From NCBI GenBank assembly GCA_964035545.1, contig OZ037769.1, forward strand, positions 15,096,633 to 15,160,632: a stretch of DNA of 64,000 bases. The letters run 5' to 3'. The DNA is from Bugula neritina (Eukaryota; Animalia; Bryozoa). Made by a program: the position numbers and the translations under genes. The notes under the pieces are model-generated. The model saw only the letters and a list, made by a program, of their open reading frames with translations. It made no database searches and was not told where the DNA came from. Shown piece after piece: positions 1 to 64,000 of the stretch (position 1 is the first letter of the stretch; each line of letters starts with the position of its first letter).

Positions 1-1274
1 CAATTTCTTATACTTATAATTTCTTACTGCTTTATAGGATAATCAATATATTCTTATTAGCTATATAGCTTATACCAAAATTGTTTAAACAATTTTAATG
101 CAATGTAGATCAATACCTAGCACTGAAAATGCATTCCATGTGAGTGAAATATTATGATTGTAAACTTTTTGACAGTCCACTAAAATTGTTCATATAACGC
201 CTTTTATCGTGTGTATAGCCTGCACCACACCTCTAATAGTTGTTAGACTTGCACTTATTTTGATCAAATTGACCATTCGCCATCAGATCAGTGTAAGCTG
301 TACAAATATTTAGTTGTAGCTCTGAAGCCACTTAGTTGTTCAGTCAACACTACTCTTCACAATTATTATGTAATCATCATCACTGAATCTGTATGAAGCC
401 ACACAGGGTTGATGGGAGCAGAAAGTGTGATCAATGGTACAACTAAATATGTTCAAGCAAAATTTAATTTACATAAGAATTATGGAACCATTGGCAGTTC
501 TTCACCTAACAACATTATTCGTTCACATGTGTACTAATGATGATCACAAAGCTTTATAGGAAGCTAGGATAGAATGAAAACGCAAGTGCAACCCTGCATT
601 TGGGTCATTTCAAATAGTGCTTCCGAGTTGGATGCCATTTATGTATTTTACTATAGAAATTAATTTAAATCAATTACTCTTTATAATTGGCGCACAAATA
701 AATATTCTTTAAAAAAAATTTATTTTCTTCTTTTAATTGCTTTTATCTATAAGTCAATAACCTTAATTATATCATATTGTTGTAATGTGATGTAATGTGC
801 AGTTGTCTTCTTTGCATTTAAAACAAATATCCATAAATTTAATAGGATTTACTTTATACGCCTATAAGTGAGGGGAAACTTCAAAATGAAATAATTTTCT
901 TGTATAAAAAATTTTTAAATTAAATTTAATTCTTCAAGTAGTGCATCTAGTTTAACAAATGCATTGAAGTTGATTCAATTCTAAATCAACATGTGTCTTC
1001 AAGCAGGAATAAACTTGAAAGTTTAAAATTAGTATATTTCTTAAACAAGCTATATATATAAAGCTGTCTACAATGAAGATATTTCAGTGTAATAATCTAA
1101 TGAAGATAAGAATGTTATTCATCATGTTATTAATCCAATACTTCACTAATCATAATATTCATTTGTTTATGTCTACAGATAATCGTAACTATAACATTCA
1201 TTTACTGCAGTTCCTGTTCTAAGTCTCAACAATTCTAAAAAGTATTTACAGTAATTATATTACGTATATTTTAC

Positions 1275-1364
1275 CTTGACATAGTCAACCCAGTTTCCTG
1301 TTTTTTCTGCTTTTCCCAAGTGTTTTATTAAAAGTAACTCTAATTCAGCAATGTACTCCTCCAT
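1275..1364 (-). CDS. Probable first coding exon (MEEYIAELELLLIKHLGKAEKTGNWVDYVK) of a third NTase-TPR paralog continuing off the left edge
   Basis: 90-nt ATG..AAG|gtaaaa exon, clearly homologous to 10056-10145, which lies upstream of the NTase pseudogene; flanking intron sequence (about 940-1270 vs 9650-10050) is also homologous. Confidence 0.6.
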
Positions 1365-1532
1365 GATTCACCATGTTATGTTGTATCTGCATGAGTATCG
1401 GATAATAAAGGTGAGTACAGTTTATAAGTCAAAATTTATCATATAGTATAATATGCAGTATTGAGCGTGAATGTTTCAATTTATATCAGTTCAATAGAGA
1501 AATATACATCTGCGAGCATTGACTATAATAAA

Positions 1533-1576
<44 letters not shown>
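1533..1576. repeat. (CA)n(TA)n microsatellite
   Basis: Directly visible. Confidence 0.95.
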
Positions 1577-1579
<3 letters not shown>

Positions 1580-1673
1580 GGCTCAAACACTATTTGTTTA
1601 ATTAAACACTGAAACTGATGCACAATTAACATACAATGTTGTAGCAAATTAGCGAAATACTAATTTTAGGGAA

Positions 1674-3916
1674 CACAGTTAGTTTAAGGTCATTACTTTC
1701 CAGATTCAAGCACTGCTTTATGTTATATATAAACGGTTTCCAGGGGATAGCTCGAACAGTTTTTGTCTTACATTAACAAATTATACATGAAAAGATAGCT
1801 CTTGCATTCCTCTTTCATATACTTTTTTAATTTTTAGAAAAGAAATTCCAAAAAAGTTGTTGCATAATAAGTAAAATTTTACTTCCTCCATGTTCCACTA
1901 CTGTATCACAAGGGATTCATTTTATAAAGTCTAAAATTCAAACTTGACATTCCTTGATATGTTTTCTCTAATATACTCCTTTTGTTTTTCGAAATTCTGT
2001 TTATATATGCTCTTCACAATTTGGTCAAAGCGTACATCATTTTGCAAGTTTCACTGCAATTATAAAATCTTTCATATATGGTGGTTCTAGCTAGGCTCCT
2101 GTGACTAATTATAACATTCCTAGTACGTTTGCCGCTCTGCACGCTATCACAATAACATAGTACCCCCTCGCAGAAATTGGCAATCTATTGGATTTCTGCC
2201 AATATAATGTTCTCAATTTTACATTAGCACTTACATAGCTGCATCTTCTCACTAAGTTACAATCTATTGAAAATGCCTCAGCACAACATAATTCTTCGTT
2301 TGTTTGGCAGAGTTAATTCCAGCTAAATCACCTCACTTCACTTTGCAGTCTTGTCAGTAAAGGTCTGTCTATAGTGCAGCAGGTGTACTTTCAGTTTCTC
2401 TAATTCACATATAAATATTTTAAGTAAATTGTATTCCATAAAATCAATTTAAGGTTTAGCCCAGTGTTCAGTATCTAATTAGTATGCATGTATGTTGTCC
2501 TACTGTTGAATAGCCATATTTATTATACATGCGTAGGACTTGCATAAGTTGACAAAAAATAATTGCCACAGAATAGGGTTGAACCATGCATGACCAACCA
2601 ATTCAATGCTGGTGCCTTTAACCCCTAGACCACACAGTCATTGTAAATCAGATGTGCACTATATGAGGAACTATCGTTACTTAAATATTTTGAGCCTCAA
2701 ATGGGTTATAATTATTAGCCTGTCATTTCATGTTGACTAGCAGTGGCTAGCTATTTTCATAAACGATTGCAATAGCCTCAGATTACTAGCATAGCTAATG
2801 GTTTTGAACAAATAACCCAAAAGTTGAAAAATAATTGCAGCTTTCATATTACTAGCTACAAAAACAGGTCTGAAATAGACTGGTAAATCATGCTCTTGCC
2901 TATTATTGTAGAGTTTGCAGATGTGCCCCAAAATAAAACTTAAACTGCATGCTATTACATAAGTATTTGTATGCAAAAGAGTGATGGACAATACTGAGTT
3001 TTTAGAAACCAACACACTTGAAGTAAACTTTGACAATGGTGTGTTATTTTCTTCATACACTAGCACAGTTAAGGCCTATAGCATAACTCTCTAATCATAT
3101 GAATCTTTAAAAGCCCACAGCTCCTGTAAGGGTGGGAATGTAATTTGAAACTAAAAATTATGTTGCTGCATTGTGCTTAAGGTATATTACGGAGCAAAAT
3201 TTGGTGTTGGTAGCCTACCCCAACGGCATTCTACAATGCAGCTTATATGCTGGCAGTTGTAATTTAAGTGCTGATAATAGCAAGGCTACTATCACTGCCA
3301 GCTCTGAGCAGTATGTAACCTCTTGATTAAGTGCGCCAATTTTAAACTCTTGGAAGTTGGCCAAGTTATCATATCACAGCTATCCACCTGAGACAAAGCA
3401 TCACAGCTAGCCATATATTATACTGATGCAATTGGTAGAAGAGTGGCTAATCTATTTTAGTTCATTATGGTTCAACACCCTTTACTTTGGGAATACAGCC
3501 TCTTTTTTTAAGTTTACCTAACAAACCATGAAAATATCTAAACTAATATTCAGATAATTTAGAGTTACATTTTGAAAACTAGATTAATTGCACTTGTTTG
3601 TACAACAACAATAATAAATTATATATTATGCAATATAAAAAAAACACATAATACTATATAATATATTATAACGATAATATAAATATAATATTATACGTGC
3701 CATTACTGCATTTTATAACTCGGATGGTTGCCAAAGAACTGCATCACACCAATTTTGTAATTACATAGATTATGATAAGAAAATAGAACTAGCTAGGCAG
3801 CAGGTTAGAACAGAGTAGATTCCTAAAACATGAAATCATGATTTGACAATTGTTTTATTTAAGCCAACCAATCTAGGAGTACAAAATTGGGTTTTAGCTG
3901 ATAGTTTATAACATTT
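1674..3916. mobile_element. Non-autonomous CACAG-ended DNA transposon (CMC/EnSpm-like), right end truncated
   Basis: Starts with CACAGTTAGTTTAAGGTCA and is colinear with the complete copy at 35903-38465 up to about 3916; right TIR absent. Confidence 0.85.
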
Positions 3917-4344
3917 GCTGTCATTTTTGGTGTCTTGGGGGGGGGGGTCATCCAAGATTTTTATTTTTTGATACGGATAAATAGATTAGGACTTTGTGAT
4001 CACATTGCACTTTAAATATTTAAAATCGGTCAAATGGAACCAGAAATATCCCAGGTTATACACACAGCGGTCCACAACAAACGACTTTCACTATTGCGAG
4101 TAATCAACAGTCAAAGTTCGGCGATCCAAAATTGTACTAAATTCGTTGTTTATCTACCTAGCAACAGTGTCTTCAATTAGCTCCATCAGCCCAAAAGTTA
4201 GTTACCAGGGGTGGTTTTTTATGCTGATCATGAAAATGTTAATTAGAAATTTATATCTGCAATATCTTAATCAATATTTCAGAGTTAAGTTCAGTATAAT
4301 GAGAACATTTTGATAATTATTCTCAGAGATTATTACTTTAATGC

Positions 4345-7300
4345 CTAAGTGGTTGCATAATAAAATTTCAGTAATTCAGTAGAAGATTTTAGCTTACTTA
4401 GTATGTACTCAGTGAGAGATGTGCTTTTGTCTATCATGAGCTCTTCTTCTAATGTAGACTTTATCTGAATGAGAATAGTCTTAGCAGGTCTATATCTGCT
4501 CAAACTGTCCTTACAGCCAGCTATCAGTCTTTTATATTGCAGTATACTAAACCAGTTCGTTTCATAACTGATTAACCAACTCAGGTACTCAATGGCACTA
4601 CTATCATGGTCACTAGTGAATAGCAAATAACAACACATTTTCAGATACTTTTTCTCTAGATAGTCTGACTTGTTTGTGTTGTATTTTGATCTTATACATT
4701 CCACAAACTCATGGTACTCTACATTTCTTATATCAACACCTGAACCAGCAGATACGTACTCAAAGACTGTGTTTAAGTCTTCAACATAACACAATACTTC
4801 ACAGATTGTCATATAATTATGTTTATCTGTAAGCAAATCACTCAGAATCACTGATTTCAGGTATTCACTTAAACTCTTCTCCTTTAACGTTGACAGTAGC
4901 CTATTTCCTTTGTGCAAACTTCGATATGAGAGACTGTTTTATCGGAATGAGTATTGAACCAAATGTTACAAATATATTCCTTGGTATATAGTAATGTTTG
5001 TTTTTTTCATTTGCACTTTTCATATCAGCAGTTGGAGTACCTAGTAAAATAATTTCAGCTTTTTGAGTTTCCAAAGTAATGTAGGCCACAGTTCTCATGT
5101 ATATTGAGAGTCCCAAGATAATGTGAAGGTATCTCAGGCTTTCCTTAGAAATCATCCCTGACTGATGAAGTGCCTCATAAACCTTCCATGGAAAGTTTAG
5201 TTGAAAACAAAGAGCAATGTTTAAATTAGTAGCCAACAGAGTGATGTAACGGAAAATGTCTTCTTTTACTTTCACATCTTCACCAATAGCAGTTTTGAAT
5301 TTAAATTCTGGAAGAAAATCATATTTTTGTAGGTCTAGAGAAAGTCTCTCCACCCTCTTCTGTTTAGGTTTATGATCATTTTGGGCTGTAAATTCTTTAT
5401 ATGTAGCTATTTCTTCCATAAATCTGTCATGTAACTGTGCCCCGTCATCAGAACAGTATATCAGCTGTGATGTCATGAGCAGATCTGAAAGACTCGCTAG
5501 TTTTTCAGATAGAGACATCACTTCCTCCTTGTACAGTTTCACTGCTTGTTCAACTGTAAAGGTGAGACATCTACCCAATCCATTTCCTGTTGGTGTGTTA
5601 CCAGCATTTGGTGTCAGACCATCTATTCTATATCCTACTGGACAGATCTCACTAAGACAGTCAGGAGAGTTTTCAACTTTAATGTTGAAGGTTTTCAATG
5701 GAGGCTCGTTGAGGTTAGTTATTCTAAAATATGTGTCAACAGCCAACTGATTGAAATAATCTCTCTCGTTCTCATTTTCAATGAGAAATGCGTATTCAAG
5801 GTCAGATTACGGAGTTGCCTCACCACGAGCTGCGGAGCCCAAAGCCACTACGCAAAGTTACAGGGTGGCTCTATACTTGACACCCTTTAACCCTGTTAAG
5901 CCCGGTGTAGCGTATACGCTACATCAACTTTCAACGCATATATATCTAATGGAAATGATAAAAAGTTGTGAAATACATTTGTAAAGTATAATTTTAGGCA
6001 TGTTTTACACATACATATCACTTTTTATATAATTAGTCAGTTTGTATGACCATAGCATCAAGTTTAGAATTTGATATTCGCCTAGTTCGCGAAACACATA
6101 TTTGGGGTTGCATTATTTGTTCAATTTTTTTCTGGACAGAGAGGATTTATGTTTTTTTATTACATAAACCAACAGTAAACATGTTGTTCAACATGTGTAC
6201 CAAGTGTTAATTGCTAAATTTGACTCAGCAGCAATATTCAGGCTTTCAAAAAGTCATGTAGCGCCGGTGCTACACTGGGCTTTAGAGGCAACAATTCTTT
6301 CAAATTTCAGATCAATATTGTATTGACTGAAATTGCTATTTCAATCATTTTTGCAACCTATTTTTATTCAGTCACATTCAATCTAATTCACACATGTTAC
6401 CTAGATAGTGAAACTAAATACTTTTAAGGTAGTCCTTGTACTAGCAAGACGAATATCAGAGCTCAAATATTGGACAGCTTCATTTTTTAGTACTTTTGAC
6501 GGATTATATCAAACCAAATAAATAATTTCAATTGGCTTTGCCATCATTTTTAAATTTTAGACTGCTTTTTGATCAATATTCAATATATTTTTACTAGTTT
6601 TCGATTGCAGAGAACCTAAACATAGATCTTTGAAAATCTGAAAATGGCTGCCGTTATTTTGTAAGCGCTTTTTGCCATCTATGCCAAAGGGACCGTCTCG
6701 CATTGCAAAAATATTATTAAAAGAGCAAAAATATACCTGAACTTTTTTCTCTAAATTAAATGAAGTTCCAATTTTGGAATTATAAATCCTTAGTATATAT
6801 TCTAACTTTCATACACATTGTATAAAATTATTTAGGGCAAAATTCTAAAACCGGTCATGTTTTATGGTATTGCGAAAACTCTTCAAGCAATAGCGTTGGT
6901 AACAAAACTTTACTTGCATAAAATTACAAGCAGCTCAAAAAAACCAAAGTATGTCTTAGGCAGACTGAGTTATAATAAACATCGTGCTAGGCTACAAATC
7001 CACTAGATAGAAACAGCTAAATGATCTAGAATGTGAATTAATCAAACTGAAAGAGGAGAAAAAAGATTTTTTTTTGTTAGTGTGAATGCTAAACTGTGAG
7101 TTTGCTTCATTTTTACTAAATCACAGCTAACATAAGAATATAGATTATAAAAGAACTAGTAACAAAGATAAGGGCCACATTATACAGGTATTCAATATTC
7201 CGGAAACTGTGAAACACCATAAAACAATTTCTGACATTGCTTTGCTTGATCTTTTTAACTTTCTTGATATTTGGAAAAATTAACAAGATAAGTTGGTTTA

Positions 7301-8307
7301 AGATAAGCTAATGTTAGCAACAGTTAGTGCATGTAGTATTGATGAACTAGCTTACAGTAATGGTATAAGGATACAACAAATATCAAATGTTAGGTAAGCA
7401 AAAATCAAATTTTCAAGGGGGAAAAGGGGTGGGTAGGCCCCATTAATGTATAATATACATTAATTGTTTCTGGTATCTTATTTTACTCAGGATACAATGT
7501 GACATCATTTATTGTGGTAAATTTAAACCAGGATATTACCAATTACTTTTACATAACAAGCAAAAAATATAATCAAAAATTGAAATTGTGTTCTATATAG
7601 GATGCAAAACATGTGTGAATTGGTCATTAGTAGGTCAAGGTCAAATAGTGAGTTCATTGAAGATGCCTTTTCTAAGTCTAGATTGAAAAAAACAGCTTGC
7701 ACAACTTTTAGCATGCAGTTTCCTTCCAACAAATAGGGAGAGTACTTTAGAAATGCTTGTGTTAAACAATGCCATTGTTGCAAGCATTAAGGCCCAATGT
7801 AGCGTATATGCTACTTTTTGTAAAATCAAAACAAACAAACATATTAACAAAAAACAACTTGATTTCAGGTTATAAGGTCCCTAGTGAAAGGTTAAACACA
7901 GAAAAAAATTTTTTGCTAATGCCTTTTTTGGTCTGGGCCTAACAGGGTTAAGCAACTCTGTACTTGATCTGATTACTGAACCAGAAAATTCTACAAATTC
8001 TTCAGAACACTCTTTACTACTTACAAAAACATCATTAGACAACTGAATAGATCTTTCTAAATTAGCATCACTAAACACATTGTCTATGTCTATCAACTTT
8101 ATATCACTATTCAAACTGTCAAAGTTAATGATTGTATTCTCTCGATATTCTTTAAGTTTTTGTTTATGGTGTTTTGTCAATTTGATGGTCTGTAAAAGTG
8201 AGTGGATGTTTTTCTTTGTACCATTTGTTTTCTATGTCATAGACTTTTTGGTATCTCTGACTGTTTTGTGAATCTATGGTTTGCAGGTGGTTTGCTATTC
8301 CATGACT
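4345..8307 (-). pseudogene. Nucleotidyltransferase(-TPR) paralog, copy 1: frameshifted, split by a piggyBac insertion, TPR region missing
   Basis: ORF pieces 7881-8180, 4901-5746 and 4345-4917 align with 17949-20953; frameshifts near 8180, 5850-5875 and 4920; homology stops at about 4370, before the TPR-coding part; splice acceptor ...ctttgcgctgtag|AGT CAT GGA at 8307. Confidence 0.9.
5891..7947. mobile_element. Non-autonomous piggyBac-type DNA transposon (about 2.06 kb)
   Basis: TTAA TSD at 5887-5890 and 7948-7951; TIRs CCCTGTTAAGCCC / GGGCCTAACAGGG (1 mismatch); the paralogous gene has the empty site (cacctTTTAAgcaac, about 20586-20600); no transposase ORF. Confidence 0.93.
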
Positions 8308-10055
8308 CTACAGCGCAAAGGGAAGACAACTATTTATATATTTATAATAATTATAAATTGCTTTATAAGATAATCAATAATTTTTTCCACTATTTTAATT
8401 CGAAGCTGTTTCAACATTTACAACGTGAATTTAATAACAAAACATTAAATGTGCGTATGTTGTTCAAATCCTTTGACACAAAAGTTAGCTACAAGGTTTC
8501 ATTTCTTGAACTGTATTTCACTTGTACTTTAAAGCTAGCATGCATCCCTGATTGGCTGAATTTTGATATATTGTCTTTCTACAGCTTCTGAATATGTATA
8601 CTAACTTAGATTTTAATGTTGAGACATTAAAGCTATAGCTTGCTTAAGCAACTCTGATTCATTGAATTTTAGTGAGTTGTCTTTGTTACAGCTATTATAA
8701 TAACTGAATGTTAATTTTGAGTTTGTTCATTTATATATTACTATAATGTATTATTTAATTAATATTTATAATCTGCCAAATAATCGTCCTCATTTGTATA
8801 AGAAATGTTATACCACTACATATATAATTATACTATGATCTTTCTAATTACGTCTGAAAATTAGGTCGTGTTAACTACCTACTTTATATCATAGACAAGG
8901 TTATTTTGCTAGCATTGTTTATATATTTAAACTGCAAAAGTTCAAATTGTTGTATACATGCTAGAAAGCTGTTATTAAAATATTACCACCGTGTAACACC
9001 AGTTCTGTAGGCAAAGTACTTGAGTCAAGTTCCAAAAACCGATTGATTTTGGTGTAAATTTATTACACCACTGCAGCCGAATGATTGTACAGCCCAGTTT
9101 TAGTTCAATGGTTTATAGCTTCAATTGGCAAACGATAATAATGCTATATAATTTGGTAGACAATCAGTTGCATGAGGTTTAAAACATTCACTCGAACAAA
9201 TACATGCAAACTGATTTATTGCAACAGTTGAGTTATAACATATGCTCGAGTACACACAATGACATATCACCAGCTGCCTACCTGCAGCTCTTTTCTATTG
9301 TGATTCCATGTGACCTGATATTATAGTCAGACAATTCTTAAATGTCATAAATATAAAAAAAATTGTTATAATGCTTGCTATGGATTTAGTCTGTCCTATG
9401 TATAGCATTCTTAATAAAATAGTAATAATAAAAACATTTGTAACTGAGAAGTTTTATAAGTTTTATAAGTTGTGAGATGGCGCATATATAGGAAATTCTT
9501 TCCTATAGAATGTCGAATGACTATAAATCTAATAACATCTAACCTATTTGTCTTACATCTGGGTAAGGTAAACTCCAAAATCAGTCTACTGTATGGGTTT
9601 GTATATCAAGCTTTTCAGTTTACCAAACAAATTCACACTCTTTGAATAGTGCATTTAGTTTAACAAATGCATTGAAGTTGTTTCAATTTTAAAGTACCAT
9701 GTCTTGGAGCAATTTTTGATTATGCAGGTTTGAACCTTGTAGGCCTATATACTTATAAAGCAAGTTACATAAATATGTTATATAGTGAGGATATGTTAAT
9801 TTAATCTAATGAAAATAAGAATGCCATCCATCATGCTCTAAATCCAGCACCTCACTACATAATCTAAACATTTATTATCTCCAAAGATAATCATACTTAT
9901 ATAGAATATATATTATAATATAAATTTACTGCAGCTCATGCATTTAATAATATTATATTTTAATAAAACTATAATATTATGTTCTTATATAGGTCTCAAT
10001 CAATCTATAAGCTAGTATATTTACAATATTATTCATAATTAAATAAATATTTTAC

Positions 10056-10145
10056 CTTGACATAGTCAACCCAGTTTCCTCTTGTTTCTGCTTCTTCCAA
10101 GTGTTTTGTTGAAAGTAACTCTAATTCAGCAATGTACTTTTCCAT
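10056..10145 (-). CDS. Probable first coding exon (MEKYIAELELLSTKHLEEAETRGNWVDYVK) of NTase-TPR copy 1
   Basis: ATG, 30 codons, phase-0 donor AAG|gtaaaa; compatible with the phase-0 acceptor at 8307; conserved with 1275-1364. Confidence 0.6.
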
Positions 10146-10261
10146 GATTCACCATGTTATGTTGTACCTGAGTATTGGAATAATAAAGGTGAGTGTTTAC
10201 TTGTCATTTGTCATATTATACAGCATTGTGATGCATTTTTCATAATATCAATAAGATGAAG

Positions 10262-11187
<926 letters not shown>

Positions 11188-12352
11188 CTTTTTATAGTGA
11201 TGCATGGATATGTATAATATACTTTTCAAATATAATTGATTGTAAAGGTTTTTTAAAGTTTAATAGCTTTTTAATCAATTTTAAAACAATTGCCATTATA
11301 ACAAGTTGTGGATTACCTTAATTAGATGAAGATCGTTAGTCTCAAAATATAATTTTTATATTATAATGATCAGATAAAATTTTCAAATTATAATTATATT
11401 GTAAATTTGCAATGTTATATTATTTAACTATAATATAGTACAAACTATGTTATACATTCTTATGTTGAAGCAAATTTATGCCGTTTTTTTATTTTTTTTG
11501 AAGAGTATATGTATATATTATTATAGGCCATAGCATTTCTTCTTTTAATTGTTGTAAATAAAACCAGGTTACTATCATTACGTATTCTGTAAATTAGCAG
11601 AAATTTAAGTTTAATCATTACAAGAGTTACTAATAGATATAATATTATTATATAAATATATAGTTATAAGTGCTAATATGAGTATTATATAAGTTGTGTG
11701 CTGTAACTGGCCCTAATATTATACAATTTAATACTACATAAATATTATATTAATATATATTATAATAATAGTAGCTTACCATTCAACAGACTACAATGTA
11801 GTATGTCCTCATAAAATAATAGTTTATTAATATATAAGTTATATAACTTGATATATAACTCTTTCTATACAGAAGTGTATATTTTATGTCTCTTCAGAAC
11901 TCTACTGTCTCTGTGATATTCAACAGTCTCTATGTATTCAACTCTCTCTATATATGATAATATCTAACATGTTAATGGGTTAAGTCTCAGGGTGAAGGTT
12001 TAAGAAGCATTGAATGTATTGACTAATTAAATCAGCCAGACAACTAATAAAAAATCAATTGCTAGATTAATGGAAGGTTATTGATTAGCAGCGGGCAAAT
12101 TTCTTTCACCTTAAGTATGATCTTTATGCGTGTGCTAATTCTCACTGTATACACTAGCTGTACACCAGTACTTTAAATCAATTATGTATAGTCACCCACT
12201 ATATATATAACTTGTAAATTGAAATATAGTAAGCTCAAATATTCTATTTTATCAATTTGATGTCATATGAATTATATTAACTGATTAAAACATAAATAAA
12301 AATCTGAGTTATATCTACTATAATATGTTTACATAGAACATTAATGCAACTT

Positions 12353-12575
12353 TATAGTCACCATCCCTGTGAGAAACCCCTGGTTTTTGTTAAAGGGGGC
12401 TAAGGGGTTAGAGCATTTGCCTAGTAAAACCAAGGTCATGGGTTGGAGTCATGGCAAAGGTCATTGGTGATGTTAGGAAGGGCATTCAGTCATAATTACT
12501 CCTGTGCTTAATTTAAATAAGTCCTTAGCCCACTTTAACAAAAACCAGGGGTTTCTCACAGAGATAGTGACTATA
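12353..12575. mobile_element. Small MITE-like element (about 53-bp TIRs, 5-bp direct repeat AACTT) enclosing a tRNA-derived SINE-like fragment
   Basis: Arms 12353-12405 and 12523-12575 are near-perfect inverted repeats; AACTT at 12348-12352 and 12576-12580; the interior has tRNA-like GGTTAGAGCA...GGGTTGGAGTC followed by GGAAGGGCAT. Confidence 0.7.
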
Positions 12576-13574
12576 AACTTGTGTGAGCGTGAGTTTACCT
12601 GACAATACCTGCATGCAACTACCTGGAAGTACTTAACGGCATCTTCTAGTACACATAAACAATAAAGTCAATAAGAAATATACATGCAATCACAGAGTTG
12701 TCTCCTTTTCTCAAACTTTGATATGTAAACATATCGTAGAGTTATCTCCCTTGTCAATACAGAGAAAAACTTCTCTGGTTACAGCGGCAGTCATAGACTA
12801 TCAAATACTGATTTGATGGATGATTAAACTAAATTAGGAATGTGATGCAAACCAGTTCTATTGCAGCATATAAGTTTGCGTACATGTGCATTTTTTCTGC
12901 AAAGTGTAGAGAAACTTTTACAAGCCGACATAGTGTGACACTAATTAGTATAACTTCAGATGTACATTCATTTGACATACTAAACATACAACAACATTCA
13001 AGTGTTTATACTTACTTGTGATGAGATGACTCACAATGACTCAAGTCTGACTGACAGAAACATCTTATACACAAGTACTACTCAGTCTCTGAGACTATTA
13101 TAGCAGCTGACTGCATGCTGCCTTGCTGTTGGCGAAAGTTACATGATGGAGCATATACAGTCTGGTTCTTACCATATCCTTGGAGAGAATTACACTTGAG
13201 AGAGACTAATGTTAAGTGAACACTAAACTCTGTTTTCTGATTAATTGTTGTTTTAGTTTACATATTTTTTATGTTTTAATATCCTGTGTATTTTATTAGA
13301 ACTCAGTTGAGGACAATTTTAGTATTTCATAATATTATTATGTGAAAGATTAAAATATAATCTTTATTACTGATACTAAAAATTAATTGTTGTTTTAGTA
13401 TGTGAGACTGAATAAAAATTATAGTAGCACTGCTGGTGTCACGTGACTATAAGCAGACTGTACTCTACTCTTTTGTCTGCAGCTGTGACACTGAATAACA
13501 AGTGGTTGCACCGCTGGTGCCATGCACATGACTAGCAGACTACACTCTACTCTTCGGCTTCTTTAGAACAAAGG

Positions 13575-13725
13575 ATGAGTCACCATAACAGCAGACGACC
13601 TCCTCCAACATACTCTCAGTCTCAACAACATTATCCTCAAGGTCGTCTTCCGCCCATCAACAGGGCAGCACCCCCTACTGGACAGACAGCTGACTACACT
13701 AGTCAGTACCCACCTCCCCCTCCAG
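13575..13725 (+). CDS. First coding exon of an unidentified host gene with a Pro/Gln/Tyr-rich N-terminus
   Basis: Acceptor ctttag| at 13566/7, ATG at 13575, GC-richer coding-like sequence MSHHNSRRPPPTYSQSQQHYPQGRLPP...YPPPPP, donor CCAG|gtacag at 13725/6. Downstream exons not identified. Confidence 0.6.
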
Positions 13726-14828
13726 GTACAGTAATATTCTATCCACTCCTTACTTCAAGATGGTGTATCTAACTGCACTCAGAGTATATTGTAATATAAT
13801 GATAATCTCTCATACTGAACAGCTATACACTCTATATAATACATGTGTATACTCTACTTTTTCTAGCTTACTTGTGAGACATGGGAAGACAACTCTATAT
13901 GAGAAGAATCTTATGACTCATTCTATTGGCTCATGAATTATTTTTCCTAAAATCTTGCAGTTGTTTACATAATATATTTTAGGTGATTAATTGTTTGTCA
14001 TTTGAAATAAAAGATAGTGACTCCATTATTTTCTTTGTGCAAAAGGTATTAACTGATATTAAATGTAAACTGTGAAACCCAAAAATATTTTGTTATATTT
14101 TTATTTATTCACTAAATTCCTAAATGGTTTTATTATATTTATTATCTGCAGCTTAGACATTTTTGTTGATAGACTTTCAATTTATATTTTTCGACATTTA
14201 ATACTAAAGTTTCTTTTATCCTGTGTATAATGTATGGCTTTAGCTACATTTTGCTTGCTGTTTTAATGATTATATGGTGGACAACTATGATGTTAAAATA
14301 AAGTCTCAAGCTTTCAATGAAATCTAAGGTGTTATGTTTTGCATTTTTCAGAACTTTTTAAGCAGTGAAATCTAGCTAATTGAATATCCTTAATGTTTTC
14401 TTCAACTTCAGAGAGATGACAATTAATATCTAAAATGGTGAACACCTCCACTCTTCAAGGTGGGACTATTTTTCACTGTCACTACAGAGTCACAGTGCAT
14501 ACACAGTCACTATACATGTCACAGCACAGTCTTGTTTACAGTCACTACACTTTGACTGTCAAAACAGAGTGACTGTATGTCAGTACAGCATTTAGCAGTT
14601 ATCTTCTCACTATCTTACACACACTGTACAGTACTGACCAATATTTGAACTACTTGACTCCAAGTTATAAAGATTCTATAAGGACTACCTGAAGTTTCCA
14701 TGACTTATTCTCTATAAATTCATTGACCTACCATGTTCCTATCTAGTGATTTGTACTTATAGTTATACTGATCTATAATGTCTTTTCTATGAAACTACAT
14801 GAAATGTGTGGTTTGTGTACCTAAACTT

Positions 14829-15073
14829 GTGTATTGTATGTATTGTATGCTCTTTGGGTATATTATTATATGAATAGTCAGTGTAATGTATGTATTGTAT
14901 ATTCTCTGTGTATATCATTATATGAATAGTCAGTGTATTGTATACTCTTTGGGTATATTATTATATGAATATTCAGTGTATTGTATGTATTGTATACTCT
15001 TTGGGTATATTGTTATATGAATAATCAGTGTATTGTATACTCTTTGGGTATATTATTATATAAAGAATTTGTG
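14829..15073. repeat. Minisatellite, unit about 45-54 bp (tgtattgtatactctttgggtatattattatatgaatantcag)
   Basis: About five degenerate units; one further unit at about 16662-16702 beyond the LINE. Confidence 0.85.
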
Positions 15074-15087
15074 TATTGCATATATAT

Positions 15088-16582
15088 GTCATTGTCATTA
15101 GCTGCCCTTCGTGTCCGAAGATGACTTCCGGTGAATCATGGTCCTCCATTTACATCTGTCTTTGCTGAGAGATTGCCAGCTACCAATAGGGATCTTCAGG
15201 TCTTTTAGATTGCGTTTAACGGTATCTTTGAATCTCAGTCGCGGCCTGCCAACACCACGGGTGCCTCCTTTCAGTTGTGAATAGAGAATTTGTTTAGGTA
15301 ATCTAGAATTATCCATTCGATGCACATGACCAGCCCATCTCAGGTTTTTTTGAATGAGTAGTTCATACATGCTGGGTAGATTTGCCTGTGCTAGAGTCTC
15401 CTCATTCGAGATGAAATCCCACCACTTCACGTTCAAGATCTGGCGTAGATGTCTCATCATATAGGTGTTGAATTTGTGAGCGGCTATCCTGTATACAGGC
15501 CAGGCCTCCGCTCCATAGAGCAGAGATCGGACAGGACAATGGCTCTGTACACTGTACACTTGGTCTTGAATGACAGATCCTTATTGTACCACACTTTGGT
15601 CTTTAGTCTGCCGAATGAGATTGAAGCATTGGACATCCTTGTATGAATCTCTTCATCCATCTTGTTGTTGCACATCACTGTAGACCCAAGATATTTAAAC
15701 TTATTGACGTTGGCAAGGTCTACATTATCTATGCAGATACTGTCACCACTGTCATGGGCTCCAGGTGCCGGTTGGTAAAGCATTTCCGTTTTCTTGATAT
15801 TGATCTTCAGACCAAAAGCTTTGGAAGCTCTGGCGAATCTGTCGACTAATTCCTGTGCATCGTCATGGCTGTGTGCAACGAAGGCAGTGTCGTCAGCAAA
15901 CATGAGTTCTCTAACCAATACTTTCTGTGTTCTTGTTGTTGACTTGTATTGGTTCACATTGAACAGATCAGCTCCAGGTCTACTTTGAATCCAGACGCCT
16001 TTATCACAGTTTTCAAATGCGTGCTGTAGAACAGCCGATAAGAAAATAGAGAATAGCGTTGGAGCCAACACACATCCTTGTTTCACACCATTGTTGACCT
16101 GGAACGACTCAGATAACTCCTCCTTCAGCTTGACTGAGGCCTTCATGCCAGTATGGAGAGCGCTGATAAGATTGGTGAAGTGACTGGGAAAACCGAGTTT
16201 CTGTAAGATCTTCCACAGGGTCGCCCGATCAACAGTATCGAACGCTTTGGTGAAGTCAATGAAGACCATGTACAGGGGCATATTTTGCTCGATGCATTTT
16301 TCCTGTATCTGCTTCAGTGCAAATATCATGTCTGCTGTTCCCCTTCCACTACGGAATCCACACTGAGTCTCGGGTCGGAAGTTTTCTGCATATGATGTAA
16401 GTCTATTTAGAAGGACACGAGCAAAAACTTTGCCGGGAATTGAGAGCAGGGAGATACCTCTGTAGTTGCCGCACAGCTTCCGATCACCCTTTTTGAAGAT
16501 GGTTATAAGCTGGGCATCTTTCCAATCTTGAGGGACTACAGCAGTTTTCTATGCCTCCTTTATTATCTCATGGAGAGTACTT
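15088..16582 (-). mobile_element. 5'-truncated RTE-clade LINE (reverse transcriptase and C-terminal region), one frameshift and one stop
   Basis: RT motifs NYRGISLLS, FIDFTKAFD, GVKQGCVLAP, FADD, FKYLGS, LLYGAEAW, LRWAGHV, RPRLRFKD; frameshift near 15520; W-to-TAG at 16549-16551; very short 3' end with (ATGACA) repeats; candidate TSD TATTGCATATATAT at 15074-15087 and 16590-16603. Confidence 0.93.
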
Positions 16583-16592
16583 ATATATATAT

Positions 16593-16595
<3 letters not shown>

Positions 16596-16664
<69 letters not shown>
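16596..16664. repeat. (TA)n microsatellite
   Basis: Directly visible. Confidence 0.97.
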
Positions 16665-16668
<4 letters not shown>

Positions 16669-17948
16669 ATATTCTTTGGGTATACTATTATATGAATAAT
16701 TAGCATAATTCATGTAAAACCCCATGGGTAAATAAATCAATAATCAGCATATAATAATATAGCTTTTAGTTTAATCTCGCTACAATGTGATGCAATAAAA
16801 CGTGAAATGTTGGTTAATTATTGCAGGAAACATTAGTGTAACGTAAAGCACTAAAACAGCATCTTTCTAATAATAAACTTTCAATTCTACATGACTTTCA
16901 GTTATTAAAGTTCTGTCTTGCAGTCTATTTTGGAGCAAATAAATATAATATTGGTATGAAAATTATACAAAAAAATTTGACCGGTTGATAGTATACAATA
17001 ATATAGGATTTTTATTGTTCCTTGTATCTTCACAGTGCGTTCAGATCTGTTTCAACATGTTACTTATAATTGTGTCAGGAATATGTTCTAATATCATCTT
17101 TAAGTAGGCCTACACGTCTGTTATGAAGAGCTAAATTTAAATTGAAAGTGATATTGAGGTGATTAATGTTTGCATAGCATAAGATATTTTCATTTATACC
17201 AATAGATTCACTGACACAGGATTGTAATATGATTACTATGGAAGCTAAAATAAAAACTAATTCCATGCAATTAAAATAGGTTTCTTAGACATAAAAAATA
17301 ATTTCATACATACTGCAGCATAAAATGCAATCTAAATAGAATATTGTTAAAAATACAATTTCCTGAAAAGATAAATTAAGAAAAGTGGAGAAAAAAACAA
17401 AAAATCTAAGTATGTGAAAACTATTTTGATTGAGAAAGTTTGGTTTTCTTATTAGTCAGGAGGCTGACTAAATTTCCAAATGCATTGTGGATAAAATAAA
17501 CAAATAATTAGGCATACAATCATATGAAGTTATATATAATATAAATCATATCCTCTCAATAAAAGCAAATTTCGAAGAAATACAAAGTCCTTTCAAAAAT
17601 TGATGTCACTGAGAACTGACCAAAACTACTCTCTTTAGATGTTAAGTATGATAAGTAATAAAACACAATAAACTGAAGAATTATAACAATAAATTAACAT
17701 GTATGTGAAAACAGAGCCAAAAGTTACATCAATGAGAGTATCATAATGATATACGTAGTGTGTTTGTTAAAACAGAATCAACTACTCAACAATAGATTGC
17801 AGCAAAATTCTACACGCTGAAAACAGCCAAACACAAAGGCTTGACAAGGGTGGGAGACACAAGGAAAAGGGAAAATATGTCACTCAAGAAAGAACAACTC
17901 CTTGTTTGAAAGTTGTGCAAGATGTCAGATGTGTGGAGAATATTTCTG

Positions 17949-20900
17949 TTAGAAATGATTGCTTAGGATTTTAATAAGATGCAATGAGTCAGAGAGTTGT
18001 AGAAGGTCTGTCTTCATTCGTTTAATAGAAGAGTTTGTATTAACATTGAGGAGATTGTTAAAGTTGTCAAGAGATCTTTGACAATGTTCAATAGACTGAG
18101 TCACATGACCAGTGTGCAGAAATAGATGGGATATGGACATGTGAACTTTTCCAAGAGACAAAATGGCCTTTCTGGTTTTAGGAAGGGACTGATACAGACA
18201 GAGAGCAGAGTACAACCAACACCAACTCTTCTTGTATGATGACATCAGCATGTAACATCTACCCATCTGGTGGCAGTTGTCAGCCTGCTCCATGCTATGA
18301 TCAGCACCTTCAGAAATAGCAATCTGCAGAAACTTAGCAGCTCTTCTGTAATTTGATGTTTTGATGTAATCTGCTGATATTCTGTTGAGGACTTTGGACA
18401 GACATTGATTACTCAATACAGGAGTATAGCAAAGGAACAGACAGTCTTCATATCTGTTGTATTTTAAGTAAATGCCTATAATAGAAGAGATCACAGCTGT
18501 AAGATCAGGATGTGCTGAATCTTCACCATAAACAGCTTTCAGTATTTCCATTACCTTAGAGTAATATTCTAGTGCTGTGTCATAGTTACCTAATTGTTTG
18601 TGTACATTACCAATATTACCATAGGTGATAGCTATGCTAGAGTGGTTTGCATGTTCACCATAAACAGCCTTCATCATCTCCAGTGACTTGGTGTGATATT
18701 CTAGTGCTGTGACATAGTTACCTAGTTCTGTGTGCACATTGCCAATTTCATTATACATGTTTGCTATACTAGAGTGGTTTGTATGTTCACCATAAACAGC
18801 TTTATCCATCTCCAGTGACTCAGAAAGATATTCTAATGCTGTGCTATTTTCACATTCATGTCTGCACACACTTCCTAAGTTGTTCAGAATTGTGGATTTT
18901 GCTATCATATACTCTCTTGCACTATTTAAAAACTTTCTTTCACATAACGTTCTGCAAATAGAAAGAGACTGCATCAGGTAAGACTTGGCTTCAGCTAGAT
19001 TTGATGAGTGACTATTAGTTTTACCCAATGAGTAGAAGAGATAAGATATGAATTGAAACAGAAATAGCATATAATCTGGCAATTCAGTAGAAGCGTCTAC
19101 CTTTCTTAGTATGTATTCAGTGAGAGATTTGTTCTCATCTATCATTAGCTTTTCTTCTAGTTTAGACTTTATCTGAATGAGAATATTCCTGACAGGTTTA
19201 TATCTACTCAGCCTGTTCATACAGTCAGCTATAAGCCTCTTACACTGTAGTATACCAAACCAATTTGTTTCACAACTGATTAACTAACTCAGGTAGTCAA
19301 TGGCAAGACTTTGATGATCAGCAGTCATCAATATATGACAGCACATTTTCAAATACTTTTTCTCTAGATAATCTGATTTTTTTGTGTTGTATTTTGATCT
19401 TATACATTTCACAAACTCCTCATACCCTACGCTTCTGATATCAACACCTGAACCAGCAGATATGTACTTTAAGGCTGTGTTTGAGTCTTCAACATAACAC
19501 AATACTTCACAGATTGTCATATAATCATGTTTATCTGTCACCAAGTCACTGGAAATCACTAATTTCAGGTATTCACTCATAGTCTTCTCCTTTAATGTTG
19601 ACAGTAGTTTGTTTCCTCTGTGCATACTTGATACGATGGATTGTTTTAATGGAATCAGTATTGAGCCAAACATCACAAATATCTTCCTTGGTACATAATA
19701 ATGTTTGCTTTTTCCACTTGCACTTTTCATCTCAGCAGTTGGAGTACTTAATAAAATTTCAGCTTTTTGAGTTCCCATCATGACATATGCAATAGTTCTC
19801 ATGTAAACTGAGAGTCCCAAAATAATGTGAAAGTGTCTCAGACTTTCTTTGGAAATTATCCCAAACTGAAAAAATGCCTCATAAACCTTCCATGGAAAGT
19901 TTAGCTGTAAACAAAGGGCAATGTTTAGATTAGTAGCCAACAGAGTTACGTAACGGAAAATGTCTTCTTTTACTTTCACATTTCCTCCAACAAAAGTTGT
20001 AAATTCAAATTCAGGGAGAAAATCATATTTTTGTAAATCTAGAGAAAGTCTTTCCAGCCTCTTCTGTTTGATTTTATAATCATTGTGAGCTGTGGCTTTC
20101 TCATATGTAACTATTTCTTCCATAAATCTGTCATGTAACTGTGCCCCATCATCAGAACAGTATATCAATTGTGATGTGATAAGCAGATCTGAAAGACTCG
20201 CTATAGTTCTTCAGGTGGTGACATCACTTCCTCTTTGTACAGTTTTACTGCTTGCTCAACTGTGAAAGTGAGAGATCTACCCAATCCATTTCCTGTTGGT
20301 ATATTACCAGCATTTGGTGTGAGACCATCTATTCTATATCCTACTGGGCAGATTTCACTGAGACAGTAAGGAGGGTTTTCATGTTTAATGTTGAAGGTTT
20401 TTAATGGAGACTCATTGAGGTTAGTTATTCTAAAATATGTGTCAACAGCCAACTGAGTAAAATAAGTTTTCTCATTCTCATTTTCAATGAGAAATGCGTA
20501 TTCAAGGTCAGAATATGGAGTTGCCTCACCACGAGCTACTGAGCCCAAAGCAACTACAGAAAAATTACAGGGTGGCTCTACTTTCCACCTTTTAAGCAAC
20601 CCTGTACTTGAGTTTATCGAGGAACAAGAAAATTCTACAAATTCTTTGGAACACTCCTCACTACTTGCAAATACATCATTAGACAACTGAGTAGATATTT
20701 CTAAATTAGCATCACTAAACACATTGTCTGTGTCCAACAACTCTACATCACTACTCAAACTTTCAAAGTTAATGATTGTATTCTCTCAATATTCTTTCAG
20801 CTGTTGTTTGTGTTTTCTTGTCAATTCTTGATGTTCTGTAAAAGTGAGTGGATGTTTTCCTTTGTACCATTTGTTTTCTATTTCATATACTTTTTGGTAT

Positions 20901-20953
20901 CTCTGACTGTTTTGTGAATCTATAGTTTGCAGGTGGTTTGCTATTCCATGACT
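17949..20953 (-). pseudogene. Nucleotidyltransferase (Pol-beta superfamily, GlnD/DUF294-like) fused to C-terminal TPR repeats, copy 2; one 3-kb exon with three lesions
   Basis: Motif ALGSVARGEATPYSDLEYAFL (hGS-x9-DhE); 42-aa TPR-type repeats (AVYGEHxNHSSIA...NIGNVH..LGNY.TALEY). Lesions relative to copy 1: CGA>TGA at 20786-20788, 2-bp TA insertion at about 20202-20205, TGG>TAG at 19284-19286. Acceptor ttcctttgtgatgtag|AGT at 20953. Repaired exon is about 1000 codons. Confidence 0.88.
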
Positions 20954-21544
20954 CTACATCACAAAGGAAAGACAACTGCTTATAATCACATGTATATATC
21001 AACTGTTGTATAAATTATACATTATATATCTAATAATCTCTTTAAATTTCAATACTCAAGCAACTGTAGAACTTTCCTATATAGGAATATAAAGTTAAAG
21101 TTGAATGCTTCAGCAACTTTAGACTGTGGAGTTTATTATAGCAATTATATAAGAGCATCAAAGAACGTATTATGTAAATCTTCAAGTGTATAACACAACT
21201 TTTTTTGCAACTTCATTTTGGTTGCATTTTGGTCTGCGCATGCAAAATATATAACGACAATTTATTACCAAACAAGCTCATATTGCACTTTAACTCCAGT
21301 TTAATGCTGACTCACAATCATGATTGGCAGAGTTTTGTAAAATGACTGCTTTTATATACCTATATATACACCGCAGCAGATCGGCTTCATATACACCTAT
21401 ACTGTATTTATTAACTTTTAATTAGTTTATTGAATTATTATCATTATTTAAATAATATATTATAATGTAACAATTGCAAACCTTGTGTTTTCATTCTCAA
21501 TATGCTATTTTTCTAATTTTCAATCAGTATTGAGTTGTGTTTAT

Positions 21545-22355
21545 GTACTTTTACTGAAAAAAGTTTTGAGTTTCAGCTGCTAACACTCGTCAGAATACAG
21601 CTTTTTTATAGTTTTACTGAAACTCGGTGAAATTGTATCCATGCGGAAGCTTACTTTCTGAAAGTGAATTCTGACTGAAGTAATCGTTTTTCGATGCCCT
21701 TTGAAAAAATCGTGAATTAATAAAGCTGCGTGTACATAAGCTGATTTTTCATTCAACTTGACCGATAAACTGTATATAACGATTTTTTAGGATTTTTAGG
21801 ATTTATCGGCTGATTTTGCTTTTGGCTAATTTTTGAAACAATTTTCAGAATTGAATATGTTCAATTTTTTGCTGATTTTCTGTTGAACCAGTCAATTAAA
21901 AGCTGACAGCTTAAAGTTGCGTTTATACCTCTGCTGAAAAAAGTACCGAGTTTAAGTTAATAATGCTTGTCTGGGTACCCCTTTATAGTCAAACTGAAAC
22001 TCGTTGAAATTATATTGATGCGGTTGCTCACTTTCTGAAATTGAAATTTGACTCGCATAACAGCTATTTGATGCCCTTTGTAAACGTCGTGAATTGGTGA
22101 AGCAGACAGCATAAAAGCAATAATTGAAAAGGCGTAGGCTTTATAATTATAACCGTATAAGTACGTTGTCTAATCGCCAAAGTAATAACTAAATAACGAT
22201 GTTTACAAGGAGTTATTACTCCTATTCTAAAATTGGCCGATTAAGTTATCACAGTACAAAAATTTTTACGAGTGGCTTTTACAATGCAATGCAACTCGGT
22301 GAAATTTCAACTTGGCCAAATTGAAATCTTGACCGAAAATCGTGAAGGTATAAAG
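21545..22355. repeat. Dispersed non-coding repeat with internal duplication (about 21550-21720 vs 21930-22095); right part recurs at about 48160-48428
   Basis: Shared blocks such as GAAACTCGGTGAAATT, GATGCCCTTTG, GATTAAGTTATCACA, AAAATCGTGAAGGTAT. Confidence 0.65.
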
Positions 22356-23629
22356 GCAACTTAAAAGTAATAATTGAGAAAGCCCAGGTGATATATTATC
22401 AGTATATATTTTCCTAGAATGTTGTTTAGCAGCATAAAAAAACTGCCTATGCACAACATACTTTGCATCTGTTTAGTATCTCGTAATTAGACATAAAAAA
22501 ATCAAAGCCAATTATAAGGCAAAAGACCATAATACTGTACTATCATTGGATAGTTCTTCATCAATAAACAGGTAGTCGCCAGTGGTGGATATGAACCCCT
22601 CCTAGATGTTTCTCGTACTTCCTCCTCAAAAAACATTTTCATTAAGCCAAAAAGAAATAACAATACACCTTTTTAGTTGACACTTTTTAATTTCTGACTG
22701 ATATTTCACCTTATTTCCAATTATAATTAACTTTTAACCGGCACTTTTCTTTGTAGTAATTCCTACCCTTTAGACTGTGTACTTTGAAATGAGTCTGTTT
22801 TACTCGTTACATAAAGTATAGTTGCACTGGCTACAGGTTGACACAAAAGCAAGCCTATCTTGATAAAATCATGCGCAAATGTAGAAACTACCGAGGAGTT
22901 TGTTCCTCATAATTAGAAATTGACAAATTATTTTTAATCCGTTTGAAAGCATCTGGTTAGGGAAGCATATGCCGCGTTCAATTTGTTATTCTAGCATTAA
23001 CAATAACAGAATGCAATAATTATAAGTTTATGAAAGTAATTTGTTTTCTTTCTAATTACAAATATAATATTTTAGTATAATATATTGTAAATTTATAAGG
23101 CTTGCATTAGGAATAACGCAGCTAAAACATCATTTTCCTTAAAGTCTTAAAAATATATAAGTATAACATAATACACTATGCCAATAAACTTATTAAAGTA
23201 CCAAGCAAGCTTAGCTAGTTTAAGAAAAATTACACTAGGTAAATTCCCATTATTTATAGAATGCTTGCTGATATTAGCTTTTGATGTAATTAAAGTAAAT
23301 TATTATTTATCTTTCTAGCTAAGGATTTCTTGCCGTAAGTTTTGCTTTTATGCATGGAGAAATGTCGTAACAAACGAGTTAAATTTTTATAGCACATAAA
23401 AATGTAATCTATAAGTCGAAGGTATTTAAACTTAGCCATTAACTCATTTTAATTAGCAATGTAGCCTAAATCTAATACAATACAAAATATATACCAGTAT
23501 ATATAATATATTTTTACCATGCTGTTAATTACAGTATTTGTTAAACAAATTTTATGCTCATTAATTAAATGCAACAAATATTTATAAAATACTAATAATG
23601 TTGAATAAATAAATTTAATAATTCCTTTT

Positions 23630-26400
23630 CTATTTAAATGGCTGCATAATTTCTTGCAAGGTTGTATAAAGGAGTTGTGGCCTACAACTTATTATGTGTT
23701 CAATTGCCACATATGTCTTAGGAAGAAGAAAACTCCCCAAAAATTCTTGGTTTGAAAATTCTAGTATAATTAAAATCACTTAATATATGTCTTTGAAATG
23801 CATTTTGCCACTCTGCAAAATTGCAGGAACAAATATTGCATGAAGTAATAAATGATTTATGAAGTAATTAACAAACCAATGTAAAAACTGTTGTTGTATA
23901 TAGAACACAACATATTGATTTTCTTCAATTTCCACATCAAATCTATATATTCAATTATATCTAACCAATGCTAATAAACTAAACATGCATGCATACAAAT
24001 ATTTGCATCATATGCAAGTAATATTAGCTAATTAGCAACTATAGCATTTTTTTCATTATTTTTATTGCTTGCATATGTCTAAGTATTATTAAAATAAGGT
24101 TTTTATTTGCAACTTTGCACCACAAATTACATAAAATCTAAAAACTTGAGTTGTGACATGCATTAGGGCTACCTATACACAAATAGACCTTCATAAAACT
24201 CTCAATGATTTTATTCAACTCATGTATGCAAAAGTTTTGCATTAAAACAATTCTTCTAAATCACCCTAGAGCAGGAAATTATTACAAAAACAGCTTCTCA
24301 TATATAATCTTTCTCCAGATTAATTTTTTTTCCTGTATTTAAACTAACTTAGCAAGTGAAGATTGTGATATCACTCAGGTAATCACATATATATTATTCA
24401 TAGCTGTAATACTTTAGCAATGAATAGATCATGTTTAATTTCCACTCTACCTAGCAGTTTTTCAGAATTATAGAGCTATGTATATCGTGAAATTGGAATA
24501 GCCTAATAGTTTTACATGTGTTTATAGCTAGACAAATTAACTTAAAAAGCTTACAATAATTAGATGATATTTGCATTCTTTTGAAGGTTATGGTGAAGCT
24601 ACTGCAAAACTGGCCATTAGTTTAGCATAATATGCAATGCCACGCAAAAGCATGCCAAACGAGCAATGTTTATTTACCTTACCAGTGCAATTTTATCACC
24701 TTAAACACAAAAGCAAGTATAAAATACACATCCATATTAGATTAACTGTCAAGTTAAAAAAAGACAACATATATTCATGAGGTCGTTCTGTTTGCACAAG
24801 TACAATTTAGACCAGCTTATTATTTAGATTGCCACAAAAATATGACGTAAGATATGTCTTTAATCATTATTTTGATATTCACTGGTTGAAGATATTTTTT
24901 ATATCCTAATATGTAAATATTGTACATAAATCTTAAAAATTAACTAGGTGAATAAGGAAAACTGCTAATTTTATGAAACTGTTATGTTAATAAAGACAAT
25001 GGCTATCAACAAATCCCACCAGACCACAAACTAATTGTAAATACTAAAGCAATTATATAGTGCTATGTGTTGATCTAGCCTAGTCAATACACCACAAATA
25101 TGTATTATGACGTACCACATTTTAAGTACTGGGTTACCATTTATTCTAATGGGTATTTGTTTAAACTGTTATATACAGCTTTTTGCACTACCAATATACA
25201 AGCCAGTTGTTATTCTGTCACTTTTTATCTACATCTCTTTTTAATGCCAGTTACTTGTTAGCTTCAGTACAAACAGCTAAACATTCTACTCTACAGCCAA
25301 TCTTACTGTTAACTCTTGTTTAACAATATGACAAGAATCTAAAAATTTGAGTGTGTTTTAAGTATAATATTCTATCATTATAACTTTTAAATGAAACAAT
25401 AATATGATAAATGCATTATAACTTTCTGAAAAGTTTTTTTGCAAAGTATATGTTTTTGGAAAATAGTTTTACAACATTTGCTAGGAGCATTATATTTATT
25501 CCTATCTAAAATAATTTTGTTTGAACTGCTATGTTTGTAATCATGTAATCAGAAGTAAAGCATCAGTAAAATGAGTATAAGTAGAAGCTTGACAGCTACA
25601 TTAGGCATTGCTACATAGTACATAAATATATGGCCGTATTAAATACTTAGCTGCATTCACAGATAAATGCATGGCTTGGAATTACAATACCATGAATACA
25701 TTATTTATTTAGCTGGGTAACTATACAATTATGCCAAAGTGAAAAGCTTTTGGTTATTAATGCCTGAAATGTCTAACAATCTACTTGGGAAACCACCTTG
25801 TTGTTACAGAGTGAATGAGTTATTTGTTTGGCATTTGGATGATGGCACAAAGAAAGGCTATTTGGTTTGTTACTTGAGACTAGTAGCAAACTGCTTCAGT
25901 CATAGCATCTTAGAAGATTTTGCATCACTTGCTAGAATTGTACATTATTTTAATGTAGCTATTGAAATTAATATCGCACTGAAAACACAGTATTGCAAAA
26001 TCTTAAGCTGTACATAATTATATTATGCATCAAAAAGTACTTCTGCTATTCGACTATCCCAGGTTTATTTTAAACTAGCACTGCCAAAGTGCCTTGACTC
26101 TATTACAGTGTTTACTAGCTAATTTTGTTTTTCTCAATAGTGAAATAGATCTATTGCAAGAAATTAATGACTAGATATAACAATAATGATTTTTACGCAA
26201 GACTTTCGCATCTATATTGCTCATCTGCTAGCTTGAAATACCCCTCTCCTTGGACTAATCTCAGGCTTTTCATTGTTGTTTAAACAGTTTTTAAACTCCT
26301 ATTTCAATAAATCATTACCAACACTGCCTGCATGTATTAATATTCATTAGTGCCATCAATGCACTGTGGAGACAGCACCTGATGTTCTGTATATTACATT
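23630..26400 (-). pseudogene. Possible highly decayed hAT transposase
   Basis: Minus-strand fragments in the expected order: YRCESLA*KSLL (about 26180-26217, CxxH-like), LIHSVTTRW (about 25793-25819), PLYNLARNYAAI (about 23637-23672, dimerisation-like). Many stops. Confidence 0.35.
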
Positions 26401-27461
26401 ATAGTACAGAGATATTAAATCCAAAACATCTAAAATAATTGATGCTTCTACCAGATTTTTAGCACACCTATAATATGTATTCCTGTAGTAAATATTAATA
26501 AGATGTTTTAACTGATAGTTTTTATGCCATTATAATAGTTTGATACTATAACTATAACTTGAAACTCTTTAACCAGCACATTGGTTAGTAATATTGCTTC
26601 TTGATATTTAATTGCTGGTTCACAAACTATCAATAATAGGGATGCATATCAAAACTTGACTGCATTCATAATATGATTTTATTGCTAGGTAATGACTAAG
26701 CATGTCTGGCTGATATGAGGTGACTATTTTGTACACTGTTTAACAACATGAGCTTTTTGGGTTCATTTAAAGCATCTGCAAATCTGTATTATACATAATT
26801 ACTGTTAGGGCCAATTAATTAAATTGTTAACCCTGAAATGCTTTTTACACTGTAATACTAAGTAGTAAAAGATATGTATATATATATAAACTGATTGTAA
26901 TTTATACATAAAATTGTACATTTAAAAAAAATCACAAAATACATAATTTATTAGCTAAATTTCAAGGCGTTTTGTAGGTAGTGGGTTAATGTCAATAAAG
27001 TAGAATCCGGGAAGTTGAGTAGCTTTATTCAAGAGGAAGGCTCTCCAACAGTTCTACCAAAGCCTAAATAACATGTATAAAATAAAGGTTATATGCACAA
27101 TTTTTTTTCCAAAACAGCCTGCAACTGTTTTGCTATTGCATATGCCCTATGCCATTCATCAAGTAGAACAATTTTAACCAGGATATCTAGAAAAGTTGAC
27201 ACAAGGGCTTTATAAACTATGTAACAGTAAAACTGTGAGTAGAAATTAATTGACACTAATGAATAATGCTTTAGGTGCTGGCAACAACCATAAAAGAAAA
27301 GTTATATAACAAACAAATAGAAAAAGCACTAAACAAATCAATAGCATTATATACAATTGGGGCACATACATGAAAACAGCAGCTAGTGTCATTTTCTTAA
27401 GACAGCACTATTTTAGGTATTAATTTAAGAAGTATTAGAAAATGCAGAAATTTACTGCAAT

Positions 27462-27860
27462 TGGTTCATTTTATTTAAGTTAGTACATACTGAAGATCTC
27501 AAGTTTTTGCTAATGAACATGAGTTTTGGCCCGAAACTAAAAAAATATCAATAAATACACCTAAATAATCAAGGCTCTTTTTAATTTTCTTTGATTTCCT
27601 ATGCTTTTTTTCTAATTACAGCAACTTCTGACTGGGGATCGCCACGGTTAGTTTGTAACAATAGGCAATCCAAATGAAATGAATAAATAGGAAAAAACAT
27701 GAGAAATCATGCAAAATTAAGAAGAACCTTGATTTTTTAGGTGTATTTCTTGATGTCTCACTAATTTTAAGCAAAAAGCATTGTTCATTAGCAGCTAAAA
27801 TGTAAAAATGGCTAAAAACTGCAGATATCTAGTGTGTACTAAATTAAATAAAAGGATTCA
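27462..27860. repeat. Degenerate long inverted repeat (MITE-like, arms about 150 bp)
   Basis: e.g. AAATACACCTAAATAATCAAGG (about 27552) vs CCTTGATTTTTTAGGTGTATTT (about 27727); TTTATTTAAGTTAGTACA vs TGTACTAAATTAAATAAA. Confidence 0.7.
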
Positions 27861-29923
27861 ATCACCTTTGCAACATAATTCAATAATTGCATGGTCAAGC
27901 AGAATAAACTACAATTAACAGCAACAACAGTGTAATAGTTGCGTAGAAAAGTTGTACTGCAAAAAACTAAAAGAATGCAAAATCTATAAATGTGTGCTAC
28001 CAAGTAAATGCTGAACAGACATCATAAAATAGTGTACGAAATACAAACTATTAAACTTACCTGTTGATCTAATGCAGCCAAAACCTTAAGCTTAGAGTAG
28101 TGGAATGGTGCTGTTCGATGTTGAAATGCTACAAGTAGCTAAGATGACTCAAATTCTTGCCTTTAGGAGTAAGAGGCCTCAGCTCAGTTTCAACAAAACT
28201 TCCAATAATCTCAACGGATGCGCTCAATTAGGAGCCACAACAAAGCACACCCATGTCATTTTAGTAAACTCTAAAAAATGAACGAAAATAAAACTGTTAG
28301 AGAGTAAACAGAGAAACATATAGTGATGGGGGAAAAACCTGTCAGCAAAGGTTAGATACACTCATAGCCATAACACGAAGAAAAAGATAATGAATAACAA
28401 CCTATTCAAGATGACACAAGAAACCAAACAAATTTCTTTGACTAAAAAATATAATTAAATACTATATTACTTGGCAAAAAATATTTGTTTTGAACAACGT
28501 ATTATTGGGAAGAATTGCCAGTGTCTTAAATTTTGAGATTAAAATTTCTGCCTTATAGCGGAAATAGAGAGGCAATCAATAGTGTACAAAACATGTTTTC
28601 AGTCATTGGCTGTTGACTAAATTGACAAAGTTAAAGAAAGCTTCCATATCATTATTTATTTTGTTCTCAAGTGTGTGGTTACAGTTTCATGAGTCAGAAA
28701 TATAATTATTTGAGATATGAAATCAAATGTAGTCAAAAGAGTGTCATACAATTTAAAATGTAGTAATAGAGCTTTGACAATAATTTCTTCTGCTAAGTAA
28801 AACAGGTACCATTATGTGCTACTTATCTTTTAGAGATGAACATCAAGGATGTTGAAAACAAATAGTTGTAAATTACAGCAAATACCTTTCTACTTACCTA
28901 ACCAGAGAAAATAAGTTTTCAACCTTGCATGCACTCAGCTGGTTTTCAATGTTTGGATCAGTGACATCTTTATAACTGATAGCAGCATTATGTGATAGCT
29001 TTAGGAATTGTTACCTTAAATCTAAATTATATAGAACAAGAAGTGCAAAAATATGGCATTAGTACTCATTGCACAATACACACTTGCTAGAGTAGCTAAT
29101 CTAGCATCACATTAATTTAAGAAAGACAAAATTTTATTACTGTTCACAAATGATGAATATTAAAATTTGAATAATTAGACAAATTACCAATGATATTGAT
29201 GTTAGTTCAAACATTACTAATGGTAAACACCAAAATACTAATAGGAATAGTCATGTTAACATCAATTAGAAAAGTAAAGATAATTTGAAAATGAGACAGT
29301 TTATAGGTCTAACTCTTATAGTTGACAAGCAATTACAGGGCAGTCATATTGATGTAGGCTACCCTCAAAATGTAGCACTTTAAAAATATTAAAAAGACAG
29401 CACATATAAGAACATAATCTTAAAAATAGGCATATGTGACACCTATATTTTGATTAACAAAGAAATCTTCTTTACTTTATTAATCTAGCTCATATAATGG
29501 TATTCTGTCTTAGTATGTTATTTTAATACTTGAAATCTAATCAGCTACAGAAAAGTACTTCAATTCAAAGGCCTTCATAATTATTCTTTAGTTTGCTATT
29601 TAAATAGTCAGTAAGGTTGATGAATAAAATAAAAGTTAGTAAAGTAAAAACTAAATAAATTGAGATAAATATCTCCACTCTAAGGTTATAATCCTTATAA
29701 ATTAACATTTTAATACTCCTGTTATCCTTAGGTATAGTTGTTAGCATTTTAACTATGAGCTCGAAGCCAAATGTCAGTATCAGCATCCCCATTACATTGA
29801 CTAAGACTGACTTTATAACCCTCAAGCTGTGGCACTCAATTTCTATAAGTAGTAACTAATAACAAATATAAAATTATTTATTTGCTACTGATAGTGATAA
29901 TAATAATAATTAAAAATAATAAT

Positions 29924-32888
29924 ATGATCCATTAAAATAGAACTAATAAAGCCAACGACGTTAATGGTATGTCTAACTAAACATGGCATGTCTCGTCTGG
30001 CAGTGGGTATGTGGAGGGCCAGGCAACCTACGGCCGTCAACCCGTTAATGGCACAACTAAAAGAAGATACTCAAGAGAAGACAACAAAGTTGTCATGAAA
30101 TGCTGCTTCAAAAGTACACCCAAATTGAGAGGTTATAGAAAAACAATGTATGAGCTCTGTAGACCCGGATCAAAGAATTATTTAAAAAGAATGTGCAAAC
30201 GCTGGAAAACAGAGGAGAGTTTAACATCAGCGAATAGAGACTAGCGGATTAAGCAAGAACTATGAAGAAACACAAGCATTTTATAGAAGAAGAACTCCAT
30301 AAGATTGAAGAAGGAACCTTGCAAGAACAAGGCACATCAATTGGTGAAGAAGATAATGAAGAGCTAAATTTGCAAATAGAGGATGTTATAGTACAACATG
30401 AGATAGCATATAAATCAGCCATGAGAATTTTAAGAGTACCTAGTTCAGAGGTAGAAAAAGTGTTAGTAGAAAAATTATAAATGAGCATAACAAACTATCT
30501 AATGATCGACCAACACTAAGAGCCCTTAGGCACATTGAGAGGGTCAAATTACTATGGGCAGTAAAACAGATTAATGATGTGCTAAACTGTGTTGAGATTA
30601 TTAATACCATTGAGCTTAATAACACCACCATGGCTTGTGCGAAAAATAGTAACAGAACAAGTGTGTAACAAAAAGGAAAAAGAAAAACTGACAAAGTACA
30701 AGTATGGAAAATACGACTGCAGAAGAAATAAAAAGAAATTAGATCAGACTTAAGTAAAATAGCAGAGTGAAAAAGTAGAGCTTACAATGATTCATTGAGA
30801 AGAATGGTTGAAGAAAAATATAGGATAAAGAACAAAGAGTGTGGTGTAGTGATTGAAAAACTGAAGCAAAACCTGAGAGCTGTAAGCCAGAAGATAAACA
30901 GATATACAGAATGAGTTGATCAATATAATCAGAACACAATGTTTACAATGATAAGCGCTTTTATCAAGAATTACGAGGAAATGAATACGTACATCTAAAG
31001 AGGCACCTGACAAGGAAATCAAAAGCATTCTGATAAAATATATGGGGTCAGCCAACTAAAAATAATACCAATGCAGAATGACTAAATAAAGTTAGCAACA
31101 AATTGGAGCATATGTAAAGACAAGGAAATTAGATCTTAGAAACGATGCAAACAACTGGAATAGCAATTAATGTCATAAGGTTGATAAGAAAAAGCATGAA
31201 ACCTGGAAAACACAACTGAAATACCTGGAAGAAAAGATAGGAGAAATAAAGATCAAACTAAGAATTTTCCAAGGAGACTCTTTATCTCTATCCCTTTTCT
31301 CCAACTACCGATTCGCATGACAGAAGCGGCTCAATGATGCAAATTTCGACGAGACAGAAAACAAACCATCTCCTATATGTGGATGACCTGAAGGTAAATA
31401 GGAAATCAAAGTGGGCACTGGAAGCTTTGGTAAACACTGCCGGGATCTTCACAAGGAATATAGAAATGAAATTTGGATTAAAAAATGTGCCACACTGGTT
31501 ATGAGAAAGGGAAAGAAAATTAAGGACACAGGAATCAGTTTGCCTGATGAACAGGTAATCAAAGATCTGGGTGAGAAGCCGTATAAATATCTAGGAGTTT
31601 TTGAGATTGATGGAATACAAATATATGAAATGAAAAATAAGATCAAGGAGTACTACAAACAAATAAGAAAAGTTCTGGATTCAAAACTGAATGGTGAGAA
31701 CACAATCAAAGCAATAAACACATGGGCAGTAACAGCAGTGCATTACACAGCTAGAATACTTGACTGAACTGTTTCATGAGCTAAAAAATATAGACTGAAA
31801 GACAAGGAAGCTAATGACAACAAACCGTGCACCCTATCCGAGAGCAGATGTAGGCAGGCTGTATTTTAGCAGAAGGGAAGGCGGTAGAAAAATGTTGTCA
31901 ACTGAAAAATGCATAAAGATTGAAAACTGCAGCATGTCAGACTACATAAATATAACATAGACTGATAGAAACACCACACTGAATACCTTCCTAAAAGACA
32001 GAACAGCGGTAGAACTAAATAATGATAACGTGATAGAAAGAACTGATGAGTGTAAAGAAAAGCTTCACGTGGTCAATACATCAAAATGGTGGAAGACATG
32101 AAAGCATTTTCCTGGAACTGGTTGAAGTATGGTTGGCTGAAAAAGGAAACAGAAGGACTGCTGACAGCTGCGCAAAATCAACTATTCACTACTAGAAATT
32201 ATAAAGTGGCTATGATGAGAGAACAGGGTAGCAAGAAGTGTGGAATGTGTAACGCAAGAGACAAAACTTCGATGCACGTATTGAGTGAGTTTGAGAAGGT
32301 AGCAGAAGGAGAATATAAGAAAAAACACAACCTTTTGGCATTGATAATTTCAATAGTAGTTGTGTGAACTTCGTGGGTTTCAGAAAAGTAAGAATTGGTA
32401 CGGCCATCAAGCAGAATAAGTACTGGAAAATGATAATGTGAAAACCTTGTAAGATTTTAACATACACACTGACGTAGTCATCAAAGTTAGGAGACCCGAT
32501 ATATTAGTAGTTGACAAGCATAATGCTGAAACAACGATAATTGATATAACAGTCCCTGTTAACTACAGAGTAAAAGAAAAAAATTCGAAAAGTTAGGGAA
32601 ATATCAGAATTTAGCACTAGAATAAACCCGCCTTTGGAAAACATCAAAAAAGTCATCCCGTTGTAACTGGAGCCTTTGGAGCTTTATACAAGATTGTAGA
32701 CTGGCTGACACTACTTGGAGTAGCTGAGAACAAATGCTCATTAATTCAGCAGACACCCTTACTAGGATCAGGATAAGCTCACATCCTGAGGAAAGTTCTA
32801 TCCATTTCAGCCTAGTATAACTAGGCCAATGGTAAAAGGTTACACCAGCTAAAAAACTACGGTCAATCAACAATAATAATAATAATAG
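29924..32888 (+). mobile_element. Decayed R4/Dong-like non-LTR retrotransposon (RT + zinc knuckle + restriction-like endonuclease), copy A
   Basis: IFQGDSLS, YVDDLK, YKYLGV, AINTWAV, KETEGLLTAAQ, CGMC...HVLS, RRPDILVVD, IIDI.VP motifs; many stops, front of RT deleted; bordered by (AAT)n on both sides. Confidence 0.85.
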
Positions 32889-33929
32889 TGCAGTTGGTTC
32901 TATTATTAGATTAGCATATCGATTATGACTTTTCGATTGCCACCCTGATACTATGAGTAAAATGTACAAGCATACGTGAAAGTATAGATATGATCATAAG
33001 TATAAAAATAGGTATAAGTATAAATATAAATATAGGTACAAGTATAAAACGAATGATTATATTATTAATAATATTAGTCAGTGATACCTATAACCGTAAT
33101 GGTTTTTAGACTTACAGTTATCATTAACATTAGCTGAGTAATATGATTAGTTAAAATAATGGTATTCATTATCATATCATAGTTATAAGTTATAACTCTA
33201 GTCTCTAAAGAGCAACAGCAAGTGTAATTGGGATATTCATATTAAATTTCATATTCACATAGTGAAATGTTTATGTTATGAACTAATTTATTCCTTCAAC
33301 ATTTAACTATAAATATGATTAACACTAACTTTGACCAGCAGTATTACTAAAAGAAACGTATTACAAATATAAGATAATAAAATTCTAGTAGTAGGACTAA
33401 TAGTATTACTAGGTCCAGTATTATTCTTGTTATCTTATTCATCATTCATGAGTTATCAAATTTAAAATTACTACTTATTAGCATCAGCATATAAAAAGTA
33501 AGATCATTAGGAATAATTATCATGAGGTATGATCTATGATTTGCCTTATCCATATATAGTTTAATATCAATATGATATATTATTATTGCTGATAGTCTAT
33601 GTTATAGTTAAATTTATACTTATCTTTACAGTTACCTATAGTAGCACTTATTAGTTATTTGTGGTAGCCAAACTAATGTTTAATATTAATAAATTAAACT
33701 GAGTATCATAAAAGTGTTACTAAGAATTTTAATTATAATCGTAATGGTGATCATATTACTTTATTATAATTAGTATATTTTATCATTAATGCTAAACTGA
33801 GTTAATGTATATACTTTGAGTTTTACTATTACTCATTATATTTACACTTATAGTAAAACTAAATATGTAAAAGTTATACTTATACTATTATTATTCGTAT
33901 TTCATTAGACTTACATCTAAGATCGCAGT

Positions 33930-33991
33930 CCTATTACTACTACCACTGATACTAGTACTACAACTAGTACTAGTACTGCTACTAGTACTAG

Positions 33992-34023
<32 letters not shown>

Positions 34024-34090
34024 ATAGTACTGTTACTACTACTACTACTACTAGTACTACTACTAGGTCTACTACTGTACCAGTACAACT
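33930..34090. repeat. Degenerate (CTA/GTA)n trinucleotide repeat (copy at about 62015-62170)
   Basis: Directly visible; source of the poly-Ser ORFs. Confidence 0.92.
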
Positions 34091-35902
34091 ACAAACTTTG
34101 AAAATAACTGCAAGAAAGGTATGACTTACTCTTTTTCTTAGTCTTACTGTGACTCTCAGTCGTAATGTAAAATAAAATTGTGAACTGTAAAGTTAAACCC
34201 AAGGCTGAAATTTATTTAATTAAATTTAGACAATCTGAATCATTGGCTCAATCCTTGAGTTTGACTATTACTATTATTATTAGTGCTACGATTGCGATTA
34301 TCATTGGCATTATGCCATTATGATTATCATTATGATTGTAATTGTGGTAATTCTAACATTAATTATAATCATAAATTAAAAGGTAATGATTAATGATAAT
34401 TATTTTCATTTTGTAATCATAATGATAATCATAATGATGTAAATTTTGATGTAAAACCAAAATACTAAAACTAAAAGTAAAAGTTATAAAATTAAATGAT
34501 AAAATATTATAATGATAATTATTATATTTATTATATTATTATTGAATATATTATTTCATTAGAAAATAGGTTGCAGCTTAGCATGATTAAAATTCAGTAA
34601 AAATTAGTTTACCAACAGCAAACATGCATGCGTCTTGTCAACATTCAATTCGTAGTGTCATAGCGAAGCCAGATTACTGGTAGTACGACTACTAGAACTA
34701 CTACTACTAGTGATGGATTACAGATCCTTGGCGATTTTAGCTGTGAGTGACCTTCACCTCACATTCTCGTCATGTGCGCGGCATTAGACTAAGTAGAGGG
34801 TATGAAGCACTGAGCTGGAAAAGAAAGAATATATTTTAATTATAGGTAATACTAATAGTAATATAATTTATGGTAATATATAGGTAATATTATTGAGTTC
34901 ATTGGTATGGAGTATAGACCTATCACTGATAGTATCAGTATCAACTACCACTTACGTACTACTTCAACTTATAACTTACCTTCAACTCAAACTCAAACTG
35001 AAACTGCTTGGAATCATTTGTCTTTGATCATATTGGCATTGTCATTGTGATTGTAATAACTATTAATATTTTTAGTTCAACATCAATGCCGAACATATTG
35101 TAATAACTAATAAGATAATCATAAGGTTGATATATTTTGCTAATACTAATACTAATACTAATAGTTATAGTAATAGTTATAGTAATTCAGTGTCACTCTC
35201 ACTCTGGTGGAGTGAGACTCAGACTTAGAGTTAGAGACAGAGTGAGTCCGAGTAAGTCTGAGTGTTGGTAATAGTAATAGTCATATAAATTTAAATTATA
35301 TTTACTTATTTCTAGCAATCACAATGGCAATAGTTGTAGTAACTTTCACTTACTCTTAAATCATTGAACCTGAACTAAAAGTAAAATTAAGCATTATGAT
35401 TATCATTATGATTATACCTATGATTTTATTATGTTTAAATTAAAAATCAATATCATGATAATATCATAGTGATAGACATATTATTGATAAATGATAATAT
35501 AAAAGTAATTTGATAAATTATACATTGATTTTGAATTAAGGTGATACTGATACTAGACCGGTACTGAAAGTGATAGTAATACTAATAGTAATAGTAATAG
35601 TCATATAAATTTAAGTTATATTTACTCATTACCGGCAATCACAATGGCAATAGTAACTTAAACTGTAACAGTAATGGTATGGGTATGTTTGAAATTGTCA
35701 CTATCAGTATTGCTATGAATCAAAATATAATGCTATCATACCAATAATTTAAAATAATATTACAAAGCTTCAGTAGCAACTTTTACTTGTACCAGTTTGG
35801 AATTTTGAATTATACATATTCTTAGTTAAAGTCTTCAAGTTTATTGTCAAAATGAACTTGAAATTAAAGACTTAGTAGTAAAAATTAAACTAAGACTGAC
35901 TG

Positions 35903-38465
35903 CACAGTTAGTTTAAGGTCATTACTTTCCAGATTCAAGCACTGCTTTATGTTATATATAAACGGTTTCCAGGGGATAGCTCGAACAGTTTTTGTCTCAC
36001 ATTAACAAATTTTACATGAAAAGATAGCTCTTGCATTCCTCTTTCATATACTTTTTTAATTTTTCAATAAAAAATTTTCTGAGAAAGTTGTTGCATAATA
36101 AGTAAAATTTTACACCCTCCATGTTCCACTGCTGTAGCACAGGGGATTCATTTTATAAAGTCTAAAAGTTAAACTTGACATTCCTTGATATGTTTTCTCT
36201 AATATACTTTCTTTGTTTTTTAAAATTCTGTTTATGCTCTTCACAATTTGGTAAAAACATACACCATTTTGCAAGTTTCACTGCAATTTTCTAAATTCTT
36301 CATATGGTGGTTCTAGCTACGCTCCTGTGACTAATTATAACATTCCTAGTACGTTTGCCGCTCTGCGCTATCACAATAACATATAGTACCCTCTCGCACA
36401 AATTGGCAATCTATTGGATTTCTGCCAATATAATGTTCCCTGTTTTACATTAGCGCTTAGCTGAATCATCTCACTATGTTACAATAATATATTGAAAATG
36501 CCTCAGCACAACATAATTCTTTGTTTGTTTGGCAGAGTTAATTTCAGCTAAATCACTTCACTTTGCAGTCTTGTCAGTAAAGGTCTGTCTATAGCCCAGC
36601 AGGTGTACTTTCAGTTTCTCTAATTCGCATATGATTATTTTAAGTACATTGTATTCTATAAGATCAATTTAAGGTTTAGTCCAGTGTTCAGTATCTAATT
36701 ATTATGCATGTATGTTGTCTTACTGTTGAACAAAAGTTAAAAAAAAACTTTACAATTATAGCCATATTTATTATACATGCGTAGGATTTGCATAAGTTGA
36801 CAAAAAAAATTGCAACAAAACAGGATTGAACCATGACCAACCAAATTCTCGCTGACGCCTCTAACCTCTGGACCACGCATTCATCGTTAATGAAACGCGC
36901 ACTATATGAGTAACTATCATTACATAAATATTTCGCGCGCAAATGGGTTATAATTATTAGGCTGATAGCAGTCAACTGTTGCAATAGTCTCAGGTTACTA
37001 GCAAAGCTAATGGTTTTGAACAAATAACCCAAAAGTTTAAAAAATAAGTAGCTTGCGTATTGCTAGCTACAAAAACAACTCTGAAATAGACTGGTAAAGC
37101 AAGCTCTTATTGTAGAGTTTGCAGATGTGCTCTAAAATAAAACTTAAACTGTATGCTATTACATAAGTATTTGTATGCGAGAGATAAATGGACATTACTG
37201 AGTTTCTGGAAAACAACATACTTGAAGTTAACTTTGACAATGGTGTGTTATTTTCATCATACACTAGCACAGATAGGGCCTATAGCATAAATCTCTAATC
37301 ATATGAATCTTTATGAAGCCCACAGCTCATGTAAGGGTGGCAAATGTAATTTGAAACTAAAAATTGTGTTGCTGCATTGTGTCTAAGGTATATTAGAGAG
37401 CAGAATTTGGTTTTACTAGCCTACCCCAACGGCATTCTACAATGCAGCTTATATGCTGGCAGTTGTAATAAGTACTGTCAATAGCAAGGTTACTATCACT
37501 GCTAGCTCTGTGCAGTATGTAACCTCTTGAATAATTGCGCCAATTTTAAACTCTTGGAAGTTGGCCAAGTTATCATATCGCAGCCAGCCACCGGAGACAA
37601 AGCATCAGAGCTATTCATATAATACTGATGCACTCGGTAGCAGAGTGGCTAATCTAATATAGTTCATAGTTCAACACCCTTTACTTTGGGAATACAGCCT
37701 CTTTTTTTAGGTTTACCTTACAAAGCATGAACATATCTAAACTGATATTCTGATAATTTAGAGGTACATTTTGAAAACTAGGTTAATTGCACTTGTTTGC
37801 ACAACAACAATAATAAAATAGATATTATGCAGTATAATAAAAACACACATAATACTATATAATATATTATAATGATAATAATATAATATTATAAGTACCA
37901 TTACTGCATTTTATAAATCACATGGTTGCCAAAAAAATGTATCACAAATTTTGTAATTATACATCAAAAATAGAACTATAGCTAGGCAGCAGGTTAGAAT
38001 AGAGTAAATTTTTAAAACATAAAATCATGATTTGACTATTGTTTTATTTAGGCCAACCAACCTAGGAATACAAGATTGGGTTTTAGCTGACAGTTTATAA
38101 CATTTAGCTTTTGAGCCAGCAGCACTGGCACTTGTGAAGTATAGGCAAAGTTAGTGAAGCGAGACTAACTATAGCACTCAAATACAAGGCATATTGAGAC
38201 GCGATAACAAGTCAGGAGCGTATAAATTGAAAAGAATGTGGAAGGGGGACTATGTTTTTCAACAAGCTATAACTTAAACATGAATTGGTTTTTGAAAAAA
38301 ATAAAAAAGTATATTGGAGAACATAAGTTTCTTTATCTTTTCATATTTTTTTTGTTCCTGTGACATTCAACCTGTTCGAGCTATCAGTGGAACATTGTTC
38401 ATATAGAACATAAAGCACCTGGCAAAGAGCCAGAAAATGAAAAGTGTGACCTTAAACTAACTGTG
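35903..38465. mobile_element. Complete non-autonomous CACAG-ended DNA transposon (CMC/EnSpm-like, 2-bp TSD TG)
   Basis: 19-bp TIR CACAGTTAGTTTAAGGTCA / TGACCTTAAACTAACTGTG plus imperfect subterminal inverted similarity; the empty site at about 63965-63981 (gactgacTGtaagtgac) shows a TG duplication; no transposase ORF. Confidence 0.92.
36802..36878 (-). other. tRNA-like Pol III unit (A box, B box, T-run) inside the DNA transposon; homologue at about 2555-2635
   Basis: Minus strand TGGTCCAGAGG ... GGTTCAATCC ... TTTTTTTT; no convincing cloverleaf. Confidence 0.5.
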
Positions 38466-39278
38466 TGTAAGTGACTAAGATTAAAAATAAGTAATTTTAA
38501 ATATCGATTTAGTATTTTTCTTACTCTTTGTCTTAAAATTGACTTTTATTTTGCACCTACTTCTGGTCAATGATTCTTTTTTCTATTTATATTACTATTG
38601 CTATTAGTATAATTGACTTAAATTTAATAATAGATATGATTATATCTTTATAAATGTGATATTTGATTTTATGAATAGTAATTCGAAAACTCTTTGGTAT
38701 TATTTATTTTTGATCATTGTAGTTATTATCATTATATTTGTATAATAATTATGATTATCAAATTCAATATCGATATTTGTATTATGGTATGGATATCTGC
38801 CTCCATCCCATGTTCTGTTTTGCAGTGCCTTTTTACATTCACGTCTAGCTTCACATTGCGATGGTCATACTGATAGCACTTGGGGACAGTGATGAGCATA
38901 ATGATTATCACTAATATTAGGATTATCGTTATTAGGATTTAGAATAATTTAATAAACAAGCAACTTAAAACAAATGTTTTTACTAATATACATAATAATT
39001 ACTAATATAAATATACTACTATGAATATTATAATTATTATACTTTACAATTCAAAGTAAGATAATCATAATACGAACTGGTAAAACTAAATATAAAGTAA
39101 ATGTAATAATACTAATAGTAGTTATCCATTCCCCTTTGGTTTCACATACTAATAATTGGAAACCTCTGTCCTAATATTATTTCTATTAATATTGCTCAAA
39201 GTTTGATCCCTATTTAATTTTATAGTTCACTCACCAGCTACATAATTTTATTAAAATACATGTGGTATTGGTTATAGT

Positions 39279-39629
39279 TTAGTAATTTGTTCAATTACTG
39301 AGCGTGAGTTATTTACTTGCGTATAGTTAGCTGGTTATTCTGTTATCAATTACTAAGGTAGCTGTCGAGTAATTATATTTATTATCCACAATAAAGCATA
39401 AACCAAACATCACATCAAATTATCCTATACAAGAGTCAACTACTAACACATGTTACTACTACAAGCCTCCGCTTACAACAACGTGATATAATGTTAATAA
39501 CCCGGGAAGTGTCACGTGACTCGGAAGCATATCTTCCGGAGCTGCTAATTGGTTGCTACATAAGAGTCTAAGTATTCCAAGAGTAGGGAGAGGGCGATTC
39601 CTGTATTTGTACTTGCACTACTCACTACA
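39279..39629 (-). repeat. 3' LTR, copy 1
   Basis: Direct repeat of 44190-44541; preceded on the minus strand by the polypurine tract GGGGGGGACGG. Confidence 0.96.
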
Positions 39630-39920
39630 CCGTCCCCCCCAGCAGAAAGCCCTACTTTCTGATAACACAATAAAAAAACATAATGAAAAACCATACAATA
39701 ATCCAAAAAGGAAAATATACATAAGTAAACCCACAAAGAGTAAGAAAAGAAATAGTTAAACACGACAACATTTACATTAGAAGACAACAGGGTGATCGAT
39801 CACACACATCTAGTCAGCTATTAAGAGAGAGGGTGCTTACCAGCACGCGGGCCAATGTCGGAGCGCTCGTCACATTCCAAACGAGCTATAGCTCAACGAA
39901 GGTGCCTACCCCAGGCATTC

Positions 39921-40973
39921 TCATTGGTTGGACTCTGCTTCTTGTAGCGACCGTGCTCTGTGTCGAGCCTGTCGGGCCCGTAGCCGCCTCTTCAGTCGCC
40001 CTACTGAGTCCTTCAACTGGTATAGACCTGTCGTCGTATCCAGCAAGTCAGGGGCAAGTTGTGTGAACTCGGCTTGCAGTCTTAGAAGCCGCTCTTCTAC
40101 GTTAGCCAGCTGGCTAGGCCTTGGTGGGGTTATAGGGGTCTCCGTTAGACGGGATATGGTTGTTTCTTCTACTTCTGGGGTGTTGCTAGGGTTGACGGGG
40201 GTAGGAGGTGGGCCCTGAACCATAGGGGACTTATGGCGGGCAGATAGTAACAGTACGTGAAACCCTGACGTTAGTGCGGCCAGGGTAATAGCCTTCCTGA
40301 TGACTGGCTTGATGGCATCCAGGTATAGGGGGAAACTGTCTTCATCAACAGTGTGGTTCTCTCCGGCGAAGCAGCTTAGCTTATGTACTGTCACGGGATA
40401 TGGGTAGACGTCGTGGAACCCGCAGGGACAGAAGTGGAGTAGGAAATGGGCGTCTACATGTAAACGCAGGGAGCGGTGCGACGGGCACTCCTCAAAGCAG
40501 ACCTGGCAGGTTTGGTGTGGTCCACTGGGTCCCCAGGCTTCTTCAATTCTCCTCTCTGTCGTGGGTGACACCCAACGGTGTCGTCGGCGGAGTACTACTG
40601 GTATGCCATTCTCCATTACAGGCTCTTCTTCCATAGACAGAGAGGTTGGCTGGTCCCGTGACCGGGAGGTGGTCACTCGAGTGTGATCTGAAAGAGTAGC
40701 AGTGTTAAAGATTATACACTGAGACACCGTCGGCGTGTACAGCCTGATCGGTACTCTGTTCAGTTACACTCGTGAGATTCAGGCTAATGAATAGTTGATG
40801 GAGAACACACTCGCTATGACAGATTATTTAAAATCAAAGTCGACGTGTATTCCCACCACTGTTTATCATTATCGAATCTCCAGCTAGCTAGTGTAGCTAA
40901 GCTGACTGATGCAGTCTAGTTATCGTACCAAAAACATAATTAACTCACCCTTCGATCCAGAATAGTAAGACAT
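39921..40973 (-). CDS. ORF3: two-exon gene (40973-40949 + 40687-39921, 263 aa) for a C2H2 + C2HC zinc-finger, Pro-linker, coiled-coil/basic-tail protein
   Basis: CCAAAATG start, AAGG|GTGAGT donor, CTCTTTCAG|AT acceptor, in-frame join MSYYSGSK-D-HTRV; CQVC-x12-H-x3-H and CPC-x12-H-x3-C; heptad leucines then RLKRRLRARQARHRAR. Confidence 0.8.
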
Positions 40974-40996
40974 TTTGGAATGAGAGTGGTAACTGA

Positions 40997-43255
40997 TTAC
41001 TGTTTACTGGCACGTCTACTCTCGACTGCATCAACATAGGAAAAGACCGGACAGCGTGGTTGTGAAACGTGACTAGGGCTTTTTACTTCCAGCGGATGAA
41101 TCTCGTGTGAGATTCCGCCGAGGCAAAAGTTGAGATTCTCGTGGTGATCACAACTCCCACGGCTCTTTGCCTGTTTTCCCATGCGAGGCCTCTCTAGACT
41201 TTTGTTACTGCCGCTTATACCGCGGTCACGTACACAGTCTCTGAGACACGCTGGAAGTTGCCTAGTGTGTGGTCCTGGTCCTATGTTGGTATCTCCTTGC
41301 GGAGCCCCTTCCACGGGGGATTTTTGCACTTCCGGACCGGTTTCTGGTTCCGGAAGTGGTGATGATGGCAGGCTTGACGTTGAGGGCGGTGAGCGCACTT
41401 TCAAGGACGGAAGTGGCCTTTCTCGCCTCGCCAAGTCTTCCTGACGTGTCATGGAGGTGTTTCCCGCCAGGTTGACAGTCTCCGCCTGCCGAGACCTTCT
41501 CGCACAATGCGTCTGCCGCCCCACTTCACCAGGGAGACGGCTATGCTTGTTGGTCTGGCAGACTTTGCACCGTCTCACTCTGCGTCGGATATCCCGTTCC
41601 ATGTTAGGCCAGTACCACCGGAGTTGTAGCTTGGTGACCACCCCTTGGACTCCTCCGTGAGTCTCCTCGTGGGTGTCTTGTATCAACTTCCGGCGGATGG
41701 CAACTGGGCAGACAACCCTCTTCCTGGCTGGCTGTCTGCTGTTGGCGGCCAAGGTCATGGTTAGCAGACCCTCTGGCCCGACCCGCAGAGAGCTCCAACG
41801 TTGACAGTACAGCCGTAACTCGGCGCATCCCTGTCGCCGTTGTGTACTACTGGGTCGTCGCCCCTCCTGTTTCGCTCGGTACACGTCGGCTACCACCCCA
41901 GGAAGGCATTCCTGGAGCTTCGGCAGCTCCCTAACGTTACCAGCCCATACAGGTTTGGCGCGGAGGCTCTGGGCAGCCTCCGGGGGCGTGTCAGCCCTCT
42001 GTTGGAGTGGCTGAGCAGGGGCGGTCCTCGCCGCCCGTGGTACCTCACGGCAGCCTGCTCTATTTAGGCGGGCTCCGTGGTCTGTGTGGCTTAACGCCTC
42101 ACTGTACCCATGTGGCAACCTAGCCATAGCCTGGCGCTTCCCGTTGCCTGTGCAGCCACGCGTCCCTGGAGGAGGGGAGGCGTGGGTTGGGACGGTCCTC
42201 CGCCCTCGAGACGGGCTCTGCTGAGGACCTTCCGTCGTAGCTCCCGACGACGGCCCAATGGCTTCCTCCTGGACAGGATGGAAGCGACCCAGCATGGATC
42301 TGGGTGGTAGGTCTACTGTCTCTGAGAAGGGGTTGACACACTGCACTGAGATCTCTCCTTGCCCCGTGAGCCGGCTAAAACTACGGGCAAGTTGGACTCT
42401 CGAGTGCGTACTTTCGACAACTCCCAGCTTAGAGGTTTGGCCACCGTCTACCTTGCAGCGGACGGTAGCCCGGGAGTGGCCTGGTATAGTACAGCTCCGT
42501 ACTACCTGCACTGCTCCCGCTAGAGGACGACCAAACTTATCGACACAAGCGAGCTCCTTGTCGCCCATGATTATCGCAGATTTACTGAAATCGATGCGAC
42601 AACCGTGTCGTTGTAAGAATGGCATCCCGAGGATAGCATCCTCGTTGAGCTGCCCGACGATAAACGTCTCTTGGATGGCCTGGTTACGGACGTAACCAGT
42701 TAGCTCAATAATGCCGTAGAAGGGGATGCACGACCCGTCTGCCAGGGTGCCATGATCCCCCTCATACGGTGCCAACCCGTCCTTGACCTTAGCGCTGAGG
42801 GTGTCAAAGAACTGACGGCTAAGGAGGTTGGTGGTGCAGCCGGAGTCCAGGAGGAAGTTGGCAGGCTTGCCGGCTAGCTTCCCTGGTAGGAAGTAGCTAC
42901 TTCCGTGCGGCTGCAATTGAGTGTGCCGTGGTTGCACCTCCCTCGCTGTGGGTCGAGGGGTCCACGGTTGGCGGCGACTATTGACCAGCTGCCGAGGTTG
43001 GGGCGGTACGCCTTGCGGCGCTTGTACCGTTTCCCTCGCAGGCTCTGTGGTCAACCGTCTGCCGGCTCCGTGTTGGTGCCAGAGTGGCGTAGAGGACCCA
43101 GGCGGCGAGTGGCTTGAGCCTACTTGCCGCGGGGGTCGCCACTTCACAGCATCTCCGCGCGGCGCCCAGCGGGGCGACAGACGCGCGGGCCTCCCTGGGT
43201 GATTCACAGACGGCCCGCAGGAGGTGGGAACATCTGCGGGCCGGGGTAGTTTAAC
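40997..43255 (-). CDS. pol: Internally deleted pol (aspartic protease + integrase HHCC zinc-binding domain; no RT, RNase H or DDE core), likely reached by -1 frameshift from gag
   Basis: FLLDSGCTTNLLS...AILGMPFL protease; H-EET-HGG...YWPNM...CKVC; no YxDD motif; integrase core reduced to a TVNLAG remnant. Confidence 0.85.
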   Translation of the reverse strand, partial: VKLPRPADVPTSCGPSVNHPGRPARLSPRWAPRGDAVKWRPPRQVGSSHSPPGSSTPLWHQHGAGRRLTTEPARETVQAPQGVPPQPRQLVNSRRQPWTPRPTAREVQPRHTQLQPHGSSYFLPGKLAGKPANFLLDSGCTTNLLSRQFFDTLSAKVKDGLAPYEGDHGTLADGSCIPFYGIIELTGYVRNQAIQETFIVGQLNEDAILGMPFLQRHGCRIDFSKSAIIMGDKELACVDKFGRPLAGAVQVVRSCTIPGHSRATVRCKVDGGQTSKLGVVESTHSRVQLARSFSRLTGQGEISVQCVNPFSETVDLPPRSMLGRFHPVQEEAIGPSSGATTEGPQQSPSRGRRTVPTHASPPPGTRGCTGNGKRQAMARLPHGYSEALSHTDHGARLNRAGCREVPRAARTAPAQPLQQRADTPPEAAQSLRAKPVWAGNVRELPKLQECLPGVVADVYRAKQEGRRPSSTQRRQGCAELRLYCQRWSSLRVGPEGLLTMTLAANSRQPARKRVVCPVAIRRKLIQDTHEETHGGVQGVVTKLQLRWYWPNMERDIRRRVRRCKVCQTNKHSRLPGEVGRQTHCARRSRQAETVNLAGNTSMTRQEDLARRERPLPSLKVRSPPSTSSLPSSPLPEPETGPEVQKSPVEGAPQGDTNIGPGPHTRQLPACLRDCVRDRGISGSNKSLERPRMGKQAKSRGSCDHHENLNFCLGGISHEIHPLEVKSPSHVSQPRCPVFSYVDAVESRRASKQ

Positions 43256-44154
43256 CCTGGTGGGAGTTGAGGGCAGTTTCTCTGGAAATGTCCTGGCCTT
43301 CCGCATTCCCAGCAGAAGTGGTGCCCCATGCCTGGTGATTGTACCTGCGGCCCGCAAGGCTCACGGGCAGTATCTACCTGGCTTGGGGAGGCTAGTGTGG
43401 TGACCAGTTTATCTAGCATGTCAGTCATCTGTGAGATTTTTGACGCTAGTGACATCTGGTTCACACTAGCCACCGCGGAGGGTTCCGCATTTAATTCGGT
43501 GTGAGCAGTAGAGTGCTCCGTGGTCACCTGGCGGGAGGCCACGCGGTTGCGGTGCATATGAGTCGCCAAGAGATAGGCTTCTCCCACCGCAAGTGCATCT
43601 TCGACTGTGGTGACTCCCCTCGCTTGGAGTTGATGGTGGAGCCCCAAGTCGTTGATGGACTGCACGAAGGCATCATAGGTATACCTCTCACGGTGTACCG
43701 GAGGCAGATCGCGGAATGCAATCTGCGCTAATGGGTACACCGTGGCAGCGTGCTCTTCTAGTGACGTGTGAGGATCACGCCGCATCCTCTGTAGACGGGC
43801 CCGCGCATCTATGGGAGAGATGCCAAAACGGGCCCGCAGGGAAGCAAAGATTCCGTCTATGTCAGGTCCAGCTCCGTACGGCTTAGCTTTGCCCGTCAGC
43901 GCCATCCTGAGCTTCAGCAACGCCACCCTTGGCGGGCATTCTGCAATCTCCATCACATCCTGGAATTCTTGGATGAACTGCTCCACTGCTTCTTCGCCGG
44001 TGAAGTTGGGTGCCTTCAGCCGGTATCTATCTTCACCATGCTCTCTAAGAATTCTCACTTCTTCATCGAACACCACTGGTTCCACAGGTATATCAACATT
44101 ATCTCTCTCACCTTCATTCAGTGGAATGGGTAGCTCCGTGCCGTCTTCTGCCAT
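43204..44154 (-). CDS. gag: Gag (capsid-like region + CCHC zinc knuckle)
   Basis: APNFTGEEAVEQFIQEF capsid-like start; CWECGRPGHFQRNC knuckle; first ATG (MAEDG) at 44154, just after the PBS. Confidence 0.9.
   Translation of the reverse strand: MAEDGTELPIPLNEGERDNVDIPVEPVVFDEEVRILREHGEDRYRLKAPNFTGEEAVEQFIQEFQDVMEIAECPPRVALLKLRMALTGKAKPYGAGPDIDGIFASLRARFGISPIDARARLQRMRRDPHTSLEEHAATVYPLAQIAFRDLPPVHRERYTYDAFVQSINDLGLHHQLQARGVTTVEDALAVGEAYLLATHMHRNRVASRQVTTEHSTAHTELNAEPSAVASVNQMSLASKISQMTDMLDKLVTTLASPSQVDTAREPCGPQVQSPGMGHHFCWECGRPGHFQRNCPQLPPGLNYPGPQMFPPPAGRL
43211..43255 (-). promoter_or_regulatory. Programmed -1 ribosomal frameshift signal (G_UUA_AAC + hairpin)
   Basis: Heptamer at 43255-43249 in the gag frame, 5-nt spacer, perfect 10-bp stem CGGCCCGCAG/CTGCGGGCCG with 13-nt loop; pol is in the -1 frame. 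Confidence 0.8.
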
Positions 44155-44170
44155 GACTGCTATACGCAAG

Positions 44171-44188
44171 ATCCCACCGCTGCCACCA
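44171..44188 (-). promoter_or_regulatory. Primer-binding site complementary to the tRNA-Leu 3' end
   Basis: TGGTGGCAGCGGTGGGAT one base inside the 5' LTR; complement of ...ATCCCACCGCTGCCA-CCA, the 3' end I recall for metazoan tRNA-Leu(AAG/TAG). Confidence 0.85.
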
Positions 44189-44189
44189 C

Positions 44190-44541
44190 TGTAGTAATTT
44201 GTTCAATTACTGAGCGTGAGTTATTTACTTGCGTATAGTTAGCTGGTTATTCTGTTATCAATTACTAAGGTAGCTGTCGAGTAATTATATTTATTATCCA
44301 CAATAAAGCATAAACCAAACATCACATCAAATTATCCTATACAAGAGTCAACTACTAACACATGTTACTACTACAAGCCTCCGCTTACAACAACGTGATA
44401 TAATGTTAATAACCCGGGAAGTGTCACGTGACTCGGAAGCATATCTTCTGGAGCTGCTAATTGGTTGCTACATAAGAGTCTAAGTATTCCAAGAGTAGGG
44501 AGAGGGCGATTCCTGTATTTGTACTTGCACTACTCACTACA
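44190..44541 (-). repeat. 5' LTR, copy 1
   Basis: 352 bp, TGTAGT...ACTACA termini, followed by the PBS on the minus strand. Confidence 0.96.
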
Positions 44542-46467
44542 ATAGTACTAGTGAAACTTGAAGTTGAATAGCATGCTTATTACTCACTGCTCTTTGCTTA
44601 CATTATTAGGGTTACTCTTTAGTCTTAGAGGTACCCTAACATAAACTTGAAAGCTGGAGGTAGTACTAGTCTAGTGCTGTGTTAATCCTACACCGTTGAC
44701 TTATCAACACTGTGACTATAATTATGACTCCTAAGTCAAAGTCATTTTCATATAGTAGTAATCACTATGACAGACTGAAAGTCAGGAAGACTAAATATAA
44801 TGGTAAAGTGTGTAAGAATAAATCATACTCAATCAATTACTTTTAGTTTTATTACCAGTGTTGGGTCAACTTTCAGAATAAAGAATAAATATAATTATAA
44901 AGATAAATGGATAAAAATTCCAATCATGGTTTAATGTGCCTATTTTAAGCTGTTAATTTAATTACTATAATATAAGTGCTCAAAATACAACTTTTGTTTT
45001 TCATAATTATGTTTTAATTTAATACAGATACCATAGTATCATATACAGTAGAATCAGTTGTATCTTATTTAATAATGAAGTAACTTATTGGAGCTTTCAC
45101 AATTATTAATTATTTACTTGTTAGTCTTTGAACTGGGACAATGTTTGAAACTTGAAGTAGAATGAAGTTTGATTTCAGTTACCGCAATGGTATCTGCAGT
45201 CACAATAGGAATACGCATATAACTATGTTTATATTTGTGAAAAATATATAGTCAAAAGTAGATAAGGTAATAGTAATTATAATTGGTTTCACTTTTAATA
45301 TATTCCTATAAACTGGAAAATAGACAGAAGCATTTAATCATGAAAGTAAACCTAGTGGAAGTAAATCAATTCACTAAGTATAGTAAAATATTTACTATTC
45401 AGTAAGTTTATTTACTTTAGTTAATTGTACTTGATTATTTCTGTCGGTTTTTCAGTTGATTTTTCTACCTTTTGCTATAGCATATCAAACTACCACAAAG
45501 TCATGCTTCCGTATTACAATTATAAACATAGTGTTACTGTGTAATGTTATAGTAATGTAATAGTAATATTTGGATCATTGTAAGTATTTCTGTTGTTGTA
45601 CTGATTGATAAATATTTTTTAGCTTGCATGGATATTTGCAACGATCAAGATGTCATTTGAACCTGGACTGGAATAAAGATGGCAAATCGAGAAGCTAGGT
45701 ACAATTATTCTGCAGAAAGAAACTTGGTAAGCAAAAATAAGCTGCAGCATTAAGCCGTAAGCAATATGACGATGAACTTTGCTTGATTTTGATTGACCTT
45801 AAAATATCTGGTCACCTTTCACCAACGTGGTCCTGCGCGGGTGGCGGGTGACCTTAAAATGTCTGTTGCACGTAAAATAAATTTTGTGACAGTCAAAAGT
45901 ATGCTGATCTTTTTCGTATTTCAGTGCATCGGTGTCTTAGCTTAAGAGCTGAACCCAACAATTATGATCTAAAGCTGTTTTTACTAGAAAGTGATTTTAC
46001 TGTCTTTCTGATTATTCTTGGTTTTTCAGCTTGATGAATTGAATAAATGGATTTGATTTCGGGTATTATGTAATGGATGAAAGAAATTTTTCTTAAATTT
46101 GTACTGAGCAATTTTTGCTATTGCTATGATGTTTAGTGATAAAATTGCACCCTTAATAACCCTGAAAATTATCATTACTAGCATTTGTTTATGTTCATTT
46201 TTAGGAAATTAAAATGAAGACACAACTCACCGATGCTATCTCACTGTGCCTGCATGCAGTTTATCTAAAAAGGTACTCCTATTAGCTGGCTCTTGCCCAA
46301 TACCTGGTTGTCTCTGTAACTATTTCTTGCTCGCAGATGAGTTTTTTGAACTTGACATTTTATTGATTTTGAAAGTTATAGTGAGCTTTGAAGTTGCTAG
46401 CATCGTTTTTAAAGACTTGCTGCAGTTTTTATCAACATTTTTTAAGTCAATGGTGTTAGTTTGGAAG

Positions 46468-46720
46468 CTCTCTCACTCCCCTCTCTGTCTCTTTCTCCCA
46501 CACCTTCCACTCAACCTCTCTCTCTTTCTCCCCCTCTCTCCCACCCTCCCTCTCTCCCACCCTCCCTCTCTCCCACCTTCTCCCTCTCCTAACCTTTCTC
46601 TCTTCCCTTTTCCGCTATCTCTCTGACTCTCTCCCTTTCTCTATTCTACCCCATCTCTCTTCCATCCTCTCTCCTAACCTTTCTCTCCCACCCCCCCATC
46701 TCCCACTCTCTTTCTCTCTC
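46468..46720. repeat. CT-rich polypyrimidine low-complexity tract
   Basis: Directly visible. Confidence 0.9.
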
Positions 46721-49700
46721 TAGTTTGCATGGCTTTACCGAATTTTGGTTTATTTTTTTATTTTGTTTCAGAGTATCCAAAAGGAAAGCTAAAATTTATT
46801 TAATATATATTATACCAACTTGAGCTTTACATATAATATCAAATAAATGCTGTGTTTTGTTAAAACAATGTTTGCAACTTTGTAGTATATTCAAATTCAT
46901 AATTTATTTGTAGAGTCACACAACAAGACACTACTCTGACACACTCACAAGTTGCCACTGATCCAGCAGTATAGATGATTGTTTTCTCCACTGGCTATGC
47001 TGTCACGCTTTACTGTTGTGGTGTTTGAAACAAACCAATTGTTTGCCTACGCAGATTAGGGTGAGAAAAAAAGTGAGAAATGAAAGCTGTTTTTAATACC
47101 ATGACTACACTTGGTTTTTATTGAATGAAAAACAAAGTGAAATCATTAGTTATCCGTTAAATGACTAAATCACTGTTTATAAAGATGAAACACAAATAAT
47201 CTTATAATATGCTAATGAAATTTGGCTTTCAAATAGCTTTTTTCTGTATATTTGTTGAGGAAGTTTATCTTCAACAAAACTTAGTAGCTGTTGAATATGT
47301 GGAGAGTATTTTATATTGCATAAATTTATAGAGTAAAAGGTTCTCATCAAACTTTTACAACTTAGCTCATCTACGGTTTAAAAGTGTGAGTCACCCTTCA
47401 CACTAGAGTTTTATAAAGTTTTAATGAATGTGCAGTATTTTATAAAATATTGTGTGTCTCGTAAGTTTAGCTATTTTTACCTTTTCAGTGAGATTGGAGT
47501 AAACACACCTCAAAATTCACATCTGGTATCACATTGATTTATCGCAAGTCAAAGTACACCTACTAACTCTTCCTTCCTTAATACCTGCTTGCTTTTGCAC
47601 TTCTACTCATTTCATATACCTAACATTTCTCTTGCAGATGAATTACATCTTTTAAGTTGTAAAAGCCTTAAATAGCATGAAATTAATGAGGTTTAAACCG
47701 TGGCCCCACTAACTATTGATGCGTTTTTTGATGGGTTAAATTACACGAAAATATTGTCTCTTTCTTTTTAGTTTCACCTAAAGTATTACATACTACTGAT
47801 GGAGGCTTTGCTAAAGTTTTTGGGTGATGATTTGTCAATAATTTTCCAGAGAAGATGATGCCACGGTGGCTGGCATCATTATGCAGTTTCCAAATTTCTT
47901 TCGGCTTTGCTCTAGTGAAAATGTTGGAAAACAATCAACAAAAAGGTTTGTACCATAAACAAAGTTATTGTGTGCGTGTTGTCAAAGCATAAAGTGTGCT
48001 GGAAATTTTTGGGTTTCTGTTGAGATGCGTTTTTGCTTTTCCTGCATGAAAAAAGTTCCAGTTTCAGTTAATATCACTAGCGGAGTGCCCACCTATATTT
48101 TAAATCATATTGATGCATAAGTTCTTTTTGTAATATTAAAAGTATAACTTGCGAAATTGCTATTCAATGCCCTTTGAAGTTTCCAACTGTAATTAATTAG
48201 TTGATTTGGCAGCATAGTATCGATGATTGATGAAGGCAGCCGATATAATTATAAGCATCAATATCTATATCTACATGAAGATGTCATTCCCAATGATTGT
48301 TATTCTGAAATCAGCTGATTAAGTTATCACAAACTAAACATTTTGACCAGCGGCTTGCAATGCAACTCGGTGAAATTTCAGACCTAGATAAATTGAATTT
48401 CTTACTGAAAATCGTGAAGGTATTAAAGTTTAAAGTGAAAGTTTAAAGGGTCATCTCTCTGCGAATTCTAATAGCATGGTGCCAATTAGACTTGAAAAAA
48501 CTTCAAGGCACTACAAAGCACTAAGCCCATTCTTACAAGTAGTTTCAAAGTGCACTGGAATTTCAGTTTACTTGTCATTGTATAGAATCCTGATCTACAC
48601 TATATAGCATTCACTATTGCCTGCTTCTTCTAAGCATCTATAATGTATTAACTACAGTTTGCTTTGAGAAGTGAATTTCTACTTGGTATTTTTTCCTTAT
48701 CGTTCCGTTGTTTGCCAGTAGTCTTAATTTAATGGATTTTCCCTTTTCAAAAGTGGTTGTGACAATCAAAACACATCATGCAGCCTGCAACTACACAATC
48801 AGTCAGTAATTTCTTCCATTAAAGTAGCTCTTCTGGTTACTCTTGCTCACCTAAAAGCCTGAGCCTCATTCAAATTGCAATTTTTTAGAGTTGTTAGTTT
48901 TTCATGCAGTCTTTCATTTTTTTTTGTTAGGCACAAAATTAGTATTCACTAGACCTAATCTTTCATCTGCATGTATGCCTATTGTTTGTTCATTAAAGAA
49001 AAACCTCTGCTGAATATTGAACTAATAATGAAAATAAATTCCCTAAACTAAAAGTAGCAGTGTGATTTTGGTATTACAATTAGTTGTTAGCATAGAGTCA
49101 AGTTATTGACAGGAATTTTCAAATTGAAATGAATGAATTTCATTGTAAGTCAGCAAGATTTAGTCTAAGTAAACATAGCATTACATCGTGTTTTATTTAG
49201 CATTTGCAGAAGGCAACATATATTTTAAGGATTATTGTAAACTTAAAAGTAATTTTAAGTACTTTCCATGTTTGTTATTGTAGATGGTCTTGTTCTTTGG
49301 GATGGATGTGACAACTCCTTGTGTCAAGCTTAACTGATTGACTACTGAATCCCAATCATATGTTTTGCCAAAAAATGTGAAAATGGAGTGCATGTCTACT
49401 TTATTTGAGAAAATATTAAAAATACTTTTGAAACTTCATCTAGCCAAACAATACAACAGTTTCATTTCATTAAAAAATATCATTTGCACAAAAATGTATT
49501 ATGTAATCGAACAATTTCTAGAAAAAAAGTGCTTTCCTCCAGTTTTGCTAATGAACTACATTTTTCATTATATGCTTGTCTTTATAATTTTATTAATTGT
49601 TTTTTCTGGTGAGTCAATTAAAGTCAATTCAACCTAGAAAAGTCTGAATTTCAGACTTTATTTCAAGCTAGAATATTCACATTTTTAGGTCTGCATTTGC

Positions 49701-50095
49701 AAACATTGTTGTGTTACTTTACTTTTTATATATTTTGAAATAAATATCTTTTTAGCTTGTGCCTATTCATGATTAGAATAGTATAATAATATTTAACTTT
49801 TCTTCAATTTCAATAGATGAAAATGTTGATCAGTTGGAGTATTCAGTTTAGCTGAATTTTACTTGCTTCTGCGAAAACAATCTTTTGGAGTTGTCTGCCC
49901 TCTCTGTAGGTAATTTTTTGACCTATGGTCAACGCAATAATTATAACTTTTTAAAGATGCTTGTGAACCTAACAATATAGCATAACTATCAAACCACATT
50001 ATTCAATATCTGCATAAAATTTAGCCGATAAGCTGCCACCCAATGAGCTTGAAAAGATATTAGAATTCTAGCTCAGTGCTGCCATCAATGTAGAT

Positions 50096-50158
50096 ATTTA
50101 TAATGATATAAAGCCAAAACTCATTATTTATAATGATATAAAGCCAAAACTCATTATT
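50096..50158. repeat. Perfect 30-bp tandem duplication
   Basis: TTATAATGATATAAAGCCAAAACTCATTAT twice. Confidence 0.9.
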
Positions 50159-52759
50159 GCATGAAATTATCTAACCATTCCTGACAAAGAATCGAGATAA
50201 TAACTCCAAAGTTGGTCAGTTGAAACCACAGCAATAATACTTTAATTGTTATAATTGTCAGGTTTAATTTTATACCAAGCCCCAATAAGTACATATAACT
50301 ATGACAACACAGCCTAAGCACCTCCAATGCAAGAAATTTAGTATTGTGGTGCTGCAAATCCTCCAGTTACAAATGAGTAGAGCTTTCATGATTATTGGTC
50401 TACCATAATGTTTATTTAGTTTCAAGGACTAGCATAAATGCTATTATATGCGGGAGGTATTTGAAAAGCTTCCAACTCCATCTTCAACTACGGGCTATTA
50501 TAATTATGCCGATAAACGAGATACTACACTCAGACTGCCCTGTTATAGTACTATGATTGGCTACTGCAAAATTTTTGCCGATAGACAACATTTAATTATG
50601 ATGTAAGGTATCTCGTATTGGTACATAAGTGTTATGTCTGAGGACGAGATACTGTGAAATTATGCCCTGTAAATTAAATAAAAGGACTCAATCACCTTTG
50701 CAACATAATTCAATAATTGCATGGTCAAGCAGAATAAACTACAATTAACAGCAACAACAGTGTAATAGTTGCGTAGAAAAGTTGTACTGCAAAAAACTAA
50801 AAGAATGCAAAATCTATAAATGTGTGCTACCAAGTAAATGCTGAACAGACATCATGAAATAGTGTACGAAATACAAACTATTAAACTTACCTGTTGATCT
50901 AATGCAGCCAAAACCTTAAGCTTAGAGTAGTGGAATGGTGCTGTTCGATGTTGATATGCTACAAGTAGCTAAGATGACTCAAATTCTTGCCTTTAGGAGT
51001 AAGAGGCCTCAACTCAGTTTCAACAAAACTTCCAATAATCTCAACGGATGCGCTCAATTAGGAGCCACAACAAAGCACACCCATGTCATTTTAGTAAACT
51101 CTAAAAAATGAACGGAAATAAAACTGTTAGAGAGTAAACAGAGAAACATATAGTGATGGGGGAAAAACCTGTCAGCAAAGGTTATATACACTCATAGTCA
51201 TAACACGAAGAAAAAGATAATGAATAACAAGCTATTCAAGATGACACAAGAAACCAAACAAATTTCTTTGACTAAAAAATATAATTAAATACTATATTAC
51301 TTGGCAAAAAATATTTGTTTTGAACAACGTATTATTGGGAAGAATTGCCAGTGTCTTAAATTTTGAGATTAAAGTTTCTGCCTTATAGCGGAAATAGAGA
51401 GGCAATCAATAGTGTACAAAACATGTTTTCAGTCATTGGCTGTTGACTAAATTGACAAAGGTAAAGAAAGCCTCCATATCATTATTTATTTTGTTCTCAA
51501 GTGTGTGGTTACAGTTTCATGAGTCAGAAATATAATTATTTGAGATATGAAATCAAATGCATGCAGTCAAAAGAGTGTCATACAATTTAAAATGTAGTAA
51601 TAGAGCTTTGACAATAATTTCTTCTGCTAAGTAAAACAGGTACCATTATGTGCTACTTATCTTTTAGAGATGAACATCAAGGATGTTGAAAACAAAATAG
51701 TTGTAAATTACAGCAAATACCTTTCTACTTACCTAACCAGAGAAAATAAGTTTTCAACCTTGCATGCACTCAGCTGGTTTTCAATGTTTGGATCAGTGAC
51801 ATCTTTATAACTGATAGCAGCATTATGTGATAGCTTTAGGAATTGTTACCTTAAATCTAAATTATATAAAACAAGAAGTGCAAAAATATGGCATTAGTAC
51901 TCATTGCACAATACACACTTGCTAGAGTAGCTAATCTAGCATCACATTAATTTAAGAAAGACAAAATTTTTTTTACTGTTCACAAATGATGAATATTAAA
52001 ATTTGAATAATTAGACAAATTAACAATGATATTGATGTTACTTCAAACATTACTAATGGTAAACACCAAAATACTAATAGGAATAGTCATGTTAACATCA
52101 ATTAGAAAAGTAAAGATAATTTGAAAATGAGACAGTTTATAGGTCTAACTCTTATAGTTGACAAGCAATTACAGGGCAGTCATATTGATGTAGGCTACCC
52201 TCAAAATGTAGCACTTTAAAAATATTAAAAAGACAGCACATATAAGAACATAATCTTAAAAATAGGCATATGTGACACCTATATTTTGATTAACAAAGAA
52301 ATCTTCTTTACTTTATTAATCTAGCTCATATAATGGTATTCTGTCTTAGTATGTTATTTTAATACTTGAAATCTAATCAGCTACAGAAAAGTACTTCAAT
52401 TCAAAGGCCTTCATAATTATTCTTTAGTTTGCTATTTAAATAGACAGTAAGGTTGATGAATAAAATAAAAGTTAGTAAAGTAAAAACTAAATAAATTGAG
52501 AATAATATCTCCACTCTAAGGTTATAATCCTTATAAATTAACATTTTAATACTCCTGTTATCCTTAGGTATAGTTGTTAGCAATTTAACTATGAGCTCAA
52601 AGCCAAATGTCAGTATCAGCATCCCCATTACATTGACTAAGACTGACTTTATAACCCTCAAGCTGTGGCACTCAATTTCTATAAGTAGTAACTAATAACA
52701 AATATAAAATTATTTATTCGCTACTGAGGGTGATAATAATAATAATTAAAAATAATAAT

Positions 52760-55711
52760 ATGATCCATTAAAATAGAAATAATAAAGCCAACGACGTTAA
52801 TGGTATGTCTAACTAAACATGGCATGTCTTGTCTGGCAGTGGGTATGTGGAGGGCCAGGCAACCTACGGCCGTCAACCCGTTAATGGCACAACTAAAAGA
52901 AGATACTCAAGAGAAGACAACAAAGTTGTCATGAAATGCTGCTTCAAAAGTACACCCAAATTGAGAGGTTATAGAAAAACAATGTATGAGCTCTGTAGAC
53001 CCGGATCAAAGAATTATTTAAAAAGAATGTGCAAACGCTGGAAAACAGAGGAGAGTTTAACATCAGCGAATAGAGACTAGCGGATTAAGCAAGAACTATG
53101 AAGAAACACAAGCATTTTATAGAAGAAGAACTCCATAAGATTGGAGAAGGAACCTTGCAAGAACTAGGCACATCAATTGGTGAAGAAGATAATGAAGAGC
53201 TAAATTTGCAAATAGAGGATGTTATAGTACAACATGAGATAGCATATAAATCAGCCATGAGAATTTTAAGAGTACCTAGTTCAGAGGTAGAAAAAGTGTT
53301 AGTAGAAAAATTATAAATGAGCATAACAAACTATCTAATGATCGACCAACACTAAGAGCCCTTAGGCACATTGAGAGGGTCAAATTACTACAGGCAGTAA
53401 AACAGATTAATGATGTGCTAAACTGTGTTAAGATTATTAATACCATTGAGCTTAATAACACCACCATGGCTTGTGCGAAAAATAGTAACAGAACAAGTGT
53501 GTAACAAAAAGGAAAAAGAAAAACTGACAATGTACAAGTATGGAAAATACGACTGCAGAAGAAATAAAAAGAAATTAGATCAGACTTAAGTAAAATAGCA
53601 GAGTGAAAAAGTAGAGCTTACAATGATTCATTGAGAAGAATGGTTGAAGAAAAATATAGGATAAAGAACAAAGAGTGTGGTGTAGTGATTGAAAAACTGA
53701 AGCAAAACCTGAGAGCTGTAAGCCAGAAGATAAACAGATATACAGAATGAGTTGATCAATATAATCAGAACACAATGTTTACAATGATAAGCGCTTTTAT
53801 CAAGAATTACGAGGAAATGAATACGTACATCTAAAGAGGCACCTGACAAGGAAATCAAAAGCATTCTGATAAAATATATGGGGTCAGCCAATTAAAAATA
53901 ATACCAATGCAGAATGACTAAATAAAGTTAGCAACAAATTGGAGCATATGTAAAGACAAGGAAATTAGATCTTAGAAACGATGCAAACAACTGGAATAGC
54001 AATTAATGTCATAAGGTTGATAAGAAAAAGCATGAAACCTGGAAAACACAACTGAAATACCTGGAAGAAAAGATAGGAGAAATAAAGATCAAACTAAGAA
54101 TTTTCCAAGGAGACTCTTTATCTCTATCCCTTTTTTCCAACTACCGATTCGCATGACAGAAGCGGCTCAATGATGCAAATTTCGACGAGACAGAAAACAA
54201 ACCATCTCCTATATGTGGATGACCTGAAGGTAAATAGGAACTGGAAGCTTTGGTAAACACTGCCGGGATCTTCACAAGGAATATAGAAATGAAATTTGGA
54301 TTAAAAAATGTGCCACACTGGTTATGAGAAAGGGAAAGAAAATTAAGGACACAGGAATCAGTTTGCCTGATGAACAGGTAATCAAAGATCTGGGTGAGAA
54401 GCCGTATAAATATCTAGGAGTTCTTGAGATTGATGGAATACAAATATATGAAATGAAAAATAAGATCAAGGAGTACTACAAACAAATAAGAAAAGTTCTG
54501 GATTCAAAACTGAATGGTGAGAACACAATCAAAGCAATAAACACATGGGCAGTAACAGCAGTGCATTACACAGCTAGAATACTTGACTGAACTGTTTCAT
54601 GAGCTAAAAAATATAGACTGAAAGACAAGGAAGCTAATGACAACAAACCGTGCACCCTATCCGAGAGCAGATGTAGGCAGGCTGTATTTTAGCAGAAGGG
54701 AAGGCGGTAGAAGAATGTTGTCAACTGAAAAATGCATAAAGATTGAAAACTGCAGCATGTCAGACTACATAAATATAACATAGACTGATAGAAACACCAC
54801 ACTGAATACCTTCCTAAAAGACAGAACAGCGGTAGAACTAAATAATGATAAAGTGATAGAAAGAACTGATGAGTGTAAAGAAAAGCTTCACGTGGTCAAT
54901 ACATCAAAATGGTGGAAGACATGAAAGCATTTTCCTGGAACTGGTTGAAGTATGGTTGGCTGAAAAAGGAAACAGAAGGACTGCTGACAGCTGCGCAAAA
55001 TCAACTATTCACTACTAGAAATTATAAAGTGGCTATGATGAGAGAACAGGGTAGCAAGAAGTGTGGAATGTGTAACGCAAGAGACAAAACTTCGATGCAC
55101 GTATTGAGTGAGTTTGAGAAGGTAGCAGAAGGAGAATATAAGGAAAAACACAACCTTTTGGCATTGATAATTTCAATAGTAGTTGTGTGAACTTCGTGGG
55201 TTTCAGAAAAGTAAGAATTGGTTCGGCCATCAAGCAGAATAAGTACTGGAAAATGATAATGTGAAAACCTTGTAAGATTTTAACATACACACTGACGTAG
55301 TCATCAAAGTTAGGAGACCCGATATATTAGTAGTTGACAAGCATAATGCTAAAACAACGATAATTGATATCACAGTCCCTGTTAACTACAGAGTAAAAGA
55401 AAAAAATTCGAAAAGTTAGGAAAATATCAGAATTTAGCACTAGAATAAACCCGCCTTTGGAAAACATCAAAAAAGTCATCCCGTTGTAACTGGAGCCTTT
55501 GGAGCTTTATACAAGATTGTAGACTGGCTGACACTACTTGGAGTAGCTGAAAACAAATGCTCATCAATTCAGCAGACACCCTTACTAGGATCAGGATAAG
55601 CTCACATCCTAAGGAAAGTTCTAGCCATTTCAGCCTAGTATAACTAGGCCAATGGTAAAAGGTTACACCAGCTAAAAAACTACGGTCAATCAACAATAAT
55701 AATAATAATAG
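52760..55711 (+). mobile_element. Decayed R4/Dong-like non-LTR retrotransposon, copy B (via the duplication)
   Basis: Same motifs and same disabling mutations as 29924-32888; 13-bp indel near 54240. Confidence 0.85.
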
Positions 55712-56946
55712 TGCAGTTGGTTCTATTATTAGATTAGCATATCGATTATGACTTTTCGATTGCCACCCTGATACTATGAGTAAAATGTACAAGCATACGT
55801 GAAAGTATAGATATGATCATAAGTATAAAAATAGGTATAAGTATAAATATAAATATAGGTACAAGTATAAAACGAATGATTATATTATTAATAATATTAG
55901 TCAGTGATACCTATAACCGTAATGGTTTTTAGACTTACAGTTATCATTAACATTAGCTGAGTAATATGATTAGTTAAAATAATGGTATTCATTATTATAT
56001 CATAGTTATAAGTTATAACTCTAGTCTCTAAAGAGCAACAGCAAGTGTAATTGGGATATTCATATTAAATTTCATATTCACATAGTGAAATGTTTATGTT
56101 ATGAACTAATTTATTCCTTCAACATTTAACTATAAATATGATTAACACTAACTTTGACCAGCAGTATTACTAAAAGAAGCGCATTACAAATATAAGATAA
56201 TAAAATTCTAGTAGTAGGACTAATAGTATTACTAGGTCCAGTATTATTCTTGTTATCTTATTCATCATTCATGAGTTATCAAATTTAAAATTACTACTTA
56301 TTAGTGTAGTAATTTGTGCAATTACTGAGCGTGAGTTATTTACTTGCGTATAGTTAGCTGGTTATTCTGTTATCAATTACTAGGGTAGCTGTCGAGTAAT
56401 TATATTTATTATCCACAATAAAGCATAAACCAAACATCACATCAAATTATCCTATACAAGAGTCAACTACTAACACATGTTACTACTACAAGCCTCCGCT
56501 TACAACAACGTGATATAATCTTAATAACCCGGGAAGTGTCACGTGACTCGGAAGCATATCTTCCGGAGCTGCTAATTGGTTGCTACATAAGAGTCTAAGT
56601 ATTCCAAGAATAGGGAGAGGGCGATTCCTGTATTTGTACTTGCACTACTCACCACACCGTCCCCCCCAGCAGAAAGCCCTACTTTCTGATAACACAATAA
56701 AAAACATAATGAAAAACCATACAATAATCCAAAAAGGAAAATATACATAAGTACACCCACAAAGAGTAAGAAAAGAAATAGTTAAACACGACAACGTTTA
56801 CATTAGAAGACAACAGGGTGATCGATCACACACATCTAGTCAGCTATTAAGAGAGAGGGTGCTTACCAGCACGCGGGCCAATGTCGGAGCGCTCGTCACA
56901 TCCTAAACGAGCTATAGCTCAACGAAGGTGCCTACCCCAGGCATTC

Positions 56947-57994
56947 TCATTGGTTGGACTCTGCTTCTTGTAGCGACCGTGCTCTGTGTCGAGCCTGTCG
57001 GGCCCGTAGCCGCCTCTTCAGTCGTCCCACTGAGTCCTTCAACTGGTATAGACCTGTCGTCGTATCCAGCAAGTCAGGGGCAAGTTGTGTGAACTCGGCT
57101 TGCAGTCTTAGAAGCCGCTCTTCTACGTTAGCCAGCTGGCTAGGTCTTGGTGGGGTTATAGGGGTCTCCGTTATACGGGATATGGTTGTTTTTTCTACTT
57201 CTGGGGTGTTGCTAGGGTTGACGGGAGTAGGAGGTGGGCCCTGAACCATAGGGGACTTATGGCGGGCAGATAGTAACAGTACGTGAAACCCTGACGTTAG
57301 TGCGGCCAGGGTAATAGCCTTCCTGATGACTGGCTTGATGGCATCCAGGTATAGGGGGAAACTGTCTTCATCAACAGTGTGGTTCTCTCCGGCGAAGCAG
57401 CTTAGCTTATGTACTGTCACGGGATACGGGTAGACGTCGTGGAACCCGCAGGGACAGAAGTGGAGTAGGAAATGGGCATCCACATGTAAACGCAAGGAGC
57501 GGTGTGACGGGCACTCCTCAAAGCAGACCTGGCAGGTTCGGTGTGGTCCACTGGGTCCCCAGGCTTCTTCAATTTTCCTCTCTGTCGTGGGTGACACCCA
57601 ACGGTGTCGTCGGCGGAGTACTACTGGTATGCCATTCTCCATTACAGGCTCTTCTTCCATAGACAGAGAGGTTGGCTGGTCCCGTGACCGGGAGGTGGTC
57701 ACTCGAGTGTGATCTGAAAGAGTAGCAGTGTTAAAGATTATACACTGAGACACCGTCGGCGTGTACAGCCTGACCGGTACTCTGTTCAGTTACACTCGTG
57801 AGATTCAGGCTAATGAATAGTTGATGGAGAACACACTCGCTATGACAGATTATTTAAAATCAAAGTCGACGTGTATTCCCACCACTGTTTATCATTATCG
57901 AATCTCCAGCTAGCTAGTGTAGCTGACTGATGCAGTCTAGTTATCGTACCAAAAACATAATTAACTCACCCTTCGATCCAGAATAGTAAGACAT
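56947..57994 (-). CDS. ORF3 zinc-finger/coiled-coil gene, copy 2 (exons 57994-57970 + 57713-56947)
   Basis: Same ATG, donor and acceptor as copy 1; a 5-bp indel falls in the intron; 4 aa differences. Confidence 0.8.
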
Positions 57995-58017
57995 TTTGGA
58001 ATGAAAGTGGTATCTGA

Positions 58018-60276
58018 TTACTGTTTACTGGCACGTCTACTCTCGACTGCATCAACATAGGAAAAGACCGGACAGCGTGGTTGTGAAACGTGACTAGGGC
58101 TTTTCACTTCCAGCGGATGAATCTCGCGTGAGATTCCGCCGAGGCAAAAGTTGAGATTCTCGTGGTGATCACAACTCCCACGGCTCTTTGCCTGTTTTCC
58201 CATGCGAGGCCTCTCTAGACTTTTGTTACTGCCGCTTATACCGCGGTCACGTACACAGTCTCTGAGACACGCTGGAAGTTGCCTAGTGTGTGGTGCTGGT
58301 CCTATGTTGGCATCTCCTTGCGGAGCCCCTCCCACGGGGGGTTTTTGCACTTCCGGACCTGTTTCTGGTTCCGGAAGTGGTGATGATGGCAGGCTTGACG
58401 TTGGGGGCAGTGGGCGCACTTTCAAGGACGGAAGTGGCCTTTCTCGCCTCGCCAAGTCTTCCTGACGTGTCATGGAGGTGTTTCCGGCCAGGTTGACAGT
58501 CTCCGCCTGCTGAGACCTTCTCGCACAATGCGTCTGCCGCCCCGCTTCACCAGGGAGACGGCTATGCTTGTTGGTCTGGCAGACTTTGCACCGTCTCACT
58601 CTGCGTCGGATATCCCGTTCCATGTTAGGCCAGTACCACCGGAGTTGTAACTTGGTGACCACCCCTTGGACTCCTCCGTGAGTCTCCTCGTGAGTGTCTT
58701 GTATCAACTTCCGGCGGATGGCAACTGGGCAGACAACCCTCTTCCTGGTGGGCTGTCTGCTGTTGGTGGCCAAGGTCATGGTTAGCAGACCATCTGGCCC
58801 GACCCGCAGAGAGCTCCAACGTTGACAGTACAGCCGTAACTCGGCGCATCCCTGTCGCCGTTGTGTACTACTGGGTCGTCGCCCCTCCTGTTTCGCTCGG
58901 TACACGTCGGCTACCACCCCAGGAAGGCATTCCTGGAGCTTCGGCAGCTCCCTAACGTTACCAGCCCATACAGGTTTGGCGCGGAGGCTCTGGGCAGCCT
59001 CCGGGGGCGTGTCAGCCCTCTGTTGAAGTGGCTGAGCAGGGGCGGTCCTCGCCGCCCGTGGTACCTCACGGCAGCCTGCTCTATTTAGGCGGGCTCCGTG
59101 GTTTGTGTGGCTGAACGCCTCACTGTACCCATGTGGCAACCTAGCCATAGCCTGGCGCTTCCCGTTGCCTGTGCAGCCACGCGTCCCTGAAGGAGGGGAG
59201 GCGTGGGTTGGGACGGTCTTCCGCCCTCGAGACGGGCTCTGCTGAGGACCTTCCGTCGTAGCTCCCGACGACGGCCCAATGGCTTCCTCCTGGACAGGAT
59301 GGAAGCGACCCAGCATGGATCTGGGTGGTAGGTCTACTGTCTCTGAGGAGGGGTTGACACACTGCACTGAGATCTCTCCTTGCCCCGTGAGCCGGCTAAA
59401 ACTACGGGCAAGTTGGACTCTCGAGTGCGTACTTTCGACAACTCCCAACTTAGAGGTTTGGCCACCGTCTACCTTGCAGCGGACGGTAGCCCGGGAGTGG
59501 CCTGGCATAGTACAGCTCCGTACTACCTGCACTGCTCCCGCTAGAGGACGACCAAACTTATCGACACAAGCGAGCTCCTCGTCGCCCATGATTATCGCAG
59601 ATTTACTGAAATCGATGCGACAACCGTGTCGTTGTAAGAATGGCATCCCGAGGATAGCATCCTCGTTGAGCTGCCCGACGATAAACGTCTCTTGGATGGC
59701 CTGGTTACGGACGTAACCAGTTAGCTCAATAATGCCGTAGAAGGGAATGCACGACCCGTCTGCCAAGGTGCCATGATCCCCCTCGTACGGTGCCAACCTG
59801 TCCTTGACCTTAGCGCTGAGGGTGTCAAAGAACTGACGGCTAAGGAGGTTGGTGGTGCAGCCGGAGTCCAGAAGGAAGTTGGCAGGCTTGCCGGCTAACT
59901 TCCCTGGCAGGAAGTAGCTACTTCCGTGCGGCTGCAATTGAGTGTGCCGTGGTTGCACCTCCCTCGCTGTGGGTCGAGGGGTCCACGGTTGGCGGCGACT
60001 ATTGACCAGCTGCCGAGGTTGGGGCGGTACGCCTTGCGGCGCCTGTACCGTTTCCCTCGCAGGCTCTGTGGTCAACCGTCTGCCGGTTCCGTGTTGGTGC
60101 CGGAGTGGCGTAGAGGACCCAGGTGGCGAGTGGCTGAAGCCTACTTGCCGCGGGGGTCGCCACTTCACAGCGTCTCCGCGCGGCGCCCAGCGGGGCGACA
60201 GACGCGCGGGCCTCCCTGGGTGATTTACAGACGGCCCGCAGGAGGTGGGAACATCTGCGGGCCGGGGTAGTTTAAC
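58018..60276 (-). CDS. pol: Internally deleted pol (protease + integrase HHCC only), copy 2
   Basis: Same length and open frame as copy 1; frameshift heptamer 60276-60270 and hairpin 60264-60232 conserved. Confidence 0.85.
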   Translation of the reverse strand, partial: VKLPRPADVPTSCGPSVNHPGRPARLSPRWAPRGDAVKWRPPRQVGFSHSPPGSSTPLRHQHGTGRRLTTEPARETVQAPQGVPPQPRQLVNSRRQPWTPRPTAREVQPRHTQLQPHGSSYFLPGKLAGKPANFLLDSGCTTNLLSRQFFDTLSAKVKDRLAPYEGDHGTLADGSCIPFYGIIELTGYVRNQAIQETFIVGQLNEDAILGMPFLQRHGCRIDFSKSAIIMGDEELACVDKFGRPLAGAVQVVRSCTMPGHSRATVRCKVDGGQTSKLGVVESTHSRVQLARSFSRLTGQGEISVQCVNPSSETVDLPPRSMLGRFHPVQEEAIGPSSGATTEGPQQSPSRGRKTVPTHASPPSGTRGCTGNGKRQAMARLPHGYSEAFSHTNHGARLNRAGCREVPRAARTAPAQPLQQRADTPPEAAQSLRAKPVWAGNVRELPKLQECLPGVVADVYRAKQEGRRPSSTQRRQGCAELRLYCQRWSSLRVGPDGLLTMTLATNSRQPTRKRVVCPVAIRRKLIQDTHEETHGGVQGVVTKLQLRWYWPNMERDIRRRVRRCKVCQTNKHSRLPGEAGRQTHCARRSQQAETVNLAGNTSMTRQEDLARRERPLPSLKVRPLPPTSSLPSSPLPEPETGPEVQKPPVGGAPQGDANIGPAPHTRQLPACLRDCVRDRGISGSNKSLERPRMGKQAKSRGSCDHHENLNFCLGGISREIHPLEVKSPSHVSQPRCPVFSYVDAVESRRASKQ

Positions 60277-61175
60277 CCTGGTGGGAGTTGAGGGCAGTTT
60301 CTCTGGAAATGTCCTGGCCTTCCGCATTCCCAGCAGAAGTGGTGCCCCATGCCTGGTGATTGTACCTGCGGCCCGCAAGGCTCACGGGCAGTATCTACCT
60401 GGCTTGGGGAGGCTAATGTGGTGACCAGTTTATCTAGCATGTCAGTCATCTGTGAGATTTTTGACTCTAGTGACATCTGGTTCACACTAGCCACCGCGGA
60501 GGGTTCCGCATTTAATTCGGTGTGAGCAGTAGAGTGCTCCGTGGCCACCTGGCGGGAGGCCACGCGGTTGCGGTGCATATGAGTCGCCAAGAGATAGGCT
60601 TCTCCCACCGCAAGTGCATCTTCGACTGTGGTGACTCCCCTCGCTTGGAGTTGATGGTGGAGTCCCAAGTCGTTGATGGACTGCACGAAGGCATCATAGG
60701 TATACCTCTCACGGTGTACCGGAGGCAGATCGCGGAATGCAATCTGCGCTAGTGGGTACACCGTGGCAGCGTGCTCTTCTAGTGACGTGTGAGGATCACG
60801 CCGCATCCTCTGTAGACGGGCCCGCGCATCTATGGGAGAGATGCCAAAACGGGCCCGCAGGGAAGCAAAGATTCCGTCTATGTCAGGTCCAGCTCCGTAC
60901 GGCTTAGCTTTGCCCGTCAGCGCCATCCTGAGCTTTAGCAACGCCACCCTTGGCGGCCATTCTGCAATCTCCATCACATCCTGGAATTCTTGGATGAACT
61001 GCTCCACTGCTTCTTCGCCAGTGAAGTTGGGCGCCTTCAGCCGATATCTATTTTCACCATGCTCTCTAAGAATTCTCACTTCTTCATCTAACACCACTGG
61101 TTCCACAGGTATATCAACATTATCTCTCTCACCTTCATTCAGTGGAATGGGTAGCTCCGTGCCGTCTTCTGCCAT
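60225..61175 (-). CDS. gag: Gag, copy 2
   Basis: 5 aa differences from copy 1; CCHC knuckle intact. Confidence 0.9.
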   Translation of the reverse strand: MAEDGTELPIPLNEGERDNVDIPVEPVVLDEEVRILREHGENRYRLKAPNFTGEEAVEQFIQEFQDVMEIAEWPPRVALLKLRMALTGKAKPYGAGPDIDGIFASLRARFGISPIDARARLQRMRRDPHTSLEEHAATVYPLAQIAFRDLPPVHRERYTYDAFVQSINDLGLHHQLQARGVTTVEDALAVGEAYLLATHMHRNRVASRQVATEHSTAHTELNAEPSAVASVNQMSLESKISQMTDMLDKLVTTLASPSQVDTAREPCGPQVQSPGMGHHFCWECGRPGHFQRNCPQLPPGLNYPGPQMFPPPAGRL

Positions 61176-64000
61176 GACTGCTATACGCAAGATCCCACCG
61201 CTGCCACCACTGTAGTAATTTGTGCAATTACTGAGCGTGAGTTATTTACTTGCGTATAGTTAGCTGGTTATTCTGTTATCAATTACTAGGGTAGCTGTCG
61301 AGTAATTATATTTATTATCCACAATAAAGCATAAACCAAACATCACATCAAATTATCCTATACAAGAGTCAACTACTAACACATGTTACTACTACAAGCC
61401 TCCGCTTACAACAACGTGATATAATCTTAATAACCCGGGAAGTGTCACGTGACTCGGAAGCATATCTTCCGGAGCTGCTAATTGGTTGCTACATAAGAGT
61501 CTAAGTATTCCAAGAATAGGGAGAGGGCGATTCCTGTATTTGTACTTGCACTACTCACCACAATTAGCATCAGCATATAAAAAGTAAGATCATTAGGAAT
61601 AATTATCATGAGGTATGATCTATGATTTGCATTATCCATATATAGTTTAATATCAATATGATATATTATTATTGCTGATAGTCTATGTTATAGTTAAATT
61701 TATACTTATCTTTACAGTTACCTATAGTAGCACTTATTAGTTATTTGTGGTAGCCAAACTAATGTTTAATACTAATAAATTAAACTGAGTATCATAAAAG
61801 TGTTACTAAGAATTTTAATTATAATCGTAATGGTGATCATATTACTTTATTATAATTATTATATTTTATCATTAATGCTAAACTGAGTTAATGTATATAC
61901 TTTGAGTTTTACTATTACTCATTATATTTACACTTATAGTAAAACTAAATATGTAAAAGTTATACTTATACTATTATTATTCGTATTTCATTAGACTTAC
62001 ATCTAAGATCGCAGTCCTATTACTACTACCACTGATACTAGTACTACAACTAGTACTAGTACTGCTACTAGTACTAGTACTACTACTACTACTACTACTA
62101 CTACTAATAGTACTGTTACTACTACTACTACTAGTACTACTACTAGGTCTACTACTGTACCAGTACAACTACAAACTTTGAAAATAACTGCAAGAAAGGT
62201 ATGACTTACTCTTTTTCTTAGTCTTACTGTGACTCTCAGTCGTAATGTAAAATAAAATTGTGAACTGTAAAGTTAAACCCAAGGCTGAAATTTATTTAAT
62301 TAAATTTAGACAATCTGAATCATTGGCTCAATCCTTGAGTTTGACTATTACTATTATTATTAGTGTTACGATTGTGATTATCATTGGCATTATGCCATTA
62401 TGATTATCATTATGATTGTAATTGTGGTAATTCTAACATTAATTATAATCATAAATTAAAAGGTAATGATTAATGATAAGTATTTTCATTTTGTAATCAT
62501 AATGATAATCATAATGATGTAAATTTTGATGTAAAACCAAAATACTAAAACTAAAAGTAAAAGTTATAAAATTAAATGATAAAATATTATAATGATAATT
62601 ATTATATTATTATTGAATATATTATTTCATTAGAAAATAGGTTGCAGCTTAGCATGATTAAAATTCAGTAAAAATTAGTTTACCAACAGCAAACATGCAT
62701 GCGTCTTGTCAACATTCAATTCGTAGTGTCATAGCGAAGCCAGATTACTGGTAGTACGACTACTAGAACTACTACTACTAGTGATGGATTACAGATCCTT
62801 GGCGATTTTAGCTGTGAGTGACCTTCACCTCACATTATCGTCATGTGCGCGGCATTAGACTAAGTAGAGGGTATGAAGCACTGAGCTGGAAAAGAAAGAA
62901 TATATTTTAATTATAGGTAATACTAATAGTAATATAATTTATGGTAATATATAGGTAATATTATTGAGTTCATTGGTATGGAGTATAGACCTATCACTGA
63001 TAGTATCAGTATCAACTACCACTTACGTACTACTTCAACTTATAACTTACCTTCAACTCAAACTGAAACTGCTTGGAATCATTTGTCTTTGATCATATTG
63101 GCATTGTGATTGTCATTGTGATTGTAATAACTATTAATATTTTTAGTTCAACATCAATGCCGAACATATTGTAATAACTAATAAGATAATCATAAGGTTG
63201 ATATATTTTGCTAATACTGATACTAATACTAATAGTTATAGTAATAGTTATAGTAATTCAGTGTCACTCTCACTCTGGTGGAGTGAGACTCAGACTTAGA
63301 GTTAGAGACAGAGTGAGTCCGAGTAAGTCTGAGTGTTGGTAATAGTAATAGTCATATAAATTTAAATTATATTTACTTATTTCTAGCAATCACAATGGCA
63401 ATAGTTATAGTAACTTTCACTTACTCTTAAATCATTGAACCTGAACTAAAAGTAAAATTAAGCATTATGATTATCATTATGATTATACCTATGATTTTAT
63501 TATGTTTAAATTAAAAATCAATATCATGATAATATCATAGTGATAGACATATTATTGATAAATGATAATATAAAAGTAATTTGATAAATTATACATTGAT
63601 TTTGAATTAAGGTGATACTGATACTAGACCGGTACTGAAAGTGATAGTAATACTAATGGTAATAGTAATAGTCATATAAATTTAAGTTATATTTACTCAT
63701 TACCGGCAATCACAATGGCAATAGTAACTTAAACTGTAACAGTAATGGTATGGGTATGTTTGAAATTGTCACTATCAGTATTGCTATGAATCAAAATATA
63801 ATGCTATCATACCAATAATTTAAAATAATATTACAAAGCTTCAGTAGCAACTTTTACTTGTACCAGTTTGGAATTTTGAATTATACATATTCTTAGTTGA
63901 AGTCTACAAGTTTATTGTCAAAATGAACTTGAAATTAAAGACTTAGTAGTAAAAATTAAACTAAGACTGACTGTAAGTGACTAAGATTAAAAATAAGTAA

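Follow-up and report, generated by a model that had tools for sequence, protein, structure and literature searches.

Our analysis indicates that the 64,000-nucleotide stretch of DNA studied here (the window) carries on its minus strand a Ty3/Gypsy element, copy 1, at 39278-44541 (~5.26 kb), together with a second insertion, copy 2 (Table 1). An earlier reading of the sequence had placed copy 1 at 39279..44541; that end holds, while the start was one base short. The structural hallmarks of Ty3/Gypsy are present, namely TG...CA LTRs (the terminal base is altered in one of the four), a primer-binding site (PBS), which we take to resemble tRNA-Leu, a polypurine tract (PPT) and a 5-bp target-site duplication (TSD). 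The order of the domain remnants, i.e. protease, pre-RT segment, post-RNase H segment and integrase N-terminal region, is likewise consistent with Ty3/Gypsy, full-length relatives having the order protease-RT-RNase H-integrase. As had been predicted, gag, pol and ORF3 run without interruption in both copies. Rfam gave no match anywhere in the 64-kb window.

Table 1. Features of copy 1 and related sites (positions counted from the first letter of the window).
Feature	Position	Strand	Basis or remark
Unoccupied insertion site of copy 2, within the other duplicate of the flanking unit	33477..33481	.	sequence comparison
Target-site duplication ATAGT	left 39273..39277, right 44542-44546	.	sequence comparison
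3' LTR of copy 1, 352 bp	39278..39629	-	outer terminal CA changed to AA
Polypurine tract adjoining 3' LTR	39630..39640	-	sequence
ORF3 main exon, encoding a pair of C2H2-like zinc fingers, a helical stretch and a coiled-coil-like C-terminal helix of 59 residues	39921..40687	-	AlphaFold
Putative ORF3 intron, 261 nt, GT-AG	40688..40948	-	consensus donor and acceptor
Putative ORF3 first exon, begins with ATG, in frame with main exon	40949..40973	-	sequence
Open frame of pol, 787 codons between stops, in the -1 frame with respect to gag	40997..43360	-	ORF scan
pol tail after second deletion, predicted disordered, drifting, open	40997..41440	-	substitution counts, structure prediction
Integrase core start TVNLAG (relatives VDLVG) and second deletion junction	41441..41479	-	alignment, profiles
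Integrase N-terminal region: post-RNase H segment and HHCC (H564, H568, C598, C601)	41525..42007	-	Pfam, structure prediction
Pre-RT remnant, up to the first deletion junction (42008/42007), where RT and RNase H have been lost	42008..42193	-	profiles, alignment
Beta-rich domain after protease, common to RT-bearing relatives	42251..42550	-	pLDDT 81-98
Core of the aspartic protease with catalytic DSG (D172)	42551..42913	-	Pfam; Foldseek to Ddi1/retroviral proteases E 2e-9
gag, 316 aa, CCHC zinc knuckle	43204..44154	-	Pfam
Candidate site for -1 ribosomal frameshifting: G_UUA_AAC, then a 6-nt spacer and either a 9-bp stem or a longer alternative helix	43212..43255	-	structure z -2.7
Primer-binding site, 18 nt, one base from 5' LTR	44171..44188	-	sequence
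5' LTR of copy 1, TG...CA	44190..44541	-	LTR comparison
Copy 2, identical LTRs, TSD ATTAG (56300-56304, 61563-61567)	56305..61562	-	98.2% identical to copy 1

How did the two copies get there? They occupy different positions of a duplicated flank whose units are 98.4-98.8% alike, and for copy 1 too we have the empty site, since a contig in run X1 links 39273 with 44542 with 5 letters in common. The TSDs do differ as first noted (ATAGT in copy 1, ATTAG in copy 2). The LTR pair of copy 1 differs at 2 of 352 sites and that of copy 2 at none, so that divergence is 0-0.6% within LTR pairs against 1.7% between the copies and under 1% in the flanking duplication. Moreover, the four copy-specific LTR variants named by the original prediction are all there, along with a fifth (LTR positions 14, 79, 216, 306 and 349). 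The different TSDs, the empty sites and LTR pairs closer than the copies bear out the claim that each copy came from its own reverse-transcription event, and both insertions are recent and precise, with 5-bp duplications. The sole multi-base indel between the copies (5 bp at 40899-40903) falls inside the putative ORF3 intron. A database protein cluster from another source, P0014, has the same build at 98.5% identity, and the X1 contig depth of ~5,200 at the second deletion junction, against 43-170 for lone contigs, suggests tens of copies, depth itself being no copy number.

Gag and pol are likely joined through a -1 frameshift. The peptide motif matching the candidate site is kept in 6 homologues, both RT-less and RT-bearing, and for equine arteritis virus PMC5009743 gives G_UU(A) as a functional slippery variant. 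In Gag, Pfam detects zf-CCHC, and in pol only the aspartyl protease and Integrase_H2C2. Segment HMMs built from an alignment of RT-bearing relatives and run against all six frames of both copies give E values of 1e-105 for the protease, 2e-27 for H2C2, 1e-25 for the post-RNase H linker and 4e-9 to 2e-8 for the pre-RT remnant, while those for RT, RNase H and the integrase core reach E 3.4 at best in the same frames; tblastn with 13 full-length relatives found none of these three segments either. Thus Pfam, tblastn and profiles agree with the predicted absence of RT, RNase H and integrase core, and the divergent RT that might have overturned the prediction was not detected in pol by the profile search. 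The element therefore lacks the RT, RNase H and DDE integrase core that an autonomous Ty3/Gypsy element requires. What remains of integrase is ~160 codons of its N-terminal region, with HHCC still present (PF17921, Integrase_H2C2, E 1e-14; match to the PFV integrase N-terminal part, E 7e-7), of which ~138 residues are predicted to fold (pLDDT 72-97); beyond the second junction the catalytic core and the C-terminal part are absent. The pre-RT remnant does not run almost directly into HHCC, as had been thought, since ~110 codons precede the first zinc ligand, and these are mostly the folded N-terminal part of integrase. In X4, X5 and X6, one contig each spans the first deletion junction with 60 extra bases.

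The same deletions are found well beyond this window. Of 47 database homologues (432-1378 aa), 13 skip RT at the same place, 24 run into RT and 10 stop before the junction; of the RT-less clusters long enough to include the beginning of the integrase core (P0014, P0015, P0020, P0023, P0025 and P0066), 6/6 are without the core, and both junctions recur in relatives of just 53-64% identity. In the protease tree the 10 RT-less rows form one clade (support 99/97) nested in RT-bearing rows, and AU tests reject moving pol1 (p 2.5e-6) or P0034 (p 0.009) into the RT-bearing sister group. The pre-RT remnant carries derived changes common to the RT-less relatives, among which its identity is 64% vs 82% among RT-bearing ones, as expected after RT loss. 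HHCC is intact in all six RT-less sequences extending to it, where 8/8 His/Cys/Trp columns of its region are invariant vs 0/4 in the pre-RT remnant. On the other hand, the domain has evolved faster in RT-less rows than in the one close RT-bearing relative (51% vs 64% identity to the outgroup P0001), and P0034, sister of the other RT-less rows, has lost it and kept its frame to the same C-terminus. The homologue search favours long open frames, and several RT-less database proteins drop out of frame early. A search with the pol tail matched P0014 alone, so that the parental sequence across junction 2 is known just from distant relatives. Two independent insertions, common junctions and one clade together point to multi-copy spread in the deleted form. 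Many more than two copies share these junctions, and the proposal of a non-autonomous lineage, which the existence of just these two, with LTR similarity due to gene conversion or misassembly, would have undone, gains support from the 13 homologues and the single protease clade. Taken together, these comparisons indicate a lineage with a single old loss of RT, RNase H and integrase core, and not a broken pair.

Selection figures all come from the comparison of just two copies. Taken together, Gag, protease and ORF3 show 22 synonymous and 11 non-synonymous changes (omega 0.25, p=7.5e-5), in contrast to 5 and 17 in the pol linkers and tail (Fisher p 0.002). By part, the synonymous and non-synonymous counts are 9 and 4 for ORF3 (p=0.01), 7 and 5 for Gag alone (p 0.06, not significant), and 2 and 0 for HHCC alone (p 0.10, not significant). 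The protease core has 6 and 2, mostly synonymous as had been claimed, and the about two dozen amino acid changes ascribed to pol come to 24. The tail (aa 613-787) has 3 and 10 in an open frame; linkers and tail have omega 1.6-1.8, yet stay in frame. Gag, protease and ORF3 are thus under purifying selection between the copies.

ORF3 had been taken to start within its open frame. Instead it is likely made by splicing from an upstream mini-exon, whose ATG lies 23 nt downstream of the pol stop in both copies and which is unchanged between them. One X1 contig connects 40687 with 40949, with 29 letters on its shorter side, the intervening letters being not known, and a second in-frame splice donor sits in the 5' end of gag. 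The AlphaFold model of the main exon has a mean pLDDT of 86. A search recovered 85 relatives, and the zinc-ligand columns are conserved in 28-38 of 30-39 aligned rows. ORF3 has no Pfam family, and Foldseek of the model against PDB and viral libraries gave nothing at E <=0.001, the top PDB rows being C2H2 proteins at E >1; structural comparison gave generic coiled-coil matches only (Z <=6.5) that barely cover the zinc-finger part, and the Atlas gave weak C2H2 leads. We considered an errantivirus-like envelope glycoprotein and rejected it in view of the conserved Cys/His fingers, the long polar helix and the lack of a Pfam env match. As modelled, ORF3 is a zinc-finger and coiled-coil protein, not an envelope. 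The original prediction that the element makes its own particle from Gag, protease and ORF3 is upheld as to selection on all three, and is not upheld as to ORF3 being an evident particle protein.

We consider it very probable that copy 1 is a recently inserted member of an old RT-less Gypsy lineage and that it borrows the enzymes of an intact sister family for both copying and insertion. Its RNA would give Gag and, via the -1 frameshift, Gag-protease-integrase-N; these would form and mature particles in which helper Gag-Pol is packaged too; priming at the element's PBS and PPT would then be the task of helper RT, and cDNA insertion that of helper integrase. A scan of metagenomes for the helper with the protease alignment gave 122 pattern matches, none confirmed. 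One with the RT alignment gave 79 metagenome and 3 viral-collection loci, all distant (the best at top 41-52%), and 0 of the 82 match the ORF3 profile. Among the matches listed, none of the loose contig ends (X1; X4-X6) visibly enters RT.

Why does pol remain open past the protease? We give about an even chance to the integrase N-terminal region keeping a zinc-dependent job in the particle. In addition or instead, though this seems to us a weaker candidate, pol may be kept open so that ribosomes reach a stop just before the ORF3 start and the splice junction. More tentatively still, only the catalytic parts of Pol may have been cut out, while the integrase N-terminal region would serve as a functional module and associate with helper integrase or RT in the particle, a naturally split integrase capturing helper enzymes; the element would also run an accessory gene, spliced and encoding zinc fingers, that is coupled to where the pol frame ends. 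It could also be, with a probability that we put clearly below one half, that the lineage does depend on a helper while its integrase N-terminal region is just a passenger in slow decay. The frame would then be open for reasons of translation or RNA: either ribosomes that stop at the end of pol restart at ORF3, or the transcript escapes nonsense-mediated decay, the pol stop ending 48 nt upstream of the splice junction. The drifting yet open linkers and tail fit this, as do the continued frame of P0034 without HHCC, the closeness of the ORF3 ATG to the pol stop, and the longer junction of X4-X6, which is also in frame and was not picked for ORF length. However, the invariant His/Cys/Trp columns and the predicted fold of the block speak against a passenger, and an open tail by itself is not unusual, the chance of its being stop-free at plausible divergence being 0.22-0.31. 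Moreover, a subgenomic RNA could equally give ORF3, for which the donor in gag is at hand, and most ribosomes halt at the gag stop, far upstream, which makes the decay argument weaker.

Explanations without a helper-dependent lineage fare worse. Internal-deletion copies of autonomous elements are common, and the window holds just two copies, so one could imagine that an autonomous master sporadically produced them and that they form no separate lineage; but the recurrence of both junctions at 53-64% identity, the separate RT-less protease clade and the common derived changes of the pre-RT remnant make this highly improbable. Even less credible is that one element was multiplied by segmental duplication, gene conversion or misassembly. 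Both copies do lie within units of one duplicated flank, but at different unit positions, with different TSDs and an empty site for each, and the five LTR variants and P0014 also run counter to it. We likewise see hardly any room for autonomy by means of an RT so divergent that it goes unnoticed in the linkers, as the stretch between the pre-RT remnant and the folded integrase N-terminal region is just ~20 codons long, the linkers are predicted to be disordered and profiles find no RT, or for integrase-free insertion by recombination. Nothing in the sequence favours either. Integrase-independent retrotransposition is known in yeast, as cited in PMC13570524; the clean 5-bp TSDs point to an integrase.

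Helper dependence has precedents. The Gag-protease-only design has already been described in plants (PMC9744471, PMC11302176, bioRxiv 10.64898/2026.03.20.713144). RLG_Sabrina_SA and RLG_WHAM of wheat and barley are semi-autonomous GAG-Pro Gypsy families with RLG_Wilma as partner (PMC9744471; PMC5738225), and resemble the present element in being long-lived, with intact Gag and protease, no RT or catalytic integrase, and an inferred autonomous partner. However, they belong to the plant Athila clade and have one GAG-Pro ORF, whereas the present element sits in a marine and probably animal host, likely uses a -1 frameshift and has two separate in-frame deletions with the integrase N-terminal region left between them. 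The semi-autonomous GAG-Pro type has no integrase sequence left, so that our element, with its ~160 codons, appears to be a variant that works alike. Gag-protease-only ATHILA elements of Brassicaceae are recently active deletion derivatives, some with an additional, functionally uncharacterised ORF downstream of pol (bioRxiv 10.64898/2026.03.20.713144); there one ~3 kb block was lost in several families, while here we see one origin, two blocks and a retained integrase island, and ORF3 is modelled as a zinc-finger and coiled-coil protein. Wheat Fatima subfamilies include recently active deletion derivatives without RT, RNase H and integrase (PMC6097303). RLG_Quinta, the non-autonomous, Gag-contributing partner of RLG_Cereba and tens of millions of years old (PMC11302176), has Gag only, plus a domain of unknown function, to which our element adds protease. 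TR-GAG elements are defined as <=4 kb with Gag only and no protease (PMC4350172); ours is 5.26 kb with protease. In sugar beet, 28 non-autonomous families have GAG/PROT only and 15 have extra, partly decayed RT, RH, INT or chromodomain, 8 of them also with GAG/PROT (PMC13570524); by the main-text description these remnants are decayed and patchy, unlike the in-frame HHCC remnant here. Neither an HHCC-only remnant kept in frame nor this ORF3 turned up in our searches, which covered openly available main texts.

Thus a semi-autonomous Gag-protease strategy documented mainly in plants now probably extends to a marine invertebrate, where the evidence points to one old origin and to selection that is still at work. 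The lineage offers a natural deletion series that separates self-supplied parts (Gag, protease, ORF3, perhaps the integrase N-terminal region) from borrowable ones, and if that region is functional, it would be a natural case of retroelement integrase domains doing their work while divided between a parasite and its helper. The RT-bearing Gypsy group P0022, P0024, P0027, P0033, P0035 and P0052 (with P0001-P0011 more distant), known from protein sequences alone, shares with our element the protease, beta domain, pre-RT segment, integrase N-terminal region and frameshift motif, but its members go on into RT and, if their sequences are long enough, also into RNase H and the integrase core. In the distant members P0002, P0007, P0008 and P0010 an ORF3 homologue is fused to the end of Pol, and ORF3 with its relatives thus marks an unnamed zinc-finger accessory family, whose members occur in Gypsy elements either fused to Pol or as free proteins.

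Our analysis suggests that the two Ty3/Gypsy LTR elements in the window very probably belong to a semi-autonomous lineage that has its own Gag, protease and ORF3 (the third frame, after pol) and takes RT and integrase from an RT-bearing sister family. In Gag, Pfam detects a CCHC knuckle; in pol its sole matches are the protease and Integrase_H2C2, the HHCC zinc domain of the integrase N-terminus. Thirteen full-length relatives align only to the protease region and the integrase N region, with no alignment between the two or beyond the latter. Profiles from RT-bearing relatives match the protease, the pre-RT remnant, the segment after RNase H and H2C2 (E 1e-105 to 2e-8), and those for RT, RNase H and the integrase core give E 3.4 or worse in all frames. 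All three approaches agree with the original prediction that pol is without these domains, and the profile search proposed there for a divergent RT found none. In an AlphaFold model of pol aa 140-735, low-confidence linkers separate three confidently predicted blocks: the protease, which resembles Ddi1 and retroviral proteases, a beta domain, and a stretch of about 138 residues with the HHCC helices at its end, a block that resembles the foamy virus integrase N-terminus. The beta domain (42251-42550; about 100 residues, all-beta, confidently predicted) is common to RT-less and RT-bearing relatives and has no Pfam name; we guess at a dUTPase-like origin.

Coordinates of features in the window
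Feature	Position	Strand	Remarks
LTR element copy 1	39278-44541	minus	5.26 kb
LTR element copy 2	56305-61562	minus	5.26 kb
Candidate -1 frameshift heptamer G_UUA_AAC	43255-43249	minus	then 6-nt spacer, 9-bp stem or longer alternative helix (z -2.7)
Pair of broken paralogues, 86% alike	17949-20785, 4345-5890	minus	stops interrupt both
Non-LTR retrotransposon RT fragment	15098-16548	minus	RVT_1 E 2e-36; adjoins TA microsatellite
Degenerate non-LTR RT-like fragments	31262-32367, 54141-55190	plus	YVDD motif; within duplicated unit

The copies are 98.2% identical and both have LTRs of 352 bp, which differ at 2 sites within copy 1 and at 0 within copy 2. Copy-specific LTR variants and different target-site duplications had been read as marks of separate reverse-transcription events, and this reading holds: five LTR positions are the same in both LTRs of one copy and different between copies, the duplications are ATAGT (copy 1) and ATTAG (copy 2), and empty sites were found. 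That of copy 2 lies at 33477-33481 in the other unit of the duplicated flank; for copy 1, a contig of sequencing run X1 joins 39273 to 44542 with five shared letters, and may come from a paralogous unit rather than an allele because the flank looks multi-copy. Between the copies there are 87 substitutions in 5,273 columns (1.7%), a divergence above that of the flanking units (48/5,648 and 12/2,432) and of the LTR pairs. Taken together, these observations show that each copy arose by reverse transcription of a template of its own and entered a flank that had already been duplicated.

Nor are there only two copies, the case that the original prediction had named against itself. RT is skipped at the same place in 13 of the 47 homologues (432-1378 aa); another 24 run on into it, and 10 stop short of the junction. 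These classes were read off the sequences (P0031 from an out-of-frame tail). In the RT-less group the sequence runs up to PTRR(LGPEKE), the segment that precedes RT, and picks up again with RDGGPS, the segment that follows RNase H. Across this junction the copies in the window have lost 31 more codons, and one contig each from runs X4, X5 and X6 (two samples, one study) spans it with 60 extra bases, a multiple of three. The integrase core is skipped in all six RT-less database clusters that reach its start. In a protease tree of 58 rows (10 short rows excluded), the 13 RT-less rows group with one unclassified fragment (100/96), and the RT-less P0034 is sister to this clade (100/98); all are nested in an RT-bearing group. 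Among 22 chosen protease rows the 10 RT-less ones form a single clade (99/97), and trees that put copy 1 pol or P0034 beside their closest RT-bearing rows are rejected (AU p 2.5e-6 and 0.009). The mean identity of 81% among RT-less proteases argues that RT loss is old compared with the insertions. The insertion, domain-loss and lineage evidence together contradicts a hidden RT, sporadic deletion copies, and duplication or misassembly of one element.

What keeps the pol frame open? Synonymous/nonsynonymous changes, counted between two copies only and tested with the observed transition bias, are 7/5 in Gag (p 0.06), 6/2 in the protease core (p 0.017) and 9/4 in ORF3 (p 0.01), or 22/11 pooled (omega 0.25, p 7.5e-5), against 5/17 in pol aa 371-545 plus the tail (omega 1.7; Fisher p 0.002), so that changes in the protease core are mostly synonymous, as in the original prediction, and aa 371-545 and the tail drift. 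Under full neutrality of aa 371-787, a stop-free frame would have a probability of 0.006-0.017 at a lineage divergence of 0.15-0.2 (0.09-0.14 for aa 371-545 alone, 0.22-0.31 for the tail alone); as several in-frame indels lie on the same path, these odds make a frame open through chance unlikely.

A residual job of the integrase N region has, in our judgement, an even chance of being what holds the frame open. Identity in the pre-RT remnant is 82% among RT-bearing rows but 64% among RT-less ones; the protease shows no such fall, and the HHCC region, with 68% among the RT-less, lies in between. Among six sequences, 39% of columns are invariant in the HHCC region, 40% in the post-RNase H segment and 23% in the pre-RT remnant, and His/Cys/Trp columns are invariant in 8/8 cases in the HHCC region versus 0/4 in the remnant; the HHCC counts between copies (2/0) are not significant. 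Against a required role, P0034 is without the domain, P0016 goes out of frame before the cysteines, six others end or shift earlier, and identity of the region to the outgroup is 51% in RT-less rows versus 64% in the one close RT-bearing row. Translational coupling or escape from decay, tied to ORF3, is a possible cause to which we give rather less than even weight. Both causes together could also hold the frame open, be it through the protein or through the act of translation.

In the semi-autonomous lineage that we favour, the element would supply Gag, protease and ORF3, and the RT and integrase of the sister family would serve its copying and insertion. The nearest RT-bearing helper candidates share 69-79% identity with it over the protease core; for the integrase N region the figure is 64-67%. 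A naturally split integrase that captures helper enzymes is a tentative and somewhat unlikely extension.

Expression would proceed by -1 frameshifting and ORF3 splicing, judging from sequence signals. Gag and pol overlap, with pol in the -1 frame; the peptide motif at the frameshift site is kept in six relatives, both RT-less and RT-bearing, and G_UU(A) is among the working slippery variants listed in PMC5009743. The gag stop is maintained, as TGA in one copy and TAA in the other. The similarity of ORF3 relatives, some of which lack the first in-frame Met, reaches about 18 codons upstream of it, to a pyrimidine-rich acceptor at 40688. An X1 contig, found after this acceptor was predicted, connects 40687 with 40949 and leaves out 261 bases that have GT...AG ends; it is a single contig with 29 letters on its short side and the intervening letters not given. 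The donor is GTGAGT, and the upstream exon (25 nt, in frame) opens with a putative ATG 23 nt past the pol stop. The sole multi-base indel between copies falls inside the skipped bases. One GT...AG end among the 15 joints listed would arise by chance about 13% of the time, and the match to the exact predicted base and frame is stronger support than these ends. Should X1 be a DNA run, this contig would represent a copy derived from spliced RNA. A second donor candidate lies 43 nt inside gag (44111-44112) and would keep the frame if joined to the ORF3 acceptor; none of the joints listed uses it.

ORF3 has 85 relatives at E 0.001 or better, and its profile matches C-terminal extensions in 4 of 69 pol-related proteins (P0002, P0007, P0008, P0010; E 1e-26 to 3e-16), which argues that this Gypsy group has ORF3 as a native accessory, fused to Pol in some members. 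Its model (pLDDT 86) has two beta-beta-alpha zinc fingers, with eight ligand positions kept in 28-38 of 30-39 rows, and a 59-residue helix; structural comparison gave no significant match. ORF3 is likely a nucleic-acid-binding, oligomeric regulator or targeting factor. With zinc fingers and a long helix, it is not env.

The core idea is already known, since Gag-protease-only families with no RT or integrase have been described in plants: Sabrina_SA and WHAM of wheat and barley (PMC9744471, PMC5738225), wheat Fatima subfamilies (PMC6097303), 934 of 2,322 ATHILA elements in Brassicaceae (bioRxiv 10.64898/2026.03.20.713144), and 28 sugar beet families, besides 15 others in which extra Pol domains persist in decayed form (PMC13570524). 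Quinta and TR-GAG retain Gag alone (PMC11302176, PMC4350172), unlike the element in the window, which keeps protease too. In the literature covered, which is incomplete, we found no two separate in-frame deletions sparing the integrase N region, no single old origin of such a lineage in a marine, probably animal, host, and no spliced zinc-finger ORF3.

Elsewhere in the window, the paralogue pair carries TPR repeats, and its N-terminus resembles a nucleotidyltransferase (DUF294, E 2e-6). The non-LTR RT fragment, presumably RTE-like, could not plausibly act as helper to an LTR element. The segmental duplication (27840-35902 and 50670-63973) may be a unit of about 17.6 kb present in high copy number; in X1, depth is about 8,400-9,100 for single flank contigs and 9,118 for the empty-site contig, versus 43-170 for lone contigs. 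Both copies lie in neighbouring units 17 kb apart, a hint of local hopping or target preference. The coding parts of the element have 55-60% G+C in a neighbourhood of roughly 30%, with little CpG depletion (observed/expected 0.66-0.79), and the relaxed pre-RT remnant is shifted to GC-rich codons (GARP 0.43 versus 0.30 in RT-bearing relatives). A marine host is indicated by runs X2 and X3, marine plankton metagenomes from different studies: compared with 38800-45000, they contain pieces of 151-241 bases that are 95-99% identical to the element, at depth 2-3.5.

Follow-up and report, generated by a model that had tools for sequence, protein, structure and literature searches.

A zinc-finger/coiled-coil accessory gene under selection behind the truncated pol of a non-autonomous Gypsy-type element in Bugula neritina

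The regulation of animal LTR retrotransposons is assumed to be left to host factors. The literature considered has one worked-out self-encoded regulator, the CERV protein of Cer1, a Gypsy element of C. elegans. Encoded by five exons, CERV is 517 aa long and has H, M and G domains and a C4-type loop; in the part of the source available, no homologues are reported outside nematodes and an export function is demonstrated (PMC10309623). As far as the accessible text of two further sources goes, env of the Drosophila errantivirus gypsy is a third ORF whose subgenomic RNA is made by splicing out gag-pol (PMC4276936, PMC13524379). The non-env ORF3s of bdelloid LTR elements and the additional ORFs of plant elements lie past pol family-wide and are typically spliced, and those in the available texts are env-like, GDSL, DEDDy, transmembrane or coiled-coil only (PMC5408684, PMC7264820). 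The non-autonomous family TelKA2n keeps its ORF3, according to the same bdelloid text (PMC5408684). A spliced non-env third ORF is a known kind of gene, represented by CERV, the bdelloid ORF3s and the plant ORFs.

The window analysed here, a 64,000-nt stretch of the Bugula neritina genome, contains two copies of a Gypsy-type element whose accessory gene belongs to a second, apparently unrelated family. It resembles CERV in that a product can share the Gag N-terminus by splicing, a form seen in one homologue (P0014) of the 120 listed. Going by the description of CERV, the protein is set apart by a C2H2 plus C2HC finger pair and a C-terminal coil, and the gene by two alternative first exons and an RT-less element. 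It is a third ORF in the env slot, as in errantiviruses, but, as the original prediction held, the product is not Env: it has no signal peptide, no transmembrane anchor and no fusogen family match. The maximum 19-residue hydropathy of exon 2 is only 1.43 and thus no transmembrane segment is called, and both alternative first exons are short and polar. The finger pair also separates the family from the bdelloid and plant extra ORFs, in whose main texts, as available, the word 'zinc' occurs 0 times (PMC5408684, PMC7264820); it likewise occurs 0 times in the available text of PMC13524379 and PMC8220671.

The gene is real and under selection, it occurs in two joined forms in data from outside the window, and its module lies behind integrase clade-wide. 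The product is likely a nuclear, coiled-coil-dimerised DNA-binding regulator of the element's own transcription, a reading held at a little short of even odds. Searches of the openly accessible literature returned no description of this zinc-finger/coiled-coil family, of its switch between fused and spliced forms, of its dual donors or of its retention in an RT-less element; the repeat collections Repbase, Dfam and GyDB may list such ORFs, as may supplements and journals under subscription.

A reduced element in two young copies

The element is 5.26 kb long, lies on the reverse strand and reads LTR, PBS, gag, protease/H2C2 frame, accessory gene, PPT, LTR. In copy 1 the 5' LTR (44190..44541, 352 nt, TGTAGT...ACTACA) is 99.7% identical to the 3' LTR (39279..39629), and both are enclosed by a 5-bp target-site duplication, ATAGT (39274-39278 and 44542-44546). 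A contig joint in a public sequencing run, X1, bridges the empty site of this copy with five shared letters. The primer-binding site (44171..44188), which we take to be of the tRNA-Leu type, recurs in the same or similar form in related loci, and the polypurine tract is at 39630..39640. The gag frame (43204..44154) encodes 316 aa with a CCHC knuckle. It is overlapped by a truncated pol of 787 codons (40997..43360) in which Pfam recognizes a protease and the integrase H2C2 finger. Copy 2 (56305..61562, same strand) is 98.2% identical, has a 5-bp duplication, ATTAG, and carries its accessory gene at 57994-56947; the corresponding empty site lies at 33477-33481, inside a duplicated segment. Near-identical LTRs and 5-bp target duplications mark both copies as young insertions.

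The duplicated segment pairs 27840-35902 with 50670-63973 at 98-99% identity and is split by element copy 2; a second duplication pairs 1674-3916 with 35903-38105 at 86%. These could be real duplications or else two haplotypes.

TG...CA LTRs, PBS, PPT and short target duplications are those of a Ty3/Gypsy LTR element. A Pfam search of the pol frame found no RT, RNase H or rve (integrase core), so that neither window copy has the enzymes of an autonomous element. Since the copies lack these domains and relatives have them in PR-RT-RH order (P0127, 70% identical across the protease region) or RH-IN order (P0339), membership in Ty3/Gypsy rests on kinship. P0122 and P0188 are reduced in the same way, and together with the RT and RNase H of P0127 this makes the family non-autonomous; judged by their domain content, the RT-bearing relatives are its likely helpers. 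A recurrent non-autonomous layout, with the integrase H2C2 finger kept and no RT or rve match, is seen in P0121, P0122, P0188, P0150, P0168 and P0173, and those of the six that were scanned also have the protease.

Elsewhere in the window, a nucleotidyltransferase (DUF294/NTP_transf_2) and TPR-repeat gene at 17949-20785 (-) and 4345-5890 (-) is broken by stops or frame changes, with a partial paralogue at 86% identity. A reverse-transcriptase fragment at 15098-16548 (-) (RVT_1, E 2e-36), presumably of non-LTR type, is spread over two frames, and we take a short ORF at 31402-31767 (+) to be similar to a non-LTR element fragment.

Two donors and one acceptor

The pol stop ends at 40997 and the accessory ATG follows at 40973-40971. 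It opens a 25-nt mini-exon (40949..40973) with a phase-1 donor, G^GTGAGT. A 261-nt GT-AG intron (40688..40948), predicted to be structured, ends in CTCTTTCAG and leads into the 767-nt exon 2 (39921..40687), which encodes the zinc-finger domain, a Pro/Thr linker, a heptad coiled coil and a basic tail. The two exons sum to 792 nt, that is 263 codons and a stop, and read-through into the unspliced intron is halted by a stop after 18 codons. In copy 2 the boundaries are 57994/57970/57713/56947. Direct reading of the letters agrees with the original prediction in its ATG at 40973, its 25-nt exon, its 261-nt intron and its 263-aa product.

Exon 2 differs between the copies by nine synonymous and four replacement changes, the same counts as first proposed, and zero Cys or His residues are altered (pN/pS 0.15, binomial p 0.0012). 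Gag (pN/pS 0.23) and the pol remnant (0.46) also stay below 1 but are under weaker constraint than this exon. The intron carries one substitution per 256 aligned nt as against 3-5% at synonymous sites, and the sole indel within the gene, of 5 nt, falls in the intron, again as predicted. Variants of exon 2 in X1 comprise five replacement and four synonymous changes (n = 9, among 40 of 202 rows). Small indels listed for this run are wholly intronic in 3/5 cases and coding in none; among 15 of its 19 joints, three of the 15 deletions are wholly intronic and three remove exon-2 sequence. These exon-2 deletions, together with the balance of replacement and synonymous variants, indicate that broken copies exist.

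A second first exon is supplied by gag. Its 43-nt coding leader (44112..44154, phase 1) ends at AAG^GTGAGA, the intron beginning at 44111. Only two donors of the form [AG]G^GTRAG are found on the sense strand of the 5.26-kb element; both are phase 1 and fit the exon-2 acceptor. In the homologue P0014, one among the 120 listed, residues 1-14 match gag residues 1-14 (12/14 identical) and are followed by the first exon-2 codon; in the window, the phase-1 donor G^GTGAGA comes directly after gag codon 14. The exon-2 start is reached by 32 of the homologues listed, of which 31 have [LF]-[SL] before D/G and the other is P0014. The [LF]-[SL] residues are compatible with a YAG acceptor. In P0122 and P0002 the mini-exon donor marks the end or the start of off-frame reads.

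The mini-exon junction, 40949 to 40687, had been proposed as a check of the gene model. Among 15 of the 19 joints in X1, one joins 40687 to 40949 and omits exactly 40688-40948, with CT..AC ends; the probability of meeting both intron ends by chance is about 3e-6. Its depth is 843, with most other joints at about 100, and it comes from one contig whose short side is 29 letters at a likeness of 85, weak by the tool's own mark. X1 consists of contigs from a run of unrecorded kind; the search of public sequencing runs returned this one run and no RNA run. X1 bridges the empty site and contains 59-kb records, and is therefore read as DNA, probably. If so, the joint would represent copies left without the intron when spliced RNA was reverse-transcribed. 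The joined forms in X1 and P0014 both agree with a spliced subgenomic RNA, as far as sequence can indicate.

Among 17 distant gag starts none has a strong phase-1 leader donor, so that spliced expression is supported for the window element's own family only. No close-family locus was found in the metagenome, viral or prokaryote contigs scanned.

The mini-exon lies within a predicted long RNA hairpin (40895..41055, reverse strand; folding z -4.15) that pairs both its ATG and its donor, with unpaired probabilities of 0.07 and 0.19. The outer arms are 41033-41024 and 40916-40907, and a candidate acceptor AG lies inside at 41027-41026. The window overlapping the hairpin is the lowest of 103 fold windows (z -6.3), and the intron itself is predicted to fold at z -4.07. 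Windows in gag fold equally strongly (z -5 to -6). Strong folds of this range at 43791-43602 and 43091-42952 (-), in gag and directly past the gag stop, are candidate packaging or frameshift signals on the folding model. A three-exon route through the candidate acceptor at 41026 finds no matching junction among 15 of the 19 X1 joints. An internal promoter at the Inr-like TCAGTT (40996) is not supported, because copy 2 differs there and a shorter RNA barely frees the donor (unpaired probability from 0.19 to 0.29).

The protein family and its place behind integrase

The fingers, which belong to a domain encoded at about 40628-40221, are C60-x2-C63-x12-H76-x3-H80 and C86-x-C88-x12-H101-x3-C105 in exon-2 numbering. 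These are the originally predicted spacings, found in 93-100% of 44 aligned homologues; the first is a classical C2H2 finger with conserved ligands. There are 134 close homologues, with 128 matches at the 50% level. Across 44 sequences of 16-30% identity, four Cys and one His are invariant, and the conserved core runs W-x-[ST]-x2-T, C-x2-C-x12-H-x3-H, C-x-C-G, H-x3..8-C/H, [YF]-x-V-D. Identity by region is 0.48 in the linker, 0.79 in the fingers and 0.86 in the coil. Of 35 members picked by hand, 26 have a heptad tail that scores above shuffled sequence.

No Pfam family matches exon 2, and several homologues match zf-C2H2 below the curated cut-off. Profiles match the fingers of SALL3, HIC2 and ZBTB proteins (E 4e-6 to 5e-4) with the first finger only. 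The 136-aa domain is modelled at pLDDT 95 and pTM 0.88 and the full protein at pLDDT 62. With either model Foldseek returns nothing from PDB and BFVD at E<=0.001, and a wide VIA structure search gives nothing at Z>=5. Aligned in tandem by VIA, both fingers reach Z 4.0 with Kaiso (rmsd 3.5, 59 aligned) and Z 3.6 with SALL4 (rmsd 2.9, 51 aligned), values in the range of common arrangements. ESM Atlas gives unnamed clusters and weak zf-C2H2 leads, with recognition below threshold. The likeness to Kaiso/ZBTB33, SALL3/4 and CTCF lies in the first finger by profile and in a weakly aligned two-finger geometry. In contrast to these proteins the second finger has C-x-C spacing, and the pair is preceded by a W-x-[ST]-x2-T helix and followed by a [YF]-x-V-D strand and helices; the 136-aa domain as a whole has no clear match among solved structures.

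A pol-based scan yielded 61 loci, 27 of them with at least 1400 nt past the match (19 closer, 8 distant or partial). A profile built from proteins alone matched 13 loci (E<=8e-7) and a second round added L012, the only new locus, the second-round E-values of the 13 being circular as these loci were in the profile. Of the 19 closer loci 14 carry the module, always on the sense strand, and these represent seven families; the profile matches 0/8 of the distant or partial loci. Two loci (L032, L034) match weakly, and three (L023, L030, L031) have only a diverged Cys/His pattern. In 13 of the 14 carriers the module lies behind integrase; in L006 it lies before the PBS, and that locus is read as a permuted contig. 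Seven pairwise comparisons within the distant families all give pN/pS of 0.10-0.51, with p<0.05 in five.

The carriers are scattered across an RT tree of 39 rows, a tree of the collected rows that holds no reference elements. Gypsy clades named in the available parts of the literature are Mag A/B/C, CsRN1, MolGy and PolGy (PMC8556966, PMC8220671). In L002, L003, L007, L009, L010, L017 and P0339 the integrase GPY/F region and the fingers are connected by 268-566 residues of stop-free frame; the window element and the L005 family have the module separate from pol. The accessory family is widespread in one Gypsy clade, alternates between Pol-fused and separately spliced forms and is retained in the window element despite loss of RT and integrase. 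In L007 (about 5580-5620) and L008 (about 2350-2390), a branch-point-like and polypyrimidine-CAG sequence precedes an acidic, Met-initiated segment in a pol-continuous frame; judged by its letters, it is possibly a splice entry in the pol-fused lineage.

Of the regulatory protein first proposed, what stands is a real, selected, spliced, non-Env accessory gene; the proposal missed the gag-ATG form, the non-autonomy of the element and the lineages with the module in the integrase frame, and with these lineages a possible integration-stage role.

Possible roles of the product

The order of tandem fingers, flexible linker and terminal coil with a basic tail is that of a dimeric DNA-binding regulator. 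This reading is ranked first, with a probability approaching one half. C2H2 fingers can also bind RNA and protein. In an LTR-driven RNA, splicing would link the gag-leader donor (44112/44111) with 40687, as happens for env of gypsy and CERV of Cer1, and by arithmetic the product would have 269 aa; the 263-aa mini-exon form would require re-initiation past a stop, or an internal start. The predicted hairpin would mask the mini-exon donor and leave most genomic RNA unspliced, and in this proposal that is why the intron gets copied. RT and integrase would be supplied in trans by RT-bearing relatives such as P0127, and the zinc-finger protein would activate, or hold open, the element's own transcription.

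The foamy-virus protein Tas is a self-activator. Self-activation is a possible likeness here, but no word of at least 9 nt in the LTR recurs in the stretch upstream of exon 2, and three 8-mers are shared against seven expected, so no Tas-like internal-promoter circuit is visible. Within the LTR a 10-bp palindrome (44432-44423) that has an E-box at its centre is a candidate site for a dimeric factor on the strength of its letters. It is possible, if on balance unlikely, that a marine-invertebrate Gypsy clade has its own dimeric zinc-finger regulator that was ancestrally a Pol tail, became subject to hairpin-set alternative splicing in the window family and indispensable after loss of RT and integrase, and was captured by bryozoan hosts; the retrotransposon would then have a regulatory circuit of the kind seen in complex retroviruses.

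It is unlikely that the protein instead acts like CERV or HIV Rev, binding the structured retained intron and exporting, protecting or selecting genomic RNA. Production from a spliced RNA with an N-terminus that can be common with Gag, as in CERV (PMC10309623, in its available part), would fit such a role, as would the predicted structure and near-invariance of the intron and the Arg-rich tail. However, the gag windows fold as strongly as the intron, four loose matches to nuclear export signal patterns include none that is convincing, homologues lie in the pol frame in lineages with no evident intron, and the fold leads indicate DNA-binding arrays.

In chromoviruses a chromodomain is located at the integrase C-terminus. 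The module has a like position behind integrase in the in-frame lineages, the domain itself being different, and a role as a chromatin tether, carried in the particle to direct or aid integration, is slightly less likely again than the RNA-factor role; the window family would then give the tether as a separate protein to the helper integrase. Where integrase and fingers share one stop-free frame, as in six loci and P0339, synthesis of Pol would include the module, and an integration-stage role fits these cases equally well. The non-autonomous family moreover retains the integrase H2C2 finger. Against such a tether, several in-frame cases have the acidic, Met-initiated segment ahead of the fingers, with the branch-point/acceptor-like sequence before that Met in L007 and L008, which together suggest separate expression, and the window and L005 families encode the module apart from pol.

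That the gene is real but translated without splicing from a Met in exon 2, the joined forms being chance deletions, is very improbable. A Met that 82% of 38 aligned homologues have at position 18 of exon 2, and an L005 family with its own ATG and no acceptor, would suit such a start, but two independent joins fall exactly at GT and AG sites, in phase, and the 13 codons before the Met are conserved at 0.74, against 0.73 in the helical region past the fingers. Passive carriage of a host zinc-finger fragment with a leftover intron, for which the host-annotated relatives in Watersipora subatra and Bugula neritina might speak, is scarcely credible and largely refuted by purifying selection inside element families, by the joining of the module through splicing to the element's own gag leader and, in keeping with the original prediction, by its profile-detected recurrence at the same position in seven diverged families across the RT tree.

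These host genes are a possible case of domestication. A profile search with the distant alignment gave three proteins. Named members of the family are XP_067940964.1 of Watersipora subatra, with two domain copies, and KAF6040922.1 and KAF6040923.1 of Bugula neritina; all named relatives are bryozoan. The domain is also carried by proteins annotated to bryozoan hosts and by one unnamed Logan protein (P0217/P0328, P0267, P0336, P0347, P0262). Two of these carry it twice, and P0267 and P0336 have an extra N-terminal motif in common.
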